Source of the DNA: Tissierella sp. | GTDB lineage: Bacteria > Bacillota > Clostridia > Tissierellales > Tissierellaceae | Length of the DNA: 64,000 bases | Assembly: GCA_012735585.1 (NCBI GenBank) | Contig: JAAYGX010000065.1 | Span: 68 to 64,067, forward strand | Direction: 5' to 3' | In this document: positions 1-64,000 of the stretch, one piece after another | Numbering within the stretch: position 1 is the stretch's first letter | How the letters are laid out: the number at the start of each line of letters is the position of its first letter | Made by a program: the position numbers and the translations under genes | Notes under the pieces: generated by a model | What the model saw: only the letters and a program-made list of their open reading frames with translations | Told to the model about the DNA's origin: nothing | Database searches by the model: none

Positions 1-626
1 CAGCTGAGAGTTTATTAGAAGATGCTGTAGCTCTATTTGATGAACAGGTGGAAATAAAGACCATACCTGACGGACTTATTTATACAGATGGTCAAATATT
101 AAATGATATTTTAATAAGGAAATATGGAGATAAACTTTATGTAGATGGAGATTTAACTATAGATTTTGAAAGTGAAAATGCTCTAGATAAACTAACAGGT
201 CTAAAAGTAGAGGGAACTGTCTATATATATGGTAAGTTTATTGATAAGTTCCATAATATAGATCCAGAATACAACAATATTGAAGAGGTAAAAGGGGCTA
301 GTATAGTAGACAAGGCATTTTTAACTATAGATAAACGAAAGCTAGGCAAATATGCAGAAGGTGTTCGAGTTTTTGATTGTGGTATTGTAAATGTCAAAGA
401 TGATATAGATACAGACGAGATAGAAGAAAAATTAGAATTTGTGGGCTGTGGAGTTATAAACTGTAGCGAAGAACAAAAAAGTGCCATAGAAAGTGTTTCA
501 AAAGATGTTGGATTGATAACAGCCAGTCAAAAAGGAAAAATAGATATGTTTAAAGATTTATTAGGTGGATTTGGGCTATCAGAGAGTGATACAAAGGTTA
601 TTAATGCTGCTAGTTATACCATGTAA
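1..626 (+). CDS. hypothetical protein, probably 5'-truncated by the window edge
   Basis: The frame of tracked ORF 48..626 stays open back to nt 3 (AESLLEDAVALFDEQ...), so the GTG at 48 is probably internal. No family recognised. A terminator hairpin follows. Confidence 0.5.
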   Translation, partial: AESLLEDAVALFDEQVEIKTIPDGLIYTDGQILNDILIRKYGDKLYVDGDLTIDFESENALDKLTGLKVEGTVYIYGKFIDKFHNIDPEYNNIEEVKGASIVDKAFLTIDKRKLGKYAEGVRVFDCGIVNVKDDIDTDEIEEKLEFVGCGVINCSEEQKSAIESVSKDVGLITASQKGKIDMFKDLLGGFGLSESDTKVINAASYTM

Positions 627-638
627 ATAGTGGACACA

Positions 639-670
639 ATGGACAGGGATTCCCTTGTCCATTTTTTTAT
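639..670 (+). terminator. rho-independent terminator
   Basis: ATGGACAGGGA / TCCCTTGTCCAT stem with one bulge, followed by a T-run (ATTTTTTTATTTTTT). Confidence 0.75.
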
Positions 671-877
671 TTTTTGAAGTACAATTTATCAACAAATGGC
701 TAATAATCTATCATTTTTGTTGATAATATATTGATATTTTAAAAAGTATCCACAGCCACAATTGACCATAGGATAAACTAACATCAACCTTAAAGAGTAA
801 ATATTTTTCGAGATACAATTCCCTAATAATATCCGAGAATCGTAAAAAAGTTTAGTCGTTGACATTGTAAAATGATA

Positions 878-935
878 TTGACATTAGTAATAATTGAGTG
901 ATACAATTAGAGTACAACATTGTAGTACAATATTG
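878..935 (+). promoter_or_regulatory. sigma-A-type promoter plus overlapping GntR-type palindromic operator
   Basis: TTGACA (878-883), 18 nt spacer, TACAAT (902-907). Directly downstream are the overlapping palindromes TACAAcaTTGTA (913-924) and TTGTAgTACAA (920-930), which fit the FadR/GntR-type t.GT...AC.a pattern. The site sits upstream of an operon that encodes a GntR regulator. Confidence 0.5.
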
Positions 936-960
936 CGGACGATTTTAGGAGGAATGTAAA

Positions 961-1641
961 ATGACTATAAAAGGGCAAATAGGTTTCAGTGTAAAAGAGG
1001 ATATTTTTCGAACGGATAAAGATATATTGAATAGACTTAAAGATATGGGAACATGTGCAATCAGTGACGCTATGAAGGGTTTTAATACCATGCATCACAG
1101 CATTAAGTCTATAGATGAACAAATAAAATTTGCAGGCAATGCTATTACAGTGAGGATGAGGTCCGCAGATAATTTAATGCTACATAAGGCTATACAGCTA
1201 GCTAAAGAGGGTGACATAATTGTAGTAGACACATATGGCTCCGAGTCAAATTCTATTTTAGGGGAAATGATGACAACTTCTGCTTTAAAAAATGGAGTGG
1301 CTGGAATAGTAATCGATGGTGGTATAAGGGATATATTAGAATTGAAAAAAATGAAAGCGCCTATATTTGCCACTTGTATAACTCCTGCTGTAGCAGACAG
1401 ACATGGACCTGGTGAAATTAATTTTCCAGTATCATGTGGGGGAGTCGCAGTTAACCCTGGAGATGTTATAGTAGGGGATGCTAACGGTGTTGTAGTAATA
1501 AATAGAGAAATTGTAGAAGAAGTAATGGAATTAGCAGAAGAAAAAATTGAACAAGATAATAAATGGTTTGAAGAAATTTGTAAGGGAAGAATTATTAGGG
1601 AAGATGTAGATGAGGATTTAAGAAGGAGCGGAATTGTTTAA
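961..1641 (+). CDS. RraA-family protein, long form, resembling class II HMG/CHA aldolase / oxaloacetate decarboxylase
   Basis: 226 aa with RraA-fold signature stretches (GDIIVVD..., SILGEMMTTSALKNGVAGIVIDGGIRD). The length matches the aldolase-type members rather than the ~160 aa RraA proteins. RBS AGGAGG upstream. Confidence 0.8.
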   Translation: MTIKGQIGFSVKEDIFRTDKDILNRLKDMGTCAISDAMKGFNTMHHSIKSIDEQIKFAGNAITVRMRSADNLMLHKAIQLAKEGDIIVVDTYGSESNSILGEMMTTSALKNGVAGIVIDGGIRDILELKKMKAPIFATCITPAVADRHGPGEINFPVSCGGVAVNPGDVIVGDANGVVVINREIVEEVMELAEEKIEQDNKWFEEICKGRIIREDVDEDLRRSGIV

Positions 1642-1647
1642 ATAGGA

Positions 1648-2337
1648 TTGGTAGACGAAATATTAAATATAGATTTATTGAAAGGAAGATCAATATTGGA
1701 TTCCCCAGTAGAAAAGGTGTATAAAACCATAAGGTATAGAATATTAAACCAAGAATATGCTCCATCTCAAGCTCTTGTAGAATCAGCATTAGCTAAGGAG
1801 TTTGGAGTTGGTAGAAATACTATTAGGAGGGCCTTAATGCAACTAGTCAATGAAAAGCTAGTTGAACTAGAGGTAAACAAAAGTGCTGTAGTAAAATTTC
1901 TAACAAAAGAAGAAGCTTTAGACTTATTGGAAATAAGAGAGAGATTAGAAGGGCTTATAACTTATAGCACTGCTAAGGTTATAAAAAAAGATGATGTAGA
2001 TAGGATTAGATCTATTCTTAAGGATATGGAAGGACTATTGGCTGAAGGAAATCTACTGGAATACTCGGTAAAGAACGATATTATCCATGATATTATCGAT
2101 GACATATGCCCTAATAGGGAGGCTATCGAATTAATAGAGTCAATCCGATTACAATTAAGAAGCTTTAATAAAAGGACTATATTGATTCCTGGTAGAGCTG
2201 AAGAATCATATAAAGAACATATCGAGTTATTAGAAGCATTGGAATCTAATGATGCGGAAAGAAGTGAAATTATAATGCGTAAACATATGGCTAGTGTTAG
2301 GAATACTTTAATAAAAAATTATGATATGTTATTTTAA
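1648..2337 (+). CDS. GntR-family transcriptional regulator (FadR/FCD-type C-terminal domain)
   Basis: N-terminal winged-HTH region (LVESALAKEFGVGRNTIRRALMQLVNEKLV) and a helical C-terminal domain. TTG start 7 nt after the previous stop. Confidence 0.85.
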   Translation: MVDEILNIDLLKGRSILDSPVEKVYKTIRYRILNQEYAPSQALVESALAKEFGVGRNTIRRALMQLVNEKLVELEVNKSAVVKFLTKEEALDLLEIRERLEGLITYSTAKVIKKDDVDRIRSILKDMEGLLAEGNLLEYSVKNDIIHDIIDDICPNREAIELIESIRLQLRSFNKRTILIPGRAEESYKEHIELLEALESNDAERSEIIMRKHMASVRNTLIKNYDMLF

Positions 2338-2356
2338 ATTATAAGGAGGAAATATA

Positions 2357-3754
2357 ATGACTGGTATTAAGATTACAGAAACCGCTTTTAGAGATGCACA
2401 TCAATCTTTGATAGCCACCCGAATGACTACAGCAGATATGCTACCAATTGCAGAAAAGTTGGATAGGGTTGGATTTCATGCTATAGAAGTGTGGGGTGGA
2501 GCTACTTTTGATTCATGTCTTAGGTATTTAAATGAAGATCCATGGGAAAGGCTGAGAAGTCTTAAAAAGGTATTTAAAAATACTAAATTACAGATGCTAT
2601 TAAGAGGTCAGAATCTATTAGGGTATAAGCACTATCCTGATGATGTAGTAGAGGAATTTGTGAAGAAATCAATTGAAAATGGTATAGACATTATAAGAAT
2701 TTTTGATGCTTTAAATGATGTTAGAAATATTAAAACTGCGGTACTGGCTACAAAAAAATATGGCGGCCATGCTCAGGGTGCTTTGTCATATACTACAAGC
2801 CCTGTTCATAATACTGGATACTATGTAAATGTAGCTATTGAGATGCAAGATATGGGTGTTGATTCTATCTGTATTAAAGATATGTCTGGAATACTACTAC
2901 CATATGTAGCGGAAGAATTAGTCAGGGAGTTAAAGAAGGTCATCACTGTACCTATAGAAGTTCACTCACACTTTACAAGTGGTGTAGCAAATCAAACCTA
3001 TATGAAAGCTATTGAAGCTGGTGCTGACATTATAGATACTGCAATATCGCCTTTAGGTAATGGTACATCTCAACCTGCAACAGAGCCTATGATCGCTTCT
3101 TTACAAGGTTCTCCTTATTATCCAGATTTAGATATGGATTTGTTATTAGAGATATCCGATTATTTTAAAGGAATAAAAGAAAAATATATAAAAGATGGAT
3201 TATTGAATTCAAAGGTATTGGATGTAGATGTAAATACCTTAGTCTACCAAGTACCAGGTGGAATGTTATCAAATCTTGTATCCCAATTAAAGAGCCAGAA
3301 TGCTGAAGATAAATATGAAGAGGTTTTAAATGAAGTTCCTAAGGTTAGAAAGGATCTAGGATATCCTCCTTTAGTCACTCCTTTAAGTCAGATGGTAGGT
3401 ACTCAAGCAGTATTTAATGTAATATTAGGTGAAAGATACAAAATGATACCTAAGGAAATTAAAGATTATGTTAAAGGTTTATATGGTAAGCCTGCAGTGC
3501 CAATATCAGATGAAATCAAAAAAATCATAATTGGTGAAGAGGAAGTATTTACAGGTAGACCGGCAGATTTATTAGAACCACAATTAGATATTTATAGAAA
3601 TGAAATCAAAGAGTTCATGGAGCAAGAGGAAGATATATTGAGTTATGGATTGTTCCCGCAGATTGCATTGGGATTCTTCAAACAAAGACAAGCATCCAAA
3701 TATAAAATAGATAGTGAATTATTGGATGAAGAAAACAAGGTATATCCTGTATAG
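2357..3754 (+). CDS. oxaloacetate decarboxylase alpha / transcarboxylase 5S-type carboxyltransferase, lacking a biotinyl domain
   Basis: The N-terminus ITETAFRDAHQSLIATRMTTADMLPIAEKLDRVGFHAIEVWGGATFDSCLRYLNEDPWERLR is collinear with OadA/PycB. The protein stops at 465 aa after the LFPQIALGFF region, with no Ala/Pro linker and no EAMKM biotin motif. Confidence 0.9.
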   Translation: MTGIKITETAFRDAHQSLIATRMTTADMLPIAEKLDRVGFHAIEVWGGATFDSCLRYLNEDPWERLRSLKKVFKNTKLQMLLRGQNLLGYKHYPDDVVEEFVKKSIENGIDIIRIFDALNDVRNIKTAVLATKKYGGHAQGALSYTTSPVHNTGYYVNVAIEMQDMGVDSICIKDMSGILLPYVAEELVRELKKVITVPIEVHSHFTSGVANQTYMKAIEAGADIIDTAISPLGNGTSQPATEPMIASLQGSPYYPDLDMDLLLEISDYFKGIKEKYIKDGLLNSKVLDVDVNTLVYQVPGGMLSNLVSQLKSQNAEDKYEEVLNEVPKVRKDLGYPPLVTPLSQMVGTQAVFNVILGERYKMIPKEIKDYVKGLYGKPAVPISDEIKKIIIGEEEVFTGRPADLLEPQLDIYRNEIKEFMEQEEDILSYGLFPQIALGFFKQRQASKYKIDSELLDEENKVYPV

Positions 3755-3760
3755 AAATAT

Positions 3761-3806
3761 AAAAAGACCCACTCTTTTTCCTAAAAGAAAGAGAGTGGGT
3801 TAATTT
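3761..3806. terminator. bidirectional terminator between convergent genes
   Basis: ACCCACTCT (3767-3775) pairs with AGAGTGGGT (3792-3800). The hairpin is flanked by an A-run on one side and T-rich sequence on the other. Confidence 0.7.
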
Positions 3807-4842
3807 ATTCTATTTCTCTTACATCTACTTTAAAACTTGTACCGTTAATTTTTAAATCTAGGTTTCTTATATAATTAAAATCAAATCTGTTGTTAGCTAT
3901 AAAATCTTTGATTTCATTATATTTATTATTATATTCCCTATAGATTTCATGAGACTCTTCAACTGAGACGGCCTTAAAATCCATTGTGCTTCCAGGTGCC
4001 ATTTGAGCTAATATAGATAAATCAGGGGTAATAACTGTTGCTATTTTAGTATATCCACCTGTTGTCTGCCTATCTGCCATCATTATAATAGGGGAACCAT
4101 GACCAGGTACTTGTACTGAGCCAAATACTATGCCGTCAGATATAATATCAGCGCCGGATTTATGCTCAATTTTTGGACCCTCAAGTCTATAGCCCATTCT
4201 ATCTGCTTCTGATGTAATACTATACTTAGAGCTTAAAAATGTCTCTTTAGCACTTTCGCTGAAGTACTCATCCTGTGGTCCCATTATCACTCTGATTGAG
4301 TGATGTGAGTTATAGTCTGGGATTAAACTTTTAGGAAGATAACTTCCAGTATAGTCAAGGGATTTGTTTCCAAGAGTTATTTCATCTCCAGAATTGAGCT
4401 TTCTTCCTTCATATCCCCCCAAAACTCCTCGAATAAAAGTGGATTTACTATTCATTATTTCAGGGACGTCAAGTCCCCTACTAAATGCGATATACCCTCT
4501 AATACCAGTTTGCACCCGAGAAAAACTTAGTTTATCTCCTTTATGAACATATATACTTGTCCACATAGGAATAGGTTGTTCATTTATTTTGGGACCCATA
4601 TTAGCTCCTGTTATACTAATAATATCATCACAATTAAATATAACCTCAGGTCCTAATAATGTGGTTTCCAAAACTGCTTCATTCTCGTCATTGCCTACTA
4701 GTAAATTGGCAACTGTAGTGGAAAATAGGTCCATTGCTCCAGCAACGGACATTCCAAATCTTTGGTATCCCCATCTACCTTTATCCTGAATGGTGGTGAG
4801 TAGCCCTGGATTTTTAATATTAATTGTTGCCATGACTTTCAC
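3805..4842 (-). CDS. pxpC: 5-oxoprolinase subunit C (allophanate hydrolase subunit 2 / KipA family)
   Basis: 345 aa with family-typical N-terminus (PGLLTTIQDKGRWGYQRFGMSVAGAMD). Overlaps the upstream pxpB by 23 nt. Confidence 0.9.
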   Translation of the reverse strand: MKVMATINIKNPGLLTTIQDKGRWGYQRFGMSVAGAMDLFSTTVANLLVGNDENEAVLETTLLGPEVIFNCDDIISITGANMGPKINEQPIPMWTSIYVHKGDKLSFSRVQTGIRGYIAFSRGLDVPEIMNSKSTFIRGVLGGYEGRKLNSGDEITLGNKSLDYTGSYLPKSLIPDYNSHHSIRVIMGPQDEYFSESAKETFLSSKYSITSEADRMGYRLEGPKIEHKSGADIISDGIVFGSVQVPGHGSPIIMMADRQTTGGYTKIATVITPDLSILAQMAPGSTMDFKAVSVEESHEIYREYNNKYNEIKDFIANNRFDFNYIRNLDLKINGTSFKVDVREIE

Positions 4843-5566
4843 CTTCCTCTACAATATTTACCTTATATTGATCTTTATTGATTAGATCTAATATCCTTAA
4901 ATATTCTTTTTCATCAACAGGGATAAATCTTATGTAATCCCCAGCGTTTAATAGTACAGGTGGATCTGACAAGGGGTCGTATAGTTTCGCAGGTGTACGT
5001 CCAATTAATTGCCATCCTCCTGGGCTATCAATAGGGTAAATTCCAGTTTGTTTACCTGCTATACCTGTAGAGCCAGCAGGTATCTTTGTCCTAGGGACTT
5101 GAAGCCTTGGAGTCTCAATCTTTTCGCTCATACCACCAAGATATCCAAATCCAGGAGTAAACCCTAGCATGTATAGTAGGTAGTCAGTAGAACTGTGTAT
5201 CTTAATGACTTCATCTATAGTTAGATTATTATGTTTGGCGACAAACTCTATATCAGGGCCATATTCTCCCCCGTAAACAGTAGGCAATTCTACAATTCTT
5301 GTTTTACTACTATTTGCCTTACCTAAATCTTTTTCGATTTTCTTTAGGCTGCTTACAAGAGTACTATATCCAATTACTAAAGGTTCATAGATAATAAGTA
5401 TGGATCTATAGGTTGGGATAATCTCGCTAATACCTACAATTTTTAATTTATCAAGAGATTTTACCATATTGCTAATTTTAGCATTAATTTCAGGTTTAAT
5501 ACTGTTTCCAAATTCCATAACTAGGGATTTATCGCCAGCAGGAATAAATTTTGTCTCATTATACAT
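4820..5566 (-). CDS. pxpB: 5-oxoprolinase subunit B (allophanate hydrolase subunit 1 / KipI family)
   Basis: 248 aa with KipI-type sequence (GDKSLVMEFGN..., IPAGSTGIAGKQTGIYP). Lies in an operon with pxpA and pxpC. Confidence 0.9.
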   Translation of the reverse strand: MYNETKFIPAGDKSLVMEFGNSIKPEINAKISNMVKSLDKLKIVGISEIIPTYRSILIIYEPLVIGYSTLVSSLKKIEKDLGKANSSKTRIVELPTVYGGEYGPDIEFVAKHNNLTIDEVIKIHSSTDYLLYMLGFTPGFGYLGGMSEKIETPRLQVPRTKIPAGSTGIAGKQTGIYPIDSPGGWQLIGRTPAKLYDPLSDPPVLLNAGDYIRFIPVDEKEYLRILDLINKDQYKVNIVEEGESHGNN

Positions 5567-5592
5567 GTTTTCACCAACTTTATTTTTCTTGT

Positions 5593-6786
5593 TTAGAATA
5601 GAGCTTTAAGTCCGGATAAAGATCTAATTCCAAGGAAAAGTGTAACAAATACAACTATAATACCAAGTATCAATAACCATGTAGGGTGTTCGTAATCCCC
5701 GATTATGTTTTTGTTTCTAGCTGCTAGCAGCATGGTTCCAAGGGTAATTGGTAATATAAGCCCATTTAAAGATCCAGCAACTACAAGCAAGGTAACAGGT
5801 TGTCCAATGGTAATAAACATAAGTGCTGAAACAGCAATAAAACCCATAATCCATTTATTTTCATGCTTATTAACAACTTCAGCCAATGTAGTTAAAAATG
5901 AAACTGAAGTATAAGCTGCACCAACAATAGAAGAAAGTGCTGCTGCCCAGATAACTGCACCAAAGAACTTATATCCGATATTTCCTGCTGCAAGTTTAAA
6001 AGCAGAAGCAGGAGGATTGGCAGGGTCAAGTACCATACCTTTAGATACTACACCTAGGACTGCTAAGAATAGCAAAACTCTCATAATACTTGCAACACCC
6101 ATTCCCATGAGAGCGGACTGTTTAATTTGACCTAGATTATCTTCGCCAGATATACCAGCATCTAAAAGCCTATGACCACCTGAAAAGGTTATATATCCAC
6201 CAACTGTACCACCAACTAAAGTAATAATCGCCAAGAAAGGTATTTGCTCTGGGATAAATGTTCTATGAATAGCTTCTCCTACAGGAGGTGCTGTTGATAT
6301 TGCAACATAGCCAACCATAAGAATCATAGCTGCACCTAATATTTTAGTTAAAGTATCCATAGCTTTACCAGCTTCTTTAGAGATGAATATACCAATAGCT
6401 AATATAGCGGAAATAGCGGCTCCGATTTTCAAGTCAAGACCAAACATTACATTAAGGCCTAAAGCTGCGCCCCCAACATTACCAATATTAAAAGCTAGTC
6501 CACCTAAGGCAACTAAAGCAGCAACAAAATACCCTAAACCGGGCAATACTTTATTTGCTACATCCTGTCCTCTCATTCCTGAAACACCGATAATGCTCCA
6601 AACATTAAGTTGCGCAACTATTGATATAATTACTGATACTAGAATAACGAATCCAAAGGTTGCCCCTAAATCAGCAGTAAAAGTAGCTGTTTGGGTCAGA
6701 AACCCGGGACCAATAGCAGAGGTAGCCATCAAAAATGCTGCTCCTAATAATACGGATAAATTATTATTTTTAGTTTTATTAGCCAA
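5593..6786 (-). CDS. Nramp-family membrane transporter (YcsG-like)
   Basis: 397 aa polytopic membrane protein with an Nramp-like N-terminus (AFLMATSAIGPGFLTQTA). It occupies the same position as ycsG in the Bacillus ycsF-ycsG-kipI-kipA cluster. Confidence 0.8.
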   Translation of the reverse strand: MANKTKNNNLSVLLGAAFLMATSAIGPGFLTQTATFTADLGATFGFVILVSVIISIVAQLNVWSIIGVSGMRGQDVANKVLPGLGYFVAALVALGGLAFNIGNVGGAALGLNVMFGLDLKIGAAISAILAIGIFISKEAGKAMDTLTKILGAAMILMVGYVAISTAPPVGEAIHRTFIPEQIPFLAIITLVGGTVGGYITFSGGHRLLDAGISGEDNLGQIKQSALMGMGVASIMRVLLFLAVLGVVSKGMVLDPANPPASAFKLAAGNIGYKFFGAVIWAAALSSIVGAAYTSVSFLTTLAEVVNKHENKWIMGFIAVSALMFITIGQPVTLLVVAGSLNGLILPITLGTMLLAARNKNIIGDYEHPTWLLILGIIVVFVTLFLGIRSLSGLKALF

Positions 6787-6800
6787 ATTTTATATCCTCC

Positions 6801-7580
6801 TTAAATAAATTCGTTTAAATTTTTAATTTCTACACCTTCAGCAATTAAGCTTTCCCTAATAAATTTTACAAAGTTTACTGCCTCAGGATTATCCCCATGG
6901 ACACATATGGAATCGGCGATGATATCGATTTCCTGACCATTAATTGCAGTTACTTTACCTTCTAATACCATCTTTTTAATTCTTCTAATGGCTTCTTCTT
7001 GGTCATGAATAACAGCTCCAGGTAGCCTTCTGTTAACTAGAGTTCCATCTGTATTATATGCTCTATCTGCAAAAACCTCTTGTGCAACCCTTAGGCCTTT
7101 TTCCTGTGCTCGTTTTGCAATATAGGTACCACTTAAAGCTAAAAGAATAATATCTTTATCAACATCTAGAATCCCATTTATTACTGCTTCTGCTAATTCA
7201 GGATTTACTGAAGCAGTATTATAAAAGGCGCCATGGAGTTTCATATGTTGGATTTTTACATTATGTGCTGCGGCAAAAGCATTTAAGGCCCCTAGTTGAT
7301 AAATCATATATGCTCGAGCCTCTTTTGGGGTAATATCTAAATTCCTTCTGCCAAATCCCATTAAATCAGGATAACCTGGGTGGGCTCCTATAGCGACACC
7401 ATTACTTACAGCCTGTTTTACTGTTTCATCCATTATCAGAGGATCACCAGCATGCCAACCACAGGCAATATTAACACTACTTACATGTTTAATTACTTCT
7501 TTGTCTAAACCTAAGACATAAGTACCAAAACTTTCGCCAAGATCTGAATTTAAATCAACAATACCTTTCATAAAATCCAC
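6801..7580 (-). CDS. pxpA: 5-oxoprolinase subunit A (LamB/YcsF family)
   Basis: 259 aa with the LamB/YcsF N-terminal motif DLNSDLGESFG. Confidence 0.9.
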   Translation of the reverse strand: MDFMKGIVDLNSDLGESFGTYVLGLDKEVIKHVSSVNIACGWHAGDPLIMDETVKQAVSNGVAIGAHPGYPDLMGFGRRNLDITPKEARAYMIYQLGALNAFAAAHNVKIQHMKLHGAFYNTASVNPELAEAVINGILDVDKDIILLALSGTYIAKRAQEKGLRVAQEVFADRAYNTDGTLVNRRLPGAVIHDQEEAIRRIKKMVLEGKVTAINGQEIDIIADSICVHGDNPEAVNFVKFIRESLIAEGVEIKNLNEFI

Positions 7581-7725
7581 CTCCTAAAATTTGTAAAAGA
7601 CTATATATATTTATAATACTATACAAATGTACGAAGTCCTTGTTTTTTAAAAAAACAATTTGAATGTTTTTCCAATTATTACCCTAATTATGTCCAGTAG
7701 CAAATGTAGAAAGTAGTTTTCTCAT

Positions 7726-7842
7726 TGTCATCCTAAAAGAAGGATCGGATTATATATTTCAATATATTCAAGATCCTTTGCTAACCTTAATGTAAGACTT
7801 AGGAAATACTTTTGGAGTGTAAGGGTAAATCTCGGGATGACA
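7726..7842. repeat. nested-palindrome intergenic repeat, copy 1 (degenerate, carries an internal insertion)
   Basis: Tips are TGTCATCC (7726-) and GGGATGACA (-7842). Inner arms are GAAGGATC and GATCCTTTGC. About 49 nt of extra sequence lies between the inner and outer right arms. Same family as the elements at 36319, 44393 and 60484. Confidence 0.75.
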
Positions 7843-7861
7843 AGTTGGACTTTCACTGGCC

Positions 7862-9070
7862 TTAAAGAAGAATAGACTGTAAGTTTTCAGCGATAGAGTC
7901 AATCATCTTTTGGCTATTCACCCATTTTTTATTCTCCACGGAAGACATTTTTATTAAATCTTTGGTCATAATGCCTTTATTTACTATGTTAATAGTTGCT
8001 TCTTCTAGTTTATTTGAGAAGTTTACTAAATCCTCATTGGCATCTAGTTCTCCCCTTTTTCTAAGAGCTCCAGTCCAAGCAAAGATAATAGCAATAGGAT
8101 TAGTTGAGGTTTTCTCTCCGCTTAAATGTCGATAATAATGGCTTTTTACTGTTCCGTGGGCTGCTTCATATTCATAATTTCCATCTGATGATACTAATAC
8201 TGATGTCATAAGTGCAAGACTTCCAAATCCTGTGGCTACCATATCGCTCATCAGATCTCCTTCGTAGTTTTTGCATGCCCAGATTACTCCTCCATTTGAT
8301 TTGATTGCCCTGGAAATAGCATCATCTATAAGTGTATAAGTATAGCTAATACCTTCTTCTTCGAAGGATGCTTTGTATTGATTGTTATATAAGTTTTGGA
8401 AGATATCTTTAAATTTATAATCATATGTTTTAGTTACTGTGTCTTTTGTTCCAAAGATTAAATCGGTTTTACTATTTAGAGCATATTTAAAACAAGTGTG
8501 AGCAAAGTCCTTAATAGAGGAATCCAAATTGATATGGCCCATTAAAATGCCTTCTTCATTAAAATCAAAGACTGGATATTTAGTTTCATAGCCATTTTTA
8601 TCTGTTAGAACAAAATCTACTTTCGTATCTTTACCAATTTCAAGACTTGTAGATATATAGATATCCCCATAGGAATGTCTTGCAATAGTAATTGGCTTCG
8701 TCCATGTTGGGATAATAGGTGTTAGTGTGTCTAAGATAATAGGAGTTCTAAAAACTGTACCATTCAATATCTTCCTAATAGTACCATTTGGGCTTTTCCA
8801 CATTTCTTTCAAATCATATTCATCCTGCCTATCCTTATTGGCGGTAATAGTAGCACATTTTACTCCTACACCATATTTTTTTATGGCATTTGCGGCATCT
8901 ATTGTTACTATATCATTGGTATTATCCCTGTTTTTAATATGCAAATCGTAGTATTCAACTTTTAAATCTACAAAGGGCTCTATTAAACTTTCTTTAACCC
9001 AGCTCCACAGCACTCTGGCCATTTCATCTCCATCTAGCTCAACTATTGGTACAGTCATTTTGATTTTCAT
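7862..9070 (-). CDS. icd: NADP-dependent isocitrate dehydrogenase (eukaryote-like ~400 aa subfamily)
   Basis: Collinear with IDH1-type enzymes: ELDGDEMARVLW, NRDNTNDIVT, GVKCATIT, MWKSPNGTIRKILNGTVFR. Confidence 0.93.
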   Translation of the reverse strand: MKIKMTVPIVELDGDEMARVLWSWVKESLIEPFVDLKVEYYDLHIKNRDNTNDIVTIDAANAIKKYGVGVKCATITANKDRQDEYDLKEMWKSPNGTIRKILNGTVFRTPIILDTLTPIIPTWTKPITIARHSYGDIYISTSLEIGKDTKVDFVLTDKNGYETKYPVFDFNEEGILMGHINLDSSIKDFAHTCFKYALNSKTDLIFGTKDTVTKTYDYKFKDIFQNLYNNQYKASFEEEGISYTYTLIDDAISRAIKSNGGVIWACKNYEGDLMSDMVATGFGSLALMTSVLVSSDGNYEYEAAHGTVKSHYYRHLSGEKTSTNPIAIIFAWTGALRKRGELDANEDLVNFSNKLEEATINIVNKGIMTKDLIKMSSVENKKWVNSQKMIDSIAENLQSILL

Positions 9071-9083
9071 AATTTTTAACCTC

Positions 9084-11006
9084 CTATTTATTTTTACTCC
9101 TTAAAACATTAACAAAACCACCTTCTTTAATAGCATCTAAATCTTCTTGGAATACAGGAGAAACAAGATAAATAGTAGAGTTTTTAGTAATATTTCTAAC
9201 CTTAATATCCTTACCTTCTAATAGATTGTCTGTACATACTTCTAATATATCCCCTTGGTCAATAGAATCATAATCTGTATCGTTTTTAAATACTAAGGGC
9301 AATATTCCCCAATTCACTAAATTTGCAAGATGTAAACGGGCAAAACTTTTAGCAAGTATTATATTGATACCTAAGTATCGTGGTATAATTGCCGCCTGTT
9401 CTCTGCTAGACCCTTGGCCATAGTTGTGACCGGCAACTAATATAGAACCTTTAGATTTCATCGCTCTTTTATAGAATGTTTCATCAATTACCCTGAAGGA
9501 GTGTTTTGACATTTCTGGTATATTGGAGCGAATAGGAAGATACAATGCACCTGCTGGACATATGTGATCAGTGGTGATATCATCGCTTAATTTAAGGATG
9601 GCTTCACCTGTAGTTACATCTTCCATACTAGAGAACTCAGGTATAGGTTTGATATTAGGTCCTTTTCTTATGATTTGATTTGGATTTTTTTTAAGTTTAA
9701 CAAAAGTGCTACTGTCAAATATAAATTTTTCTGGGATATCAAATTCAATGGCATCCTTACCTAGTTCTCTAGGGTCGGTAATCACTCCAGTTATTGCAGA
9801 AGCAGCAGCGGTTTCAGGTGCCACTAAATAGACCTGGTCTGTCTTTGTTCCTGATCTACCACTAAAATTTCTAGGAGTGGTTCTCAAAGAAACACCATTA
9901 GTAGGAGGTGCAAATCCACATCCATTACATCCTCCACAGATAGGCTCAAATACTCTAGCACCAGATAGCAGGATTTTACTATATGCACCCCTTTCTATGC
10001 TTTCCTGTACAACTGTTTTAGTAGAAGGATAGATTCCTAGTTCCACACTACTATCAACTATTTGTCCATCTAAGATATTTGCTACATTTAATATATCTTG
10101 GACTGAAGTATTGGTACAGCTGCCTATCATAACTTGGTCTATTTTTAATCCTGCAACATCTTTTACCTTTACTATATTGTCTGGCTGTGAAGGTAGGGCA
10201 ATAAGAGGCTCTAATTCACTTAAGTTTATTTCTATTACTTCATCATATATAGCATCATCATCTGCTTCTAAGGATATGAAATCATTTTCCCTGTCAAAAG
10301 ATTTTAACCAATTTTTAGTGTTTTCGTCACTGGGAAATATAGAAGTAGTGGCACCTGTTTCTGCACCCATATTAGTTATGGTTGAGCGTTCTGACACATT
10401 AAGGGATTTTATACCCTCTCCACTATATTCAAATATTTTGCCTACGCCACCTTTAACAGAAACCTGCCTTAAAAGCTCAAAGATAATATTTTTAGCCGAC
10501 ACAAAAGGTTGAAGCTTTCCTATTAAATGGACTTTAACAATTTTAGGCATTGTTAAGTAGAAGGGTTGTCCTGCAATAGACATAGCATTATCAAAACCCC
10601 CTACACCAAAGGAAAGTGATCCTATACCACCTGCTGCCACTGTATGTGAATCACCACCAATTAATATTTTACCTGGTGCTGCAAAATGTTCTAAGTGAAG
10701 ATGATGGCAAATACCACTTCCACTTCTAGCAGTGATGATACCAAGCTTTGAAGTCATGTCCATTATATAGTTGTGGTCATCTGCATTTTTATAATCAGCT
10801 TGAATCATATTATGGTCAATATATTGTACAGCTGTTTCTACCTTTTTTTCTTTAAGACCTATAGTCTCAAGAACTAGATAAGTCATGATTACGTTCAAGT
10901 CATGGGATAACGTTTGGTCGGCCATTATTCCAATTCTGCTGCCTCTTTTTAGTTCTCCATGGACTAATGATTTACTTAAAATCTTCTCAGTTATAGTAAG
11001 TCCCAT
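9084..11006 (-). CDS. aconitase-family hydratase (~640 aa type)
   Basis: 640 aa. Aconitase catalytic-domain motifs (GGDSHT, IGSCTN, Cys-rich CGGCNGCG region) plus a C-terminal swivel domain (GHNYGQGSSREQAA). Confidence 0.85.
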   Translation of the reverse strand: MGLTITEKILSKSLVHGELKRGSRIGIMADQTLSHDLNVIMTYLVLETIGLKEKKVETAVQYIDHNMIQADYKNADDHNYIMDMTSKLGIITARSGSGICHHLHLEHFAAPGKILIGGDSHTVAAGGIGSLSFGVGGFDNAMSIAGQPFYLTMPKIVKVHLIGKLQPFVSAKNIIFELLRQVSVKGGVGKIFEYSGEGIKSLNVSERSTITNMGAETGATTSIFPSDENTKNWLKSFDRENDFISLEADDDAIYDEVIEINLSELEPLIALPSQPDNIVKVKDVAGLKIDQVMIGSCTNTSVQDILNVANILDGQIVDSSVELGIYPSTKTVVQESIERGAYSKILLSGARVFEPICGGCNGCGFAPPTNGVSLRTTPRNFSGRSGTKTDQVYLVAPETAAASAITGVITDPRELGKDAIEFDIPEKFIFDSSTFVKLKKNPNQIIRKGPNIKPIPEFSSMEDVTTGEAILKLSDDITTDHICPAGALYLPIRSNIPEMSKHSFRVIDETFYKRAMKSKGSILVAGHNYGQGSSREQAAIIPRYLGINIILAKSFARLHLANLVNWGILPLVFKNDTDYDSIDQGDILEVCTDNLLEGKDIKVRNITKNSTIYLVSPVFQEDLDAIKEGGFVNVLRSKNK

Positions 11007-11070
11007 ATATCCGTCCTCCTATTAAATTATTAAAAAAAGGGGGAAGAAACCTCCCCTGAAATTAATTTCT

Positions 11071-13350
11071 TTATATTGATTTACTTAGCATTGATTTATT
11101 GTAATTTATTAATGAACCACTGACTAAGATTTCTCTCTCAATATCAGTTAATTCACCTAAAGACAATACTATTTCTCTGATTTCTTCTCCTAGTATATAG
11201 GCTTTAATCTGGTCATTTTTATTTAATATGGATTCCTTAATATTAGGAATAAACACGAAATCGTCTTTATTTAATAGATTATGGTTTTCTATTAAGAAAG
11301 GAGTAATTCCCCAATTTAGTAGATTGGATCTATATCTTTTTGTTGCATATTCTTTTGCAATATTACCCCAAGCCCCTAGTACCCTTTGAGATGAAGCTGC
11401 TTGTTCTCTAGCTGAACCATCTCCAGGTTTATTTGCATAAATAGTACTACCGATACCTACATCAAATGGGTTTATATTGTTGAATCCTTCAATTTCTCTA
11501 ATAGATTCATATACAGTTTTTAGTTCGTCAAAGGCCTTTTCTGGGTTTTGTCCTTTTCCTCTAACTATTTCATATTTATGGACTTCCTTAGAATTTCCTA
11601 CGTAACTAGGATCTTTCCTACTTAATGTAAATTCAGCTAATCTTATAGGATTGGACCTGTATGATGAAGTCTCTCCTGATGGTATTAGTTCATCTGTAGT
11701 AGTTACTGGATCGGTGATATGTGTTACTACTTTCAACAATGTATGTTCTGTCATTTCAGGCATCTCTGGCCAATCTTTAATATTAGGTCCTGTGACCAAC
11801 TCTAGGTCAAGGTCTTCTTTGCCCCAGCCATCATAGACCCTATTTTCATAAATAGCTTTATCAAAGTAGTATTTTGGGCTAGTATATTCTACATCTAACT
11901 CATCAGCAGCAGTTAAGATTCCGCCATTAATAGCTGTTGCTGCAATGGATTTTGCATCCATGAGAGCTACCATAGAGATTTGTCCTTCATTTGGTTTTGA
12001 ACCATCTCTATTAGGGAAATTTCTAGTAGCATGCCTAATTGAAAGCTCATTATTAGCCGGCGTATCCCCTGCACCAAAACATGGGCCACAAAATGCTGGT
12101 TTCATAACAGCTCCAGCTGCCATTAAATCTGCTACAACACCATTTTTCACCAACACCATATAAGTTGGCTGACTACCTGCATAAACACTCATTGAGAATG
12201 AACCATTACCCAAGGATTTGTTCTTTATAATATCTGCAGCTGCAACTATATTATCAAAGGTACCACCTGAACACCCTACTATAATTCCTTGATCTACATG
12301 AACATTTCCATCTACAATTTTACTCACTAGATCTACAGTTACATCGTTGGATTCAAAGAGTTTTTTACTATCTTCTTCAATCTTTGCAAATATTTCTTTA
12401 GCATTGTTTTTTACTTCTTCAATTGTAAATACATTACTAGGGTGGAAAGGCAAGGCAATAGATGGCTTGATCTTTGATAAATCAATTTCTACTAATCCAT
12501 CGTAAACAGCTACCTCAGCAGGTTGAAGTAATTTATAGTCATCTGGTCTGCCATGTATTTCGTAGTATTCCTTAACCTTATCATCAGTTTCCCATATAGA
12601 ACTCCAACAAGTGGTTTCTGTAGTCATAACATCTATTCCATTTCTATATTCTACAGATAAATGCTCAACTCCATCACCTATAAATTCCATTACCTTATTC
12701 TTAACAAAGCCATTATCAAAAACAGCCTTTATAATATTTAATGCTACATCTTGAGGGCCTACACCAGGATTTAATTCACCTCTTAAGTAAATAGCTACAA
12801 CATCTGGGTATTTTATATCATATGTTTGCTCCAAAAGTTGTTTAGCTAGTTCTCCTCCACCTTCACCTACTGCCATTGTTCCAAGGGAACCATATCTAGT
12901 GTGACTATCAGAGCCTAAAATCATATTTCCGCACTTTGTCATCATTTCTCTATTATAAGAATGTATAACAGCTAGATTTGGCGGTACATAGATGCCGCCA
13001 TATTTTTTCGCGGCGGATAAAGCAAATTTATGATCATCTTCATTTATGGTGCCACCTACTGCACATAAACTATTGTGGCAATTTGTTAACACATAGGGAA
13101 GTGGAAATTTTTCCATACCGCTAGCTCTTGCAGTCTGAATTATTCCTACATATGTAATATCATGAGAAGTAATAGAATCAAACTTTAGCTGTAAGTTTGC
13201 AATTTCATTTGAATGATTATGAGAACTTAAAATTCCATAAGATATAGTTCCTTTTCTTGCTTCATTCAAATCAAAATCTTTGTTATCATCTTGAAGTACA
13301 ATTTTTCTTCCATTTAAAATCTTGACTGGTCGATCTACAAGTTCTATCAT
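11071..13350 (-). CDS. aconitase-family hydratase (~760 aa, mitochondrial-like type)
   Basis: 759 aa. GSDSHT, VGCSGG, CGPCFG and swivel-domain GDGSAREQAA motifs. Clearly a different subfamily from its downstream neighbour. Confidence 0.85.
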   Translation of the reverse strand: MIELVDRPVKILNGRKIVLQDDNKDFDLNEARKGTISYGILSSHNHSNEIANLQLKFDSITSHDITYVGIIQTARASGMEKFPLPYVLTNCHNSLCAVGGTINEDDHKFALSAAKKYGGIYVPPNLAVIHSYNREMMTKCGNMILGSDSHTRYGSLGTMAVGEGGGELAKQLLEQTYDIKYPDVVAIYLRGELNPGVGPQDVALNIIKAVFDNGFVKNKVMEFIGDGVEHLSVEYRNGIDVMTTETTCWSSIWETDDKVKEYYEIHGRPDDYKLLQPAEVAVYDGLVEIDLSKIKPSIALPFHPSNVFTIEEVKNNAKEIFAKIEEDSKKLFESNDVTVDLVSKIVDGNVHVDQGIIVGCSGGTFDNIVAAADIIKNKSLGNGSFSMSVYAGSQPTYMVLVKNGVVADLMAAGAVMKPAFCGPCFGAGDTPANNELSIRHATRNFPNRDGSKPNEGQISMVALMDAKSIAATAINGGILTAADELDVEYTSPKYYFDKAIYENRVYDGWGKEDLDLELVTGPNIKDWPEMPEMTEHTLLKVVTHITDPVTTTDELIPSGETSSYRSNPIRLAEFTLSRKDPSYVGNSKEVHKYEIVRGKGQNPEKAFDELKTVYESIREIEGFNNINPFDVGIGSTIYANKPGDGSAREQAASSQRVLGAWGNIAKEYATKRYRSNLLNWGITPFLIENHNLLNKDDFVFIPNIKESILNKNDQIKAYILGEEIREIVLSLGELTDIEREILVSGSLINYNKSMLSKSI

Positions 13351-13453
13351 TAATAGCCTCCTCGATTTCTAAATATTTAGTATTGTTCGTATCCTGACTT
13401 TAGTGTATAATTAAATCGATATATAGTCTAATATTCTTTTTATTATAGAACCT

Positions 13454-13468
13454 ATAGGTAATGCCTAT
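13454..13468. promoter_or_regulatory. LysR-type (T-N11-A) box ATAGGTAATGCCTAT
   Basis: Perfect ATAGG-N5-CCTAT dyad 19 nt upstream of the lysR ATG. It is centred about 64 nt upstream of the TSS predicted from a candidate minus-strand promoter (TTAGAC-16-TATACA, plus-strand coordinates 13404-13431) that would drive the aconitase operon. Confidence 0.5.
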
Positions 13469-13486
13469 ATTAAGGAGAGATTTAGG

Positions 13487-14428
13487 ATGAATGATAGAGA
13501 GTTACTATATGTAAAAACAATAGCCGAAACAAAGAGTATCTCAGAAGCTGCAAAAAAACTCTTTGTTGCACAGCCATCTTTAAGCCAAGCTTTACAAAAA
13601 ATTGAGCAAAGCATAGGAACCCCGTTATTTATCAGGCATCAAGGTGGTATGATGTTAACCCTAGCTGGGGAAAAATATTATAAAGCAGCCAATGAGATTT
13701 TAAATATCTATAACGATTTCACAAATGAGATAACATATATCAATGATTTAAAAAAAGGAAGAGTAACCATAGGCATAACTAATTTTATGGGCTCTTATTT
13801 ATTACCAAAGATAATACCACCATTTAATGATAAATATCCTAATATTGAAATATATATAACGGAAAAGAATTCTAGTATTTTAGAACAGGAATTACTAGAT
13901 TGTACCATTGACTTTGCAATTATGCATAATCATCCAAAGAGGCAGAATAAATCTATATTATATGATGTACTATATAAAGATCCTTTTGTTATAGTAACAA
14001 AAAAGGGATATATACCAGCTACATATAAAAAGAAGAATGAGGATAGCAATAGCTCATACCCTAAAATAGATATTAGACTTTTAAAAGATGAAAAATTCAT
14101 AATGGTAGATAAGGGTAAGGGTATTAGAAATGTTTGTGATATTATTTTAGATACTGCAGGCATTAATCCAAGGATAGCACTGACCACAAAAAGCTATGAA
14201 ACAGCAAGACGATTGGCCAGTACTGGATATGGGATAACCATGATACCTTTAGAGTACATAAAGATTTTTGAGGGCAAATATGACGCAGACTATTACTTTA
14301 TTGATAATGATGAATCTTCTTATTGGAATACTTGCATAGCTACGAATCCAAATATGTATCAATCAAGAGTAGCTAAAGTATTTATTGAGTTAATAAATGT
14401 GTATTTTAAAACAAACCAGCCTATTTAG
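13487..14428 (+). CDS. LysR-family transcriptional regulator
   Basis: N-terminal HTH (YVKTIAETKSISEAAKKLFVAQPSLSQALQKIEQSIGTPLF) and an LysR substrate-binding domain. Divergent from the aconitase genes. Confidence 0.92.
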   Translation: MNDRELLYVKTIAETKSISEAAKKLFVAQPSLSQALQKIEQSIGTPLFIRHQGGMMLTLAGEKYYKAANEILNIYNDFTNEITYINDLKKGRVTIGITNFMGSYLLPKIIPPFNDKYPNIEIYITEKNSSILEQELLDCTIDFAIMHNHPKRQNKSILYDVLYKDPFVIVTKKGYIPATYKKKNEDSNSSYPKIDIRLLKDEKFIMVDKGKGIRNVCDIILDTAGINPRIALTTKSYETARRLASTGYGITMIPLEYIKIFEGKYDADYYFIDNDESSYWNTCIATNPNMYQSRVAKVFIELINVYFKTNQPI

Positions 14429-14450
14429 CTGGTTTGTTTTATTTTATTTG
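14409..14450 (+). terminator. rho-independent terminator of the lysR gene
   Basis: AAACAAACCAGC / GCTGGTTTGTTT 12-bp stem overlapping the stop codon, followed by a T-rich tail. Confidence 0.8.
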
Positions 14451-14466
14451 GTAAAGAACCATGTAT

Positions 14467-14533
14467 ATAGGTTTTGCCTATGGCAGGGATAATAATTTAA
14501 CTATTGGTATAATCAGAAAATTTGCCATATAAT
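14467..14533 (+). promoter_or_regulatory. second LysR-type box (ATAGGTTTTGCCTAT) plus candidate promoters of the prpD-family gene
   Basis: The box at 14467-14481 matches the 13454 box at 13 of 15 positions. Candidate -10 hexamers are TATAAT at 14508-14513 (with an upstream TG) and at 14528-14533 (with TTGGTA 18 nt upstream). Relative to the second hexamer the box is centred near -65. Confidence 0.45.
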
Positions 14534-14643
14534 ACTATATACAAGGATTGTATACAAAACAAATACAAATCGTTTTCACAAGGGACTAGCTAGTTAGAAA
14601 TGCAAAATTTAAGCGTTCATTGCAGTTAACAGGAGGTGAATTC

Positions 14644-16005
14644 ATGAATGAGTTGGAGCAATTATCAAGATTTATTGTAGACTTAAAATTTGAAGACATC
14701 CCATTAGATGTAGTAGAATCTACAAAACTATGTGTGTTGGATTCATATGCAGTTGCTGCAGGAGCGTCAAAAGATAAGATGATTTTAAGTATTGTAAATG
14801 AATATAAGTCTTATTATCCAGATGGTGATGATGTTAGTATATGGGGAATGGATATAAAGATGCCACTGGTACAAGCTGTTTTTCTAAATTCATTAATGGG
14901 ACATAGATTAGAGCTTGATGATGTACATACAAAATCAAAAACTCATATAGGAACTATAGTGGTGCCAACGGCCTTATGCTTGGCTCAATATTTAAAATCA
15001 TCAGGAAAACAATTTCTAGAGGCTGTTCTCTGTGGTTATGAGATTATGTCTAGGATTGGAATCGCATTTGGAGTATCAAGTCATAGAAATAAGGGATGGC
15101 ATGTAACGTCTACTGCTGGAACTTTTGGCGCGGCAGCTACTGCCTCTAAGCTATTGAATCTAAATTTTGAACAAACATTGTATGCCTTGGGAATGGCTGG
15201 GACTCAATCCTTTGGATTATGGGCATTCCTTGAAGATGGATCAAGCTCAAAGATACTACACCCAGCAAGAGCATCTTCTAGTGGTTTAGAAAGTGCCATA
15301 TTATCAAAGTCGGGCATGACAGGTCCTAAGAATATATTAAATGCTAAGGATGGCGGACTTTTAAAAGCTATGTCAGATGAATATGATTTGTCAATGGTTA
15401 CAAATGATTTAGGAACAATCTACGAGATACAAAATGTTGATAATAAACCTTATCCTTGTTGTCGGAGTACACATTGTGCTATAGATTCGGCTATTTACTT
15501 AAAGAAGCAGTACGATATAAATGTAGATTTGATTGATGAAATAGTTGTAGATACTTACTTAGTAGGATATAAGCAATGTGGGTTGACAGATAGTAGTTTG
15601 AATCCTAAGACTCCAGTAGAAGCAAAGTTTTCTATACCATATACTGTAGCAACAGCTTTAATAAGTGGTAATGTTACATTGGAGGATTTTAGTATGGATA
15701 AAATAGGAAATAAAGAAGTCCAAAGTTTATTAAGAAAAGTAAAGGTTAGACCTAAGGATGTTTTTACAAATAGATATCCGAATCATTGGGGTTGTGGGAC
15801 AAAAATAAAAATGAAGAATGAAGATGAGTTTCGAGTAGAGATACAAGACGCACTAGGTAGTGTATATAATCCAATCTCTAAAAAAGAAATTAGAAACAAA
15901 GTAATACCGCTATTAGAAGTAGTATCTTCTGATACCAATATGGATGTAATAGACACTATATTAGCAATTGAAAAGTTAGACAACTTATCTAACATGAATC
16001 TTTAG
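14644..16005 (+). CDS. MmgE/PrpD-family protein (2-methylcitrate dehydratase / cis-aconitate decarboxylase family)
   Basis: About 453 aa with typical family sequence (FIVDLKFEDIP..., ELDDVH..., GWHVTSTAGTFGAAA). I prefer the ATG at 14644, 7 nt after AGGAGG, over the tracked TTG at 14620. Confidence 0.88.
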   Translation: MNELEQLSRFIVDLKFEDIPLDVVESTKLCVLDSYAVAAGASKDKMILSIVNEYKSYYPDGDDVSIWGMDIKMPLVQAVFLNSLMGHRLELDDVHTKSKTHIGTIVVPTALCLAQYLKSSGKQFLEAVLCGYEIMSRIGIAFGVSSHRNKGWHVTSTAGTFGAAATASKLLNLNFEQTLYALGMAGTQSFGLWAFLEDGSSSKILHPARASSSGLESAILSKSGMTGPKNILNAKDGGLLKAMSDEYDLSMVTNDLGTIYEIQNVDNKPYPCCRSTHCAIDSAIYLKKQYDINVDLIDEIVVDTYLVGYKQCGLTDSSLNPKTPVEAKFSIPYTVATALISGNVTLEDFSMDKIGNKEVQSLLRKVKVRPKDVFTNRYPNHWGCGTKIKMKNEDEFRVEIQDALGSVYNPISKKEIRNKVIPLLEVVSSDTNMDVIDTILAIEKLDNLSNMNL

Positions 16006-16374
16006 TATAGGAATAATAAATTGATTGAGATAGTATTACACTGTGGAAAACGATTGCGAAATTGTACTATTTCCGTATCTATTTAGCACGTGGTTCTAAA
16101 AATTACAGAAAGGTATCAAAAATATTTGTAGCCAAAATTAAATAGAATTTATTGTAAAGGGGCTGAGCTATGCAACGGGGTTAGTGAAGTACAATTAGAG
16201 GGGGAAATAGAAGTATTAAATATTTAAATGTAGTTGTTGGATTCATAGACTTATGTTGTAAGGGCTACAAAGTTTTAGAAAATAACTAAAATGTTTTAGT
16301 GGTAAAGGATTCCAATGAAATATGTATTTTGAAAATGAAGTAAATAATACAGTAAAATCAAAGGAGATGTAATA

Positions 16375-17361
16375 ATGAGAAAGAAGATTATGTTACTTAG
16401 CTTAACTTTAGTTTTAGTATTTGCTTTATTAGTCGGATGTGGTTCAGAACCTGCTAATAAAGATGTAGCGGATGGCGAATGGACTTTTGAAAGACCAATT
16501 GAGTTTATTATTCCATGGGGTCCAGGCAGTGGTACTGATACTACAATTAGAGCATGGGCACCATTGATGGAAAAAGAATTAGGGGTTACTATCAATATCA
16601 ATAACGTAGAAGGTGCAGGTGGGGTAAAAGGCGCTGAGTTCCATGCAAACCAACCAGCAGATGGATATACTTTCTCAATGTATACTCCTTCTCATGTTAT
16701 AGCTGCAGTAGATGGAACTACAAATTTTGATATTTTAAACGATACAGTGCATGTAGTTAGATTAGTTCAAGATTCAAATATTGTATTAGCTGGAAAACAC
16801 GTACCATATAACAATATGGGAGAAATGATTGAATATGTAAAAGCTAACCCAGGTAAAGCTCCTACAATAGGAATGATGTCCATTAACGGTATGGATGGTG
16901 CTTCTGCAAAACAATTATTTGAAGCAGCAGGAATAGAAGTAAACTTTATACCTTATGCAAGTGGCGCTGAAGTTAACGCAGCAGTAATGGGTGGACATAC
17001 TGACATGGTAATGACAAGTCCATTTGATGGAAAAGCATATATCGAATCTGGAGATATGAAGGGTATCGTATTATTAGCTGAAGAAAGATCAACTGCTTTA
17101 CCAGATGTAGAATGTACAGGTGAACTAGGTTATGAAGCATATATAGGACCATGGAGAGGTATTGTAGCTAAAAAAGGTACACCTCAAGGAGCTATTGATG
17201 CAATAGAAGCAGCTGCTATAAAAGTAAATGAAATGCCTGAATGGAACGATTGGAAAGTAACTGTAGGTTTAAATGATAGACCAGGTTTCGCTACTTCAGA
17301 AGAATTCAAAGATTTATGGTTCCAATACTATGAAGATATGAAGGAACTTTTAGCTCCATAG
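16375..17361 (+). CDS. tctC: tripartite tricarboxylate transporter substrate-binding lipoprotein (TctC/Bug family)
   Basis: Signal peptide with lipobox LLVGC, and the Bug-family motif PWGPGSGTDT. Followed by tctB and tctA. Confidence 0.9.
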   Translation: MRKKIMLLSLTLVLVFALLVGCGSEPANKDVADGEWTFERPIEFIIPWGPGSGTDTTIRAWAPLMEKELGVTININNVEGAGGVKGAEFHANQPADGYTFSMYTPSHVIAAVDGTTNFDILNDTVHVVRLVQDSNIVLAGKHVPYNNMGEMIEYVKANPGKAPTIGMMSINGMDGASAKQLFEAAGIEVNFIPYASGAEVNAAVMGGHTDMVMTSPFDGKAYIESGDMKGIVLLAEERSTALPDVECTGELGYEAYIGPWRGIVAKKGTPQGAIDAIEAAAIKVNEMPEWNDWKVTVGLNDRPGFATSEEFKDLWFQYYEDMKELLAP

Positions 17362-17526
17362 ATAGAATTACAGACTTAAAAAATTAAGATGTATTTTTAC
17401 ATAGGACTAGCCTTCTTTGAATCACAGGTATGTTTTATCTAAGGAAGCTAGTCCTAGTAATTAAATTTAAAAATGTTTATCAAAATTATAAATAGATTTA
17501 TAAATTATTAAAAAGGAGTGAAATAA

Positions 17527-18024
17527 ATGGCTCTAGAATTATTATTTAATGGGGGACTATTAGTATTTTTCATTTATTGTTTCTTCTATATTGGCGGTAT
17601 CGGACATGATCCAGCAACAGGAATATTAGATGCGGCAGAATGGCCCAGATTATTATTAGGTTTATTGATTGTTTTTATAGCTATAAATATGGCAAAGGTG
17701 TATAAAAACAGACAAAAAGGGGAGACCTTCAAGATTGATTTTAACATTAAAAAAATTGTAACAAGTAAATTATTTATAGGTAGTGTATTATTGTTAATTT
17801 ATTCTTTTAGCCTAGATTACTTAGGATTTGTATTTAGCTCAATTATTTTTTTCATGGTATATTCAAGGCTTTTAGGAGAAAAGAGAATAAAGATCTTAGT
17901 ATTATCTTCATTAGTTAGTGTAGCTATTTTATATGTACTATTTAACAGTTTGTTAGGAATAATGCTTCCTAGAGGAGTTGGAGCATTTAGAAACTTTGCG
18001 TTATTCCTTGAATCACTGATATAA
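17527..18024 (+). CDS. tctB: tripartite tricarboxylate transporter small membrane subunit (TctB)
   Basis: 165 aa protein with four hydrophobic segments, located between tctC and tctA. Confidence 0.75.
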   Translation: MALELLFNGGLLVFFIYCFFYIGGIGHDPATGILDAAEWPRLLLGLLIVFIAINMAKVYKNRQKGETFKIDFNIKKIVTSKLFIGSVLLLIYSFSLDYLGFVFSSIIFFMVYSRLLGEKRIKILVLSSLVSVAILYVLFNSLLGIMLPRGVGAFRNFALFLESLI

Positions 18025-18036
18025 GGAGGTAGCAAA

Positions 18037-19545
18037 ATGGAATTATTAATGATGGGCTTAGAGGTAGTATTTGTTCCAAGTACTCTTGTATTAATATTTT
18101 TCGGTACTGTATTAGGAGTTATATTTGGTGCTCTTCCTGGAGTGAGTGCATCAATGGCAGTAGTACTAGGTTTGACTTTTACATATGGTTTGGACCCAGT
18201 AACTTCAATAGCATTTCTAGTAGCAGTATATTGTGCGGCTATAACAGGTGGAGGAATCACTGCTATTTTGTTTAAAATACCAGGAACACCTTCAAGTGCA
18301 CCAACTACATTTGACGGTCATCCAATGGCGCAAAATGGACAGCCAATGAAGGCGTTAAGTATTTCACTGTTTTGTTCCGCATTAGGTGGTATTGCAGCAG
18401 CTATAGCAATGTTTTTAATCAGTCCACAGCTTGCTACAGCGGCGTTAAAGTTTGGTCCTTCTGAATTATTTGCTATATCCTTCATGGGATTATCAGTGCT
18501 AACAGCATTAGATGAAGGGAATGTACTTAAAACATTAATATCCGGTTTACTGGGATTATGGTTAGCAACTGTTGGAATGGATCCTATTGGAGGATTTGCA
18601 CGATTTACATGGGGTAATTCAACCTTATTATCAGGTATTGAAATGATTCCTGTAATGATAGGTATGTTTGCTATTACTCAAGTACTAAAAGAAACCAAAG
18701 AAAGAAGTAAAATAGAAGAATTAGATGAAGCTGGACCTAAAAATAATACAGTAGAAGATAAAGTTATATCTATGAAAGAGTTATGGAATATAAAGGGAAC
18801 TATTGCTAGATCTGGTGTGATGGGTACTATAGTAGGTATACTTCCAGGAGCAGGAGCTACGATAGCTTCATTTTTAAGTTATACCTCAGAAGTAAAACTA
18901 TCTAAGCATCCTGAAACTTTTGGTAAAGGTGAGCCTAGAGGAATTGCTGCATCTGAAACAGCTAATAACGCGGCGACAGGTGGTTCTATGGTTCCATTGC
19001 TTTCATTAGGTATTCCTGGTGGTAATGCTGCAGCTATTATGATGTCTGCATTGGTTATGAAAGGTGTTCAAATGGGACCCCTACTACTTAAAACTCAACC
19101 TCAATATTTAAGTAGTGTGTTTGTATCCATGATAGTTACTAATATATTTATGGTTGTTGTATCCTTTGCTGTAGCTAAAGTGTTTGGTAAGATACTTTCT
19201 ATTCCTTACAGTATACTTGGAACTGTTATTATTCTATTGGCTACTATAGGAAGCTTTGCATTACAAAACAATACGGGAAATGTATTTTTAATGATAATAG
19301 CTGGTATTATAGGATTTGCTTTCTCAAAGTTTGGATTTAATAATGCAGCTTTAATTCTAGGATTGGTATTAGGAGAAATGATCGAGTCCAACTTAAGAAG
19401 AGCAATAATGATTGAGCAAGGTAATGTAATAAACGTATTTACTAAGCCAATTACAGCGGTACTTATGGTAATCAGTTTAATATCACTATTATGGCCAGTA
19501 GTTAAACCACTAATATCTAAGAATAAGGCTAAGATAGCTGGTTAG
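18037..19545 (+). CDS. tctA: tripartite tricarboxylate transporter large permease (TctA)
   Basis: 502 aa polytopic protein with TctA-typical segments (GALPGVSASMAV, GILPGAGATIASFLSY, SLGIPGG). Confidence 0.9.
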   Translation: MELLMMGLEVVFVPSTLVLIFFGTVLGVIFGALPGVSASMAVVLGLTFTYGLDPVTSIAFLVAVYCAAITGGGITAILFKIPGTPSSAPTTFDGHPMAQNGQPMKALSISLFCSALGGIAAAIAMFLISPQLATAALKFGPSELFAISFMGLSVLTALDEGNVLKTLISGLLGLWLATVGMDPIGGFARFTWGNSTLLSGIEMIPVMIGMFAITQVLKETKERSKIEELDEAGPKNNTVEDKVISMKELWNIKGTIARSGVMGTIVGILPGAGATIASFLSYTSEVKLSKHPETFGKGEPRGIAASETANNAATGGSMVPLLSLGIPGGNAAAIMMSALVMKGVQMGPLLLKTQPQYLSSVFVSMIVTNIFMVVVSFAVAKVFGKILSIPYSILGTVIILLATIGSFALQNNTGNVFLMIIAGIIGFAFSKFGFNNAALILGLVLGEMIESNLRRAIMIEQGNVINVFTKPITAVLMVISLISLLWPVVKPLISKNKAKIAG

Positions 19546-19574
19546 TTTCATTGGAATTATCTTTTTAGATAAGT

Positions 19575-19612
19575 AAACCCTTGACCCGCAGTATTGGGTG
19601 GGGGTTTATGTT
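19575..19612 (+). terminator. probable terminator after tctA
   Basis: AAACCC..ACCC / GGGT..GGGGTTT hairpin with an internal loop. The T-tail is short (TTTATGTT). Confidence 0.45.
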
Positions 19613-19658
19613 CTAAAATAAACTTGATATAAAAACTAACTAAGCAAAGGATGGTACT

Positions 19659-20702
19659 ATGGAAAACTTTTTATTAACGATAGTTGTAGCTCTAATTGTT
19701 GGTTATATATTCCTAAAACTTAAGGTACCAGGTGCTATGATGGTAGGAAGTATTATAGCAGTATCCATCTTGAACATAAGCACAGGATTGGCATATATGC
19801 CAGCGGTAAGTAAAACCATAGCACAGATTATAGCCGGTTCATTTATTGCTATTGGATTAGAAAAAAGCGATTTAAAAAGGCTTAAACATATTTATAAGCC
19901 AGCAACAGTTCTTCTGGTGGGAATGTTAATCTTAAATATTGTTTTAGGACTTATCATTCATTATACTAGTCATCTAGATTTGGTTACGTCTCTGATGAGT
20001 GCTATACCAGGAGGAATTAGTGAAGTACCTATTATAAGTGAAGAGATGGGAGCGGATTCTTCTACTGTTGCAGTTATGCAATTTACAAGACTAATATTTG
20101 GTGTGGGTCTATTTCCATTAATAATTAATAAGGTATCAAAGCTAAGGCATTTGAAAGATGGAGAAACAGAAGAAGTGTATAAAAGGTCGATAACCCGTAA
20201 TGATAGTATTCAAAATCTGCTCCTTACTATAATGGTAGCATCCACTTTTGGTATATTAGGCAGTAAAACAGGCATACCTTCAGCTACATTGGTTTTTTCC
20301 ATGATAAGTACTATAGTATTTAAATTGTCTACCAACAAGGGGTCTATGCCTAGGTGGATGAGATGGATAGCTCAACTATTATCAGGTGCCTATATTGGTA
20401 GTAGCATTGGCATGAATGAAGTAAGTCAGATGAGATATCTTATATGGCCAGGGTTTTTGTTAGTATCAGGCTATTTAGTAGCTTGCTTCTTAATAGGCAA
20501 TATACTACATAAGAAATATAATATGTCTTTAGCAGAAGCTATGTTAGCAGCTACACCTGCTGGTGCCTCTGATATGGCGTTGATATCTGCGGATATTGGA
20601 ATAGAAAGTGCAGATGTGGTGGTCCTACAGGTTATAAGAATGGTCACAGTGATATCTGTGTTTCCACAGGTATTGATGTTTATTCTTGAAGTCCTAGGAT
20701 AA
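19659..20702 (+). CDS. AbrB-duplication family membrane protein (putative transporter; not the AbrB transition-state regulator)
   Basis: 347 aa polytopic protein with two internally repeated halves (PGAMMVGSII... and IPSATLVFSMI...), each containing a P(G/A)G(I/A)S(E/D) element. Confidence 0.7.
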   Translation: MENFLLTIVVALIVGYIFLKLKVPGAMMVGSIIAVSILNISTGLAYMPAVSKTIAQIIAGSFIAIGLEKSDLKRLKHIYKPATVLLVGMLILNIVLGLIIHYTSHLDLVTSLMSAIPGGISEVPIISEEMGADSSTVAVMQFTRLIFGVGLFPLIINKVSKLRHLKDGETEEVYKRSITRNDSIQNLLLTIMVASTFGILGSKTGIPSATLVFSMISTIVFKLSTNKGSMPRWMRWIAQLLSGAYIGSSIGMNEVSQMRYLIWPGFLLVSGYLVACFLIGNILHKKYNMSLAEAMLAATPAGASDMALISADIGIESADVVVLQVIRMVTVISVFPQVLMFILEVLG

Positions 20703-20725
20703 TAAAAATATATTGTACTGAGGTT

Positions 20726-21769
20726 ATGTATATGTATAAAAGAGATATTAATATAAGAACTATTAACTTAGGGCGTAATTCTGAAAAGCAGAAAATAATA
20801 ATGTTTTTAAAGGACCATGACCTTTTATTCGAAGAAGATATCGACTATACAATTGGTGTATATCAGGAGGACTCACTTATTGGGACAGGTTCATTATCGG
20901 GAAATGTACTAAAATGTATAGCTGTTAATGGAGAATTTCAAGGAGAAGGCATCTTTAATAAGATAATTTCACAATTGATAAATACCCAGTACCAAAGAGG
21001 CAATATGCATTTATTTGTCTTTACTGGGCCAGAAAATAAAAAATTCTTCGAAGATACAGGATTTAGAGAAATATCATCAGTAGATGACAAAGTATCCCTT
21101 TTGGAAAATGATCCAAAGGGAATAGAAAAGTACGTAGAAAATCTTAAGCGTAGTAAGAAGGAAGGGGCTATTATATCTAGTATAGTTATGAACTGTAACC
21201 CCTTTACCTTAGGACATCAATATTTAATTGAAAAAGCTGCAAAAAGTAGTGATATAGTGCATATCTTTCTTGTATGGGAAGATCGTTCTTTATTTCCTAA
21301 TGATATTAGGTTAAAACTTTTGAGAGAAGGAACTAGCCATTTAGATAATGTAATAATCCATAAAGGAGAGAATTATATTATATCTAATTCAACTTTTCCC
21401 TCTTATTTTCTAAAGGAAGAAAATACGGTAGTTAAAACCCACGCTACTTTGGATATAAAATTATTTGTAGAGTATATTTGTCCAGTACTTGGTATTAACA
21501 AAAGGTTTGTGGGTAGAGAGCCTAATGATCCAGTTACAAATGAATACAACAAGGCAATTATGAAACTGCTTCCGATATATAATATTCAAGTAGAAGAGAT
21601 CCCGAGACTTACGGTAGGTGAAGGGGTTATTAGTGCCACGAAGGTTAGAAAATCAATTAAAGAAGGCAATATGGAGTCATTGAAACAGTTAGTTCCAATG
21701 ACAACTTATAAATATATAGTATCAGATGATGCAAAACCAGTTATTGATAAAATTAGAAAAGATATGTAA
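20726..21769 (+). CDS. citC: [citrate (pro-3S)-lyase] ligase
   Basis: 347 aa with an N-terminal acetyltransferase-like domain and a cytidylyltransferase-like core (NCNPFTLGHQYLIEKAA). Immediately upstream of citDEF. Confidence 0.9.
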   Translation: MYMYKRDINIRTINLGRNSEKQKIIMFLKDHDLLFEEDIDYTIGVYQEDSLIGTGSLSGNVLKCIAVNGEFQGEGIFNKIISQLINTQYQRGNMHLFVFTGPENKKFFEDTGFREISSVDDKVSLLENDPKGIEKYVENLKRSKKEGAIISSIVMNCNPFTLGHQYLIEKAAKSSDIVHIFLVWEDRSLFPNDIRLKLLREGTSHLDNVIIHKGENYIISNSTFPSYFLKEENTVVKTHATLDIKLFVEYICPVLGINKRFVGREPNDPVTNEYNKAIMKLLPIYNIQVEEIPRLTVGEGVISATKVRKSIKEGNMESLKQLVPMTTYKYIVSDDAKPVIDKIRKDM

Positions 21770-21790
21770 AAATGTCAAGGAGGTAATCAA

Positions 21791-22081
21791 ATGGAGCTGA
21801 AGAAAATAGGAATAGCTGGAACTGTAGAATCCAGTGATATAAGTATAATAATTGAGCCTACAGACAAGGGCGGAATTGAGATTAGTTTGCAAAGCGCAGT
21901 AATGAAGCAATTTGGCAGACAAATTAAAGAAGTAATAGAAGAGACAATGAAGAGTAAAGGTGTAAAAAATGCTACTGTTAGGGCTGTAGATAAAGGAGCA
22001 GTGGACTTTGTAATAAAGTCAAGAACTCTTACGGCGCTTTATAGGTCCGCAGATATAGATGAATACAAATGGGGAGAGTGA
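21791..22081 (+). CDS. citD: citrate lyase acyl carrier protein (gamma subunit)
   Basis: 96 aa with the prosthetic-group serine motif AGTVESSD near the N-terminus. Confidence 0.9.
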   Translation: MELKKIGIAGTVESSDISIIIEPTDKGGIEISLQSAVMKQFGRQIKEVIEETMKSKGVKNATVRAVDKGAVDFVIKSRTLTALYRSADIDEYKWGE

Positions 22082-22086
22082 TATAA

Positions 22087-22983
22087 ATGGTGAAATTACG
22101 AAGGACTATGATGTATGTAACTGGAAATAATCCAGCAAATATAATGGATGCACATTTATATGGTTCGGATTCCATTATGTTTGACTTAGAAGATTCCGTA
22201 TCAATAAAAGAAAAGGATGCTGCTAGATTTTTAGTATATAATGCTTTAACGACTATGGATTACGGTGATACTGAGACAGTTGTTAGAATTAATGGTTTAG
22301 ATACGCCATTTGGTAGGGACGATTTGGAAGCTATGGTAAGAGCACAACCAAATGTTATAAGATTACCTAAAACAGAAACCCCGGAGGATGTTTTAGAGGT
22401 GGAACGAATTATCCAAGAGATAGAAGAGAAGGTGGGTATAGAGGTAGGTACTACTAAGATGATGGCTGCCATAGAAGGGCCTCTTGGTGCTATGAACGCA
22501 TATGAGATAGCAAAATCAAGTAAAAGATTAATAGGAATTGCAATTGGTGCTGAGGATTTTGTAACTAGTATAAAGACTACAAGATCTAGTGAAGGAATAG
22601 AGATATTGGCAGCTAGAAGTCAAATTGTATTAGCGGCTAGGGCAGCAGGGATATATGCTTTGGATACAGTATTTTCCGACATAAATGATGATGAAGGATT
22701 TATTAACGAGACTAAGTTAATAAAACAATTAGGTTTTGATGGTAAGTCGGTTATCCATCCTAGACAAGTAAGTTTAGCCCATGAAGTATATACTCCTACT
22801 GATAAAGAGATAAAAAATGCTTTAAGGGTATTAGATGCTATAGAGGAAGCGGAAAGAAGTGGCTCAGGGGTTATAGCTTTAGATGGAAAGATGATAGATG
22901 GGCCAATTGTTGATAGGGCATATAGAGTATTAGAATTAGCTAAGGCAACTGGAGTATATAGAGAGGAGGATCAAAATGAATAA
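22087..22983 (+). CDS. citE: citrate lyase beta subunit (citryl-CoA lyase)
   Basis: 298 aa HpcH/CitE-family sequence (MFDLEDSV, AAIEGPLG, GAEDF). Confidence 0.9.
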   Translation: MVKLRRTMMYVTGNNPANIMDAHLYGSDSIMFDLEDSVSIKEKDAARFLVYNALTTMDYGDTETVVRINGLDTPFGRDDLEAMVRAQPNVIRLPKTETPEDVLEVERIIQEIEEKVGIEVGTTKMMAAIEGPLGAMNAYEIAKSSKRLIGIAIGAEDFVTSIKTTRSSEGIEILAARSQIVLAARAAGIYALDTVFSDINDDEGFINETKLIKQLGFDGKSVIHPRQVSLAHEVYTPTDKEIKNALRVLDAIEEAERSGSGVIALDGKMIDGPIVDRAYRVLELAKATGVYREEDQNE

Positions 22984-24517
22984 AAATGGAGTAGGTAGGG
23001 AAATACCGGCATATATAGAAGGTGTAGGAGAGCTTAAGGCTTATGAAAGTCCTTTTAGTATAATTCCAGAGGGAAATAAAGTAGGTCCAAAGCTAAAAAG
23101 ACCATTACCACATAAAAATAAATTAGTAGATTCTTTAGAAGAAGCTGTGAAAGCAGTAGGGTTAAAAGATGGGATGACCATATCCTTTCACCACCATTTT
23201 AGAAGTGGTGATTATATTGTAAATATGGTGTTGGATGTTATAGCACACCTAGGAATCAAGAATATTAAAGTTGCAGCAAGTTCTTTATCCACATGTCATG
23301 GACCATTGATTGAACATATTAAAAATGGTGTAATAACTGGAATTGAAACCAGTGGATTAAGAGATCCTCTAGGCACTGCTATTTCAGAAGGAATCTTAAA
23401 AAAACCTGTTATTATAAGATCCCATGGTGGAAGGGCAAGAGCTGTTGAGTCAGGAGAGTTAAAAATTGATGTTGCGTTTTTAGGAGCTCCAGCTAGTGAT
23501 GAATATGGGAATGCAAATGGGTTTTCAGGACCTTCAGCTTGTGGTTCATTAGGATATGCACTTGTTGATGCCAATTATGCTGATCATGTAGTATTAATCA
23601 CTGATAATCTAGTGGAATATCCTTGTTTACCGGCAAGTATTAATCAGACTCAAGTGGATTATATAGTTGAAGTGGAATCTATTGGAGATCCAAAAGGCAT
23701 AGTATCAGGTGCTATTAGAAGTACTACAAATCCAAAGGATCTATTAATAGCGGAAAATGCGTTGAAGGTGATTATGGCATCAGGATATTTTAAAAATGGA
23801 TTTTCATATCAAACAGGTGCAGCGGGAGCTTCACTAGCAGTAACTTCCCTTATGAAAGAAAAGATGATTGAGCAAAACATAAAAGGTAGTTTTGGACTTG
23901 GAGGAATCACTGCTCAGTTAGTAGACCTTCTAGAAGAAGGATTGATGGAAGGATTATTTGATACTCAATGTTTTGATTTAGTAGCAGCAGAATCCTTAGG
24001 AAAAAACCCTAAACATTTTGAAGTAGACGCAGGATTTTATGCCAATCCACACAATGCAGGTTGTGCAGTAAATAAATTGGATATTGTCCTTCTAGGAGCT
24101 TTAGAAATAGATACAGATTTCAATGTAAATGTTATATCTGGTTCAGATGGAGTTATAAGTCAGGCTTCAGGTGGACATTCTGATACGGCAGCCGGTGCAA
24201 ATATTTCTATCATATTAGCCCCACTAATTAGAGGTAGAATTCCAATTGTGGTGGATAAGGTGACCACTGTTGTAACACCAGGAGAAACAATAGATGTGGT
24301 TGTAACGGATTATGGTATAGCTGTAAATCCACTTAGGAAAGATTTAATTGAAAGATTCAAAAAAGAAAATTTAAAGATATATACCATAGAGGAATTACAA
24401 AAAATAGCGGAAAATATAACGGGAAAACCAGATACTATTGAATTTGGTGATAGGATTGTAGGTGTGGTTCAATATAGAGATGGTTCGGTTATAGACGTAA
24501 TCAGACAGGTAAAATAA
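22976..24517 (+). CDS. citF: citrate lyase alpha subunit (citrate CoA-transferase)
   Basis: 513 aa CitF-type sequence (ISFHHHFRSGD...). Overlaps citE by 8 nt. Confidence 0.9.
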   Translation: MNKNGVGREIPAYIEGVGELKAYESPFSIIPEGNKVGPKLKRPLPHKNKLVDSLEEAVKAVGLKDGMTISFHHHFRSGDYIVNMVLDVIAHLGIKNIKVAASSLSTCHGPLIEHIKNGVITGIETSGLRDPLGTAISEGILKKPVIIRSHGGRARAVESGELKIDVAFLGAPASDEYGNANGFSGPSACGSLGYALVDANYADHVVLITDNLVEYPCLPASINQTQVDYIVEVESIGDPKGIVSGAIRSTTNPKDLLIAENALKVIMASGYFKNGFSYQTGAAGASLAVTSLMKEKMIEQNIKGSFGLGGITAQLVDLLEEGLMEGLFDTQCFDLVAAESLGKNPKHFEVDAGFYANPHNAGCAVNKLDIVLLGALEIDTDFNVNVISGSDGVISQASGGHSDTAAGANISIILAPLIRGRIPIVVDKVTTVVTPGETIDVVVTDYGIAVNPLRKDLIERFKKENLKIYTIEELQKIAENITGKPDTIEFGDRIVGVVQYRDGSVIDVIRQVK

Positions 24518-24533
24518 GAAAGATAACACCATA

Positions 24534-25229
24534 GTGAGCAATATTACAGTAAAGGAAAGGGATAAGATGAGCGAGTTAAGAATTGGGATGCCTATAAGCC
24601 AAGAAGTATATCAAAAAATAAAATATGATATTCTGGAGAATAATTTAAAACCGGGAGAAAAATTAATAGAAGAGAATATTGCTACTGAATTAAATGTAAG
24701 TAGGACCCCAGTTAGAGAAGCATTAAAGCAATTGGATCAGGATGGTTTAGTGACTTATTATCCAAGAAGGGGATCTGTAGTAAGTGAGATATCCTTAGAG
24801 GATGCAAAGGAGCTTTATGAAGTCAGAGAGGTTCTAGAAGGATTAGCAATCAAACATATATGTATGAATATCAATCGAAAGGATCTAAAAAAACTTGGAG
24901 ATATCGTATCTAATATGGAAAAGGCAATGGCCAAAGATGATCATGAATATATGACAGAACTCCACAAGGTATGGAGTGAAACCACCTTCATGTTAATTCA
25001 AAATGAATTATTAAAAAGCTACTTAACATCTATAATGGATAATCTAGGTAGACTTAGGAAGATTTCACTATATAATCCTGTCCATAACTATGATGCTTTT
25101 AAAGAAACTAAGGATATATATAATGCTATAGTAGAGAATCAACCAGGGGAATGTGAAATTTTAGCCAGATTGCATGTGAGGAATGCAAGGAAAAGGTTTG
25201 AAGGAAATATAGGCCATATAGGAGAGTAA
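24534..25229 (+). CDS. GntR-family transcriptional regulator (FCD type)
   Basis: wHTH region (IEENIATELNVSRTPVREALKQLDQDGLV) plus an FCD-like C-terminal domain. An alternative start ATG at 24567 is preceded by AAGGAAAGGG. Confidence 0.85.
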   Translation: MSNITVKERDKMSELRIGMPISQEVYQKIKYDILENNLKPGEKLIEENIATELNVSRTPVREALKQLDQDGLVTYYPRRGSVVSEISLEDAKELYEVREVLEGLAIKHICMNINRKDLKKLGDIVSNMEKAMAKDDHEYMTELHKVWSETTFMLIQNELLKSYLTSIMDNLGRLRKISLYNPVHNYDAFKETKDIYNAIVENQPGECEILARLHVRNARKRFEGNIGHIGE

Positions 25230-25290
25230 TAGTGCTTAAATATAAATTATGAAAGATTTTATCAAGCTATAAATCAAAATGAGGAGGCCA

Positions 25291-26835
25291 ATGATGAAGA
25301 ATAATATAACAAAACTTCTCAATCAAAACAGTAAAGTACAACAAGGGGATAAAGAGAAGATTGAAAAACAACATGCATCTGGTAAGTTATCTGCAAGAGA
25401 GAGAATAGATCTTTTACTAGATGATGATAGCTTCATAGAAGTGGACAAGTTCTCTGGAAATGGTGGTATGGAAGAGAAGCTAGGATCAGATGAAGTATCA
25501 GCAGATAGCATAGTTGGTGGATACGGGACCGTAGATGGTAGGCTAGTATTTGTCTATGCACAAGACTTTACTGTAGCCGGAGGTTCAGTAGGGGAAAAAC
25601 ATGCTGAAAAGATTGTAAATATTCAAAAGATGGCATTGAAAATGGGTGCACCTATAATTAGTCTTATGGATTCAAAAGGTGGGAAAGTTGAAGAAGGTAT
25701 AGATACCATATCTGGATATGGAAAGATTTTACACCAGAATACAATTTCTTCAGGGGTTATTCCACAGATATCAATTGTTGTAGGACCATGTGCCGGAGGA
25801 ATTTCCTTCTCAACAGCCTTGTCGGACTTTACATTTATGGTAGATAAGACTAGTTCTATGTTTATAAATGGACCACAAGTAATAAAATCACAAACTAATG
25901 AGGACATAAGTCAAGAAGAATTAGGTGGGGCTATGGTTAATAATAGTGTCAGTGGTGTAGCTCATTTTCTAGATTATTCTGAAGAAGAGTGTATTAATAG
26001 GATAAGGGAATTATTATCATTTTTACCTTCGAATAACTTAGAAAATGCACCATCTTATGATTCTGTAGATAACATAAATAGGGTAGAAGATTTTTTAAAT
26101 CAGGTTCTTCCTGAAAACATATACGGTCCTTATGATATGAAAGAGATTGTAAAACTTATTGCAGATGAAGGATATTTCTTTGAGATTCAGCCTTATTATG
26201 CGGAAAATATTATAACTGGATATATAAGATTAAATGGTAGAACCATAGGTGTAGTAGCTAATCAACCAAGTATAGAAGAAGGGCTTCTAAGTATAAATGC
26301 AGTTAATAAGGCAGCAAGGTTTATTAGAAACTGTGATGCCTTTAATATCCCATTACTTAACTTAGTAGATGTGGCAGGTTTTGTACCTACTAAATCAGAG
26401 GAACATGGTGGAATTATTAGGCATGGAGCTAAGATGATTTATGGATATAGTGAAGCAACAGTTCCAAAGATTACTTTAGTAATTAGAAAGGCTTATGGTA
26501 GCGCTTACTTATCTATGTGTAGTAAAGAGTTAGGTGCGGACCAAGTATTTGCATGGCCAGGATCTGAAATTTCTGTTTTAGATCCAGAGGCTGCAGCAAA
26601 TATTATTTTCAAAGATGAGATAGCTAACTCAGCAGACCCTATATTGACTAGGAAAGAGAAGATTGAGGAATACAAAGCTTTAGAAGCCAATCCTTATAAT
26701 GCAGCTAAAAAAGGATATATAGACGATATAATACTTCCAAGTATTACAAGACCAAGACTGATATCTGCTTTTGATATGCTAGAAACTAAGAGAGAGACTA
26801 GACCGGGGAAAAAACATGGTAATTTACCAGTATAA
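25291..26835 (+). CDS. acyl-CoA carboxyltransferase, alpha subunit of a Na+-translocating decarboxylase (MmdA / transcarboxylase 12S-like)
   Basis: About 514 aa carboxyl-transferase fold (GKLSARERIDLLLD, VYAQDFTVAGGSVG, GIIRHGAKM). The true start is probably ATG 25291 or 25294, downstream of AGGAGG (25282-25287), not the tracked 25279. Confidence 0.88.
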   Translation: MMKNNITKLLNQNSKVQQGDKEKIEKQHASGKLSARERIDLLLDDDSFIEVDKFSGNGGMEEKLGSDEVSADSIVGGYGTVDGRLVFVYAQDFTVAGGSVGEKHAEKIVNIQKMALKMGAPIISLMDSKGGKVEEGIDTISGYGKILHQNTISSGVIPQISIVVGPCAGGISFSTALSDFTFMVDKTSSMFINGPQVIKSQTNEDISQEELGGAMVNNSVSGVAHFLDYSEEECINRIRELLSFLPSNNLENAPSYDSVDNINRVEDFLNQVLPENIYGPYDMKEIVKLIADEGYFFEIQPYYAENIITGYIRLNGRTIGVVANQPSIEEGLLSINAVNKAARFIRNCDAFNIPLLNLVDVAGFVPTKSEEHGGIIRHGAKMIYGYSEATVPKITLVIRKAYGSAYLSMCSKELGADQVFAWPGSEISVLDPEAAANIIFKDEIANSADPILTRKEKIEEYKALEANPYNAAKKGYIDDIILPSITRPRLISAFDMLETKRETRPGKKHGNLPV

Positions 26836-26850
26836 ATGAGGTGAATGTAA

Positions 26851-27222
26851 ATGGGTGAACAAATTTCATTATTAGATGCCTTGCTAGTTACACTAGTTAG
26901 TATGGTGGCAGTATTTGTAATATTAATACTAATATCATCATTAATTAATGGATTGAGGATGATTAGTGGAGATAAAAAGAAAACAGAAGAGGCCGTGGCA
27001 GAAGTAAAACCAGCCAAAAATACAGTAGAGATAGTGCCAGTGCCAGAAGTTGTCAAAGAGGATAATGAGGAATTAGTTGCAGTAATTGCATCGGTGGTCG
27101 CTATGCACTTAGGGCTAAATATTCCAGATATTAATATAAAAAGCATCAAAAGGGTTCAACAAAATAGTAATCCTTGGTCATCAACATCAAAAGCAGAACA
27201 ATTAAGGGGAAGACTTTACTAA
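26851..27222 (+). CDS. OadG/MmdD-family small membrane subunit of the Na+-translocating decarboxylase
   Basis: 123 aa with a single N-terminal TM helix (LVTLVSMVAVFVILILISSLI) and a C-terminal LVAVIASVVAMHLG segment typical of OadG-like proteins. Confidence 0.8.
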   Translation: MGEQISLLDALLVTLVSMVAVFVILILISSLINGLRMISGDKKKTEEAVAEVKPAKNTVEIVPVPEVVKEDNEELVAVIASVVAMHLGLNIPDINIKSIKRVQQNSNPWSSTSKAEQLRGRLY

Positions 27223-27245
27223 ATTAATTCTTTGGAGGTAATGAA

Positions 27246-27674
27246 ATGAGGAAATTTTTAATAAATGTATATGGTAATTCTTATGAAGTAGAAGTAGAAG
27301 AAATAAACGCTGAAGGAACAAGTCCTAGACCAGTAACTACTTCAACTCTAGCACCTAGGCCAACGCCAACTGTACAAGCTCCAGTAGTTCAGCCTGTTGT
27401 ATCCAAACCCGTTGTTGAAACACCGCAAGCTCAAAAATCCGAAGTGGCTGTCTCGGAGGGGCAGGAGGTAGTAGAGGCTCCAATGCCAGGAAATATATGG
27501 AAAGTACTAGTATCAGAAGGGGATATGGTTAAGTCTGGAGATGTTTTATTAATACTTGAGGCTATGAAAATGGAAAATGAAATATTAGCTCCAAGGGATG
27601 GAAAGGTAGTTAGCGTTACAACATCAGAAGGTTCAAATGTAAATACAGGAGAGAAGTTAGTAGTAATCGAATAA
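27246..27674 (+). CDS. biotin carboxyl carrier subunit of the decarboxylase (MmdC/GcdC / 1.3S-like)
   Basis: 142 aa with a Pro/Ala/Val-rich linker and the biotinylation motif [10 protein letters not shown]. Confidence 0.9.
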
Positions 27675-27700
27675 CTTCGTTGAGAAAGGAAGGAAATTGA

Positions 27701-28900
27701 ATGTTTGTAGATATATTATCTGATTTTTGGGCAAGTACTGGATTTGCGATTATGGAGTATGGTCAGCTCATTATGCTTCTTATATCCTTCGGTTTACTAT
27801 ATCTAGCTCTAGCAAAAGGTTTTGAACCTTTATTACTTATCCCTATAGCATTTGGGATGCTTCTGGCTAACTTACCAGGAGCAGACTTAATGAAGGAACC
27901 TATAGTAGAGATTATACAGGATCCAAATACAGGAGAGCTGGTCTCTCAAACTAAGGAAGTTGGGGGTTTACTATATTATCTATATCAGGGAGTAAAATTA
28001 GGTATATACCCTCCGCTTATTTTCTTAGGTGTAGGAGCAATGACGGATTTTGGACCATTAATTGCCAATCCAAAGAGTATATTATTAGGAGCAGCTGCTC
28101 AATTTGGAATTTTTGCAACCTTTATTGGAGCAATTTTGCTTAATTCATCAGGATTAGTAGCATTTACTGCAAAAGAAGCGGCATCAATAGCAATAATAGG
28201 TGGAGCAGATGGACCAACGGCATTATACCTTACTTCAAAATTAGCACCTCAGTTATTAGGACCAATAGCCGTGGCAGCCTACTCTTATATGGCACTAGTC
28301 CCTATTATACAGCCACCAATAATGAAGGCTCTAACCACTAAGGAAGAAAGAGAAATTGTAATGAATCAATTGAGAGTTGTTTCAAAGAAAGAAAAGGTTA
28401 TATTTCCTATTATGGTTACAGTAGTAGTCTCATTATTACTACCATCAGCGGCATCATTAGTAGGTATGTTGATGCTAGGAAACCTATTTAAAGAATCACT
28501 ACTTGCTGATCGATTATCTGAAACAGCACAAAATGAACTTATGAATATAGTAACAATATTCCTTGGAATAACTGTAGGAGCTACTGCAAATGCACAAACT
28601 TTCTTATCCACAAAAACTTTGAGTATAATTGCACTTGGACTAGTAGCATTCTCTATAGGAACTGCATCTGGAGTAATATTTGGTAAGATTATGTGTAAAC
28701 TATCAGGTGGAAAGATAAATCCACTAATAGGTTCAGCTGGTGTATCAGCAGTGCCGATGGCAGCAAGGGTTTCACAAAAAGTTGGACAAGAAGCAAATCC
28801 AAGAAATTTTTTACTTATGCATGCTATGGGACCAAATGTAGCAGGAGTTATAGGTTCTGCAATAGCCGCAGGAATGTTGCTTAATTTCTTTGGTGGTTAA
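27701..28900 (+). CDS. Na+-translocating decarboxylase beta subunit (OadB/MmdB/GcdB family)
   Basis: 399 aa polytopic protein with family-typical segments ([24 protein letters not shown]). Confidence 0.92.
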
Positions 28901-28965
28901 AAATATATGTTATAAAGCTTAGATTCCCCCAATATATAGTAGTATTTTTGATCAACTAAAAAGAA

Positions 28966-29014
28966 CAAAAACTTGAGTCTCTAAGTCAACATAGATGACT
29001 CAAGTTTTTGTTTT
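28966..29014 (+). terminator. rho-independent terminator ending the long cit-mmd gene string
   Basis: ACTTGAGTC (28971-28979) pairs with GACTCAAGT (28997-29005), followed by TTTTGTTTT. Confidence 0.8.
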
Positions 29015-29015
29015 A

Positions 29016-29045
29016 TTGTACTACTATTTACGATTATGTTATAAT
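29016..29045 (+). promoter_or_regulatory. candidate promoter of accBCDA
   Basis: TTGTAC (29016-29021), 18 nt spacer, TGtTATAAT extended -10 (29037-29045). Confidence 0.45.
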
Positions 29046-29096
29046 ATCGATTATACAAATAATAATAATTATTTGTGAATTTAAGGAGGTGAACAA

Positions 29097-29546
29097 GTGG
29101 ATATTAAAGATATTAAGGACTTGATTACAATAATAAATAGTACAGACATAGAAACTGTAGAAATTCAAAAAAGTGATATAAGAATTATGATCACAAAAGG
29201 TAATGGGACTAGTAGTAATACACAAAAAATAGATCAACTTGCTGATCAGGAGATTGTAAAAGAAGTAAAAGTAGTGGAGAAAGATACTGATACAACAGCA
29301 GATGATAATATTTATATGGTAAGATCACCAATGGTAGGCACATTTTATGCATCCTCCAGCCCAGGGGCAGCTCCTTTTGTTAAAGTAGGAGATAAGGTAG
29401 AACATGGCCAAACCCTATGTATTGTTGAAGCGATGAAGACAATGAATGAAATTGAAAGTGAAGTATCTGGACAAGTTGTTGAGATGCTTGTAAGTGATGA
29501 AGATATTGTAGAGTATGGGCAAGCTTTAATGAAGGTTAGGAGGTAG
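29097..29546 (+). CDS. accB: acetyl-CoA carboxylase biotin carboxyl carrier protein
   Basis: 149 aa with the biotinyl motif VEAMKTMNEIE. GTG start after AAGGAGG. First gene of accBCDA. Confidence 0.9.
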   Translation: MDIKDIKDLITIINSTDIETVEIQKSDIRIMITKGNGTSSNTQKIDQLADQEIVKEVKVVEKDTDTTADDNIYMVRSPMVGTFYASSSPGAAPFVKVGDKVEHGQTLCIVEAMKTMNEIESEVSGQVVEMLVSDEDIVEYGQALMKVRR

Positions 29547-29549
29547 CTA

Positions 29550-30902
29550 ATGTTTAAAAAGATATTGATTGCCAATAGGGGTGAAATAGCAGTTAGGATA
29601 ATCAGAACCTGTAAAGATATGGGAATCAAAACAGTAGCCATATATTCAGAAATAGATGAAGAATCAATTCATGTACATATGGCAGATGAAGCTATTTGCA
29701 TAGGTCCTAGTCAATCCAAAAAAAGTTATTTAAATATAGATAGTATCATAAGTGCAGCCCTAGTGACAAAAGCAGAGGCGTTACATCCAGGTTATGGTTT
29801 TTTATCTGAAAATAAGGATTTAATAGATGCTTGTAACCTTAACAATATAGCGTTTATTGGACCTAGAAAAAGACACATGGAAATCATGGGAGACAAATCC
29901 CAAGCTAGAAAAATAATGATGGAAGCAGGAGTTCCTGTAGTCCCAGGAACTAAGGAATCTACCAACAATGCTGAAGAAGCCTTTGAAATGGCTAAAGAAG
30001 TAGGATATCCCCTAATGATCAAAGCATCCAGTGGTGGTGGCGGAAGGGGAATGCGAATAGTTTATAATGAAGAAGAATTCATAAGTAAATTTAACACAGC
30101 AAAGGCAGAATCCCTTGTAGGATTTAACGATGATGCTATGTATATAGAAAAATATATCGAAAATCCAAGACATGTTGAATTTCAAATACTTGCAGATACC
30201 TATGGAAATGTAATACACTTAGGTGAAAGGGACTGCTCCATACAAAGGAGAAATCAAAAAGTACTAGAAGAGGCTCCTTGTAATATCATAAGTCAGGAAC
30301 TTAGGGAGAAAATTGGAGAAGTAGCACTCAAAGCTGCAAAGGCTGTAGCTTATGTAAATGCAGGGACTATTGAATTCTTACTAGATAAGCATAATGATTT
30401 TTATTTTATGGAGATGAATACAAGGATACAAGTTGAGCATCCTATTACAGAGCAAATAACAGGTGTTGATCTTGTAAAAGAGCAAATCAAAATAGCTTAT
30501 GGTGACAAATTAGATTTAACTCAAGAAGATATAGTTATCAATGGTCATGCAATAGAATGTAGAATCAATGCTGAAGATCCTGATAAGAATTTTAGACCTA
30601 GTCCAGGTAAAATTGAGACATATTTCGCACCAGGGGGCTATGGTATTAGAGTAGATACCCATATTTATTCTGATTATACGATTCCACCAACTTATGATTC
30701 AATGATAGGAAAACTGATCGTATGGGGTCAAGATAGAAAAGATGCAATAGAAAGAATGAAGAGAGCGCTGGATGAGATGGTCATAATTGGTATAAAGACC
30801 AATATTGATTTTCAAAAACAGATTTTATCTAATGAAAAATTCTTAGAGAACAAGATAGATACTTCATTTATTGAAAAGGAAATGTTTAACAATGATAATT
30901 AG
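29550..30902 (+). CDS. accC: acetyl-CoA carboxylase biotin carboxylase
   Basis: 450 aa: [19 protein letters not shown], an ATP-grasp domain, and [11 protein letters not shown]. Confidence 0.95.
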
Positions 30903-30916
30903 ATTGGGGGCAGAAA

Positions 30917-31744
30917 ATGCTTAAAAATTTCTTTAGTAGAAAGAAAAAGTACGCTACAGTAACTTTTGAAGAAGATAAAAAAATACAAAGCCCTTTAGAA
31001 ATAAATAATATAAAGCAAAGTACAAATACTTCGCATGATAAGATTAAGGATTCTAGAATCAATTCTAGAAAAAGGATAGAGGATTTAGTAGATAAAGACA
31101 CATTTATAGAATATGATATGGAACTTAAAAGTTCTAATCCATTGGATTTTCCTGAGTATAACTTAAAGATTGAAAAAGCTGAAAAAGACTCAGATGAAAA
31201 TGAAGGAGTTATCACAGGTGAAGGAAAAATTGATGGAGAAAAAGTAATTCTATGTGTAATGAATCCTAGTTTTATGATGGGAAGTATGGGATCTGTAGTA
31301 GGAGAAAAGATAACTAGAGCCATTGAAAAGGCTTTGGAAAAAAGACTTGCTCTTATTATATTTTGTGCATCAGGTGGTGCAAGAATGCAAGAAGGGATAT
31401 TATCCCTTATGCAAATGGCAAAGACATCTGCTGCATTGGGAAGATTAGCTGACGCGGGAATACTCTATATATCTGTTTTAACAGATCCTACAACTGGAGG
31501 AGTTACTGCAAGTTTTGCTATGCTAGGTGATATCATTATTGCAGAGCCAGGAGCATTGATTGGTTTTGCAGGACCTAGGGTCATAGAGCAAACTATAAGG
31601 AGAAAGCTTCCAGAAGGATTTCAAAGGGCAGAAATGTTGTTGGAGAAGGGATTTATAGATAAAATCGTAAAGACAGAGGATATGAAAAGGGTACTTTCTC
31701 AAGTGTTAAAACTTCATTCATTAGGTGGTGATATAGATGAGTAA
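30917..31744 (+). CDS. accD: acetyl-CoA carboxylase carboxyltransferase beta subunit, without the N-terminal Cys4 zinc ribbon
   Basis: The core is collinear with AccD ([37 protein letters not shown]). The first ~55 residues contain no cysteine. Confidence 0.9.
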
Positions 31745-32687
31745 GGTTTTAGAGTTTGAGAAACCAATTATAGAATTGGAAAAAAAGATTGCTGAACTAA
31801 GAAAATTCTCCGAGGAAAATGATGTTGATTTATCTCATGAGATATATATTCTGGTGAGAAAAGCAAAACAGATGAAAAAACAGATCTATGACAATCCAAG
31901 CCCTTGGAATAGAGTAAATATCGCAAGATTTCAAAGTAGGCCTACTACATTAGATTATATCGATTTATTTATAGAGGATTTTATAGAACTACATGGAGAT
32001 AGATACTTTGGTGATGATAGCGCCATAGTAGGTGGAATTGGTAGATTTGAAGGTAGCGCTGTTACCATAATAGGTCATCAAAAGGGAAATTGTACAAAGG
32101 AAAACTTAAGTAGGAACTTTGGTATGCCCAACCCAGAAGGCTATCGAAAGGCATTAAGATTAATGAAACAAGCAGAAAAATTTAATCGACCAATTATTAC
32201 CTTTATCGATACACCTGGTGCCTACCCTGGCATAGAAGCAGAAGAAAGAGGCCAAGGTGAAGCCATAGCCTTAAATCTTATGGAAATGAGTAGATTAAAA
32301 ACTCCTATAATATCCATAGTAATAGGTGAAGGCGGTAGTGGTGGTGCTTTGGCACTAGGAGTAGGCGACAAAGTAGCCATGCTTGAAAACTCCGTATACT
32401 CAGTAATATCTCCTGAAGGCCTGGCTAGTATATTATGGAAGGATGCCAGCCAAGCAGAAAAAGGTGCTAATGTAATGAAGTTGACAGCCCAGGATTTATT
32501 GTCAATGGAAGTCATAGATGATATCATTACTGAACCTCGAGGTGGAGCACATAAGGATGTGGATCATACTGCTGATAATATAAGAAAGTATATATCAGAG
32601 TCATTGCCATCACTAATGAAAACAAATATAGATGAATTACTCTTTAAAAGATATGAGAAGTTTAGAAATATAGGAGTATGGCAATAA
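31737..32687 (+). CDS. accA: acetyl-CoA carboxylase carboxyltransferase alpha subunit
   Basis: 316 aa: [23 protein letters not shown] and [11 protein letters not shown]. Overlaps accD by 8 nt. Confidence 0.95.
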
Positions 32688-32784
32688 AAGTAATGGGTTT
32701 GGATTTTATCTAAGCCCATTATTTGTAATTTAGCATAAAAAGGGTATCAGTATAAAATGAAAGAACTTATATAAAATTATAAGG

Positions 32785-34770
32785 ATGGTTAACATGAGGA
32801 AAGAACATGTGGAATATCTAAAAGATTTACCTATTAATATACACTTAGCTAATATAATGGAATATCCAATACATTGGAAAGAGTCCATAGAGATCCTATT
32901 TGTATTAAGAGGCTCAATCAAGCTAGGTGTTGAAACAGAAAGTTATGAACTAAAGGAAAGGCAAATAGAAATAGTAAACTCCAATGAAGTTTTTTGGATG
33001 AAATCAGATGACCCTGAAAACTTAGTACTTATTGTAAATATAGATCCCAACTTCTTTGAAAAGTATTACGATGATGCAAAAGAAATTTTCTTCTACACGG
33101 ATTCTTCAAATGAAGAAATTCAGGAAAATGAAAAATACTATACATTAAGAAGATACTTATCTATACTTTTATTTGAGGCCGTCTCCAAACTAGATGATTA
33201 TGAAGATATGGTAGAAGATCATTTACTTGAAATGATGTATTATCTATTAAATAACTTTCACTATCTTTATTATGAGGCAGAAAATCTAGAAGAGGATGAG
33301 GCATTATTAGAACGATACCATAGAATAGATAAATATATCAGCAATAATTATATGTATAAAGTAAGTCTCCAAGATATAGCAGAGCAGGAGTTTCTAAGTT
33401 CCCAATATCTATCTTACAAAATCAAGGATACATTTGGATTGGGATTTAATGATTATTTAAATAAAATTCGAGTGGAGGAATCTACAAAGCTGCTATTAAC
33501 TACAGATCGATCTATATCTGATATTTCCGAAGAAGTAGGATTTTCTCATATAAGATATTATAATAAACATTTCAAACTTCACTATAATATGACCCCTTCC
33601 CAATATAGGAAGAGATACAAGGTTAGCGAAGAAGCATTAGAGAAACAAAAAAGGATTAAATACAAAGATATAACAGAAGCAGTTGCCTATTTAAAATCCC
33701 ATTTAGAAGACTATGAAAGATATAATTATGATAACAAAATAATTAAGCTGGATTTTGATTTGAATAGTGAGATCACATCTGAGTTCCATAAGCCGGATAT
33801 TATAAATCTAGGAAATGCATCTTTATTATTAGAAGAAGAAAACAGAAGAATACTGGAAGATATACAGTTTAAGATCAATTTTAAATATGCTATTATAAAT
33901 AATCTGTTTTCTGATGACATGGATATATATAGAGGTAAGAACCATAGATTTATCAATTGGACTAGAGTGGAAAATATACTTGACTTTATATTGAGTCAAA
34001 AAATCATTCCGATAATAGATATTAAAGGTGTGGAGAAGCATATCATAGAAGATTTTATTTCTAATTTTTCCTATATATATGATCAAGATGTAAGCGAATG
34101 GTTAAGTACAGATATTGAAGAATTCAAATCCAATTTTCTTAAAGAAGGTATACACTCTTTAAATGATACTATGAATTTGGTGCCTTATATAATTTATAGC
34201 TATACCCACGAAAACCGTAGGCTGATTTTAAAGATGATAGATGATATCTCTAAGGATACAGTCCTAGACAATGATACATTCTATGGGGGAGATGGTATAT
34301 TTACTAATAATTATCTCAATAAACCCTCATATTACGCCTTAATGTTATTATCCTTATTAGGTGAAGAGATTATATATAGGGACGAAGGCTATATAATGAC
34401 AAAATCAGAAGAAGGATATCAATTGCTCTTGTTTAATCCAACCATGATAACAGAAGATATATTATATAATGCCTCTCCTATGACGAAACCAAAGGAGAGA
34501 AAGGTCTCCATAAACCTTTATAATATGTCGGGAGATTTTCAAATAACAAAATATGATTTAAATAAAAGTTATGGATCTTCCTATGATAAATGGGCTTATT
34601 TAGGAAAGCCAGAGAGAATTGATAATTGGCACTGGGAACTATTGAAGGAGTATAGCCATCCAAATGTCAGATACTTTTATGGAAAAAAATCAATGGTATT
34701 TAATATAAGAACAACAGTTAAACCCAATGGTGTAGTATTATATATATTAAATAATACAAATGATGAATAA
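32785..34770 (+). CDS. AraC-family transcriptional regulator with a large (~370 aa) C-terminal extension
   Basis: N-terminal cupin-like region and an AraC HTH (ISDISEEVGFSHIRYYNKHFKLHYNMTPSQYRK) around residues 190-290. A long non-HTH domain of unrecognised family follows. Confidence 0.75.
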   Translation: MVNMRKEHVEYLKDLPINIHLANIMEYPIHWKESIEILFVLRGSIKLGVETESYELKERQIEIVNSNEVFWMKSDDPENLVLIVNIDPNFFEKYYDDAKEIFFYTDSSNEEIQENEKYYTLRRYLSILLFEAVSKLDDYEDMVEDHLLEMMYYLLNNFHYLYYEAENLEEDEALLERYHRIDKYISNNYMYKVSLQDIAEQEFLSSQYLSYKIKDTFGLGFNDYLNKIRVEESTKLLLTTDRSISDISEEVGFSHIRYYNKHFKLHYNMTPSQYRKRYKVSEEALEKQKRIKYKDITEAVAYLKSHLEDYERYNYDNKIIKLDFDLNSEITSEFHKPDIINLGNASLLLEEENRRILEDIQFKINFKYAIINNLFSDDMDIYRGKNHRFINWTRVENILDFILSQKIIPIIDIKGVEKHIIEDFISNFSYIYDQDVSEWLSTDIEEFKSNFLKEGIHSLNDTMNLVPYIIYSYTHENRRLILKMIDDISKDTVLDNDTFYGGDGIFTNNYLNKPSYYALMLLSLLGEEIIYRDEGYIMTKSEEGYQLLLFNPTMITEDILYNASPMTKPKERKVSINLYNMSGDFQITKYDLNKSYGSSYDKWAYLGKPERIDNWHWELLKEYSHPNVRYFYGKKSMVFNIRTTVKPNGVVLYILNNTNDE

Positions 34771-34911
34771 ATTAGGGACTAAATTAAGGTTTTATGAAAA
34801 TCGATATTTTTGAAAAACAATAAAATAGTCCACAGAAGTGGATAAAGCGGTCAATGACTCAAACCTCCAAAAATGATAAGATTATCAAGTATTCAAACTG
34901 GAGGTTTTATT

Positions 34912-36288
34912 ATGGGCAGTAAAAGCAGTAAATTATTTAAAGAAGAAAAAATAGGTAAGTTATTATTAAGATTTTCTATACCTATTATAATAGCATTTTT
35001 AATATCAGAATTATACAATATGGTTGATACAGTGTTCGTAGGTAATTATGTAGGACCCTTAGGTATAGGTGCACTTGTCTTGGTATTTCCTATTCAAAGG
35101 ATCATATTCGCAATCGGTATTATGATAGCAATAGGTTCTTCTACAACTTTTTCAAGGGAATTAGGTAGGAGAAATACAGAGAATGCAATCAAGGTAGTAA
35201 ACAATGGGCTTTCATTTTCATTGGGATTGATGACTATATTGACTTTTGCAGTATATTTATTCAAGGAGAAAATCCTATTATTGATGGGAGCTAGTCCTGA
35301 TATACTACCATATGCTATGGAGTATTTAGGTGGTATTATATTTGGTAGTGTGTTTTTATGTCTTACAATATTTATATCTAATATAATGATATCCTTAGGT
35401 AATAATAAACTATCTATTATAACGAACAGTATAGGAGCCATAACCAATATAGTACTTAATTATATATTAGTAGTAAATTTTAAAATGGGAGTTACAGGAG
35501 CGGCAATAGCTACAACAGTTTCCCAAATAATTGGATTTTCTTATGGTTTTTATAAATTTATTAGGGTAGCAAAAGAAAATAATATTAATTTAAAATTGGA
35601 ATTGGATCAAAGGATTATAATTCCTGTTATAACAGTAGGATTATCAGCCTTTGTTGTGGAAGCAGAAGATGGCATACTTATGGCAGTCTTAAATAATCTA
35701 TTGGCAAATACAGTTGGTGATAGTGGTATAGTTGTATTAGGTGTTATATCAAAGTTATATATGTTTTTATTTATTACCATGTTTGGAATAGCATCAGCTA
35801 TGCAGCCAATTGCAGCATATAATATGGGTGCGAAAAATTATAGAAGATTAAAGTCCCTAATGAAAAAGACGACTTTATACGCATTTTTAACATCTGTAGT
35901 CCTATGGACTTTTATGATGATATTTGCCCCACAATTGATTTCAATATTTGTCAAAGAGCAAACCATAATTGCAGAATCTGTTAAAGCTTTTAGAATAATG
36001 ATATCTGTATTCCCTATTATAAGCGTATATTATGTTTCAATATATTATTTCCAGGCAATGGGAAAGGCAAAAACATCTTTGATGGTATGTTTATTGAGAC
36101 AAATAGCAATCATGATTCCTTTATCAATAATATTAGTAAAGGGTTTCAATATGGGGGCCATGGGAGTATGGTTATCCTATCCAATAGCAGATATACTATC
36201 TAGCCTTTTATCCTATATGCTAATTAGAAATGAAGGAATGGAATTAGGTATAATTATTGAGAAACAAGGTCGAGAAAAGTTAGCTTAA
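34912..36288 (+). CDS. MATE-family efflux transporter
   Basis: 12-TM type sequence with a MATE-like N-terminus (LLLRFSIPIIIAFLISELYNMVDTVFVG). I prefer ATG 34912 after GGAGG over the tracked 34873. Confidence 0.85.
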   Translation: MGSKSSKLFKEEKIGKLLLRFSIPIIIAFLISELYNMVDTVFVGNYVGPLGIGALVLVFPIQRIIFAIGIMIAIGSSTTFSRELGRRNTENAIKVVNNGLSFSLGLMTILTFAVYLFKEKILLLMGASPDILPYAMEYLGGIIFGSVFLCLTIFISNIMISLGNNKLSIITNSIGAITNIVLNYILVVNFKMGVTGAAIATTVSQIIGFSYGFYKFIRVAKENNINLKLELDQRIIIPVITVGLSAFVVEAEDGILMAVLNNLLANTVGDSGIVVLGVISKLYMFLFITMFGIASAMQPIAAYNMGAKNYRRLKSLMKKTTLYAFLTSVVLWTFMMIFAPQLISIFVKEQTIIAESVKAFRIMISVFPIISVYYVSIYYFQAMGKAKTSLMVCLLRQIAIMIPLSIILVKGFNMGAMGVWLSYPIADILSSLLSYMLIRNEGMELGIIIEKQGREKLA

Positions 36289-36318
36289 AATTAAAAGTAT
36301 CATTCTGAACTGTCTTAT

Positions 36319-36387
36319 TGTCATTCTGAGCGTAGCGAAGAATCTAGGGTTTTAAAACCACAGATCCTTCGCCAAGTTTAGGATGAC
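36319..36387. repeat. nested-palindrome intergenic repeat, copy 2
   Basis: TGTCATTCTGAGCGTAGCGAAGAATCT ... AGATCCTTCGCCAAGTTTAGGATGAC. Confidence 0.8.
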
Positions 36388-36503
36388 TTTTTTGTATAAA
36401 AAACAATAAAACACTTGTCAAAACACTTCGGAAGTGTTACTATAATAGTAGGTACACTTTACATATACAAATAAACCGTACCCATACAACAGGAGGGATA
36501 ATA

Positions 36504-36995
36504 ATGAGAAATGAATCTACAAAATCAATTACAAGAATTGCTGCTCTGATGGCATTAACCACTATAATGACAATGATAATTCAAATACCAACAATAGGCA
36601 CCAATGGATATTTGAATTTAGGCGATATGGTAGTGTTTATAGCTGCTATGATGCTTGGTAAAAAGGGAGGGTTTTTAGTAGGTGGATTAGGATCGGCTAT
36701 GGCTGATTTGCTCCTTGGATATACTCATTATGCTCCTATAACATTTCTTGTAAAAGGATTTGAAGGCTATATAGCAGGGGCATTACTAGAAACAAAGCTT
36801 GGTCAAAGCAAACCAATTTTTGCAACAAGTATAGGCGGTATATGGATGGCATTGGGATATTATATGGCAGAAATATTCATGTATGGTGGAGCTGCCGCAT
36901 TAGCATCTGTACCTGGTAATTTAATGCAAGGTATGCTAGGAGCTGTAACAGCTGTTATATTATATGTAGCATTAAAAAAGACAAGAATAGCATAG
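36504..36995 (+). CDS. small polytopic membrane protein, probably an ECF-transporter S component
   Basis: 163 aa with about five TM segments and a sequence style typical of ECF S components (IPTIGTNGYLNLGDMVVFIAAMMLG). Substrate unknown. Confidence 0.55.
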   Translation: MRNESTKSITRIAALMALTTIMTMIIQIPTIGTNGYLNLGDMVVFIAAMMLGKKGGFLVGGLGSAMADLLLGYTHYAPITFLVKGFEGYIAGALLETKLGQSKPIFATSIGGIWMALGYYMAEIFMYGGAAALASVPGNLMQGMLGAVTAVILYVALKKTRIA

Positions 36996-36997
36996 AT

Positions 36998-37037
36998 AAA
37001 AAACCCTGATTAAGAATTTCTTAATCAGGGTTTTTTT
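36998..37037. terminator. bidirectional terminator
   Basis: AAAAACCCTGATTAAG aatt TCTTAATCAGGGTTTTT, a perfect hairpin flanked by A- and T-runs between convergent genes. Confidence 0.85.
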
Positions 37038-37236
37038 ATTTTTCTATAACTCTATTTCTATCCATCAAAAATTTAATACAATAGATTCCTGCTAATGCTA
37101 CTAGCCCATATACTAGTCTACTTAAAAAAGCATCGCTGCCACCAAATATTGAAGCTACCAAATCAAATTGAAATAATGATATCAAACCCCAATTAAGAGC
37201 ACCAATAATGACTAAAATCAAAGCTAAACTATCCAT
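37036..37236 (-). CDS. DUF378-family small membrane protein
   Basis: 66 aa with the family-typical LVIIGALNWGLISLFQFDLVA. Confidence 0.8.
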   Translation of the reverse strand: MDSLALILVIIGALNWGLISLFQFDLVASIFGGSDAFLSRLVYGLVALAGIYCIKFLMDRNRVIEK

Positions 37237-37411
37237 AATTATCCTCCATTTAAATATTATTTTAAACTTTTACATTCATAGTATTACCTTTTATTAATAA
37301 AAATACACATAATTTAAATAACTTCAAGGAAGATTATAACTAATTTATCCATTTACATAATATTTTAGGTAGAAGTTGGCAATACTCATATAAAGTGGAA
37401 AAAGGTGATAA

Positions 37412-38848
37412 ATGGTGATTAGTAAAGATATACAAAAAAATAAATTAAAAATATTAGAGCTTTTTTATAATTCTTCGGATATAGTTATCCGTGATTTTCA
37501 GACATTGTGTAATACTGAGGTAATGGTCTGTTATTTAAATGGATTCATAGACAAAGAAGCTTTAAATGACAATATATTGCAACCATTGATAGAAAACCTA
37601 TTGTCTCCTATGGATATTACAGATACGGTATATATAACTGAAATAAGAGAAATCACAAGCTATCAAGAGGCCATTACTGGAATTATAGAAGGTCATGTGG
37701 CTTTATTTCATGAGGATTTGGATAAGGCATTTATATTAAATCTATGTGATTATGAAAAAAGACCTGTTGAGGTATCAGGGTCAGAACAGGTTATAAGAGG
37801 GCCAAAGGAAGCTTTTATTGAAGATTTGCATGTAAATAAGACTTTAGTAAGAAGAAAGATAAGAAATAATAATTTAGTTTTTGAGGACTTTGTATTGGGG
37901 AAACATACAAATACAATAGTTTCTTTAGTATATGTTAAAGGGATAGTGAATGAGGAAATTTTAGCTGAATTAAAATCAAGAATAAAAGAAATAAAAACAG
38001 ATGCTGTACTGGATAGTAACTATATTGGTGAGTATATAGATGATACTCCAAATAGTTTTGTACCTACTGTATACAATACTGAAAAACCTGATGTCCTAGC
38101 GGGGAAGATACTAGAAGGAAGAATTGGTATTATATGCGATGGTTCGCCTAATGTTTTGACAGTACCCAAGATATTTATTGAGTGTTTGATGACAGCTGAA
38201 GACTATTACTTAAAGCCTATGCATGCTACCTACTTAAGGATCATTAGGGCAATTTGTTTAATTATAAGTGTTACATTAGAAGGGATATATATCGCACTGG
38301 CAAACTTTCATCAAGAGATGATACCTACACCATTGTTGATTTCAATGGCAGGACAGAGAGAGGGTGTTCCTTTAACAAGCTTTTTAGAAGCATTATTTAT
38401 GATAATGTTCTTTGAAATAATGAAGGAAGCGGGACTAAGGCTACCAAAGTCCATTGGTCACACAGTAACTCTTATAGGAGGATTAGTTATAGGTCAAGCA
38501 GCTGTAGATGCAGGGATCATTAGTGCAATCATGATTATAGTTGTATCAGCTACCGGTATTGCAGAATTTGTAAACCCTACTTTAAGGGAACTAATTGTGA
38601 TAAGTAGATTAATACTAATATTTTTTGGCGCTTTTCTTGGAATATATGGTATCGTCTGTGGGCTAATAGTTTTTGTATACTACCTTACAAGTATAAAATC
38701 CTTTGGGGTACCTTATCTATATCCTATAGCACCATATGATAAGAAAGGTATGAAGGACTTCATAATAAGAGCTCCTATTAAAAAAATGAACTGTAGACCT
38801 GAATATATTTCAAATAAGAACTCGAAAAAAAGGAATCGATCATTATGA
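37412..38848 (+). CDS. spore germination receptor A subunit (GerA/GerKA family)
   Basis: 478 aa GerA-family architecture: a soluble N-terminal domain and a C-terminal membrane domain (EQVIRGPKEAFIEDLHVN, GRIGIICDGSP). Confidence 0.9.
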   Translation: MVISKDIQKNKLKILELFYNSSDIVIRDFQTLCNTEVMVCYLNGFIDKEALNDNILQPLIENLLSPMDITDTVYITEIREITSYQEAITGIIEGHVALFHEDLDKAFILNLCDYEKRPVEVSGSEQVIRGPKEAFIEDLHVNKTLVRRKIRNNNLVFEDFVLGKHTNTIVSLVYVKGIVNEEILAELKSRIKEIKTDAVLDSNYIGEYIDDTPNSFVPTVYNTEKPDVLAGKILEGRIGIICDGSPNVLTVPKIFIECLMTAEDYYLKPMHATYLRIIRAICLIISVTLEGIYIALANFHQEMIPTPLLISMAGQREGVPLTSFLEALFMIMFFEIMKEAGLRLPKSIGHTVTLIGGLVIGQAAVDAGIISAIMIIVVSATGIAEFVNPTLRELIVISRLILIFFGAFLGIYGIVCGLIVFVYYLTSIKSFGVPYLYPIAPYDKKGMKDFIIRAPIKKMNCRPEYISNKNSKKRNRSL

Positions 38849-40065
38849 GATTTAAGAAGAAAATTATAATCCTTAATATTCTAGTTGTGACAGTATTATT
38901 AACTTCCTGTACTGGACTTCGAGAAGTAAATGATTTGGGTATTGTAACGACAACGGCTATAGATATGGATAATGGAGAGATTCTTCTTACCCATGAAGTT
39001 ATAGTGCCAGAATCCAATACATCCATTAGTACTGGAAGAGGTAATAATGTGGTCTATGTTCAAAGTAAAGGAAAAACCGTATTTGATGCCATTAGAAATG
39101 CAACTTTAATATTTGATAGAAAATTATTTTTAGCTCATAATAGAATATTCATATTAGGAGAAGAGTTTGCAAAGCAAGGCATTGGTGATTCTTTTAATTT
39201 TTATGTTTATGATAATGAACCAAGGGAGTCTGCTTATATTGTTGTGGCCAAGGACGCTAAAGGATATGATGTAATGGGTATCAATGGAGGATTAAGTGAT
39301 TCGCCTGGCAAATATCTTTTTGACATTATAGAAAATTATCAACTAAATTTAAAGTCAAGAGATTTTTCCTTAGTTGAGTTTTTAAGATACTATCTAAAAG
39401 ACGCGAATCCAGTAACGGCTGTAGTGGAGCATATTCAACAAAGAGAGATAAACAAAGAAGAAAGTCAATCAATTAAGGATAGCTTAAATGTTGTAGGTGG
39501 TGCAGCGTTTAAGGGGGATAGATTGATTGGATATTTTGATAGCGATGAAATGAAAGGGTTTAATTTTATTATAGATGAGTTTAAAAATGGCTTAATAGTA
39601 TTTGAAACACCGGATGAGCTAATGGAAGAATCAGAATTAATTGCAGATAGTGGAATATACACAGTGGTTGAAGTAAAAGATAGTTCAACTAAAAATAGAA
39701 TAGAAATAATTGATGAGGAGCTTCATTTAAAAATTGATGTAGATATAAAGGGAGTATTAATAGAAGATATGAAAGGATTAGAGGTTTCTAATAAGGATAT
39801 TCTCCATAGTGTAGAGTCATCCTGTTCAAATCAGGTGAAAAATCATATCCGTATGGCTATGGAGAAAGCACAGAAAGAATTTAAAACAGATTCATTCAGT
39901 ATAGGAAATCTAGTTCACATTAGATATCCCGATTTGTGGAGAGAGATTTCTGGTGATTGGGAAAGTGTATTTTCAGATTTAGAGTATACTGTCAATGTGA
40001 AAACGGACTTGGTGAGAACTGGGTTATTAAATGTTCCTATAAATATAAAAAAGGAGTTAAAATAG
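38845..40065 (+). CDS. spore germination receptor C subunit lipoprotein (Ger(x)C family)
   Basis: Signal peptide with lipobox LLTSC. GerC-family length and sequence style. The start overlaps the stop of the A subunit. Confidence 0.88.
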   Translation: MRFKKKIIILNILVVTVLLTSCTGLREVNDLGIVTTTAIDMDNGEILLTHEVIVPESNTSISTGRGNNVVYVQSKGKTVFDAIRNATLIFDRKLFLAHNRIFILGEEFAKQGIGDSFNFYVYDNEPRESAYIVVAKDAKGYDVMGINGGLSDSPGKYLFDIIENYQLNLKSRDFSLVEFLRYYLKDANPVTAVVEHIQQREINKEESQSIKDSLNVVGGAAFKGDRLIGYFDSDEMKGFNFIIDEFKNGLIVFETPDELMEESELIADSGIYTVVEVKDSSTKNRIEIIDEELHLKIDVDIKGVLIEDMKGLEVSNKDILHSVESSCSNQVKNHIRMAMEKAQKEFKTDSFSIGNLVHIRYPDLWREISGDWESVFSDLEYTVNVKTDLVRTGLLNVPINIKKELK

Positions 40066-40066
40066 A

Positions 40067-41182
40067 TTGAAAGAATGTATCACTTCAAAACAGATGGTAG
40101 CCTTAATTACACTAACAAGATTATCCACTGGTTTGTCAATAATGCCTACGATAGATATTCGTCCATATAATCAAGATATATGGATCATGATATTGGTTTC
40201 AATTATATATACCACGGCACTTATGACACCTTTACTTTTTTTGGCTAATAAATTTAGAAGTTCAACGATGATTGGATATTTCCAGATAATTTATGGGAAA
40301 TCCATAGGTAAAGTATTGGGATTTTTTTATGGTCTATATTTTCTTATTAATTCATTTAACACTGCTACCATTCAATCAGAGCTAATAGGTTCATCCATAC
40401 TTACAGACACGTCAGAAAGTTTAATAGTTATTGCCATGATGTTAACATGTATATATTGTGTGTCGAGGGGTACTATATCTGGTTTAAGGTCAGTAGAGGT
40501 ATTAGCACCTGTATCTTTAACTATAGTTATTATTTTGATGATGCTTGGTGTAAATAATTTTAAATATTATCTATTATTACCCATAATGGCGGATTCAACT
40601 ATATTAGATATCAATTTAGGGGCTATGGAATTATCAACATATTTTTCGGAGGTATTCTTTTTAACTATGTTTATACCATACTTAGAAAACAAGGATGATA
40701 TAAACAAGATCTTGGTAAAATCGGCGATATATTCCTTAGGCTTGTTAACAATTATTGTAATCATCTGTCAAATTATCTTTGGAGTTGAATATTTAAAACA
40801 CTCTAACTTTCCATTTTTAATTTATGCTAGATCCATAGATATATTCGATATAGTTGAAAGAATAGATTCGGTGGCAGTTGTTGCATGGTTGATAACTAGT
40901 ATATACAGAGTAAGTTCATTTTTGTTAATAAGTGTAGCAGCTTTTAGGGAAATATTTAATAAAAATAAAGATGAGAAAATCATACTACTGGTATTGGGCT
41001 TGATTTTAAGTTCAACAACCCTATATGCAGTAAATACCAGATCAGTTATAATTTCAAGAGGAGATATATTATTCCTTAAAAATATATTATTTGTTTTCTT
41101 TGTTGTAATAATTCCTTTGATTTCATGTATCGTCTATTTTATTAGAAGAAAATCTATTGAAGGTAAAGGCTCATACAATTAG
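40067..41182 (+). CDS. spore germination receptor B subunit (GerAB/APC-like permease)
   Basis: 371 aa, about 10 TM segments, N-terminus ITSKQMVALITLTRLSTG typical of GerB-type proteins. TTG start 1 nt after the gerC stop. Confidence 0.85.
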   Translation: MKECITSKQMVALITLTRLSTGLSIMPTIDIRPYNQDIWIMILVSIIYTTALMTPLLFLANKFRSSTMIGYFQIIYGKSIGKVLGFFYGLYFLINSFNTATIQSELIGSSILTDTSESLIVIAMMLTCIYCVSRGTISGLRSVEVLAPVSLTIVIILMMLGVNNFKYYLLLPIMADSTILDINLGAMELSTYFSEVFFLTMFIPYLENKDDINKILVKSAIYSLGLLTIIVIICQIIFGVEYLKHSNFPFLIYARSIDIFDIVERIDSVAVVAWLITSIYRVSSFLLISVAAFREIFNKNKDEKIILLVLGLILSSTTLYAVNTRSVIISRGDILFLKNILFVFFVVIIPLISCIVYFIRRKSIEGKGSYN

Positions 41183-41226
41183 CATTATAATAATTGGGTA
41201 ATAATGGGGATAGGAGGTGGATACTT

Positions 41227-41445
41227 ATGAATAAATTTAAGGATGCTAAGAAAGTAGGTTTAAGATCTAAATAAAGCGGGAAGTTGATAGTCGTATATCC
41301 ACATAATCTTAAAGAAACGGATGCAGGGACGGAAAAGGCTGTAAGGGATTGGTATTATCAAACAAGCTGTGGTGCTGAGAAAGAGCTTGGTTCAGCTTAT
41401 GTAGATATCGTAACCGATGAAGAAATCAAGTCAAGGAATTTGTAA
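41227..41445 (+). pseudogene. 72-codon small ORF interrupted by a single in-frame TAA (codon 16)
   Basis: A strong RBS AGGAGGTGG (41211-41219) precedes the ATG at 41227. The reading frame is MNKFKDAKKVGLRSK-TAA-SGKLIVVYPHNLKETDAGTEKAVRDWYYQTSCGAEKELGSAYVDIVTDEEIKSRNL-TAA. A terminator follows. Confidence 0.4.
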
Positions 41446-41469
41446 ATCATTCATGTTTTTCATGGTATT

Positions 41470-41511
41470 ACTCTGCCTCAATGGAAGTATTTAAGGGGCG
41501 GAGTCTTTTTA
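41470..41511 (+). terminator. rho-independent terminator
   Basis: ACTCTGCCTC (41470-41479) pairs with GGGGCGGAGT (41495-41504) using two G-U pairs, followed by CTTTTT. Confidence 0.65.
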
Positions 41512-41524
41512 TGGAAATAATAAC

Positions 41525-41554
41525 TTTACAAGATCAATACTTTTATGTTATACT
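41525..41554 (+). promoter_or_regulatory. promoter of the riboswitch-controlled operon
   Basis: TTTACA (41525-41530), 18 nt spacer, TGtTATACT extended -10 (41546-41554). Confidence 0.55.
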
Positions 41555-41594
41555 AATATAGATGAATTATACTCTAAAAATTATGAATTGAATA

Positions 41595-41767
41595 TCGCTG
41601 AATTCTAATAAGAAGCGGGGGAACCAATAAATCGGGGTGAATCCTATTACATAATAGGATGGGCTATTTTACCCTTTGGCCCTAATCCGACAGCTAACCT
41701 CGTAGGCGAAAAAAAGGGGAGTTAAATGTACTGAAAACAGACTATGGAACTCCATGGTTATTTTTTT
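41595..41767 (+). promoter_or_regulatory. c-di-AMP riboswitch (ydaO-yuaA class) with intrinsic terminator
   Basis: Hallmark blocks are present in order: closing helix TCGCT(41595-41599)/GGCGA(41705-41709), GCGGGGGAACCA, TCGGGGTGAATC, CCGACAGCTAACCTCGTAGGCG and AAGGGGAG. The terminator is ACTATGG-AACT-CCATGGT (41741-41758) plus TATTTTTTT. This matches my memory of the crystallised Thermoanaerobacter ydaO aptamer (..GGAGGAACC..GGGGUUAAUC..CCCGACAGCUAACUCCGGAGGCAAUAAAGGAAGGAG). Confidence 0.85.
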
Positions 41768-41826
41768 ACCCCAAATTTTGGTTTACATAATATATAGAGT
41801 AAATATTATTTGGAGAGGATGATATT

Positions 41827-42954
41827 ATGAAAAGAGAACTAACATATTGTGTAATAGGCGCTGGTAACGGTGGTGTTGCTATGGCGGGATATCTATCCAT
41901 GAACGGTTACAAAGTCAATCTATATAATAGGACTTTGGAGAAGATTTTACCTTTAATTAAAGAACCGATTATTCATTTGACAGGTGAAGAAAATGGATTT
42001 GGAGTCTTAAATAAAGTTACAAGTCATATCGGAGAAGCTATAGAAGATGTGGATATAATCATGGTAACAACACCCGCATTGGCCCATTATAACATTGCTA
42101 AGGAAATGGCCCCTTATTTAAAAGATGGTCAAATCATAGTATTAAATCCTGGGAGAACCGGCGGAGCTTTAGAAGTATATGAAACTTTATTAAAGACGAG
42201 AAAGAGAAACAATATAATTGTAGCTGAGGCACAGACATTTATATATGCAGCAAGATCGACTTCAATAAATAATGCTCATATATTTAAGTCAAAGAAAGAA
42301 GTATCCTTAGCGGCAATACCAGCAACAAAAACTGACTACGTAGTAGAACTTATCAACGAGGCATATCCTCAGTTTGTACCAGCAAAAGATGTTCTTGAAA
42401 CAAGCATCAACAACTATGGTGCAATATTTCATCCGGCACCGACCCTACTAAACAGTGGACACATAGAAAGATGTTCACCATTTGAATATTATATAGAAGG
42501 TATCACACCATCAATAGGAAATTTTTTAGAAAAAATGGATAGAGAAAGAATGGAACTAGGAAGATTACTTCAAGTAGATGCTATATCTGCTACTGACTGG
42601 CTATATGATAGCTATGGAGCAAAGGGAGATAGTATTTATGAAGCAATACAAAACAATCCTGGATACAGAGGTTTACAAGCGCCACAAGGCCTTTACAACA
42701 GGTATATTTATGAAGATGTACCTTGTAGTTTAGTTCCAATGGAATCTATGGCTGCTCTTTTTGGAATGAAAACTCCTGCCATATCATCAATGATAGATAT
42801 TGCTCAGATCATGACAAATAGGGACTTTAGAAGTGAAGGAAGAAGTGCTGAAAGATTAGGACTAGATGGATTATCTATAGCAGAAATGCATCTTCTAGCA
42901 AGAAAAGGTACAATTGTTAAAAGGAGATTTGATCGTTTTGACGAAGTGGTTTAA
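41827..42954 (+). CDS. NAD(P)-dependent opine (octopine/nopaline) dehydrogenase-family protein
   Basis: 375 aa with an N-terminal Rossmann motif (CVIGAGNGGVAMAGYL). Overall length and C-terminal helical-domain style match the opine dehydrogenase family. Confidence 0.8.
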   Translation: MKRELTYCVIGAGNGGVAMAGYLSMNGYKVNLYNRTLEKILPLIKEPIIHLTGEENGFGVLNKVTSHIGEAIEDVDIIMVTTPALAHYNIAKEMAPYLKDGQIIVLNPGRTGGALEVYETLLKTRKRNNIIVAEAQTFIYAARSTSINNAHIFKSKKEVSLAAIPATKTDYVVELINEAYPQFVPAKDVLETSINNYGAIFHPAPTLLNSGHIERCSPFEYYIEGITPSIGNFLEKMDRERMELGRLLQVDAISATDWLYDSYGAKGDSIYEAIQNNPGYRGLQAPQGLYNRYIYEDVPCSLVPMESMAALFGMKTPAISSMIDIAQIMTNRDFRSEGRSAERLGLDGLSIAEMHLLARKGTIVKRRFDRFDEVV

Positions 42955-43068
42955 TATAAATACGAATGAAGTTGGCTAAAAAAATTTCCCTATTTAGCCA
43001 ACTATCTTACATAATTAATAATACTGTGGGTATAGGATAATTATATTAAACTTAAAGGGAGTGTTTTG

Positions 43069-44331
43069 ATGAGTATAACCTTTGAACAAATGTCAAAGAT
43101 GAGAAGAGAGTTTCATCAAATTGCAGAGCCAGGTTGGCTAGAGTTTCAAACAACTATAAGGATAATAAATTACCTAAAATCCTATGGGTACGAAGATTTG
43201 GCATATGGAAGGGCAATACATGGAGAAAGAGTGGGGTTGCCGACTAAAAGCAAAATACAAGAGTATAAAAATAGTCTTTCTTTAGATGCGGATTATGATA
43301 TATCGGAAATCCTTGAAGGATATACTGGTGTAGTGGCAAGGCTTGATACTGGCAAAGAAGGGCCAACGATTGCTATGCGTTTTGATATTGATGCAAACGA
43401 TGTTGGGGAAACCCAGGATCAAGGACATATACCCAATAAAGAAGGATTTAGATCGAAAAATGACTTTGCTATGCATGCATGTGGTCATGACGGACATATA
43501 ACCATAGGGCTAACTATAGCAAAATGGCTAATTGATGAAAAAGAGAATTTAAAGGGCAAGTTTATAATAGTATTCCAACCTGCGGAAGAAGGCGTTCGTG
43601 GGGCTAAGAGTATGGTAGAGGCAGGAGTACTTGATGGTGCGGATTACTTTTTAGCAGGCCATATAGGACTTGGGGTGGAAAGTGGTGTACTAGGTCTTGG
43701 TACTGTAGGATTTTTAGCTACATCAAAACTTGATGTATATTTTGAAGGGGTTTCATCCCATGCAGGTGCGGCACCGGAATTGGGAAAAAATGCATTATTA
43801 GCAGCGGCTTCTTGTGCTTTAAATCTTCATACTTTGACTCAATTTGCTTCAGGTATGACTAGACTGAATGTAGGAACTTTAAATGCAGGTTCGGGAAGAA
43901 ATGTAGTTCCAGCAAATGCAATGATGCAAATCGAGACTAGAGGGGAAAATGAAGAGGTAAATGAAGCTTTAAGAAAGAAAGTAAACAAGGTAATTGAAGG
44001 CACAGCCAAGACCTTTGATGTTGAGCACAGGGTGGTTGAAGCAGGTAGTGCACCAGCATACAATACTTATGATAAAGAATTTGTAGGTAAGGTATCACAA
44101 TATTTAAAAGAAAATGGTTTTATAATCGACATAGCCAGATCTCTAGGTGGATCTGAAGATGTGACATATATGATGAATGAAGTAGAGAATAATGGTGGGA
44201 AAGCCCTTCATTTTATGTATGGCACTACACTAGCTGCAGCTCATCATAATAACAAATTTGACTATGAAGAAGAAACTTTGGAAATGGCATTGAACGCCCT
44301 TAAAAAGACGGTTGAATTGTTGTTAAAATAA
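43069..44331 (+). CDS. M20-family amidohydrolase/peptidase (AbgA-like)
   Basis: About 420 aa with metal-ligand regions (MHACGHDGH, FQPAEEGVRGA). ATG 43069 lies 7 nt after GGGAG. Confidence 0.85.
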   Translation: MSITFEQMSKMRREFHQIAEPGWLEFQTTIRIINYLKSYGYEDLAYGRAIHGERVGLPTKSKIQEYKNSLSLDADYDISEILEGYTGVVARLDTGKEGPTIAMRFDIDANDVGETQDQGHIPNKEGFRSKNDFAMHACGHDGHITIGLTIAKWLIDEKENLKGKFIIVFQPAEEGVRGAKSMVEAGVLDGADYFLAGHIGLGVESGVLGLGTVGFLATSKLDVYFEGVSSHAGAAPELGKNALLAAASCALNLHTLTQFASGMTRLNVGTLNAGSGRNVVPANAMMQIETRGENEEVNEALRKKVNKVIEGTAKTFDVEHRVVEAGSAPAYNTYDKEFVGKVSQYLKENGFIIDIARSLGGSEDVTYMMNEVENNGGKALHFMYGTTLAAAHHNNKFDYEEETLEMALNALKKTVELLLK

Positions 44332-44351
44332 TAAATCATATATAAATAAAA

Positions 44352-44392
44352 AGGACTATTTCCATTTTTGGAATAGTCCTTAAGTATTTTTA
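44352..44392 (+). terminator. rho-independent terminator
   Basis: AGGACTATTTCCA tttt TGGAATAGTCCT, followed by T-rich sequence. Confidence 0.75.
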
Positions 44393-44464
44393 TGTCATCC
44401 TGAGCTTTTGCGAAGGATCTCATGTTACCAATATCCAGGATCCTTCGCCTTGCTCAGGATGACA
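44393..44464. repeat. nested-palindrome intergenic repeat, copy 3 (best preserved)
   Basis: TGTCATCCTGAGCTTTTGCGAAGGATC tcatgttaccaatatccag GATCCTTCGCCTTGCTCAGGATGACA. 13-bp outer and 10-bp inner stems. Lies between convergent genes. Confidence 0.85.
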
Positions 44465-44475
44465 AAATGAAATGT

Positions 44476-45663
44476 TTATTCATTTAAGAAATCTATTGCA
44501 CCTGATACTAATGTTTTTATTCCTACTGGTATGCACCCTTCATCTACGACTAAATTTGGATTGTGAACAGTAGTTTTACCTTTATTCATTTCTGATTCCA
44601 TACCTAGCCAATAGAATACAGATGGTACAAGTTTGGTAAATTCAGAGAAGTCCTCTCCACCTGAAGCGGGTTGGCTTGGGATCACAACATTTTGCTCTCC
44701 AATTGCATCCTTAAAATATCCGATAAATTTAGTAGCCAATTCTTCATCATTTACAGTTGCAGAATATCCCTCAACATATTCCACATCACACTCTGCTCCC
44801 AAAGCCATAGCCACATTTTCTGCAATAGCCTTAATTCTAGTAGGCATTATAGCGGAGATTTCAGGATTAAATGTTCGAACTGTCCCTTCTAGAACCACCT
44901 TATCACAAGTAACATTATACCTACTTCCACCGTGTATAGTGCCTATGGTAACAACGGCACTTTCCATAGGATCTACATTTCTGCTTATAACTGTTTGAAG
45001 AGCGGTTATTATATGACCTGCAGTAACAATTGCATCTACACCGTTGTGGGGTTGGGATGCGTGGGATGATTTACCCTTTACAGTTATAAATATTCTATCG
45101 GATTGGGCCATCATAGTAGAAGTTCTTATACCTACTTTACCCAGTGGAAGATTCCATACATGAAGTGCTACAGCTGCATCTACCTTAGGGTTTTCAAGAA
45201 CTCCATCTTCTATCATATATCTTGCTCCACCAGTGGGATTGGCCTCTTCTGCTGGTTGGAAAACAAATTTTATATTGCCTTTGATTTCATCCTTAAGCTC
45301 TGATAATACCTTGGCGGCTCCTAAAAGTATTGCAGTGTGGACATCATGACCACAGGCATGCATCATACCAGGTACTTTTGATTTAAAAGGTAAATCAGTA
45401 AGCTCATCCATTGGCAGGCAGTCCATATCTGCTCTTAGAAGTATAGTTTTACCAGGTTTTTTACCTCTTAATAGGCCAACTACACCCATTTTTCCTATTT
45501 TATCTTGAACCTCAAGACCTAGTTTTTCTAACTGGGCCTTTACTAAAGCTGATGTTCTTACTTCTTCCATACCTATTTCAGGGTATTGGTGTATATCTCT
45601 TCTGATTTCAATAATATCATTTAAATATTTTTCGATTAACGTATCTAAGTTATTTGTCACCAC
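44476..45663 (-). CDS. M20D-family amidohydrolase (N-acyl-amino-acid / hippurate hydrolase-like)
   Basis: 395 aa: IRRDIHQYPEIGMEE, MHACGHDVHTA, FQPAEE. GTG start after GAGGAGG. Confidence 0.88.
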   Translation of the reverse strand: MVTNNLDTLIEKYLNDIIEIRRDIHQYPEIGMEEVRTSALVKAQLEKLGLEVQDKIGKMGVVGLLRGKKPGKTILLRADMDCLPMDELTDLPFKSKVPGMMHACGHDVHTAILLGAAKVLSELKDEIKGNIKFVFQPAEEANPTGGARYMIEDGVLENPKVDAAVALHVWNLPLGKVGIRTSTMMAQSDRIFITVKGKSSHASQPHNGVDAIVTAGHIITALQTVISRNVDPMESAVVTIGTIHGGSRYNVTCDKVVLEGTVRTFNPEISAIMPTRIKAIAENVAMALGAECDVEYVEGYSATVNDEELATKFIGYFKDAIGEQNVVIPSQPASGGEDFSEFTKLVPSVFYWLGMESEMNKGKTTVHNPNLVVDEGCIPVGIKTLVSGAIDFLNE

Positions 45664-45675
45664 GCGTCCTCCTCG

Positions 45676-45728
45676 TTAAAAAGAATAGGAAAGTTCTATT
45701 CTTAAAATTAAATAGTATAGAACTTTCC
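45676..45728 (-). terminator. terminator or attenuator between abgT-like and M20 genes
   Basis: On the minus strand, GGAAAGTTCTAT ... ATAGAACTTTCC forms a 12-bp stem followed by TATTCTTTTT. Confidence 0.6.
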
Positions 45729-45762
45729 ATAAGTTTTAAATTTACTTCAATAGAAGCTTTTC

Positions 45763-47277
45763 TTACATAAATATAAATCCACCAGGTCCTAATGGCCATC
45801 CAGTAAAGTACCAAATAAATCCTAGTATTATCCATGCTATCAATATAACTGCTGAATAAGGAATCATTAATGATAATAGTGTACCTACTCCTGCTTCCTC
45901 ATCGTATTCATTCATATATGCAAGAATAATTGGGAAATAAGTGAACAATGGAGAAATAATATTAGTTGATGAATCCCCCATTCTGTATAAGAACTGTGTC
46001 CATGCAGGGTGATAATTTAATAGTGCAAACATAGGTACAAATATAGGTGCGAGTAAAGCCCATTTTGCTGAACCGGACCCTATAAATAGGTTTACAAATG
46101 CGCAAAGCAATATATAACCAATGAAAAGACCAGGTCCTGTAAAACCAATGTCGCTTAAAACATTGGAACCTCCAATTGCTAAAACCTGACCAAGATTTGT
46201 CCAGTTAAAGTAGGATATAAACTGTCCAATTATAAATGCTAATACTATAAATCCTGACATCGTATTTGTAGCTTTTGTCATTAATTTTGGAATATCAGCT
46301 GATGACTTTATTTTACCAAGTTTTATAGCATATGGTATGGATGATACAAGGAATAATATTAAAAGAATTGGAATTATACCAGACATAAATGGTGAACCTG
46401 TTAATATTTCTCCAGTTTCAGGATGCCTTAAAAAACTATTCTTAGGAACTAAAGCTATAACCAATAATACAACATAGATTAAAGTAGCTATACCAGATGC
46501 CCTAAGTCCGGCATTTTCCTCAGGAGTCAATTCTTGAGCTTTTATTTGTTTGTTGCCGGTATATTTACCTAGTTTTGGCTCTAAATATCTTTCTGACATA
46601 ATACTAATTACGAATGCTAATATAAAAGTAGATACTATCATTATATACCAGTTTGCCATCAATGGTATTTCAGGAGCTCCTACAATAGCAGAAGCTTCAT
46701 TTGTAATACCCTGTAATAAAGCATCAGTACCAGCAGGCAAAAGGTTGGCACTAAACCCACCTGTAGTTGCTGCATAACCTATAGCAATACCTGCAATAGG
46801 ATTACGGCCCAAGGACATAAATATCATGGCAGCTAATGGTGGTATAATAACTATTGCAGCATCGGAAGCGATATTTCCACAAATACCAATTAAAGCTATA
46901 ACAAATGTTACTACTCTAGTTGGAGCGCCAAGCATTGTCTTTCTCATTAGGGATGACATAAATCCAACCTCTTCGGCTAGACCAAGTCCCAATGTCATAG
47001 TAAGTATTAATCCCAATGGTGCAAATCCAGTAAAATTGCGAACCATACTAGTCAGGGCATGATTGATACCCTCGCCAGATAGAAGATTCTTAACCGCAAC
47101 TTCTTCACTGGTTGTCGGATTTATAGCACTAACATTCAATAAATTTAAAACAAATGATAATACTGCAACTATAACTATTAACCATAAAAATAGAATAAAA
47201 GGATGAGGGATTTTATTACCTACCCTTTCAACCCATGCTAAAAATCCTTTGTTTTCAGCTTTTTCATTATTTGACAT
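45763..47277 (-). CDS. AbgT-family transporter (aminobenzoyl-glutamate / dipeptide transporter family)
   Basis: 504 aa polytopic protein with an AbgT-type N-terminus (GFLAWVERVGNKIPHPFILF). Confidence 0.88.
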   Translation of the reverse strand: MSNNEKAENKGFLAWVERVGNKIPHPFILFLWLIVIVAVLSFVLNLLNVSAINPTTSEEVAVKNLLSGEGINHALTSMVRNFTGFAPLGLILTMTLGLGLAEEVGFMSSLMRKTMLGAPTRVVTFVIALIGICGNIASDAAIVIIPPLAAMIFMSLGRNPIAGIAIGYAATTGGFSANLLPAGTDALLQGITNEASAIVGAPEIPLMANWYIMIVSTFILAFVISIMSERYLEPKLGKYTGNKQIKAQELTPEENAGLRASGIATLIYVVLLVIALVPKNSFLRHPETGEILTGSPFMSGIIPILLILFLVSSIPYAIKLGKIKSSADIPKLMTKATNTMSGFIVLAFIIGQFISYFNWTNLGQVLAIGGSNVLSDIGFTGPGLFIGYILLCAFVNLFIGSGSAKWALLAPIFVPMFALLNYHPAWTQFLYRMGDSSTNIISPLFTYFPIILAYMNEYDEEAGVGTLLSLMIPYSAVILIAWIILGFIWYFTGWPLGPGGFIFM

Positions 47278-47390
47278 ATGAATCCTCCTTTTTTAGAAAA
47301 TTGAAATGATTACTTTGCTAGAAGTCACCTCCTTCATATACCAAGTAATACTTTTACTTGTTAAATAGATAAAATTTTGTGTTGTTATAG

Positions 47391-47419
47391 ATTATAATAT
47401 AGATTTACCCTTGTTACAA
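47391..47419 (-). promoter_or_regulatory. promoter of the abgT-like gene
   Basis: On the minus strand, TTGTAA (47414-47419), 17 nt spacer, TATAAT (47391-47396). This leaves a 5' leader of about 105 nt. Confidence 0.55.
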
Positions 47420-47507
47420 GAGAAAAAACATCTATATTTATTATGTATTAGATTTAAATAAATGAAGTATGGATAGTGGGATGTTGCAATTATTGAAGAA
47501 TACACAT

Positions 47508-47563
47508 AAAAATACTCCTTAAATATGCTACCATTAACTACTGGTATATATAAGGAGTATTTT
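47508..47563 (-). terminator. terminator of the GNAT gene
   Basis: 12-bp stem AAATACTCCTTA / TAAGGAGTATTT with a long loop. A T-run follows on the minus strand. Confidence 0.55.
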
Positions 47564-47597
47564 AATTTTAAAATATTATTAAGTTATTCTTGTTATT

Positions 47598-48047
47598 CTA
47601 TAAATCTTTAGTCATTTCTACATGTGGTATGGTTTGATAATCAAAAGGGGCGCTTAAGGTTTTGTAGCCCAATTTGTGATAGAACCCTTCAACAGAAACT
47701 CTTCCCATTAAATTTGATTTTGTATAACCTCTTTGTCTTGCAATGTCTTCAATAAAATCCATCAAATGTTTTCCTAAGCCGAGTTTACGATAATCTTCTA
47801 AAATTGCTACACTCTTTATTCTAGCCGTATCTTTATCATCTTCTGCTAAAAAAACAGTTGCAATCATTTTGCCATCTAAGTATCCACCATACATTTCCAT
47901 ATTTTTATCTCCGCTAAGATCCTCATCACGTATATCTAATCCCCAAGGCTTACGAAAAGCTTCATTTCTTATATCTATGGAAACCTCATATTCATCAGTG
48001 CCATACTCTATACTTTTCATTTCAATACCAATACTCAATTTCATCAT
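47598..48047 (-). CDS. GNAT-family N-acetyltransferase
   Basis: 149 aa with an acetyl-CoA-binding style motif (YRKLGLGKHLM). Confidence 0.85.
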   Translation of the reverse strand: MMKLSIGIEMKSIEYGTDEYEVSIDIRNEAFRKPWGLDIRDEDLSGDKNMEMYGGYLDGKMIATVFLAEDDKDTARIKSVAILEDYRKLGLGKHLMDFIEDIARQRGYTKSNLMGRVSVEGFYHKLGYKTLSAPFDYQTIPHVEMTKDL

Positions 48048-48262
48048 CCCCTTTTAATTAAGTAGAAAGTTTTGATTATTATATATTAAAGATATCGAAT
48101 TATAAATCTCATGTCAAGTTAGATTGGAAAAATCTTAATATATAGTCTAACACTTTGAAATTAAGGGTTTCCTCACCAATTTAATTACTGATTTGTATTA
48201 TAATAGTAATTGTAAATGGTGTTGAAAAATGTAATAATAGATATAATACATTAATTGGTGGG

Positions 48263-49189
48263 ATGAAAATGCATAGAAGATTTAGATTTTTAATTATATT
48301 ACTTATTATAGGAGTTACAACTATAGGTTCAATAAGTATAATGAAATGGCTAGACAAGCCAGACCTTGATCCTGTAGACATTACTTCTGATATTGAAGAA
48401 GAGGAGCCTGATATAGAGGTAGAGGCTGGGGTTTTTAAACATACTATAGATAATCTTAATCTAAGAACCGGACCTGGAACGGATCAAGAAGTTATATTTA
48501 CCATTCCTAAAGGGGAAAAGGTAGAGGTACTAGGCCATGATAATGGATGGGACAGAATTATATATAATAATGTAACTGGGTATTCTTCTTCAGAGTACCT
48601 ATCTGATTTTGTGGAAGATACTAATAATAATGATGATGATTTGGAAATTATAGTATCGCCTGAGACCATGAAGGTAGTGAAAGGGATTTTGTTGGTAAAT
48701 AAGGAGTATGCACTACCTATGGGCTATGATCCTGGAGAGGATCCTGAGGCAAGAGAGTATCTAGATAAGATGTTTGCGGCTCATTTTGAAGAAACGGGAA
48801 ATAGCTTGACTGCCTACTCTGGCTATAGGACCTATGAATATCAAAAAGGTCTTTTTAATAGGTATGTGGAGAAAGATGGATATGATAATGCTCTTATGTA
48901 TTCAGCCAAACCTAGGCACTCAGAGCACGAATCAGGCTTAGCTTATGATATAGGTGGCAGTGATCAATCATATTGGCTAGAAGAGGAATTTGAGGACACA
49001 GAAGAGGGTATATGGCTTAGGGATAATGCCCATAGATTTGGATTTATTCTAAGGTATCCAAAAGGTAAGACCCATATTACTGGTTATATCTATGAACCAT
49101 GGCATTTTAGGTATGTTGGAATTGGACATGCTACAAATATTTATGAAGAAGATATTACTTTGGAAGAATATCTACTGGAAGATATATAA
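48263..49189 (+). CDS. secreted or membrane-anchored SH3b-domain D-alanyl-D-alanine carboxypeptidase (M15B/VanY family)
   Basis: N-terminal TM anchor, an SH3b-like segment (LNLRTGPGTDQEVIFTIPKGEKVEVL) and a VanY-type zinc motif (SEHESGLAYD ... EPWHFRYVG). Confidence 0.85.
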   Translation: MKMHRRFRFLIILLIIGVTTIGSISIMKWLDKPDLDPVDITSDIEEEEPDIEVEAGVFKHTIDNLNLRTGPGTDQEVIFTIPKGEKVEVLGHDNGWDRIIYNNVTGYSSSEYLSDFVEDTNNNDDDLEIIVSPETMKVVKGILLVNKEYALPMGYDPGEDPEAREYLDKMFAAHFEETGNSLTAYSGYRTYEYQKGLFNRYVEKDGYDNALMYSAKPRHSEHESGLAYDIGGSDQSYWLEEEFEDTEEGIWLRDNAHRFGFILRYPKGKTHITGYIYEPWHFRYVGIGHATNIYEEDITLEEYLLEDI

Positions 49190-49231
49190 AGCTTTTTTAA
49201 TAATATTGAAATTATGGTATTTTTATGTTAA

Positions 49232-49293
49232 AGTATATATATAGTGGGTATAGTAACCCTAACACACAATATATTGTTGGTTTGTGTTAGGGT
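49232..49293 (+). promoter_or_regulatory. pair of NrdR boxes, overlapping a 12-bp-stem hairpin
   Basis: Box 1 is AGTATATATATAGTGG (49232-49247). Box 2 is ACACAATATATTGTTG (49264-49279). Their centres are 32 bp apart, and both resemble the acaCwAtATaTwGtgt NrdR consensus. The inverted repeat AACCCTAACACA (49255-49266) / TGTGTTAGGGTT (49282-49293) encloses box 2. Confidence 0.6.
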
Positions 49294-49320
49294 TTTATTA
49301 ATTTTATAGGAGGCAGATCC

Positions 49321-51459
49321 ATGTTGAAAGTCGAGAAACGTAATGGAAGTATTGTGGACTTTGAAAATGATAAGATAGAAATAGCCATTGGAAAAGCTAT
49401 GAAAGAAACAGAAAAAGGTCTAGACGAGGCTTTAGCCAAAGAAATAGCTGGGCTTATAAGTGAAGAATTCAAAGATATAGAAGTCGTTCATATTGAACAG
49501 ATCCAAGATGCAGTAGAGGTTCATTTGATGAAACATCGTCCTGATGTAGCTAGAAAATATATTATATATAGGGAAGAAAGAGCCAGACTTAGAGAACAAG
49601 GCTGGGATATGACGGATTTACAAAGGGATATCTATGAGAAAAAATATAGATATAATTATGAGAGTTTTGATGAATTTCTTAATAGGGTAAGTGGTGGCAA
49701 TAGTCCTATAAAAAAGGCTATTAAAGATAAAAAATTCATGCCAGCTGGAAGGATATTAGCTGGAAGGGGTTTAGATAAATTCGGTAGAAAAATTACCCTT
49801 AGTAATTGTTATGTAATGCCTAAGGTTGAAGACAATATAGAAGCAATTTTCGATACTGCAAAGTACTTGGCTAGGACTTATTCCTATGGTGGTGGTTGTG
49901 GTCTTACCCTATCTAAATTAAGACCTAAAGGGGCTAAAGTAAACAACGCCGCAAATACTACAACAGGTGCAGTTTCATTTATGGACTTGTATTCTCTTGT
50001 TACAGGTTTAATAGGTATGAAGGGACGTAGAGGGGCCCTGATGCTTAATTTAGATGTAAATCATCCTGATATAGAAGAGTTTATCAATGTTAAAAATGAT
50101 TTATCAAAAGTGAACTATGCCAATATTTCTGTTAATATAGATGATGAGTTTATGGTTGCAGTTAAAAATGATACAGAATATGATTTACATTTTACTGTAG
50201 AATCCACAGGAGAAGAAATAAGAAGAACTATTAAAGCAAGAAATCTTTTCAGAACATTAGCTAAAAACAATTGGAATATGGCAGAACCAGGAATATTATA
50301 CACAGATAAGATCAACACATGGCATCTAATGAGTGAAGATACATCTTTTGAATTTGCTGGCGTAAACCCATGTGCTGAAGAGACTTTACCAGCATTCGGT
50401 AGCTGTAATTTAGCTTCTATGAATTTAAGTGAATTTGTAAAGAATCCATTTACTAAATATGCTAGATTTGAATTTGAGAAATTTGGTGAATTAGTTAGAA
50501 ATGGTGTTATATATCTTAATGAAGTATTAGACGAAAACATGAAGCTACATCCACTTCCACAACAAAGGGAAATGTCAGAAAGTTTAAGACAAATAGGACT
50601 AGGTATCATGGGTGTATCTGATATGTTTATTAAACTAGGTATTAGATATGGAAGTAGTGAGTCTATCAATTTGATTCATCAAATAGGTAGAACTATGGTT
50701 AATGAAGCCCTAAGACAATCAGCATTACTTGCAAAAGAAGACGGTCCGTTCCCAAGATACAATGCAGAAGCTATGCTAAAGTCTCCATTTTTATTAAGCA
50801 ATGCTGATGAAGATGTCTTGAGCCTAATTGAGGAACATGGGCTTAGAAATAGCCAACTATTGACGATACCTCCAACAGGTAGTATATCAACATTGATAGG
50901 ATGTAGTAATGGATTGGAGCCAATATTTCAAATCTCCTATACAAGAAAGTCTGAATCCTTGCATGTAGAAGACACATATTACAAGGTCTTTACACCTATA
51001 ATAAAGGAATATATGGATGAAAATGACATAAGTAGAGAAGAGGATTTACCAGACTTTATTGTAACAACATCCAACCTAGATTATAGAGAAAGAATTGAAG
51101 TACAAGCTGTATGGCAACAATATATAGATGCAAGTATTTCCTCAACAGTAAATGTACCAAATGAATTTACAATAGATGAAGTTGAAGACTTATATATGTA
51201 TGCATGGGAAAAAGGATTAAAAGGTATAACAATCTATAGGGACGGTTGTGCAAGAAGTGGTATTTTAATAACAAATAAATCTAACAATCCTAGTAACAGA
51301 TTAGATCGAATAGATGAATTACAAAATGAATTAAATGAATTGGCAGCAGAACAATTATTAGAAGATCCTAATACTTGTCCAATGTGTGGTGGAGAGTTGA
51401 TCCATTCTGGGGGCTGCTCAGAGTGTCAAGCATGTGGCTATAGCCCTTGTTCAATATAA
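49321..51459 (+). CDS. nrdJ: adenosylcobalamin-dependent (class II) ribonucleotide reductase with N-terminal ATP-cone
   Basis: 712 aa. ATP-cone (VEKRNGSIVDFENDKIEIAI), class II catalytic motifs (GAVSFMDLY, NPCAEE) and a C-terminal Cys-rich tail CPMCGGELIHSGGCSECQACGYSPC. Confidence 0.9.
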   Translation: MLKVEKRNGSIVDFENDKIEIAIGKAMKETEKGLDEALAKEIAGLISEEFKDIEVVHIEQIQDAVEVHLMKHRPDVARKYIIYREERARLREQGWDMTDLQRDIYEKKYRYNYESFDEFLNRVSGGNSPIKKAIKDKKFMPAGRILAGRGLDKFGRKITLSNCYVMPKVEDNIEAIFDTAKYLARTYSYGGGCGLTLSKLRPKGAKVNNAANTTTGAVSFMDLYSLVTGLIGMKGRRGALMLNLDVNHPDIEEFINVKNDLSKVNYANISVNIDDEFMVAVKNDTEYDLHFTVESTGEEIRRTIKARNLFRTLAKNNWNMAEPGILYTDKINTWHLMSEDTSFEFAGVNPCAEETLPAFGSCNLASMNLSEFVKNPFTKYARFEFEKFGELVRNGVIYLNEVLDENMKLHPLPQQREMSESLRQIGLGIMGVSDMFIKLGIRYGSSESINLIHQIGRTMVNEALRQSALLAKEDGPFPRYNAEAMLKSPFLLSNADEDVLSLIEEHGLRNSQLLTIPPTGSISTLIGCSNGLEPIFQISYTRKSESLHVEDTYYKVFTPIIKEYMDENDISREEDLPDFIVTTSNLDYRERIEVQAVWQQYIDASISSTVNVPNEFTIDEVEDLYMYAWEKGLKGITIYRDGCARSGILITNKSNNPSNRLDRIDELQNELNELAAEQLLEDPNTCPMCGGELIHSGGCSECQACGYSPCSI

Positions 51460-51464
51460 GATAT

Positions 51465-51501
51465 AAAAATACCTAGAAAATTAAATTTTCTAGGTATTTT
51501 T
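51465..51501. terminator. bidirectional terminator
   Basis: AAAAATACCTAGAAAA ttaa ATTTTCTAGGTATTTTT, between convergent nrdJ and opuAA. Confidence 0.85.
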
Positions 51502-51502
51502 T

Positions 51503-52681
51503 CTATAACATTGATGAAAGAACATGTACCTTTGATACAATTCCCTTTAAGCTATGGTCCTGATCAACTACAGCTATTGGAAATGGCGTTGATGCAGCAA
51601 TACTCATAATATCAGTCAATAAAGCATCTGGTGATGCAGTATTGATATCTCTAATTAATATATCAGAAATAGTTAAACCTTGTTTATTGGCTTCTAAAGC
51701 ATCATCGATGGTGATTACACCCTGTAATTTCATCTTTTCACCTACGACATAGGCGCTGGATACTCCATTGGATCTCATCGTCTTTATTGCAAAGTTTAGG
51801 CTATCTTTCATACGAACGATACTATTAGGAGTAATCATAACATTCTTCACGTGGATTACCTGAGTTTTATCTGCACTATCTATAAACTGTTTTACATAAT
51901 CATCAGCAGGATTTTCACTCATTTTTTCTGGAGTAGCTACTTGTATAAGTTCTCCATCTTTCATGATAGCAACCCGATCTCCCAATTTAAAAGCTTCATT
52001 GATATCATGGGTTATAAATACAATTGTTTTATCAAGTTTTCTTTGTATAGTTAACAATTCAAACTGCATATCTTTTCTAACCAATGGATCTAAAGCTGAA
52101 AATGGCTCATCCATTAAAAGAATCTCTGGATCATTAGCCAAGGCTCTAGCTATACCAACCCTTTGTTTCATACCACCTGAAAGACTGGTAATTAGTTCAT
52201 TATCATGTCCTTCTAGTCCAACCATATCGATCATTTCTTTAGCTTTAGCTCGTCGTTCTTCCTTTGGTACTCCTTTTACTTCAAGACCATATTCTACATT
52301 CCCTATTACGTTTCTATGTGACATTAGTCCAAATTGCTGAAATACCATTGAAATTTTATTTCTTCTATAGTCATTTAACTTTTCTTTACCAAATTTACCG
52401 ATATCTTCTCCTTCATAGAAAATATTACCTGAAGTTGGCTTATTAAGCATATTAAAACATCTTACCAATGTAGATTTACCTGAACCAGACAAACCTATGA
52501 TAACGAATATTTCGCCCCTTTTAATTTCTAAATTTACATCCCAAAGAGCAACTGTTACTCCAGTTTGTTTATATATAGCATCCTTATCCTTACCTAACTT
52601 TTTTAGTTTAATCGCTTTAGATTTTTCGACACCATAAAGTTTAGATAAATTTTTTATGCTTAATATATTATTATTCTCCAT
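51503..52681 (-). CDS. opuAA: glycine betaine/proline ABC transporter ATPase with C-terminal tandem CBS domains
   Basis: Walker A GLSGSGKST, signature LSGGMKQRVGIARA, and about 120 aa of tandem CBS at the C-terminus. I prefer ATG 52681 (MENNN) after GAGGTGG over the tracked start at 52696. Confidence 0.92.
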   Translation of the reverse strand: MENNNILSIKNLSKLYGVEKSKAIKLKKLGKDKDAIYKQTGVTVALWDVNLEIKRGEIFVIIGLSGSGKSTLVRCFNMLNKPTSGNIFYEGEDIGKFGKEKLNDYRRNKISMVFQQFGLMSHRNVIGNVEYGLEVKGVPKEERRAKAKEMIDMVGLEGHDNELITSLSGGMKQRVGIARALANDPEILLMDEPFSALDPLVRKDMQFELLTIQRKLDKTIVFITHDINEAFKLGDRVAIMKDGELIQVATPEKMSENPADDYVKQFIDSADKTQVIHVKNVMITPNSIVRMKDSLNFAIKTMRSNGVSSAYVVGEKMKLQGVITIDDALEANKQGLTISDILIRDINTASPDALLTDIMSIAASTPFPIAVVDQDHSLKGIVSKVHVLSSML

Positions 52682-53540
52682 CTGATTCCACCTCACTACT
52701 ATGAATTAATCCTTGGGTAATTCTGTCTAATATAATGGCAATAATAACTACTGCAGATCCAGATACCAAGCCCCTGCCCATTTCTACTCTATTTACAGCA
52801 ATTAAGACTTCCATACCTAGGCCTGAGGCACCTATCATTGATGTGGTAACCACCATTGACATTGCCATCATCAGTGTTTGGTTCACTCCTGTCATTATTG
52901 TTGGTAGGGCTTGTGGAATTTGTACTTTTACCAAGGATTGTATTTTAGTGGATCCAAATGCTAAGGATGCTTCCACAACTTCCTTATTGATTTGTCTAAT
53001 TCCATGATTGGTAAGTCGTATCATTGGAACTATGGCATATACTGTTGTAGCAATAACTGCTGGTGGTTTACCTAGCCCAAAGAATACCATTGCTGGAATT
53101 AGATAAACAAATACAGGCATAGTCTGCATAGTATCTAAAATTGGGCGCATGATACGATCCACTCTATCACTTGTAGATAAAAGTATTCCAATAGGGAAAC
53201 CCAATACCAATGAAATAATTACAGATGCAATGATTATGGATAATGTTTCAATCATTAAACTCCATAGACCAACAGCACCAATTAAAGATAGGAGAGCACC
53301 ATATAATATTCCTTTTCTAATCTTTCTAGATACTTTCCAAGAGATTACCACTACTAGAAGAACCAATACAGACCATGGTATAAAATCTAGTAATTCATTA
53401 ATTGAAGTAACTAAGTTTTGTAAAAAACCTTTTATTATACTAAAGAAAGCATCAAATTTAATACTCCAACCTGTAACAGTCGAATCAATAGCCTTATAAT
53501 TTATAGATATTTTAAAGGGAAAATCATATAACCAATCCAT
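52671..53540 (-). CDS. opuAB: glycine betaine ABC transporter permease
   Basis: 289 aa ProW/OpuAB-type permease with an EAA-like loop (EASLAFGSTKIQSLVKVQIP). Confidence 0.9.
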   Translation of the reverse strand: MDWLYDFPFKISINYKAIDSTVTGWSIKFDAFFSIIKGFLQNLVTSINELLDFIPWSVLVLLVVVISWKVSRKIRKGILYGALLSLIGAVGLWSLMIETLSIIIASVIISLVLGFPIGILLSTSDRVDRIMRPILDTMQTMPVFVYLIPAMVFFGLGKPPAVIATTVYAIVPMIRLTNHGIRQINKEVVEASLAFGSTKIQSLVKVQIPQALPTIMTGVNQTLMMAMSMVVTTSMIGASGLGMEVLIAVNRVEMGRGLVSGSAVVIIAIILDRITQGLIHSSEVESDGE

Positions 53541-53551
53541 TTTATTTCCCC

Positions 53552-54565
53552 CTATTTATTTAAAAAGTCTTTCATTGCTTGAGCATCTTCTGACTCTAAC
53601 CACTGATCTAATAATTCACTGTGTTCTGATAAGAACCATTTAGCTGTCTCCACATAGTCAGCTCCTGTTTCTTGCATATGAGCAAGTCCTTCTGAAGTTA
53701 ATGCACTTGATGTTTCATAATTACTTAAGAAAGCTATAAATTCCTCATTTCCTTGTTCTTCAAAATTGTTACTTACTGCAATGGTTACATTCACTGCAGG
53801 TAATGCTGATGCACCTTCTAAATAATTATCAGGGTTATGAGGTTCATCATCTAATAAAACCATATCATACATACCCAATAACCAAGTTGGCTCCCAGTAA
53901 TATGCAGCGATAGGCTCTCCTCTTTCATATGCTGATGTTATAGCAGTAGCTAATGCAGCATCTGAACCAGGTCTAAAATAATTGAAATTTTCGTCTAATC
54001 CATAATGCATAAATTTATTGTGTAATATTTGATCTACTTCCCAGCCTGGTATAGCACCATACATTCTACCCATACCTGGATTTTCATCATCTGGGAATAC
54101 ATCAGGATGGTCCTTTAACTCCCAAATATATTGTAAATCTGGGGCACTAGCTTCTATACCTCTTTCTTCGTCACCTTCTATTACATATCTAGGAACATAT
54201 ACTCCTTGGAAATTGTCATCAAAATTTGTACTTAATTCATGCAATTTTCCTGCTGCTAAGTCTTCTTCATAAGGTGGAATATTGTCAGTCCAAACTTCCA
54301 TATGAGCGTCAATTTCGCCAGAAATTATACCTTGGTGTGTTACAGGAGTTGATCCGCTAACTTCGCTCCATGAGTAACCCCAAAGTTCCTGTGCAATTGT
54401 TCCAGCAACAGCATTGTGGAATCTAATACTATCCCATCCAGCATCGGCGAATTTGATTTCTACACCAGCATAAGGGCCATCGCCTGTTGAATCGCCACCT
54501 GCACATCCTACCAAAATCAATGAAATAATTCCTACTAGCACTATAATACTTGTTAACTTCTTCAT
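53552..54565 (-). CDS. opuAC: glycine betaine-binding lipoprotein
   Basis: Lipobox LVGCAGG. ProX/OpuAC-type aromatic-rich sequence. Start chosen at MKKL (54565); the tracked start is 54577. Confidence 0.88.
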   Translation of the reverse strand: MKKLTSIIVLVGIISLILVGCAGGDSTGDGPYAGVEIKFADAGWDSIRFHNAVAGTIAQELWGYSWSEVSGSTPVTHQGIISGEIDAHMEVWTDNIPPYEEDLAAGKLHELSTNFDDNFQGVYVPRYVIEGDEERGIEASAPDLQYIWELKDHPDVFPDDENPGMGRMYGAIPGWEVDQILHNKFMHYGLDENFNYFRPGSDAALATAITSAYERGEPIAAYYWEPTWLLGMYDMVLLDDEPHNPDNYLEGASALPAVNVTIAVSNNFEEQGNEEFIAFLSNYETSSALTSEGLAHMQETGADYVETAKWFLSEHSELLDQWLESEDAQAMKDFLNK

Positions 54566-54671
54566 TTTTAACACCATCCTTTAATATTTAGTACTTTTAC
54601 TAAATGAAAAGCATCAATTGTAAAATCACAACATATTCAAGGAGCACACATTTTTAATACTAAAAAAATAC

Positions 54672-54836
54672 AAAAAAACTATGGAGTTCCATAGTCTAAT
54701 TATTAGCACAATATGACTCCCCTTAAAGCGCTTACGAGGTTAGCTGACGGGTTAGGACTAAAGGGTAGCCCTTCGAAAATTTGATTCACCCCAGTTAATT
54801 GGTTCCCCCGCTTCTTAAATTAAGAACTCAGCGACG
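54672..54836 (-). promoter_or_regulatory. c-di-AMP riboswitch (ydaO-yuaA class) with intrinsic terminator, leader of opuA
   Basis: The minus strand reads TCGCTGAGTTC..AAGAAGCGGGGGAACCAATTAACTGGGGTGAATC..CCTAACCCGTCAGCTAACCTCGTAAGCG..AAGGGGAGT. It is followed by ACTATGG-AACT-CCATAGT and a T-run (plus-strand coordinates 54672-54695). Confidence 0.85.
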
Positions 54837-54870
54837 CAATTCATTTGTTCTTTGAAGTTTTAACATTTTA

Positions 54871-54899
54871 ACTATATCATAAGTAAAAATTCATTGCAA
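54871..54899 (-). promoter_or_regulatory. promoter of the opuA leader
   Basis: On the minus strand, TTGCAA (54894-54899), 17 nt spacer, TATAGT (54871-54876), about 30 nt upstream of the aptamer. Confidence 0.6.
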
Positions 54900-54994
54900 A
54901 TGGGATGCCTACTCATTTGGACAAAATTATCCTTAGTATTCCCAAGATATCAACGGTTAAACAGTTCTCAAAAAATATTAAATTTTGTGTTTAT

Positions 54995-55022
54995 TTCAAT
55001 AGAGGAAAAGATTTGGTATAAT
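54995..55022 (+). promoter_or_regulatory. candidate promoter of the helicase gene
   Basis: TTCAAT (54995-55000), 16 nt spacer, TGgTATAAT extended -10 (55014-55022). Confidence 0.45.
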
Positions 55023-55052
55023 TGATAATATATATATACAAGGATGATAAAA

Positions 55053-57377
55053 ATGAATAAAACAATTAGGATATCAGTTAGAAATTTAATAGAATTTGTT
55101 TTAAGATCAGGTGATATAGACAATAGTTTTATGTCTACTTCTAGGGCTCTGGAAGGGACACTGGCTCACCAAAAGGTCCAAAAATCCTATGGTAATGAAT
55201 ATAGCCCTGAAGTAACCCTTAAGCATTCTTTTTCATATAATGATTATTCTTTGGAAGTGGAAGGTAGAGCAGATGGAATTTTTAAGCTGCCTGAAGAAAT
55301 TATAATCGATGAAATCAAAAGTACTACAAAGGATCTTGAATCAATTGAAGAGGATTTTAATCATCTCCACTGGGCTCAAGCTAAATGCTACGCTTATATT
55401 TACGCTTTACAAAATGAATTAACTAGTATTTATATCCAATTAAGCTATTTTCATATCGAAAGTGAAGAACTAAAAATATTTAAAAGGAATTTTTCTTATG
55501 TAGAATTAGAAGATTTCTTCATTGATTTAATAGATCGATATGTAAAATGGGCAAGTTTAACATTTGATTGGGCTGAGGTTAGAGATGGTACAATATTGGA
55601 TATGGGATTTCCCTTTGATAAATATAGGAGAGGACAGAGAGAATTAGCAGTTGCGGCTTACAAGACAATAAGGGAAGGAAAAAATATATTTGCACAAGCC
55701 CCTACTGGTATAGGTAAGACGATGTCTACACTATTTCCTTCCATTAAGTCCATAGGAGAAGGGAGTATATCTAAGATCTTCTATTTAACAGCAAAGACCA
55801 TAACTAGGGAGATACCTATTAAATCAATGGAAATTTTAATGGGCAAGGGACTTAAGGCCAAAACTTTGGTAATAACAGCCAAGGATAAGATTTGCCTAAA
55901 TGAAGAAGTCAAATGTAATCCTAGGGATTGTACCTATGCAAAGGGTCACTATGATAGAGTTAATGATGCCATAATGGATTTATTTAAAAATGAAGATATG
56001 ATTTCTAGAGATGTAGTTCTAAAATATGCCGATAAACACTGTGTATGTCCATTTGAGTTTTCATTGGATATAAGTTTGTATGCAGATGTGGTGATTTGTG
56101 ATTATAACTATGTATTCGATCCTCAAGTATATTTAAAAAGATTTTTTGATGGATCAAGTAATGATTATGTTTTTTTAATAGACGAGGCTCACAATCTAGT
56201 AGATAGATCTAGGGAGATGTTTTCGGCTGAAATAAATAAGGCAGATTTCTTAGATTTAAAAGATTTATTTAAGGAAAAATATCCAAGTATATATAAGGCC
56301 TTAAATAAATGTAATAATATAATGAATAATTTAAAGAAGGAAATTCGTAAGGGTAATTACTATCAGAAAGAGGAAATAGCTGATTTTTATTATCCTATAA
56401 AAAGAATTATAACTTTAATGGAACCATGGTTGATTGCAGAGAAGGATCATGAAGATTATGAAAAGGTCATGGAGTTTTACTTTGGATTAATTACATTTAT
56501 AAAGATATCGGATTTTTATGATGAACATTACGTTACCTCAATAGAAGTAATGGATAGAGATATGATATTTAAACTGTACTGTGTAGATTCTTCATATTTA
56601 CTCAATCAAGCACTAAATAGAGCTAAAAGTGGGATATTTTTCTCGGCAACTTTAACCCCTCTTGAATATCATATGGATTTACTTGGAGGTAACACTGATG
56701 ATTATTTCATAAGGTTAAGCTCGCCTTTTCCAAGGGAAAATCTATGTCTTATGATAAGGGACGATATTTCAACTAGATACAAAGATAGGGATATGACCTA
56801 TATAGATATCGTAGAATCTATTAAAGGATTGAGCACATTTAATACAGGCAATTATTTTGTATTTTTTCCTTCATATGTTTATATGAGAAATGTATACGAT
56901 ATATTAACAGAGAGAAACCCAGATTTAAATATAATAATTCAAGAAGGAAACATGAAAGAGTCAGAAAGAGAAGAGTTCTTAAATAGATTTGAGGAAGATG
57001 ATGATTTAATAGCTTTTGCGGTTATGGGCGGGATTTTTTCTGAAGGAATAGACCTAGTAGGGGAAAAGCTAATAGGTGCAGTGGTTGTAGGAGTAGGGCT
57101 TCCTCAGATATGTTTTGAACGTGATATTATCAAGGATTATTTTAAAGAAAAACAAAACCTAGGATTTGAATATGCTTATATGTATCCTGGCATGAATAAG
57201 ATATTACAAAGTGCTGGTAGGGTAATCCGCTCTGAAGAAGATAGGGGAGCCATACTTTTGATAGATGATAGATTTACCACTTACAGATATAAGGAACTAT
57301 TCCCAAAGGAATGGGGCCATTACAAGATAGTAAGGAGTACCAATGATTTAAAAAAGAACCTAGAGTTATTTTGGTAG
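55053..57377 (+). CDS. PD-(D/E)XK nuclease domain fused to an XPD/DinG-like (Rad3 family) Fe-S DNA helicase
   Basis: The N-terminal ~185 aa carry RecB/Cas4-style motifs (GRADGI, IDEIKS, QAKCYAYIY). Then Walker A AQAPTGIGKT, four Cys (KIC..VKC..RDC..HCVC), the DEAH box LIDEAHNL and a C-terminal helicase motif QSAGRVIRSEED. I prefer ATG 55053. Confidence 0.8.
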   Translation: MNKTIRISVRNLIEFVLRSGDIDNSFMSTSRALEGTLAHQKVQKSYGNEYSPEVTLKHSFSYNDYSLEVEGRADGIFKLPEEIIIDEIKSTTKDLESIEEDFNHLHWAQAKCYAYIYALQNELTSIYIQLSYFHIESEELKIFKRNFSYVELEDFFIDLIDRYVKWASLTFDWAEVRDGTILDMGFPFDKYRRGQRELAVAAYKTIREGKNIFAQAPTGIGKTMSTLFPSIKSIGEGSISKIFYLTAKTITREIPIKSMEILMGKGLKAKTLVITAKDKICLNEEVKCNPRDCTYAKGHYDRVNDAIMDLFKNEDMISRDVVLKYADKHCVCPFEFSLDISLYADVVICDYNYVFDPQVYLKRFFDGSSNDYVFLIDEAHNLVDRSREMFSAEINKADFLDLKDLFKEKYPSIYKALNKCNNIMNNLKKEIRKGNYYQKEEIADFYYPIKRIITLMEPWLIAEKDHEDYEKVMEFYFGLITFIKISDFYDEHYVTSIEVMDRDMIFKLYCVDSSYLLNQALNRAKSGIFFSATLTPLEYHMDLLGGNTDDYFIRLSSPFPRENLCLMIRDDISTRYKDRDMTYIDIVESIKGLSTFNTGNYFVFFPSYVYMRNVYDILTERNPDLNIIIQEGNMKESEREEFLNRFEEDDDLIAFAVMGGIFSEGIDLVGEKLIGAVVVGVGLPQICFERDIIKDYFKEKQNLGFEYAYMYPGMNKILQSAGRVIRSEEDRGAILLIDDRFTTYRYKELFPKEWGHYKIVRSTNDLKKNLELFW

Positions 57378-57419
57378 GGACAGAGGGCAGGGACTAGTCC
57401 TGACCCTCTGTCCCATTTT
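57377..57419. terminator. bidirectional terminator
   Basis: GGGACAGAGGG (57377-57387) pairs with CCCTCTGTCCC (57404-57414), with an inner GGACTAGTCC palindrome, followed by ATTTT. Confidence 0.85.
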
Positions 57420-58295
57420 CTAAATCTTCCCTAATTCCCTTAAATCCTTTTCTAAAACATTTAATACCTTCTCCCTGGCTTTAGTTAAAGGAAGTCTTAA
57501 TCCTCCAACATTTACTCCCATTAAATTAAGTGCTGCTTTTACAGGTATTGGATTTGCTATAATAAATAAATCTTTGAAGATATCCAGTAGTTCAAGATGT
57601 ATATCCATTGCCCTTTCAGTATCTTTGGATACAAAAGCATCTATCATTTCCTTCATTTCAGGGCCTACTACATGAGAAGCCACACTAACAACCCCATAGG
57701 TACCAATTGACATAGCAGGAAGCAATAAGGAGTCATCTCCAGAATAAATCAGAAAATCCTTGGGTACGCTTTTTATTATTTCAGCAAACTGAACGATATC
57801 ACCGCTGGCTTCTTTTAAAGCTACTATATTATCAATTTTAGAAAGTTTTACTACTGTTTCTGGTAATATATTGCATCCAGTTCTTCCAGGTACATTATAT
57901 AACATAATCGGCAAATCAACTGATTTTGCAACTTCTTTGAAGTGATAATAGAGAGAATCTTGATCAGGCTTATTATAATATGGAGCAACTACAAGAAGTC
58001 CATCTACTCCAGCCCTTTGTGCTGCCTTTGCATTTTCTATTGTTAGTGCCGTATTATTAGTCCCCACACCTGCTATTACAGGAACATCCACATATGTTTT
58101 TACAGTTTTATATAGATTCACCTTTTCATCATCTGTTAATGTTGGAGCTTCACCTGTTGTTCCAGTTATAACTAAAGCGGTACTTCCCTCCTTTACTAAC
58201 CTGTTTGCTAGTACAACAGCAAACTCATAATCTACATTTAGGTCCTCATCAAAAGGTGTTACCATAGCCGTAATTAATCTTCCCCAATTAATCAT
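57420..58295 (-). CDS. dapA: 4-hydroxy-tetrahydrodipicolinate synthase
   Basis: 291 aa: ITAMVTPF, GTTGE, and YNVPGRTG motifs. Confidence 0.95.
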   Translation of the reverse strand: MINWGRLITAMVTPFDEDLNVDYEFAVVLANRLVKEGSTALVITGTTGEAPTLTDDEKVNLYKTVKTYVDVPVIAGVGTNNTALTIENAKAAQRAGVDGLLVVAPYYNKPDQDSLYYHFKEVAKSVDLPIMLYNVPGRTGCNILPETVVKLSKIDNIVALKEASGDIVQFAEIIKSVPKDFLIYSGDDSLLLPAMSIGTYGVVSVASHVVGPEMKEMIDAFVSKDTERAMDIHLELLDIFKDLFIIANPIPVKAALNLMGVNVGGLRLPLTKAREKVLNVLEKDLRELGKI

Positions 58296-58426
58296 AAAAT
58301 TCTCCTTTCAAAATCATATTGTAATCTATCTTATGAAATAACCTAAGTATTTGATAACAAAAAAGGGGAAGTTGAATAAAATGAAAGTATCTGACTATTG
58401 GGATAATCTTATAAAATTAAGGAGGG

Positions 58427-59443
58427 ATGATTTTGGATAATTATAATATAGCAATCGTAGGAGCTATGGGTGCTGTTGGTAAAGAACTTCAAAAGATTCT
58501 TATTGAAAGGCAATTTCCGATTAAATCTATAAAATTATTAGGTACAGCAACGAATAAAGGTAGAGAAGTAAAGTTCAAAGATGAAATATTATATACTGAA
58601 GAAGTTTGTAAAGAAGCGTTTAAAGACATAGATATTGCATTTTTCTGCCTTGAAGCTGAGATAAGTAAATCTTTAGCACCTATTGCAATAGGGGAAGGAG
58701 CTGTTGTCATTGACAATAGTAGTGCTTTTAGAATGGATAATGATATTCCTTTAGTAGTTCCTGAGGTTAATCCAGAGAGTCTAAGAAATCATAAAGGGCT
58801 AATAGCAAACCCTAATTGTACCACTATACAAATGTTGGTACCTTTAAAACCAATACATGACAAATATAAAATAAAAAGAGTAGTAGTATCCACTTATCAA
58901 TCTGTTTCGGGTACTGGTAAAAATGCTATTGATGAACTGAATGAACAAGCAAGGGACTATGTAGATCATAAGGAAATAAAGCATTCGGTATATCCATATC
59001 AAATACTATTTAATGCACTACCACATATTGACGGATTCCTAGATACTGGATATACAAAAGAAGAGATGAAAATGATCAATGAAACACATAAGATTTTAGA
59101 TAAAAATATTAAAGTGGTGCCTACTACAGTGAGAATACCAGTATTTAGAGGACACTCTGAATCAGTAAATATTGAAACTGAATTACCTTTTAATATTGAT
59201 GATATTAAGGAGTTACTTGGAAAATCCCCTGGAATTACTGTATTGGATAAACCTGAGGAAAAATTGTATCCTATGCCTATATTTTCAGAGGGCAGCAGTG
59301 ATGTTTTTGTTGGACGTATTCGGCGGGATTTCACAATAGAAAATGGACTTAATATGTGGATTGTTGCAGATAATCTACGTAAAGGTGCAGCATTAAATGC
59401 TGTACAAATAGCTGAATCACTCATTGAACAGGATCTAGTTTAG
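58427..59443 (+). CDS. asd: aspartate-semialdehyde dehydrogenase
   Basis: IAIVGAMGAVG Rossmann motif and the active-site region IANPNCTT. The start is ambiguous: ATG 58427 abuts GGAGGG, while TTG 58433 has better spacing. Confidence 0.93.
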   Translation: MILDNYNIAIVGAMGAVGKELQKILIERQFPIKSIKLLGTATNKGREVKFKDEILYTEEVCKEAFKDIDIAFFCLEAEISKSLAPIAIGEGAVVIDNSSAFRMDNDIPLVVPEVNPESLRNHKGLIANPNCTTIQMLVPLKPIHDKYKIKRVVVSTYQSVSGTGKNAIDELNEQARDYVDHKEIKHSVYPYQILFNALPHIDGFLDTGYTKEEMKMINETHKILDKNIKVVPTTVRIPVFRGHSESVNIETELPFNIDDIKELLGKSPGITVLDKPEEKLYPMPIFSEGSSDVFVGRIRRDFTIENGLNMWIVADNLRKGAALNAVQIAESLIEQDLV

Positions 59444-59453
59444 GAGGCATAAA

Positions 59454-60437
59454 ATGAGCGTAATAATTCAAAAATTTGGAGGAACCTCTCTGAGGAATTT
59501 AAATAAAAAAAGCGAATTTCTTAAACTAGTTAAAAAGGAGGTAGACCTAGGTAGTAAACTTGTGGTAGTGGTATCTGCAATGGGTAGAAAGGGAGACCCT
59601 TATGCTACTGATACTCTAATAAATCAATTAGAGAATATAAGCACCTCAATAAATCCAAGGAAGAAGGACTTAATTATGTCGGTTGGGGAATTGATTTCCG
59701 CTGCTTTAGCATCTCATCTATTGGAAAGTGAAGGTTACGATGCTCAAGCCTTGACAGGATTTCAAGCTGGTATAATTACTGATGATAATTTTAATTCTTG
59801 TAAAATAATTGAAGTCAATACAAAGAAACTGGAAGAAAATTTAAGGGATGATATAATTTCAGTAGTTGCAGGTTTTCAAGGGGTTACGGAAGATATGTAT
59901 ATAACTACACTTGGACGGGGAGGTAGTGATACAACGGCTGTTGCCCTTGGAGGCAGCCTAAACGTTGAAAGGGTGGATATATTTACCGATGTACCGGGAG
60001 TTGCAATTACAGATCCAAGGATTGTTCCAAATACTAAATATATTAAGAAGATTTCCTATGATGATATGTATAGATTGGCAATTAGCGGAGCTAATGTAAT
60101 CCATCCAAATGCAGTTTTACTAGGGAAACAATATAATATACCTATAAGAGTTTTATCGACCTTTATAGATTGTCCAGGTACACTTGTTTCAAATGAAGAA
60201 AGCAATTTAAAGGTCATAGGTTTTGGAATAAAAGAGCAGGAAAATCATTCAATAATTTCCTTTATTTTTAATAGGGATTATAAATATGAGATAAAAGAAG
60301 AATTAGGTAAGTTTTTATTAGATGAAAAAGAAGATTTAATCGATATGGAATTTTTTGATGATAAAGCTACCATTGTAGTTAAAAACCAAGTACTACCTGA
60401 GTTTTTACAAAGATTGTACTTCCACTTTATGAAATAA
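59454..60437 (+). CDS. aspartate kinase, short form (327 aa)
   Basis: The kinase domain looks intact (IIQKFGGTSL, VVVVSAMG, LGRGGSDTTAVALG, IFTDVPGV). Only about 80 aa follow the catalytic domain. Confidence 0.88.
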   Translation: MSVIIQKFGGTSLRNLNKKSEFLKLVKKEVDLGSKLVVVVSAMGRKGDPYATDTLINQLENISTSINPRKKDLIMSVGELISAALASHLLESEGYDAQALTGFQAGIITDDNFNSCKIIEVNTKKLEENLRDDIISVVAGFQGVTEDMYITTLGRGGSDTTAVALGGSLNVERVDIFTDVPGVAITDPRIVPNTKYIKKISYDDMYRLAISGANVIHPNAVLLGKQYNIPIRVLSTFIDCPGTLVSNEESNLKVIGFGIKEQENHSIISFIFNRDYKYEIKEELGKFLLDEKEDLIDMEFFDDKATIVVKNQVLPEFLQRLYFHFMK

Positions 60438-60483
60438 ATGGTGCCTTTTTCTTAGAACACTGGAAAACTATAGTTTTTTGTAT

Positions 60484-60582
60484 TGTCACTCTGAAACGAA
60501 GTTGAAGAATCTTGTTATACCAATAGGTTCAAGATTCTTCACTATCGTTCACCCAGATAGGCTGGGTACAGGCAGTATGACA
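60484..60582. repeat. nested-palindrome intergenic repeat, copy 4 (with internal insertion)
   Basis: TGTCACTCTGAAACGAAGTTGAAGAATCTTG ttataccaataggtt CAAGATTCTTCACTATCGTTC [acccagataggctgggtacagg] CAGTATGACA. The bracketed 22 nt is an extra mini-hairpin. Confidence 0.8.
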
Positions 60583-60629
60583 AATTTTTACTTCTCAGTG
60601 GCTTCTTAGTTCTTGCACTGTTTTTTATT

Positions 60630-61208
60630 TTATACTAATAATGGTTGAATCTGCTTGCCTTTTAATGCATCTTCAATAGTTTCTTCAATCTTATCAAACT
60701 TAGCTATTAAAGAATTTGGTTTATTTATTGCATCATCCTGACCGAAAGGTACGAAGTAAATATTCTTTGAATTCAATAATAATCCTATATTCTTGGCATT
60801 AGCTCCAAGTCCGTCATTAGTTGCTATGGCTAAAACTAAAGGTCTTTGATTTCTTAAATGAGCCTTACAAGCCATGGTTACGGATGTATCTGTAATAGCA
60901 TTGGCAAGTTTAGCTGTTGTATTACCTGTACATGGAGCCACTACAATGACATCCAAGTTTAATTTAGGGCCTACAGGCTCAGCTTCAACTATTGTCCTTA
61001 TTAATTCCTTGCCGGTGATTTCTTTGAATTTATTCTTCCATTCTTCTGCTGTACCAAATCTTGTATCGAATGTATCCACTGCATGGGATATTATTGGATA
61101 AATATCTGCACCCTTATTTGCTAAATCTTCAATAATTGGAAATACAAGACTAAAGTTACAGGATGAGCCCGTTAACGCAAAACCTATTTTAAGTCCTTTC
61201 AGTGTCAT
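60630..61208 (-). CDS. dpaB: dipicolinate synthase subunit B (flavoprotein)
   Basis: 192 aa SpoVFB-type sequence (IGFALTGSSCNF...). Overlaps the upstream dpaA. Confidence 0.9.
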   Translation of the reverse strand: MTLKGLKIGFALTGSSCNFSLVFPIIEDLANKGADIYPIISHAVDTFDTRFGTAEEWKNKFKEITGKELIRTIVEAEPVGPKLNLDVIVVAPCTGNTTAKLANAITDTSVTMACKAHLRNQRPLVLAIATNDGLGANAKNIGLLLNSKNIYFVPFGQDDAINKPNSLIAKFDKIEETIEDALKGKQIQPLLV

Positions 61209-62073
61209 TTTTTATATTCAACTCCTCTATGATATTATAGATTGTATCCTTAATAACCATAGCAGCAGTTACTGGAGCGGCTTTCCCTGGAAGACCTAAG
61301 GCTGTTATAGTCCTTATGTCTAGTTCTTTTGCAGCATCTAAGTCAACACCACCTGGTTTTGATGCTAAATCAATAATGATACAATCACTTTCAAAACTTT
61401 TTAACAAATCCTTATTTAATATCATCTTGGGTATGGTATTAAAGACAATATTCATCCTTGGAAGATAGTTATTTAAATCTCTTTGGTGTATAGGAGTATA
61501 TCCATAGCTTTTTATCCATGCAAGATCAGTGTAATTTCTCGCCTCCACATATACATTGGCTCCAATACCCTGTAATATTTGAGATAGAACCTTTCCAATT
61601 CTACCATAGCCTAGAACTAAAACATTAGAACTATGAAGGGTAATAGGCGTTTCCTCCATTGCCACTTGAATAGCTCCTTCAGCTGTAGGTATTGCATTTA
61701 GAACCTGCATTTCTTCTCTTTTAAAGTAGTCGTCAAATTTAAGATTCATTTCTTTTAATCTTTTTTCGTGCTCTAAAGGAAGGTATCCACCCATGATTAT
61801 TTGGTCTTTAGAAATCAAATCAAATACCTTATCTATTTCTATTATTTCACTTGAAAATGGAGCATTTATGTTTATATTATCTGTAGAAAATGGCAATGGT
61901 GCTATAATAACTTGGGCATTTTCGACTGCATCTTTTAAGCTTACTGATTGGTCTTTATAATCATCTAAATTGTCAAAGCCATAGAAACAAAGATCATTGC
62001 CATCTTTTATTAGTAATTTACCAAGCTCTAAACTTCTTTTATCTCCACCTAATATTGTATATTTTAATCCCAT
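61189..62073 (-). CDS. dpaA: dipicolinate synthase subunit A
   Basis: 294 aa SpoVFA-type sequence with a Rossmann motif (VLVLGYGRIGK). Confidence 0.9.
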   Translation of the reverse strand: MGLKYTILGGDKRSLELGKLLIKDGNDLCFYGFDNLDDYKDQSVSLKDAVENAQVIIAPLPFSTDNININAPFSSEIIEIDKVFDLISKDQIIMGGYLPLEHEKRLKEMNLKFDDYFKREEMQVLNAIPTAEGAIQVAMEETPITLHSSNVLVLGYGRIGKVLSQILQGIGANVYVEARNYTDLAWIKSYGYTPIHQRDLNNYLPRMNIVFNTIPKMILNKDLLKSFESDCIIIDLASKPGGVDLDAAKELDIRTITALGLPGKAAPVTAAMVIKDTIYNIIEELNIKNDTERT

Positions 62074-62104
62074 CTAACCCCTCCTTAAAGATTTTTAGGT
62101 ATTA

Positions 62105-62131
62105 TATCTTATGCCAGACTAGGATTTAAGT
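62105..62131 (-). promoter_or_regulatory. candidate sigma-K-type sporulation promoter of dpaAB
   Basis: On the minus strand, AC (62130-62131), 16 nt spacer, CATAAGATA (62105-62113), which fits AC-N16/17-CATAnnnTA. B. subtilis spoVF is sigma-K dependent. Confidence 0.35.
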
Positions 62132-62145
62132 GAGATGTAAAATGC

Positions 62146-62182
62146 AAATAGGGCATGGTCTATTATTGACCATGCCCTATTT
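62146..62182 (-). terminator. terminator after the ABC ATPase gene
   Basis: AAATAGGGCATGGTC / GACCATGCCCTATTT 15-bp stem. On the minus strand it is followed by GCATTTT. Confidence 0.75.
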
Positions 62183-62208
62183 AGAAAATATATTTTATAT
62201 AGTGTTTT

Positions 62209-62994
62209 TTAAATTGCTCTACTATATGGAACAAACATTGGAGTTTTATATAAAGGGTCCTTTATAATTTCACAATCCATATCAAATATATGCTTCACAA
62301 CTTCCTTAGTAACCACATCATTAGGTGTTCCTTGTTTATAGACCTTCTTATCCTTAAGAGCAATGATATGGTCTGCATATCTACAGCTAAGATTTAAATC
62401 ATGTAAAACCATTACGATCGTTTTGCCTTCTTCTTTATTTAACTTATAAACCAAGTCCAAAATATCTATTTGATAAGTAACATCAAGATAAGTAGTGGGC
62501 TCATCTAAAAGAATTATATCCGTATCTTGTGCCAAAACCATGGCAATCCAAACCCTTTGTCTTTGACCACCAGATAATGAGTCCAAGGTTCTATCCGAGA
62601 ACTCAAGCATATTGGTATCCTTTAGAGCTTTTTCAATCATTTTCTTGTCCTTTTCATCTAATTTATTTCTCCAATTTTGATAAGGGAATCTTCCCATCTC
62701 AACAAGCTCTCTAACGGTAATACTACCAGATACAACTGGGTTTTGAGGTAATATGGCCAATTCCCTTGATATCTGTTTGTTTGAAAGAGAAGAAATACTT
62801 CTACCATTAAGCTCAATATCTCCATCCATTGGTTTTAATAGCCTTGCAAAAGAGCGAAGCATAGTGGACTTACCACAACCATTTGCTCCTATAAGAATAG
62901 TAATCTTATTCACTGGAAATTCAATAGAAACATCATCTATAATAACTGTATCTTCATATCCTATAGTTAAATTATGTCCTTGAATATTTTTCAC
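62209..62994 (-). CDS. iron-chelate (FepC/FecE-type) ABC transporter ATP-binding protein
   Basis: Walker A GANGCGKST, signature LSGGQRQRVWIA, Walker B IILLDEP. Confidence 0.88.
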   Translation of the reverse strand: MKNIQGHNLTIGYEDTVIIDDVSIEFPVNKITILIGANGCGKSTMLRSFARLLKPMDGDIELNGRSISSLSNKQISRELAILPQNPVVSGSITVRELVEMGRFPYQNWRNKLDEKDKKMIEKALKDTNMLEFSDRTLDSLSGGQRQRVWIAMVLAQDTDIILLDEPTTYLDVTYQIDILDLVYKLNKEEGKTIVMVLHDLNLSCRYADHIIALKDKKVYKQGTPNDVVTKEVVKHIFDMDCEIIKDPLYKTPMFVPYSRAI

Positions 62995-62999
62995 TTAAA

Positions 63000-63977
63000 T
63001 CACCTCTTAATCTTTGATGTAGAATGTAATAGCCATAAAAAGTATGGTGCTCCCATAATTGAAACCACCAGGCCTGATGGGATTTCACTAGGATAAATAA
63101 CGATGCGGCCAATAAAGTCAGCTATAAGTAATAGCAATCCACCTATTAAAGCAGTAACAACAAGGTTTTTTCTATGCTTTATACCTGTAATAAATCGAGC
63201 CATATGGGGTGAAAGTAGTCCTATAAATCCAACAGTACCTACTGCAGATACTGCAATTGAGGCAAGGAATATCCCTATAACTGAAGCAATGACTCGCACT
63301 TTTAGAACATCACTACCAATTGCCGTTGCAACATCTTCTCCTAACATAATGGCATCAAGATCTTTACAAATTAGCCATGAAATTGGGCCCAAAATAACAA
63401 TACCCAATACCAGTGTAATTACATTATTCCAATTACTACCGTAAGTGCTTCCGGCCAACCATACAAGGGAGGCTGATTTACCGACGGTCGTATTGATTAT
63501 GATAATATTTAATCCTGCATCACAAATTGCTGTAACTGCCATACCAACAAGTACCAACATGGTTGAATTATACTTTGATTTTCTTGAGATAGAAAATATA
63601 ATAATAGAAGCAATAATTGCACCAGCAAAGGCACTCAAGGAAATTGTAAGACTAGTAGTCTTAGGTAAAAAGTAAATAGCGAATAATGCTCCTAAAGCAG
63701 CCCCTGGTGTAACGCCTAAGATAGATGGATCTGCTAATGTATTATTGAGTACAGTTTGAAGCAAAAATCCGCTTATGGCCAATACAATACCAGCCAATAA
63801 AGCAGTTAAGATTCTTGGCAATCGTATTTTTGCTATAACAAATTCAGCAGTATCGCTATTAAAGAAATCAAATCCTCCATTACCAAGAGACAATATAAAT
63901 GTGGCTATGATAACAATTGTAAGTATTATAACCAAAGAAATAAAAGGAAGTCTCTTTTTCCCTGTTTGTATTAACAA
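63000..63977 (-). CDS. iron-chelate ABC transporter permease (FecCD family)
   Basis: 325 aa polytopic protein with FecCD-type segments (RLPRILTALLAGIVLAISG, GFIGLLSPHMAR). Confidence 0.88.
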   Translation of the reverse strand: MLIQTGKKRLPFISLVIILTIVIIATFILSLGNGGFDFFNSDTAEFVIAKIRLPRILTALLAGIVLAISGFLLQTVLNNTLADPSILGVTPGAALGALFAIYFLPKTTSLTISLSAFAGAIIASIIIFSISRKSKYNSTMLVLVGMAVTAICDAGLNIIIINTTVGKSASLVWLAGSTYGSNWNNVITLVLGIVILGPISWLICKDLDAIMLGEDVATAIGSDVLKVRVIASVIGIFLASIAVSAVGTVGFIGLLSPHMARFITGIKHRKNLVVTALIGGLLLLIADFIGRIVIYPSEIPSGLVVSIMGAPYFLWLLHSTSKIKR

Positions 63978-64000
63978 TCCATAGGATGATTTTCCTATAT

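Follow-up and report, generated by a model that had tools for sequence, protein, structure and literature searches.

The operon at 961-3754 of the stretch of DNA analysed here (64,000 nucleotides from Tissierella sp., hereafter the window) encodes, with a probability of roughly 0.6, the OadA subunit of a split, four-part Na+-translocating oxaloacetate decarboxylase of the E. faecalis type, fed by citrate lyase. Biotin-dependent Na+ pumps are a main route by which fermenting anaerobes conserve energy from decarboxylations. Citrate lyase, whose genes immediately precede those of the pump, would release oxaloacetate, OadA would move its beta-carboxyl to the biotin of the free-standing carrier protein (BCCP) encoded at 27246, and OadB (27701), anchored via OadG (26851), would decarboxylate the carboxybiotin and pump Na+. 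We infer this assembly and its pumping from direct observations: which genes the genome holds and what domains they encode, the lack of alternative partners, synteny with relatives and the patterns of selection. The system is a variation on a known enzyme system and not a new one, and current knowledge is not overturned, since there is experimental precedent for splitting off OadA, for a biotin carrier on its own and for encoding the carboxyltransferase in trans.

The operon and its carboxyltransferase

The features of the operon and its surroundings were the following:

878-907, + strand: sigma-70-type promoter TTGACA-18-TACAAT with a TG extension, 11/12 matches to the consensus
911-936, + strand: probable GntR1 operator, overlapping dyads with the core ACAAcATTGTagtACAA, at the predicted transcription start
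961-1641, + strand: long-form RraA-fold protein, 226 aa, predicted divalent-metal class II pyruvate aldolase/oxaloacetate decarboxylase (PF03737, E 8e-50)
1648-2337, + strand: GntR/FCD transcription regulator GntR1, 229 aa (PF00392, HTH; PF07729, FCD)
2357-3754, + strand: biotin-less oxaloacetate/pyruvate carboxyltransferase OadA, 5S-like, 465 aa (HMGL-like and PYC_OADA domains)
3766-3801, no strand assigned: terminator, a hairpin with a 15-bp stem, between the convergent OadA and pxpC

The three reading frames of the preliminary description proved real and correctly placed, and they form one tight operon with intergenic gaps of 6 and 19 nt, a terminator upstream at 638-663 and purifying selection on every gene (dN/dS). 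The -10 block TGATACAAT of the promoter was kept in two relatives (L086 and L087), ACAAnATTGTnnnACAA in the operator region was kept in both relatives having upstream sequence, and the position of the regulator between RraA and OadA was retained in L085, L086 and L087. GntR1, presumably a repressor, is the probable autoregulator of the operon, which would be transcribed from the promoter at 878-907 and controlled through the operator at the transcription start, presumably in response to an effector of GntR1. The operator core had no extra copy above chance in the window and none near the pump genes; an 11-mer scan across this AT-rich genome was too noisy to define a GntR1 regulon.

OadA matched the biotin-less family NF008985 (“oxaloacetate decarboxylase subunit alpha”) with 822.5 bits (cut-off 718) over profile positions 1-463 of 465. 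Its PDB matches were 5KS8_C, 2NX9 and 1RQB, its metal-site motifs (RD13, K174DM and H203xH205) were intact, and its dN/dS was 0.023. The full-length, biotin-bearing OadA/PycB models were covered only at positions 1-442 of 582 and 2-450 of 591 (the latter PRK09282), so the linker and the biotinyl domain are truly absent, as had been described; the association region, which had been thought to be retained, is mostly missing by the same profile coverage. In proteobacterial enzymes the association segment binds the gamma subunit. Since OadA lacks most of this segment, which speaks against the split pump, docking would have to take place via the N-terminus of the BCCP or via another surface.

Pump and citrate genes in the window and the genome

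The distant genes on which the proposed enzyme depends were the following:

20726-24517, + strand: citC-citD-citE-citF, citrate lyase and its ligase (TIGR00124, TIGR01608, TIGR01588 and TIGR01584, all above cut-off)
24534-25229, + strand: second GntR/FCD regulator, GntR2, in a CitO-like position between citF and the pump genes
25279-26835, + strand: diverged MmdA/12S-like acyl-CoA carboxyltransferase (TIGR01117, 716.8 bits; best PDB match 1VRG)
26851-27222, + strand: OadG/MmdD-type membrane anchor subunit (PF04277, 49.9 bits, cut-off 27)
27246-27674, + strand: free-standing BCCP, 1.3S/MmdC/OadD-like (AMKM motif, biotinyl Lys108; Pro/Thr/Val-rich linker)
27701-28900, + strand: Na+-translocating decarboxylase beta subunit OadB/MmdB (TIGR01109, 525.5 bits)

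Of these, the 12S-like carboxyltransferase, the BCCP and the beta subunit had been recognized before. The pump partners are all real, although the 12S-like gene starts at 25279 and not at 25291. The citrate lyase is the likely source of oxaloacetate. GntR2 was slightly closer than GntR1 to the cit-locus regulators of other Bacillota (28-31% identity), and the BCCP carries, before its linker, an N-terminal motif which we take to be 1.3S-like. OadA and the pump genes lie 21.5 kb apart. They belong to separate operons with different GntR regulators, and the GntR1 operator is not repeated near the pump genes; both points count against the split pump. The interval between them holds a tricarboxylate island with TctCBA, two aconitase-family proteins and a PrpD-family protein.

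The genome assembly (completeness 97.3%) was searched as a whole, and only three biotin/lipoyl domains were found: the 27246 BCCP, AccB and the lipoyl domain of a 2-oxoacid dehydrogenase E2. Hence, the earlier statement that the first two are the only free-standing BCCPs of the window holds genome-wide. OadA, OadB, the OadG-type subunit and the MmdA-like carboxyltransferase were each present once. A dedicated BCCP elsewhere, which the preliminary description had named as fatal to the partnership, was not found in this assembly, nor was a second pump.

The closest counterpart is the membrane enzyme of E. faecalis, which, as outlined in the published accounts of its locus, consists of OadA, OadB, the biotin carrier OadD and OadH, and whose locus also encodes a GntR regulator and the soluble CitM (PMC6193673); its type II cit cluster is arranged as oadHDB-citCDEFX-oadA-citMG, under the regulator CitO (PMC6193673, PMC3198936). 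In both systems OadA has no biotin domain, biotin is carried on a protein of its own, and the complex is completed by a beta pump subunit and a fourth, small subunit; in both, the cit genes stand between oadA and the other oad genes. Both also have a GntR-family regulator and a second, soluble oxaloacetate decarboxylase, for which the RraA-like protein is the candidate here. Several features set the window apart from E. faecalis. Its oadA belongs to a separate operon at a distance of 21.5 kb, under a regulator encoded in that operon, and an OadG/MmdD-type protein stands in for OadH as the small subunit. A diverged acyl-CoA carboxyltransferase related to MmdA is additionally encoded in the pump operon. 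The candidate for the soluble decarboxylase is an RraA-fold protein and not a member of the malic-enzyme family, and citG is encoded elsewhere in the genome, on another contig.

An anaplerotic role, in which OadA would carboxylate pyruvate, either within a multi-subunit pyruvate carboxylase formed with AccC and a BCCP or through a reversal of the pump driven by the Na+ gradient, is distinctly unlikely. Among solved structures, OadA is closest to 5KS8_C (521 bits), which is the beta subunit of a pyruvate carboxylase with two subunits. No other PYC_OADA protein is encoded in the genome, accBCDA follows directly downstream of oadB in the window, and both archaea and L062 have OadA homologues paired with AccC-like genes. 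The orthologous OadA of five related loci (L002-L006) stands in a housekeeping-like, non-catabolic context beside 2-oxoacid:ferredoxin oxidoreductase genes, which would fit a carboxylating role and speaks against the split pump. Nevertheless, PycB binds PycA through its BT/association and BCCP domains, and OadA has neither. These missing fused domains, the lack of a dedicated PycA in the genome and the single AccC, embedded in the acc operon, led to the rejection of OadA as the PycB of a two-subunit pyruvate carboxylase. Against the anaplerotic role stand also the loss of the acc adjacency to oadB in L001 and the placing of the OadA of this lineage in an apparently inducible operon that co-occurs with citrate lyase.

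Relatives and the origin of the pump module

In the nearest relative (L001/L087, OadA 85% identical) the genes RraA-GntR-OadA-MmdA-OadG-BCCP-OadB are contiguous, and an extra OadG-BCCP-OadB copy, a 98% identical duplicate, lies upstream. In L086 only the pxp operon (4 kb) separates OadA from MmdA, an interval of 21.5 kb in the window, and in L002-L006 OadA is unlinked to BCCP or pump genes. OadB was present in all of the related genomes with this OadA (8/8); the two lay apart in five of the eight, on another contig in those checked. A separation of 21.5 kb is not unusual for the clade. On a wider scale, BCCP-OadB-OadA or OadA-BCCP-OadB clusters were found in more than 40 of 80 loci, from dozens of Bacillota, several of them beside citDEF. 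In the OadA tree the window fell within a clade of Tissierellaceae whose sister group comprises OadAs from citrate loci and OadAs linked to pumps; the cit-locus homologues of Streptococcus, Trichococcus and Collinsella form the clade next to it. The association of OadA with the 27246 BCCP and OadG/OadB, as first proposed, is the most likely partnership and is well supported, because the partners are unique genome-wide, contiguous or separated by graded insertions in relatives, and routinely separated in sisters. A BioY-like gene adjoins the operon in L086 and lies near it in L001; in the genome of the window it is on contig C209.

The gcd system of Acidaminococcus fermentans has been studied experimentally, and its gcdA lies about 15 kb from gcdDCB, which encodes the delta subunit, the BCCP (gamma) and the beta subunit (PMC3035267); therefore, a pump of this kind can work with a carboxyltransferase encoded in trans. 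GcdA differs from OadA in belonging to the acyl-CoA-type carboxyltransferase family and in its substrate.

The gene order of the pump operon (alpha, OadG-like delta, BCCP gamma, beta) is that of the MmdABCD Na+ pump of Veillonella parvula and Propionigenium modestum, and sister genomes carry a full mutB-B12 subunit-meaB-epimerase-mmdA-D-C-B operon. Unlike these systems, the genome of the window has no methylmalonyl-CoA mutase (PF01642, profile search), tblastn with the MutB, B12 subunit and MeaB of L116 gave no match in it, and the epimerase of L116 matched only distant glyoxalase-family proteins; citrate lyase takes the place of the mutase genes upstream. The mutase is absent from all four genomes with the RraA-GntR-OadA operon (that of the window, G001, G007 and G008), each of which has two citrate lyase loci, whereas the mutase-positive sisters G002-G005 lack citrate lyase. 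In G001 and G007 a distance of 5-13 kb separates one of the two loci from the pump. Furthermore, the MmdA-like alpha subunit reached only 717 bits on TIGR01117, whereas mutase-linked orthologues reached 896-957; motifs that are normally conserved are altered in it, and it evolves unusually fast in the four genomes with the operon. It is not a decaying relic, a possibility that was rejected on its full-length reading frame in these four genomes and its dN/dS of 0.10 (purifying selection).

The pump module would derive from a methylmalonyl-CoA decarboxylase operon that lost the mutase pathway and was then captured by citrate catabolism, its acyl-CoA carboxyltransferase being kept in a diverged form. 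Purifying selection on this subunit is unexplained by a pure oxaloacetate decarboxylase, a further point against the split pump. A less probable, more elaborate version would have the methylmalonyl-CoA decarboxylase BCCP-beta-gamma module, re-tooled beside citrate lyase, served in trans by the inducible OadA, while the RraA-fold enzyme, as a soluble partner of a new kind, sets the share of oxaloacetate that passes through the pump. Since the acyl-CoA carboxyltransferase is under selection and yet diverging at its active-site motifs, it would act on a new substrate or serve as a scaffold, and one biotin carrier and pump would therefore be common to two carboxyltransferases. If true, a single BCCP/beta/gamma module fed by two unrelated carboxyltransferases from different operons would illustrate the modularity of such machines and the way in which a pump can pass from one pathway (succinate/propionate) to another (citrate). 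The long-form RraA family, large and poorly characterised, would also gain a concrete physiological role in anaerobes.

The preliminary description had left the choice between a Na+ pump and a transcarboxylase; the former is favored here, and the latter has been weakened. In transcarboxylase mode, OadA, the 12S-like subunit and the 1.3S-like BCCP would pass CO2 back and forth between oxaloacetate and an acyl-CoA independently of the pump (as methylmalonyl-CoA:pyruvate or other acyl-CoA:oxaloacetate transcarboxylase). As in the methylmalonyl-CoA:pyruvate enzyme of Propionibacterium, homologues of 12S, 5S and 1.3S are all present, and they are adjacent in L001/L087; MmdA-BCCP-OadA clusters without OadB occur in other Clostridia (L008, L009 and L012), and the N-terminal motif of the BCCP is presumably of the 1.3S kind. 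A similar operon has been interpreted as a transcarboxylase in Geobacter bemidjiensis (PMC2996986). However, the 5S homologue of the window lies outside the operon of the other two, and, unlike in Propionibacterium, membrane beta and gamma subunits are present and a methylmalonyl-CoA pathway is not. OadB and OadG have always been retained with the BCCP in this clade. Because mutase, MeaB and a close epimerase are lacking, nothing would produce or consume methylmalonyl-CoA. The absence of the mutase and presence of citrate lyase in four genomes, together with the fast-evolving, diverged MmdA-like subunit, make classical transcarboxylase cycling unlikely.

The RraA-like protein

The first gene of the operon encodes, as had been noted, an RraA-family protein with the length of the class II aldolases. 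Its closest solved relative was the HMG/CHA aldolase 3NOJ (E 4e-30), which was also the best Foldseek match of its AF2 model (pLDDT 90.8; TM 0.87/0.84). The long-form fold with terminal extensions, the catalytic Arg123 and the metal ligand Asp124 are present; these two residues, Asn71 and His75 are kept as in 3NOJ and invariant across 18 homologues, and the dN/dS of the gene was 0.048. The protein is predicted to be a competent class II pyruvate aldolase/oxaloacetate decarboxylase. The RNase E inhibitor RraA was rejected as an identity, given the length (226 aa against about 160 aa in the short form) and the missed equivalog cut-offs (NF006875, 102.1 against 136; TIGR02998, 55 against 241); short RraAs covered the model at a TMq of only 0.6.

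That this enzyme is an HMG/CHA-type aldolase which splits a tricarboxylic 4-hydroxy-2-oxo acid and feeds oxaloacetate to OadA, the local source envisaged originally, now seems improbable. The architecture, the Arg-Asp pair and the 3NOJ-like fold agree with it, as do the predicted co-transcription with OadA, the tricarboxylate island between OadA and the pump, and the occurrence of some homologues elsewhere beside aconitase-like or CitE-like genes. Nevertheless, the identity to 3NOJ was only 27%, both LigK/ProA-type HMG/CHA equivalog cut-offs were missed (NF006731, 163.2 against 179; TIGR02798, 139.1 against 304.5), and the phosphate-activation residues were altered (Arg40 to Gly, Gly144 to Val and Thr145 to Ala, from the 3NOJ alignment read against PMC5065237). 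In addition, the organism is an anaerobe lacking an aromatic meta-cleavage context, no hydratase or ring-cleavage genes yielding CHA were found among the annotated genes of the window, no source of a tricarboxylic 2-oxo acid was seen there, and oxaloacetate is already supplied by citrate lyase.

The HMG/CHA aldolase itself decarboxylates oxaloacetate (PMC5065237), and a soluble, CitM-like oxaloacetate decarboxylase is at least as likely a role for the RraA-like protein as that of oxaloacetate supplier. Within the split pump, it would most likely be a non-pumping counterpart of CitM, co-induced with OadA and presumably acting on oxaloacetate; cleavage of some 4-hydroxy-2-oxo acid would be less likely. 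The genomic context of the homologues does not constrain the role, as none of 29 further Bacillota loci adjoins OadA or pump genes.

The pxp genes are adjacent in all four genomes with RraA-GntR-OadA. A general RraA-pxp linkage was rejected, because pxp was absent within 1.5 kb in all of the 29 further Bacillota RraA loci (0/29). RraA-pxpB-pxpC-pxpA-gdh operons were seen in three Lachnospiraceae/Clostridium loci.

The RraA-GntR-OadA operon and its products

Three genes on one strand, separated by gaps of only 6 and 19 nt, formed the operon at 961-3754, and the association of RraA-like, GntR/FCD and biotin-less OadA genes reported in the preliminary description was borne out. The features recognized were the following:

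638-663, terminator after the gene upstream of the operon
878-907, strong promoter TTGACA-18-TACAAT, upstream of the RraA-like gene
At the start site, past this promoter, FadR/GntR-type dyad ACAAcATTGTagtACAA
961-1641, gene 1, long-form RraA-fold protein of 226 aa (PF03737)
1648-2337, gene 2, GntR/FCD regulator (domain matches)
2357-3754, gene 3, biotin-less OadA of 465 aa (NF008985)
3766-3801, hairpin with a 15-bp stem, between the operon and the convergent pxpC

The dyad was kept in both relatives having upstream sequence (n=2). OadA matched the NCBIfam model NF008985 (biotin-less OadA, 465 positions) over its full length and above the cut-off, aligned only to the first ~450 of the ~590 positions in the models of biotin-bearing OadA/PycB, and carried all of the metal-site motifs.

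The window came from a Tissierella-like genome, and the RraA-like gene was 96% identical to one in an uncultured Tissierella MAG. The best solved relative of its product was 3NOJ, Pseudomonas putida's HMG/CHA aldolase (E 4e-30), on which the AlphaFold model (pLDDT 90.8) was superimposed across 214 columns at TM 0.87/0.84. The coverage reached by short RraA proteins was just ~60% of this model. Across 18 homologues, no variation was seen at the metal ligand Asp124, at Asn71, at His75 or at Arg123, a residue indispensable to 3NOJ (PMC5065237); the phosphate-activation residues of 3NOJ were not retained. In profile searches, the protein scored under both the LigK/HMG-CHA equivalog cut-offs and the RraA cut-offs.

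Probable partners of OadA in the window, the genome and its relatives

The stretch 19659-28900 comprised, in this order:

19659-20702, AbrB-duplication membrane protein (PF05145)
Next, citC, citD, citE and citF, citrate lyase and its ligase
After citF, GntR2, a second GntR regulator
25279-26835, MmdA/12S-like acyl-CoA carboxyltransferase
26851-27222, OadG, membrane anchor
27246-27674, BCCP of 142 aa, with AMK108M
27701-28900, OadB, Na+ pump subunit

The accBCDA genes lay downstream. Across the 97.3%-complete assembly, three biotin/lipoyl domains were found, those of this BCCP, of AccB and of a 2-oxoacid dehydrogenase E2 (lipoyl). A dedicated BCCP for OadA elsewhere in the genome, which would have spoken against the partnership first described, was thus not found. 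OadA, OadB, OadG, the MmdA-like carboxyltransferase and AccC were each encoded by one copy. The BCCP N-terminus resembled that of the 1.3S subunit. An AbrB-duplication protein, which may be a carboxylate carrier, also accompanied the pump genes in L001, a locus of a close relative (13140-14189, 67% identity); its gene preceded citC in the window and followed oadB in L001.

In that relative, the closest with a long contig (OadA 85% identical) and AT-rich in its Tissierellaceae-like genes, the order RraA-GntR-OadA-MmdA-OadG-BCCP-OadB was unbroken, and a 98%-identical second copy of OadG-BCCP-OadB lay just upstream. The two copies (5677-7759 and 12286-14368 of locus L087, 98% nucleotide identity over 2083 nt) flanked RraA-GntR-OadA-MmdA and are explained either by duplication in recent times or as an intermediate of recombination. 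The space between OadA and MmdA was filled by the pxpC-pxpB-Nramp-pxpA operon alone in locus L086, and by a longer insert in the window and in its 96-98% identical relative G008 (locus L085), where the pxp genes and icd were accompanied by two aconitase-family genes, lysR, a PrpD-family gene, tctCBA and the cit genes.

More widely, BCCP and OadB adjoined OadA in more than 40 of the 80 OadA-homologue loci compared, many of these also having an MmdA-like gene and several citDEF. A maximum-likelihood tree placed the OadA of the window within a Tissierellaceae/Thermohalobacteraceae clade, sister to a larger one in which OadAs encoded in citrate loci (Streptococcus, Trichococcus, Collinsella) grouped with OadA-BCCP-OadB triads of Clostridium and Tepidibacter. 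Five loci of the window's own clade (L002-L006) had a lone OadA between housekeeping and 2-oxoacid:ferredoxin oxidoreductase genes, and their genomes carried OadG-BCCP-OadB elsewhere, in a canonical operon (mutase-B12 subunit-MeaB-epimerase-MmdA-D-C-B). Hence, an oadA far from the pump is the rule in this clade and not an oddity. The housekeeping context of these orthologues, together with the beta subunit of 5KS8 as the top PDB match of OadA, has suggested a pyruvate carboxylase formed with AccC; against this, OadA was without PycA-binding domains and the genome had no dedicated PycA.

A proposed split Na+ pump and its RraA-fold partner

The simplest reading is that the operon and the pump genes encode a split Na+-translocating oxaloacetate decarboxylase acting in citrate (tricarboxylate) fermentation. 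Citrate lyase would yield oxaloacetate, OadA would move CO2 from it onto the free BCCP, and OadB with OadG would decarboxylate carboxybiotin and export Na+. This kind of system, a split biotin-dependent Na+ pump, is already known. Enterococcus faecalis has an OadA without biotin domain, the biotin carrier OadD, OadB and a small fourth subunit; the locus also encodes a GntR-type regulator and CitM, which is a soluble decarboxylase, and its cit genes part oadA from oadHDB (PMC6193673, PMC3198936). The window likewise had a biotin-less OadA, a separate biotin carrier, OadB, a small extra subunit and a GntR-type regulator, with cit genes between oadA and the other oad genes.

HMG/CHA-type enzymes also decarboxylate oxaloacetate, via the same pyruvate-enolate intermediate (PMC5065237). 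By this property and by analogy with CitM, the RraA-like protein would most economically be a soluble oxaloacetate decarboxylase; an aldolase acting on some 4-hydroxy-2-oxo acid is possible. Of the earlier interpretation, the partnership of OadA, BCCP and pump was well supported, the proposal that the RraA-like enzyme makes oxaloacetate received no support from the genomic context, and the transcarboxylase was weakened. A classical transcarboxylase cycle is unlikely, as the genome had neither a mutase nor a close epimerase and the 12S-like subunit had diverged; carboxyl transfer to some other acyl-CoA is possible. The more interesting aspects are the RraA-fold partner and the putative re-tooling of a methylmalonyl-CoA decarboxylase module.

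Absence of mutase, citrate lyase loci and the neighboring pxp genes

The RraA-GntR-OadA operon occurred in four genomes (the window's, G001, G007 and G008). All four lacked methylmalonyl-CoA mutase and had two citrate lyase loci each. In the window and G008, one of these loci was found upstream of the MmdA gene; in G001 and G007, the distance between one of them and the pump was 5-13 kb. The mutase-positive sisters G002-G005 were without citrate lyase, and G006 had both. The second citC-citD-citE-citF set of the window's genome (37-51% identical) was located on contig C57. The citG gene, required for citrate lyase activation, was on contig C140. The absence of citG and citX from the window does not imply absence from the genome.

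Conservation of the carboxyltransferase and pump proteins (mutase-positive; mutase-less genomes)
MmdA, pairwise identity: 71-84%, above OadA or OadB conservation; 59-66%
OadA, pairwise identity: 66-75%; 85-89%
OadB, pairwise identity: 65-79%; 83-92%
MmdA, score on TIGR01117: 896-957 bits; 623-717 bits

Judging from these values, evolution of the MmdA-like carboxyltransferase has been far more rapid in the four genomes without mutase than in their mutase-positive sisters. When the window protein (25279-26835) was compared with those of the sisters (L116-L119), L086 and L087, the mutase-less forms showed altered motifs where conservation is the norm, with DSGGARIQEG replaced by DSxGG[KR][IV]E[ED]G, PGFLPG by AGFVPT, PGFLLD or QGFVMD, and YGGAY by YGSAY or YGNGY. 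Between the window and G008, dN/dS was 0.10 for the MmdA-like gene, 0.023 for OadA, 0.033 for OadB and 0.048 for RraA; the value of 0.10 denotes purifying selection and ruled out a decaying gene.

Additionally, genes for a YbhJ-like hydratase, aconitase, NADP-IDH, PxpA, an Nramp/YcsG-like protein, PxpB and PxpC were co-oriented at 3805-13350 (minus strand), and the stretch from icd to pxpA showed no terminator. These genes and those for citrate lyase, OadA, the pump and a GDH on contig C229 could, speculatively, provide a redox- and CO2-neutral route in which 5-oxoproline/glutamate would be converted through 2-oxoglutarate and isocitrate to citrate, and this to acetate and oxaloacetate, the latter giving pyruvate. 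The pxp genes adjoined the RraA-GntR-OadA operon in 4/4 Tissierellaceae genomes. An RraA-pxp link is not general across Bacillota; in three Clostridium/Lachnospiraceae loci (L097, L098 and L103, about 7900-12600), an RraA-like gene, 35-38% identical, led an RraA-pxpB-pxpC-pxpA-glutamate dehydrogenase operon adjoined by a LysR regulator and an aminotransferase. Finally, in L086 a gene for a BioY-like biotin transporter (7300-7860, minus strand) was oriented divergently from the RraA-GntR-OadA operon; in L001 such a gene (1-246, minus strand) adjoined the pxp genes, and the homologue in the window's genome was on contig C209.

Follow-up and report, generated by a model that had tools for sequence, protein, structure and literature searches.

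In Klebsiella, Vibrio and Salmonella, the oxaloacetate decarboxylase OadGAB is encoded beside citS and citCDEFG (PMC7274780, PMC7145394). The citrate locus of Enterococcus faecalis is arranged as oadHDB-citCDEFX-oadA-citMG and includes the GntR/FCD activator CitO (PMC3198936, PMC4746285, PMC6193673). Na+-translocating methylmalonyl-CoA decarboxylase is encoded by mmdADCB in Propionigenium modestum and by mmdADECB in Veillonella parvula (cited in PMC7145394).

The locus considered here lies in a stretch of 64,000 nucleotides from Tissierella sp. (assembly GCA_012735585.1, contig JAAYGX010000065.1), referred to below as the window. It resembles the E. faecalis locus in that the genes of citrate lyase cluster with those of a putative oxaloacetate decarboxylase of the Na+-pump type, the carboxyltransferase (OadA) and the biotin carrier (OadD in E. 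faecalis) are separate proteins, and a GntR/FCD regulator, which parallels CitO as a presumed analogue (PMC4746285, PMC3198936), is part of the locus. In contrast to E. faecalis, the carrier, anchor and pump of the window derive from a methylmalonyl-CoA decarboxylase block in which a 12S-type alpha gene persists, OadA is located 21.5 kb from the pump next to another GntR gene and the gene of an RraA-like protein, citG and citX are found on another contig, and the transporter is TctCBA. With the OadGAB systems the window shares the pathway logic, in which citrate lyase works together with an oxaloacetate decarboxylase that pumps Na+; it differs in the absence of a fused biotin domain in OadA, in an extra 12S-type subunit gene and in the splitting of the genes over two operons.

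Organization of the probable citrate-fermentation island

The following features were located in the window:
961..3754, + strand: RraA-like protein, second GntR/FCD regulator and biotin-less 5S/OadA (Pfam)
16256..16270, + strand: TTGTA-N5-TACAA inverted repeat, candidate GntR-type operator upstream of tctC
16375..19545, + strand: tctC, tctB and tctA, tripartite tricarboxylate transporter (Pfam TctC, TctB, TctA)
19659..20702, + strand: AbrB-duplication membrane protein (TIGR03082 at 204 bits, PF05145)
20726..21769, + strand: citC, [citrate (pro-3S)-lyase] ligase (TIGR00124, 359 bits, cut-off 262)
21791..22081, + strand: citD, citrate lyase acyl carrier protein (TIGR01608, 119 bits, cut-off 63.5)
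22087..22983, + strand: citE, citrate lyase beta subunit (TIGR01588, 473 bits, cut-off 443)
22976..24517, + strand: citF, citrate lyase alpha subunit (TIGR01584, 830 bits, cut-off 501)
24534..25229, + strand: GntR/FCD regulator, last gene of the cit module (PF00392, PF07729)
25279..26835, + strand: 12S/MmdA-derived carboxyltransferase alpha (PF01039, 543 bits; TIGR01117, 717 bits)
26851..27222, + strand: delta/gamma membrane anchor subunit (PF04277 OAD_gamma, NF047902 MmdD)
27246..27674, + strand: BCCP of the MmdC/1.3S type (PF00364, EAMKME motif)
27701..28900, + strand: beta, carboxybiotin decarboxylase/Na+ pump (TIGR01109, 525 bits, cut-off 191)
about 28966-29005, + strand: intrinsic terminator at the string end, a strong hairpin followed by a T-run, identical in the related locus L001

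The preliminary description reported a string of ten ORFs on the + strand, from the AbrB-duplication gene to the beta gene, and both their positions and their identities hold; the four cit calls all exceed the NCBIfam equivalog cut-offs, and the string is also kept in a relative at 92%. The recomputed gaps are 23, 21, 5, -8, 16, 49 (61 from the better alpha start), 15, 23 and 26 nt, which matches the range of 5-61 nt with one overlap given earlier, the overlap (-8) being that of citE and citF. The alpha start at 25291 was also confirmed as better than that of the ORF caller, since at 25279 the ATG and the ribosome-binding site (GGAGG) overlap each other; the true start is likely 25291 or 25294. 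For the GntR gene, the more likely start is ATG 24567, whose ribosome-binding site L001 conserves. As had been stated, no convincing terminator was found within the string before 28966, and a stable hairpin was not found in the gntR-alpha spacer (z = 0.48). The ten genes are candidates for co-transcription. The string probably starts three genes earlier, at tctCBA: these genes are on the same strand, they are separated from it only by a weak hairpin lacking a T-run, and both L001 and the genome G024 show the same order, TctCBA-AbrBdup-citC. Directly 3' of the string, accBCDA is located in both the window and L001. The whole region is best read as a citrate-fermentation island composed of a transporter, the AbrB-duplication protein, citCDEF, the GntR/FCD regulator and a Na+-pumping biotin decarboxylase.

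TctCBA is the probable citrate uptake system; the equivalent place is occupied by a 2HCT transporter in G029 and by CitMHS in G009, so that three different transporter families are found there. The AbrB-duplication protein is possibly a permease, and its orthologues adjoin citC in G024 and beta in G009. For citF, dN/dS was 0.033 (versus L001). The order alpha-delta-BCCP-beta agrees with the A-D-C-B order of the Propionigenium mmd operon to which it had been likened (cited in PMC7145394). The delta subunit has a hydrophobic helix at its N-terminus. The BCCP has an Ala/Pro-rich linker and apparently the short N-terminal segment typical of 1.3S/MmdC-type carriers, and it is the only BCCP of the genome other than AccB. 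The single-copy beta conserves all the residues essential in Salmonella OadB (E40, D203, Y229, R304, N311, N373, G377, S382, N412 and S419), which is a further likeness to the OadGAB systems.

The regulator in the middle of the string had been thought to indicate internal regulation. This special meaning was not supported: its orthologue follows citF, directly or past citG/citX, in G024, G003, G005, G009 and G029 with no pump after it. By this synteny, the regulator is the usual terminal gene of the cit module, and its mid-string place is a by-product of the joining of the pump block downstream. The TTGTA-N5-TACAA repeat was found at four sites versus 1.27 expected, three of which are in promoter regions of the island; the candidate operator upstream of tctC is largely conserved in L001.

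Gene clustering in related genomes

The functional link between citrate lyase and the pump proposed earlier gains support from the clustering of the two modules in three arrangements, namely those of the window and L001, of G029 and of G009, the last two being other genomes of the family. A further case is G033, where citCDEF again leads into an alpha gene. G029 contains RraA-GntR-OadA and pxp, then alpha-delta-BCCP-beta-(D-Glu cyclase)-2HCT-citCDEF-GntR-BirA, the trio with OadA thus adjoining the pump block. In G009, the trio is directly upstream of alpha (RraA-GntR-OadA-alpha-delta-BCCP-beta-AbrBdup ... CitMHS-citCDEF-GntR). The 5S OadA is in the same gene run as alpha-BCCP-beta in G009 and in the loci L011, L014, L015, L056 and L067. 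In G030 and G042, a dedicated BCCP-OadB-OadA set is located directly upstream of citDEF, which suggests that the position adjoining the cit genes is that of an oxaloacetate decarboxylase.

Origin and divergence of the alpha subunit

The assignment of alpha as MmdA/12S-like was borne out: it belongs to the PccB/MmdA/12S group, with 606 bits to 1vrg, 528 bits to 1on3 (the P. shermanii 12S structure) and 89 bits to GcdA. About 40 of its closest homologues have mutase-B12-MeaB-epimerase genes directly upstream, and in the tree the window alpha nests within a mutase-linked Tissierellaceae group. By this placement, alpha descends from the mutase-linked MmdA of Tissierellaceae.

Unlike a methylmalonyl-CoA decarboxylase operon, however, the window has cit genes upstream instead of mutase-MeaB-epimerase, and its genome has no mutase or epimerase. 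Methylmalonyl-CoA mutase (PF01642) was not found in this genome (97% complete) or in any of the six genomes of the genus, whereas 35 of the 61 family genomes have it; a tblastn search for mutase, MeaB and epimerase gave no match. The proposal that a citrate- or oxaloacetate-derived CoA ester feeds the pump was not supported: no route leading to one was found, the genes for mutase, MeaB and epimerase are missing, and the active-site motifs of alpha are changed. Four genomes (G002, G025, G004 and G047) lack the mutase yet keep canonical alpha motifs, so mutase loss alone does not predict the divergence of alpha; G002 and G025 also lack 5S OadA. Likewise, in the mutase-containing genome G033 a canonical alpha comes after citCDEF, which shows that cit-alpha adjacency does not always accompany divergence.

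The alphas of the window, G029 and G009 form one fast-evolving clade (support 100/100, stem 0.31). The window alpha is changed in 24 of 137 invariant columns, and across the clade 17-31% of otherwise invariant positions are lost versus a canonical median of 0. Identity between the lineages of the clade is 59-67% (79-90% among canonical alphas) and TIGR01117 scores are 629-717 (892-927 in canonical relatives). Both oxyanion-hole motifs and the DSGGARIQEG motif are altered, with oxyanion-hole G419 replaced by Ser or Asn.

Could the string consist of two unrelated operons that happen to adjoin, one for citrate lyase and one, transcribed from its own promoter, for an ordinary methylmalonyl-CoA decarboxylase? 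The pump block is self-contained elsewhere, the closest homologues outside L001 are annotated MmdA, and a sigma-70-like site (TAGACT-16-TATAAT) lies at 25049-25076, within the 3' end of gntR. However, that site carries no weight, because the promoter scan gave 50 sites versus 70.6 in shuffled sequence, fewer than by chance. Given also an alpha far from ordinary, the loss of mutase, MeaB and epimerase from genome and genus, and the three arrangements in which cit, pump and 5S OadA are co-located, this explanation is considered very improbable.

The alpha gene is still constrained, as follows from its dN/dS of 0.10, and its ORF is intact in at least five lineages; it is clearly not decaying. It may therefore still act as a carboxyltransferase whose acyl-thioester substrate has changed (e.g., to malonyl-CoA or another carboxy-acyl-CoA), the pump then having both oxaloacetate, via 5S OadA, and a CoA ester, via alpha, as inputs. 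This reading is close to an idea of the preliminary description. At six once-invariant positions the whole clade shares one fixed new residue (G77S, A135G, Q138E, T197N, L387I and A432S). The independent lineage L050/L056/L067, with an alpha-BCCP-beta-OadA operon, has undergone parallel changes (GGAY to GSAY, YSP to FST/FTT), which also count in favour of the main reading given below, and such G to S, Y to F and P to T replacements in two lineages could point to a specific new function instead of a scaffold. The window alpha keeps the GG of oxyanion hole 1 and so may have remained catalytic; the hole-1 Gly is, however, altered in G009 and P0123 (CAGG to CGGT). In addition, the changes are lineage-specific at 46 of the 57 affected invariant positions, a pattern more in keeping with relaxed constraint than with one new specificity; no gene for making or activating a substrate was found in or near the string, and decarboxylation of malonyl-CoA would form a futile cycle with the adjacent accBCDA. 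Such a CoA-ester input through alpha is therefore regarded as unlikely.

Carboxyltransferases available to the pump

The 5S OadA gene (2357-3754) lacks a biotin domain. In the window it belongs to a separate operon with its own regulator, at the distance from the pump given above, which speaks against a partnership of the two. Against V. cholerae OadA (2nx9) its product scored 498 bits, and RDAHQS, IKDM and HSH are conserved; the score to the P. shermanii 5S structure was 453 bits. The genome encodes one beta, one alpha, one 5S OadA and two BCCPs (one being AccB); it has only three Carboxyl_trans genes, and GcdA is absent. By this inventory, alpha and 5S OadA are the only two candidate carboxyltransferases for loading the pump. 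The reading with the best support is the earlier suggestion that more than one carboxyltransferase may load the pump, among them the product of the 5S-like gene at 2357: there is one beta, one decarboxylase BCCP and one biotin-less 5S OadA, and 5S OadA shares a gene run with alpha-BCCP-beta in G009 and the five loci named with it above.

In transcarboxylase, the 12S hexameric core assembles the 1.3S and 5S subunits, which is the basis of the scaffold idea. The window encodes all three subunit types, as Propionibacterium does, and they could form a true transcarboxylase that passes the carboxyl of citrate-derived oxaloacetate, via carboxybiotin, to acetyl-CoA (yielding malonyl-CoA) or propionyl-CoA (yielding methylmalonyl-CoA) with no need for ATP, and with beta disposing of the excess. 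The scores to the P. shermanii 12S and 5S structures, the alpha-OadA pairs beside the mutase in Desulfobacterales loci L040, L043 and L045, and the accBCDA genes that follow in the window and L001 are consistent with this, and a related shuttle from oxaloacetate to propionyl-CoA was proposed for Geobacter (PMC2996986). Unlike the Propionibacterium enzyme, however, the window system includes a membrane beta and anchor, and a built-in pump would be a competitor for carboxybiotin. The 12S motifs altered are those of the active site, there is no consumer of methylmalonyl-CoA because epimerase and mutase are absent, and the acc adjacency was not seen in G029 or G009. A transcarboxylase thus seems improbable.

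It is considered moderately probable that the pump is a citrate-linked oxaloacetate decarboxylase working via 5S OadA, in which alpha would be a scaffold or have taken on a new purpose, and that the regulator is CitO-like. Citrate would be imported via TctCBA, possibly helped by the AbrB-duplication protein, and split into acetate and oxaloacetate by CitDEF, activated by CitC and carrying a prosthetic group made by CitG and CitX. 5S OadA would transfer the oxaloacetate carboxyl to biotin on the BCCP at 27246, and beta, to which delta would tie the soluble parts, would decarboxylate carboxybiotin and export Na+; pyruvate would pass to pyruvate:ferredoxin oxidoreductase. The pump block would be a methylmalonyl-CoA decarboxylase operon that is now without its former mutase, MeaB and epimerase neighbours and has been joined to the cit module. 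With the methylmalonyl-CoA supply gone, alpha would most likely serve as a hexameric core for assembly of the 1.3S-type BCCP and 5S, or as a carboxyltransferase of altered activity. This Tissierella-like anaerobe would thus have citrate-splitting genes joined to a Na+ pump inherited from an enzyme of the propionate pathway.

Gene string and surrounding island

All ten open reading frames that the preliminary description had placed on the plus strand at 19659-28900 were recovered at these positions and assigned using Pfam and NCBIfam models, and the intergenic spacing of 5-61 nt with a single 8-nt overlap was confirmed. The window constitutes an island of tricarboxylate and biotin-enzyme genes, as follows:

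961-3754, plus strand: RraA-like protein, GntR regulator and biotin-less 5S OadA
3805-7580, minus strand: pxpCB, Nramp-like protein and pxpA
7862-13350, minus strand: IDH-like protein and two aconitases
13487-16005, plus strand: LysR regulator and PrpD
16375-19545, plus strand: TctCBA
19659-28900, plus strand: the string, namely AbrB-duplication membrane protein (AbrBdup), CitC, CitD, CitE, CitF, GntR+FCD regulator, 12S/MmdA-type carboxyltransferase (alpha), OAD_gamma/MmdD-like anchor (delta), BCCP and OAD_beta pump subunit (beta)
29097-32687, plus strand: accBCDA

The closest relative was an uncultured Tissierella MAG (L001), whose alpha is 92% identical and whose gene order matches throughout, from tctC to accA. 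The alpha start at 25291 is preferred over the ORF caller's 25279, because the latter overlaps a GGAGG ribosome-binding site; for the regulator, the ATG at 24567 is the more likely start. As described earlier, no credible terminator was found inside the string, and a strong one is located at about 28966-29005. No structure was evident in the spacer between gntR and alpha (z = 0.48). The string probably begins upstream, with tctCBA (directly 5', on the same strand), and the order TctCBA-AbrBdup-citC was seen again in L001 and in another genome of the family, G024. A promoter scan was uninformative (50 sites versus 70.6 in shuffled sequence). A hairpin located 3' of tctC at 17395-17450 (TAGGACTAGCCTTC ... 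GAAGCTAGTCCTA) is conserved with L001 and could set the ratio of the binding protein to the membrane subunits. No Rfam matches were found within the string; elsewhere in the window there were only two, both c-di-AMP riboswitches (RF00379), at 41586-41723 (plus strand, 107 bits) and 54714-54843 (minus strand, 95 bits).

Citrate lyase module and its clustering with the pump

The four lyase proteins exceeded the equivalog cut-offs of their models, namely CitC (TIGR00124, 359 vs. 262), CitD (TIGR01608, 119 vs. 63.5), CitE (TIGR01588, 473 vs. 443) and CitF (TIGR01584, 830 vs. 501). The prosthetic-group genes are located outside the string, on another contig of the same genome (CitG, C140:7418-8230; CitX, C140:8278-8724), and both proteins scored above cut-off. 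In the region C140:3441-8724 (L104), these two genes lie directly 3' of a gene for a 1174-aa pyruvate:ferredoxin oxidoreductase. In addition, a 55-aa CitX-like fragment was found at C129:3972-4130. A second cit-like cluster, 37-51% identical to that of the window, was considered as the "real" citrate lyase and rejected, because it belongs to a full gene set for glutamate fermentation by the methylaspartate pathway:

C57:27295-37054 (L103 6286-16054), minus strand: GlmS, MutL, GlmE, methylaspartate ammonia-lyase, two-subunit mesaconase, CitDEF-like citramalate lyase and CitC-like ligase

This cluster was attributed to citramalate lyase because it adjoins glutamate mutase, methylaspartate ammonia-lyase and mesaconase. 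The window cluster, accompanied by citrate-type transporters, is the citrate-specific paralogue, and citG and citX presumably serve both lyases. Among the six genomes of the genus, alpha and beta were present only in that of the window; the other five encode CitF of the citramalate type only and no true citrate lyase.

The regulator encoded in the cit locus consists of a GntR helix-turn-helix domain (PF00392) and an FCD domain (PF07729), and matched no curated model above cut-off. In its domains and its position in the cit locus it appears to parallel CitO, the GntR/FCD citrate activator of Enterococcus faecalis (PMC4746285, PMC3198936). Its orthologue was found 3' of citF, or of citG/citX, in five other genomes; thus, the regulator "in the middle" of the string is the ordinary end of a cit module, and the internal regulation proposed in the preliminary description is not borne out. 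Inverted repeats of the form TTGTA-N(0-6)-TACAA, which resemble GntR-type operators, occurred at four sites (1.27 expected), as follows:

920-930: candidate operator 5' of the RraA gene
14548-14557: candidate operator 5' of prpD
16256-16270: candidate operator 5' of tctC
58816-58831: a further candidate operator

None was found upstream of abrBdup or alpha. These candidate sites may define a single regulon spanning the island.

A comparison with other Tissierellaceae genomes showed that the cit locus is modular within the family:

G024: PrpD ... TctCBA-AbrBdup-citCDEF-GntR-CitX, equivalent to the left half of the window minus the pump
G003: 2HCT-citCDEF-citG-citX-GntR
G030 and G042: a dedicated BCCP-OadB-OadA set directly 5' of citDEF
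G029 (another genus): RraA-GntR-OadA, then pxp, then alpha-delta-BCCP-beta-(D-Glu cyclase)-2HCT-citCDEF-GntR-BirA
G009 (another genus): RraA-GntR-OadA-alpha-delta-BCCP-beta-AbrBdup, then, within 10 kb, CitMHS-citCDEF-GntR

The window, G029 and G009 therefore each bring together three modules, namely cit, the pump block of methylmalonyl-CoA decarboxylase (MMD) type and RraA-GntR-OadA, in a different order each time and with a different citrate-transporter family at the equivalent place. Such recurrence upholds the coupling of citrate lyase to the pump suggested previously and provides strong evidence for a functional link with citrate as the substrate. In a genome with methylmalonyl-CoA mutase (G033:C164, L105 75-4922), a canonical alpha begins 120 nt after citC-citD-citE-citF, without an intervening GntR gene; this alpha is 82-90% identical to canonical alphas, and the contig ends inside it.

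In G009, delta-BCCP-beta is present on contig C3 in two copies (L095 6998-9018; L095 13616 to L100 1627) with identical beta scores, which flank RraA-GntR-OadA-alpha, and a transposase-like gene separates the pump region from the cit genes. A 5-oxoprolinase-type cluster (pxpA, Nramp-like, pxpB, pxpC) is found alongside OadA and the pump in the window (3805-7580, minus strand), G029 (L094 12306-16083) and G009 (L095 3003-6777), and a D-glutamate cyclase gene lies between beta and the citrate transporter in G029. The pxp and D-glutamate cyclase genes have no evident link to citrate metabolism.

Ancestry and divergence of the alpha subunit

The alpha-delta-carrier-beta order is that of MMD operons (MmdADCB), as the preliminary description had noted, and the placement of alpha in the PccB/MmdA/12S group was confirmed (606 bits to 1vrg, 528 to 12S 1on3). 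A GcdA-type subunit was ruled out by a score of 89 bits to glutaconyl-CoA decarboxylase A, against 530-606 for PccB and 12S. With the curated MmdA model TIGR01117, alpha scored 717, below the cut-off of 998.8; canonical mutase-linked relatives, at 892-927, are likewise under this value, and the diverged clade described below gave 629-717. About 40 of the closest alpha homologues, from four phyla, are directly preceded by genes for the large and B12-binding subunits of methylmalonyl-CoA mutase, for MeaB and for epimerase, which make up the standard succinate-to-propionate module. The mutase domain (PF01642) was present in 35 of the 61 genomes of the family and absent from the window's genome and from all six of the genus. 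When the mutase, B12 subunit, MeaB and epimerase of Paratissierella were used as tblastn queries against the window's genome, only a 30% glyoxalase-like match was obtained. An assembly gap was rejected as the explanation, and the absence accepted as real, since none of the six genomes of the genus has the mutase. The genome thus lacks the mutase, MeaB and epimerase that would supply MMD with (S)-methylmalonyl-CoA, and the earlier proposal that a CoA ester derived from citrate or oxaloacetate feeds the pump was not supported. Four mutase-less genomes with alpha-BCCP-beta retain canonical alpha motifs, namely G002, G025 (L097, L099), G004 (L098) and G047 (L096). G002 and G025 also lack 5S OadA and true citF, so alpha would be the sole carboxyltransferase there.

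Phylogenetic analysis placed the window alpha in one clade with those of L001, G029 and G009 (support 100/100, stem 0.31), nested inside the canonical mutase-linked Tissierellaceae group. Lineages of this clade are 59-67% identical to one another, against 79-90% for canonical alphas from different genera. In about 85 canonical homologues, 137 columns show an invariance of at least 95%; clade members are altered at 17-31% of them (canonical median 0, maximum 12%), whereas divergence at ordinary variable columns is 0.43-0.52 versus up to 0.51 in canonical proteins. A long-branch artefact is unlikely given this ordinary divergence at variable columns, the excess loss at invariant ones and the derived residues common to the members. 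Among 5.8 billion proteins, the L001 protein was the only relative of alpha above 70% identity, and the G029 alpha had only one relative (67%) above the canonical background of about 63%.

The changes affect core motifs (DSGGARIQEG to DSKGGKVEEG, CAGGAVYSPA to CAGGISFSTA, GGAY to GSAY and VMGPEGA to VLDPEAA). The two oxyanion holes of PccB are made up of G182-G183 and G419-A420 (bioRxiv 10.1101/2024.04.30.591959). The window alpha retains the GG of the first hole, but the AVYSP that follows is replaced by ISFST. The residue corresponding to G419 is Ser in the window and G029 and Asn in G009 and P0123, another protein of the comparison; in the latter two, the second Gly of the first hole is also replaced. 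Of the 57 changes, 46 are specific to one lineage and just six are shared new residues, a pattern for which relaxed constraint on the ancestral active site is a better fit than one new specificity. Every lineage nonetheless has an intact gene, and dN/dS against L001 is 0.10 for alpha, similar to CitC and TctC, and 0.033 for CitF and beta. A second independent lineage (the Oscillospiraceae-like loci L050, L056 and L067) has an alpha-BCCP-beta-OadA operon without mutase, and its alphas carry partly identical replacements (GSAY; AVYSP to AAFTT). The sister group (L011, L014 and L015) retains canonical motifs in the same operon. The parallel replacements could reflect a defined new function.

The 5S OadA and the proposed oxaloacetate decarboxylase

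The beta subunit scored 525 with TIGR01109 (cut-off 191) and conserves E40, D203, Y229, R304, N311, N373, G377, S382, N412 and S419, residues of Na+ binding and carboxybiotin decarboxylation that are essential in Salmonella OadB (PMC7274780). The BCCP bears EAMKME. In the genome the 12S-type alpha, beta and 5S OadA are each encoded exactly once, there are two BCCPs (that of the string and AccB), and the only Carboxyl_trans genes besides alpha are accD and accA. A candidate third biotin carrier on contig C31 proved to be a lipoyl E2 protein.

The 5S OadA (2357-3754), encoded outside the string and 21.5 kb from the pump, showed 498 bits to V. cholerae OadA (2nx9) and retains the metal/Lys catalytic motifs RDAHQS, IKDM and HSH. 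Unlike enterobacterial OadA with its fused biotin domain, this 465-aa protein ends after the association region; thus, its carrier must be a separate BCCP, as E. faecalis OadD is a separate carrier too. Biotin-less 5S OadA genes (75-89% identical) were found in about 41 of the 61 genomes of the family. Six canonical genomes carry the gene as an orphan amid housekeeping genes, and neither a BCCP nor a pump gene lies within 8 kb of it; the MAGs L011, L014 and L015 (Clostridia) have it in fifth position in an alpha-gamma-BCCP-beta-OadA cluster. The orphan of G026 (L113 5138-11750) has as neighbours D-Ala-D-Ala carboxypeptidase and pseudouridine synthase genes, the same pair that flanks the five-gene cluster of L014 (7320-15138), which hints that this cluster may be the older arrangement.

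The single-copy parts, together with synteny in G009, G029, L014, L056 and L067, suggest that OadA may join BCCP, delta and beta for Na+-dependent oxaloacetate decarboxylation, and lend support to the suggestion that more than one carboxyltransferase may supply the pump with carboxyl groups. The most economical reading of the sequence data is that an MMD operon that lost its pathway would now act as an oxaloacetate decarboxylase in citrate fermentation, with 5S OadA as the donor of carboxyl groups to the BCCP and pump of MMD type. Alpha would then be retained for a reason other than its ancestral catalysis, which could be a scaffold role, with a 12S hexamer at the core as in transcarboxylase, or an altered activity. 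Tentatively, and with somewhat less than even confidence, we suggest that Na+-pumping MMDs were converted to oxaloacetate decarboxylases more than once, at least in the Tissierellaceae clade and in the Oscillospiraceae-like L050/L056/L067, by recruiting an orphan biotin-less 5S OadA while 12S persisted as a core that is either non-catalytic or re-purposed. Such a complex (12S, 1.3S-type BCCP, 5S, delta, beta) would resemble transcarboxylase but be bound to the membrane, an assembly not known to have been characterised biochemically. One pump shared by two carboxyltransferases may be the ancestral and general state, because orphan 5S OadA is common in the family even where MMD is canonical.

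Oxaloacetate decarboxylases of the E. faecalis type with separate OadA and carrier, as well as MMD operons, are already known; no description of a citrate locus with an MMD-derived pump keeping a diverged 12S subunit was found in the literature searched. The biotin-dependent Na+ pumps are regarded as four distinct enzymes, namely the decarboxylases of oxaloacetate, methylmalonyl-CoA, glutaconyl-CoA and malonate, and each is assigned a carboxyltransferase of its own. The locus and its relatives suggest that the membrane/carrier module is swappable between carboxyltransferases and that the 12S subunit can outlast the loss of its pathway. If so, canonical alpha, alpha in an operon with OadA and diverged alpha would form a natural series from a catalytic to a structural or re-purposed subunit. 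The annotation "methylmalonyl-CoA decarboxylase" would then be wrong in mutase-less anaerobes, and predictions of the propionate pathway in gut and digester metagenomes would be affected.

Follow-up and report, generated by a model that had tools for sequence, protein, structure and literature searches.

A c-di-AMP riboswitch upstream of a predicted acidic-amino-acid opine dehydrogenase gene in Tissierella sp. and related anaerobes

In the window, the 64,000-nucleotide stretch of Tissierella sp. DNA analysed here, a c-di-AMP (ydaO-class) riboswitch lies upstream of a gene predicted to encode an opine dehydrogenase (ODH). As judged from related sequences, the conserved unit is the riboswitch plus the ODH gene. 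The pairing was found in about 50 loci from several clostridial lineages, and its recurrence in so many related anaerobes suggests a small-molecule pathway, so far undescribed, that is linked to salt and potassium balance. On balance, we favour the reading that an OFF riboswitch releases an acidic-amino-acid ODH when c-di-AMP is low, and that the enzyme then makes an anionic osmolyte or a precursor of one. The features of the locus are as follows.

41525-41554, + strand: sigma-70-type promoter (consensus scan and positional conservation)
41586-41723, + strand: c-di-AMP (ydaO-class) riboswitch aptamer (RF00379 match, helix and pseudoknot covariation)
41718-41729, + strand: candidate anti-terminator strand, the 3' tail GGAGTTAAATGT (alternative fold, duplex energies, compensatory changes)
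41740-41768, + strand: intrinsic terminator (terminator scan, minimum-free-energy fold, homologous hairpins)
41769-41826, + strand: leader from terminator to start codon (sequence; conserved block in most Tissierellia relatives)
41827-42954, + strand: predicted opine dehydrogenase, mODH-like subclass, 375 aa (PF02317, 1BG6, key residues)
42970-43003, + strand: hairpin in the ODH-M20a spacer, 11-bp stem, no U-tract (spacer fold)
43069-44331, + strand: M20a, M20D-family amidohydrolase (Pfam Peptidase_M20 and M20_dimer; TIGR01891, 265 bits)
44351-44381, + strand: strong terminator, 12-bp stem, end of the M20a transcript (terminator scan)

The preliminary description of this DNA had placed a ydaO-class riboswitch here, and a covariance-model check agreed with it. 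RF00379 matched the aptamer at full length (model positions 1-134 of 134) with 107.4 bits (E 1.3e-24; gathering threshold, 38 bits), and a custom model, R1, scored it at 128 bits. In an alignment of 55 related aptamers, which was fitted to the RF00379 model and is thus biased toward its structure, 97.4% of the helix cells are standard pairs and both-sided changes occur in 15 of 29 pairs; none of 500 shuffles reached these values, and slid controls were at most 57% paired. The loop CCCTTT (41672-41677) forms a pseudoknot with the 3' tail AAAGGG (41713-41718), and the pair covaries with CTCTTC:GAAGAG, CCTCTTC:GAAGAGG, and CCTG:CAGG in other loci. Loop and tail registers shift by one column between clades, and the pseudoknot was scored by per-sequence duplex energies. 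The mean was -7.45 kcal/mol for own pairs versus -6.4 kcal/mol for cross pairs, and the observed value was reached by none of 500 permutations, a test that takes no account of phylogeny. Like the Bacillus subtilis kimA (ydaO) leader of RF00379, the window RNA has the full model, all helices, the pseudoknot, and a terminator-type OFF platform. These sequence features identify the RNA as a c-di-AMP riboswitch whose expression platform is of the terminator type, and we infer that it responds to the ligand.

The promoter and the terminator claimed earlier for this leader are both present. The promoter consists of a -35 element TTTACA (41525-41530), an 18-nt spacer, and an extended -10 element TGtTATACT (41546-41554), with 10 of 12 consensus matches. 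This AT-rich region shows no excess of promoter-like sites (30 found, 31.8 expected); the -35 and a TGnTATAAT element keep their position in 11 related Tissierellia loci. The terminator is the stem-loop GACTATGG-AACT-CCATGGTT (41740-41759), followed by the T-rich tract ATTTTTTT. It is weak (7-8 bp stem, about -8.5 kcal/mol) and forms when the leader is folded to minimum free energy. A CTATGG-N(2-7)-CCATRG core hairpin with a T-rich tail lies downstream of 44 of the 54 plus-strand aptamers in related loci, and the degenerate leader of locus L006 likewise ends in a homologous terminator hairpin.

The 3' tail of the aptamer can also pair with 41742-41753, which comprises the terminator 5' arm, the loop, and the first CC of the 3' arm. 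This anti-terminator strand shares only one or two G residues with the pseudoknot strand. The alternative fold has an energy of -11.4 kcal/mol. In the window, the two competing duplexes are nearly equal (anti-terminator, -8.4; terminator, -8.5), and in thermophilic relatives the anti-terminator reaches -12 to -16 against -10.8 for the terminator. The mean energy of the tail-target duplex was -10.2 for own pairs versus -7.9 for permuted pairs, a difference that none of 500 permutations reached. Compensatory changes were seen in L007 (GGGC/GCCC) and in L006 and L031 (GGGG/CCCC). In the proposed mechanism, transcription would run from the conserved sigma-70-type promoter through the riboswitch. 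With c-di-AMP bound, the 3' tail would be held in the pseudoknot, the hairpin at 41740-41759 and its U-tract would terminate transcription, and the gene would be off. At low c-di-AMP, the tail at 41718-41729 would pair with the terminator 5' arm and loop, and read-through into 41827-42954 would follow.

Downstream of the terminator, the leader carries a conserved near-palindrome, CCCCAAATTTTGG (41769-41781), the segment TTTACATAAT (41782-41791), and a ribosome-binding site, GGAGAGG, at 41812-41818. A promoter-like match, TTTACA-16-TATTAT, occupies 41782-41809, 3' of the terminator. The conserved block 41769-41809, which includes this match, could permit expression that bypasses the riboswitch.

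The identification of the downstream gene as an opine dehydrogenase was sustained. Pfam PF02317 (Octopine_DH) matched residues 186-329 with 154.1 bits (cut-off 30; E 3.7e-45), the Rossmann motif GAGNGG occupies residues 11-16, and PDB entry 1BG6 aligned with residues 4-353 (E 4.8e-81). The dyad was judged as His-Asp plus the substrate-binding Arg, that is, H202/D297/R292 in ArODH and H212/D329/R324 in OcDH. In the window protein, the catalytic residues H202, R292, and D297 align with those of 1BG6 and 3C7A and are present in 102, 102, and 101 of 102 homologues, respectively. By its sequence, the gene at 41827-42954 encodes an opine dehydrogenase, and its activity is predicted.

Over its full length, the window ODH is 42-44% identical to mODH-44, -45, -47, and -48 (slightly underestimated values, as the mODH sequences were machine-read from a PDF) and 38% identical to ArODH. 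According to the portion of Telek et al. (2024; PMC10787698) available to us, the mODHs are mutually 45-80% identical. The window ODH has in common with mODH-44, -45, -47, -48, -582, and others the R110/G198 pair, the His/Asp dyad, and an NADPH-type N-R-T/S motif. The same portion of the paper reports that an R110/G198-type pair dictates the use of acidic amino acids (Asp/Glu) with pyruvate in mODHs, and that the Phe/Asp preference of ArODH and mODH-582 flips when both positions are exchanged. Conversion by mODHs is given there as up to 100% for L-Asp and more than 50% for L-Glu, with pyruvate preferred; the aspartate kinetics of the characterised enzymes are poor (Km 24.8 mM). The mODHs were investigated for biocatalysis, and that portion of the paper gives them no physiological role.

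The R110/G198 pair is present in 102 of 102 homologues. The best solved-structure relative, ArODH/CENDH (N-(1-D-carboxyethyl)-L-norvaline dehydrogenase of Arthrobacter sp. 1C, 1BG6), is colinear over residues 4-353, has the same H202/R292/D297 numbering, and differs in having A111/N198 (hydrophobic amino acids) and D34/D36 (NADH), in contrast to R110/G198 and the NADPH-type N34-R35-T36 of the window ODH. At the specificity sites, the window reads NPGRTGG and NNYGAIFHP and ArODH reads NPGATGG and TNVNAVMHP. The enzyme is therefore predicted to use pyruvate and an acidic L-amino acid, namely Asp, Glu, or an analogue such as 3-methylaspartate. The alanopine- or strombine-type product suggested in the preliminary description does not agree with R110/G198, residues linked by experiment to acidic amino acids and not to Ala or Gly. 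Specificity of the alanopine or strombine type was rejected on these residues, which make a pocket for acidic side chains; in the PDB comparison, the only invertebrate-type match was the octopine dehydrogenase 3C7A (E 1.6e-12 versus 4.8e-81 for 1BG6). In the direction of synthesis that we propose, the NAD(P)H-dependent, mODH-like enzyme would condense pyruvate reductively with the acidic L-amino acid. Such a condensation would yield an N-(1-carboxyethyl)-amino acid bearing three carboxylates. This compound would most likely serve as an organic anion or osmolyte, or as a precursor, alongside the uptake of K+ and compatible solutes at low c-di-AMP.

The pairing with the riboswitch follows the relatedness of the ODHs. 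Among ODH loci of at least 60% identity, an aptamer was found in 48 of the 49 assessable (45 full aptamers and 3 cut by a contig start; this set also holds one degenerate and one non-assessable case). All three loci at 52-59% identity have it, and only 4 of 53 at 46-51% identity. About 49 homologous ODH loci lack the riboswitch; most of them are ODH-mutase pairs, and their existence means that the pathway is not intrinsically osmotic. Riboswitch and ODH stand as a unit on their own in L004, L029, L030, L032, and L034.

A second c-di-AMP riboswitch occurs in the window, upstream of an OpuA-type transporter, so that the ODH aptamer shares the 64-kb stretch with a classical member of RF00379. This second riboswitch suggests that the organism uses its c-di-AMP regulon for osmoprotection. 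In the literature covered, the genes described under these riboswitches encode transporters for K+ and amino acids, osmoprotectant systems, and enzymes of the cell wall (PMC7266159). The window differs in that the aptamer would control an opine dehydrogenase, and its relatives add a B12 mutase-like gene. A literature search, with primary regulon gene lists outside its reach, returned no link between opine dehydrogenases and c-di-AMP riboswitches. It also gave nothing relevant for c-di-AMP with methylaspartate, for opine dehydrogenase with B12 or ATP-grasp enzymes, or for carboxyethyl-aspartate as a compatible solute. The earlier remark that opine dehydrogenases are not known as members of that regulon is consistent with this search, and roughly 50 loci keep the pairing. 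A regulon described as transporters and wall enzymes would thereby gain a biosynthetic enzyme family, and the mODH subclass, so far characterised as biocatalysts, a physiological setting.

The usual partner of the ODH gene in related loci encodes a fused B12-binding, glutamate-mutase-like protein, which is adjacent in 78 of 108 loci; the GC content of the ODH-mutase-like loci ranges from 33 to 69%. This widespread gene pair has so far been uncharacterised. The partner is about 548 aa long; its N-terminal domain is of the B12-binding type and retains the cobalt-ligand His. The best match to the AlphaFold model of the partner was GlmE (6h9e_B; E 2.8e-15; target-normalised TM-score, 0.67). By sequence, this relationship is only weakly detectable (PF06368, E 6e-5). 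PDB sequence searches with the partner, both single-sequence and profile, returned the B12 domain only. The partner thus resembles glutamate mutase (GlmS/GlmE with GlmL, the methylaspartate pathway) in its B12 domain and GlmE-like model, and a GlmL equivalog lies next to the ODH cluster in L064. It differs from glutamate mutase in fusing both subunits in one chain and in having Cys in place of the Asp of the DxHxxG motif. A PLP-dependent aminomutase was considered and rejected: the PLP-lysine loop of ornithine aminomutase (OraE) is missing, and the fold is nearest to GlmE.

Genes for an ATP-grasp ligase, which is Ddl-like, and an AsnB-like amidotransferase recur near the ODH-mutase pair. The AsnB-like gene of L012 carries a separate c-di-AMP riboswitch, and the order in L094 and L095 is riboswitch, ATP-grasp, ODH, and mutase. 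TldD/PmbA pairs stand beside the cassette in one lineage. In most relatives, the operon runs on from the ODH gene into the fused AdoCbl glutamate-mutase-like gene and sometimes then into an ATP-grasp or AsnB-like gene. The recurrence of such neighbours raises the plausibility of a biosynthetic role. Genes for an exporter or for other osmolyte-type accessory functions were not found linked to the ODH gene. Mutase-like, ATP-grasp, AsnB-like, and TldD genes were not detected by tblastn within the 64-kb window, whose lineage appears to have lost the mutase from the ODH operon. The NAGGN pathway (asnO-ngg), in which an ATP-grasp ligase and an AsnB-type amidotransferase build an amino-acid-derived solute, is a functional analogy only; it involves neither an opine dehydrogenase nor a B12 enzyme, and its ATP-grasp and AsnB-type genes have no counterpart in the window.

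A more specific version of the preferred reading is put forward tentatively, as a possibility that we hold well short of probable. Low c-di-AMP would lead anaerobic Firmicutes to make a new class of solute, an N-(1-carboxyethyl) acidic amino acid, as a K+ counter-ion or compatible solute. The acidic amino acid would mostly be 3-methylaspartate formed from glutamate by the fused mutase, and the product would sometimes be extended or amidated by the ATP-grasp ligase or the amidotransferase; the window, with riboswitch and ODH, would represent the minimal form. An osmolyte or K+ counter-ion as product would amount to a new osmoadaptation route in anaerobes.

Invertebrate alanopine and octopine dehydrogenases act as terminal fermentative dehydrogenases. 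By analogy, the ODH may be a terminal fermentative dehydrogenase or pool valve under c-di-AMP that disposes of pyruvate and reductant or trims Asp and Glu, its product being no osmolyte. The host bacteria (Tissierellia, Tepidanaerobacter) live anaerobically by fermenting amino acids, and the ODH reaction uses up pyruvate and NAD(P)H. Moreover, c-di-AMP regulates pyruvate carboxylase and the aspartate and glutamate pools in Listeria and Lactococcus. However, a fermentative role leaves the linkage to the B12 mutase-like, ATP-grasp, and AsnB-like genes unexplained, and the NADPH-type N34-R35-T36 would be unusual in a fermentative sink. We regard this alternative as unlikely.

The M20 amidohydrolase gene that the preliminary description had joined to the ODH gene in an operon does adjoin it (43069-44331), and a functional operon was not borne out. 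Across 109 loci (the window and 108 related loci), M20a stands beside the ODH gene in five, namely the window, L001, L002, L003, and L008, each of which also has M20b and AbgT. These three genes are present or absent as one block. L004, which is otherwise syntenic, L029, and L030 retain the riboswitch-ODH unit and the same flanks without the block. In the tree, the M20a arrangement is derived and nested within mutase-linked lineages. Between the ODH and M20a genes, L008 has a strong terminator, and the window and L001 keep the spacer hairpin (11-13 bp), which may act as a weak terminator or stabilise the mRNA. M20a was therefore rejected as a conserved operon partner on its rarity, the loss of the block from L004, the terminator in L008, and its derived place in the tree; it may be co-transcribed by read-through.

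The same evidence weighs on the view that the ODH and M20a genes form one functional operon, in which M20 supplies or recycles the amino acid while a peptide or N-acyl amino acid is taken up through AbgT and cut by M20b. Hairpin-free spacers of 40-44 nt in L002 and L003 speak for it, as does the recurrence of the order riboswitch-ODH-M20a-M20b-AbgT in L008 with different flanking genes. Release of a C-terminal amino acid by M20D enzymes would suit the supply of Glu or Asp. With the block confined to so few loci, we consider a joint function quite improbable. M20a is better seen as part of a separate abg-like block for peptide uptake and hydrolysis. The block was compared with abgA/abgB/abgT (p-aminobenzoyl-glutamate utilisation); it has an AbgT-family gene and two M20 genes. 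AbgT matched PF03806 with 592 bits and NF008459 with 486 bits, below the cut-off of 864, and M20a and M20b matched only the broad TIGR01891 family, no AbgA- or AbgB-specific models being listed for the comparison.

About equally improbable is that the ODH, joined in relatives by the mutase, the ATP-grasp ligase, the amidotransferase, and TldD/PmbA, makes a modified amino acid or pseudo-peptide for the cell envelope, or an opine-type metal chelator, and no bulk solute. The Ddl-like nature of the linked ligase and the TldD/PmbA pairs of one lineage fit such a product. Cell-wall genes are often controlled by c-di-AMP riboswitches (PMC7266159), and opine dehydrogenases finish staphylopine-type metallophores, as stated in the part of PMC10787698 available to us. 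Against this, no CntL/CntK-type, Mur-type, or export genes adjoin the ODH gene in the window or related loci, and standalone riboswitch-ODH units exist. A metallophore gene would be expected to answer to a metal regulator. The CntL/CntK-type genes and Cnt transporters that go with the staphylopine-type ODH (CntM) are likewise not near the ODH gene in the window or in related loci.

A catabolic use, in which an N-(carboxyalkyl)-amino acid would be imported and oxidised to pyruvate and an amino acid, is very improbable. In its favour, opine dehydrogenases are reversible, the source bacterium of ArODH grows on N-(carboxyalkyl)-amino acid compounds, and an AbgT importer is close by. Against it, AbgT is encoded on the strand opposite the ODH gene and is not conserved with it, a catabolic gene would be an odd target for a switch turned off by an osmotic second messenger, and the NADPH-type signature and the biosynthetic neighbours favour synthesis.

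The terminator at 44351-44381 sits between M20a and M20b, which are convergent, and the neighbours of the ODH gene in the window are gerA-type genes and genes for M20, AbgT, GNAT, and VanY proteins.

The opine dehydrogenase (ODH) gene of the window (G+C content, 33.7%) is preceded by a complete c-di-AMP riboswitch. The Rfam search recovered the ydaO-class aptamer proposed in the preliminary description, an ordinary RF00379 member, at 107.4 bits against a threshold of 38 and over model positions 1-134 of 134. The promoter, terminator and gene described with it were also found. The features are as follows.

41525-41554: promoter TTTACA-18-TGtTATACT, upstream of the aptamer
41586-41723 (+): ydaO-class aptamer
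41740-41768: terminator hairpin with U-tract, 3' of the aptamer
41769-41809: leader block, near-palindrome CCCCAAATTTTGG followed by TTTACATAAT
between terminator and gene: ribosome-binding site GGAGAGG
41827-42954: 375-codon ODH gene, 3' of the terminator
43069-44331 (+): M20a amidohydrolase, 3' of ODH
43069-47277: abgA/abgB/abgT-like block of M20a (+), M20b (-) and an AbgT-family transporter (-)
51503-54577 (-): OpuA-type ABC transporter (OpuAC binding protein, permease, CBS-domain ATPase), 3' of the second riboswitch
54714-54843 (-): second c-di-AMP riboswitch, 94.9 bits

Promoter-like matches were no more frequent in this region of the window than in shuffled sequence; the position of the promoter is kept in 11 related loci. 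The leader block, located between the terminator and the ribosome-binding site, is kept in most Tissierellia relatives and overlaps a second promoter-like match (TTTACA-16-TATTAT). The block may serve as an operator or as a further promoter, and it could represent a second, unexplained input. Rfam detected two c-di-AMP riboswitches in the window. The second precedes the OpuA operon, 12 kb from the ODH gene; OpuA-type transporters are classical targets of this riboswitch class.

To describe the switch, 55 homologous aptamers were aligned to a covariance model built in this analysis. Standard pairs occupied 97.4% of cells (at most 57% in slid controls), 15 of 29 pairs had changed on both sides, and none of 500 shuffles reached the observed pairing values. 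A pseudoknot joins the hairpin loop CCCTTT (41672-41677) to the 3' tail AAAGGG (41713-41718). It covaries between clades (CTCTTC:GAAGAG, CCTCTTC:GAAGAGG, and CCTG:CAGG), and its observed mean was reached by 0 of 500 permutations, a statistic that ignores shared ancestry. The extension of the tail, GGAGTTAAATGT (41718-41729), is complementary to the 5' arm, the loop and the first CC of the 3' arm of the terminator (41742-41753). The window terminator is weak, and anti-terminator and terminator are nearly isoenergetic (-8.4 vs -8.5 kcal/mol); in thermophilic relatives, the anti-terminator is a near-perfect 12-mer (-12 to -16 vs -10.8 kcal/mol). Tails paired with their own terminators at -10.2, compared with -7.9 after permutation, and 0 of 500 permutations reached the observed value, again with shared ancestry ignored. 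Compensatory changes of tail and terminator occur in locus L007 (GGGC/GCCC) and in L006 and L031 (GGGG/CCCC). With ligand bound, the tail would be held in the pseudoknot, the terminator would form, and transcription would stop, which is the OFF-switch logic expected of this class. Across lineages, the terminator core CTATGG-N(2-7)-CCATRG hardly varies, and the hairpin sequence CTATGGA(N)CTCCATRG (41742-41757 in the window) is near-identical from Tissierellia to Thermosediminibacter, while the proteins are only about 60% identical. This is likely because the core pairs twice, with its own 3' arm and with the aptamer tail.

The association was evaluated in 108 related ODH loci, 28 from one-genome-per-species assemblies and 80 from metagenomes, which were scanned for the aptamer with Rfam or the covariance model built here. 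At an ODH identity of at least 60% (50 loci), the aptamer was complete in 45 and cut by the contig start in 3; of the other two, L028 was not assessable and L006 had only the aptamer 3' end and the terminator. All three loci at 52-59% identity carried the aptamer. At 46-51% (55 loci), it was present in 4, 49 assessable loci were without it, and 2 had less than 300 nt upstream. Aptamer-bearing hosts include Tissierellia, Proteiniborus, Tepidanaerobacter, Thermosediminibacter, Fervidicola, Thermovorax, and Thermoanaerobacterales; loci without the aptamer range from 33 to 69% G+C. In one large clostridial clade, the ODH gene therefore belongs stably to the c-di-AMP riboswitch regulon; elsewhere it is not so regulated. 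In L006 (positions 200-355; from a Proteiniborus MAG), other sequence stands in place of the 5' part of the aptamer, which leaves no model match; the leader retains the last ~25 nt, the covarying tail and the terminator, and is a riboswitch in decay or an artefact of the assembly.

The assignment as an opine dehydrogenase held: the 41827-42954 product contains an Octopine_DH domain (154 bits) and aligns colinearly with 1BG6 (E = 4.8e-81), with a weaker match to scallop octopine dehydrogenase. An identical protein is encoded by a Tissierella sp. MAG. 1BG6 is ArODH, an N-(1-D-carboxyethyl)-L-norvaline dehydrogenase, whose catalytic H202, R292, and D297 are also present in the window ODH; N34-R35-T36 stands where ArODH has D-I-D. 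According to a 2024 report (PMC10787698), six hot-spring metagenomic enzymes (mODHs) favour L-amino acids that are acidic, with conversions of up to 100% for aspartate and >50% for glutamate, use pyruvate as the oxo acid of choice, and generally convert better with NADPH than with NADH. In the same report, specificity is assigned to two positions (ArODH A111 to Arg and N198 to Gly), and a double swap exchanges Phe/Asp specificity in both directions (PMC10787698). The window ODH has R110 and G198 exactly at these positions. R110, G198, H202, and R292 are invariant in 102 of 102 collected homologues, and D297 is present in 101. Identity is 38% to ArODH and 42-44% to four mODHs, whose machine-read sequences contain errors. 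By these comparisons, the window ODH appears to add a new member to the mODH subclass, which was defined only recently. Because of the R110/G198 match and the mODH data, its predicted substrates are an acidic amino acid and pyruvate. Alanine or glycine, implied by the alanopine- or strombine-type solute first proposed, is not expected, R110 and G198 being the acidic-amino-acid residues of the mODHs. For aspartate, mODH-582 has a high Km (24.8 mM; PMC10787698), which suggests that the actual substrate is a compound related to aspartate.

The usual ODH partner is a fused B12-binding, glutamate-mutase-like protein (mutase). Its ~548-aa ORF adjoins ODH in 78 of the 108 loci, including L005-L007 and L009-L028 (e.g., L016, 5395-7041); in the genome loci with a riboswitch, the ORF touches or overlaps the stop codon of ODH. 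The N-terminal part of the protein is a B12-binding domain, and the C-terminal part weakly matches methylaspartate mutase E. The best match of its AlphaFold model (pLDDT 81) was GlmE (6h9e_B; E = 2.8e-15; target-normalised TM-score, 0.67), followed by lysine and ornithine aminomutases; the PLP-lysine loop of ornithine aminomutase is missing. The mutase is at least 71% identical across at least 120 clusters, annotated solely as 'cobalamin B12-binding domain-containing protein'. ODH may come first or second in the pair, and in distant loci the pair mostly lacks a riboswitch; it is therefore a functional module in its own right, apparently a widespread one of two genes with uncharacterised chemistry. 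Other recurrent partners are Ddl-like ATP-grasp ligases (directly 3' of the mutase in L005; between riboswitch and ODH in L094 and L095), AsnB-like amidotransferases (3' of the mutase in L052 and other loci), and, in one lineage, a TldD/PmbA pair beside ODH-mutase. L012 carries two riboswitches on one strand, 2.3 kb apart, at 2232-2388 (5' of an AsnB-like glutamine amidotransferase) and 4704-4872 (5' of the ODH-mutase operon). A GlmL equivalog (methylaspartate mutase accessory protein; 596 bits, cut-off 475) lies beside the ODH cluster at L064:7319-8716, and a partial GlmL homologue of the same BLAST cluster adjoins the mutase-ODH pair at the L096 5' end (-). Mutase, ATP-grasp, AsnB-like, TldD/PmbA, and GlmL genes were all absent from the 64-kb window. 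In a neighbour-joining tree, the window clade falls inside the mutase-linked Tissierellia; loss of the mutase from its operon is therefore derived.

An ODH/M20 operon had also been proposed. M20a does lie 3' of the window ODH, but it is not a conserved partner: it adjoins ODH only in the window, L001, L002, L003, and L008, always with convergent M20b and AbgT. In L004, L029, and L030, ODH identity is 85%, the upstream ger genes of the window recur, and the three-gene block is missing; downstream, L004 also shares the GNAT, VanY and ribonucleotide reductase genes of the window, and L029 and L030 match in gene order. The three genes are therefore acquired or lost together. Between ODH and M20a, L008 has a strong terminator; the window and L001 have an 11-13-bp hairpin that lacks a U-tract, and the spacers of L002 and L003 measure only 40-44 nt and form no hairpin. 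In some genomes, transcription may read through into M20a. M20a is outside the conserved unit. In the window, a gerA/gerC/gerB-type spore germination operon (37412-41182, +) lies directly 5' of the riboswitch promoter; the host is therefore a spore-former. Downstream, 48263-51459 (+) encodes a carboxypeptidase of SH3-VanY/LdcB-like type and a ribonucleotide reductase with an ATP cone.

A scheme well supported by computation is that low c-di-AMP would permit read-through and synthesis of an NAD(P)H-dependent enzyme that joins an acidic amino acid to pyruvate. We infer a role in ion or osmotic balance for the product, which would be a tricarboxylate of the N-(1-carboxyethyl)-amino acid type, free or, in relatives, further ligated or amidated. 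This role is suggested because K+ and osmoprotectant uptake genes, the OpuA operon among them, respond to the same signal, and because the enzymes linked to ODH are of a biosynthetic kind. For mutase-containing operons, an attractive route would start from glutamate and yield, by way of 3-methylaspartate, an N-(carboxyethyl) opine. Possible rival readings are a redox or pool valve; the ODH-M20 scheme, in which the M20 enzyme would supply or recycle the amino acid; a wall or metallophore precursor; and catabolism.

A literature search returned no link of opine dehydrogenase or octopine to ydaO, c-di-AMP or riboswitches, an entry in the supplementary gene tables of the two primary regulon papers being possible. 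It likewise gave nothing relevant that ties methylaspartate to c-di-AMP, or B12 or ATP-grasp proteins to opine dehydrogenase. The riboswitch class is already known; the riboswitch-ODH connection and the uncharacterised ODH-B12 mutase cassette behind it are new. In a Tepidanaerobacteraceae MAG, a c-di-GMP-I-GGC riboswitch variant (RF03167, 74 bits; L023:1355-1438) lies 3.5 kb 5' of the c-di-AMP riboswitch-ODH unit.
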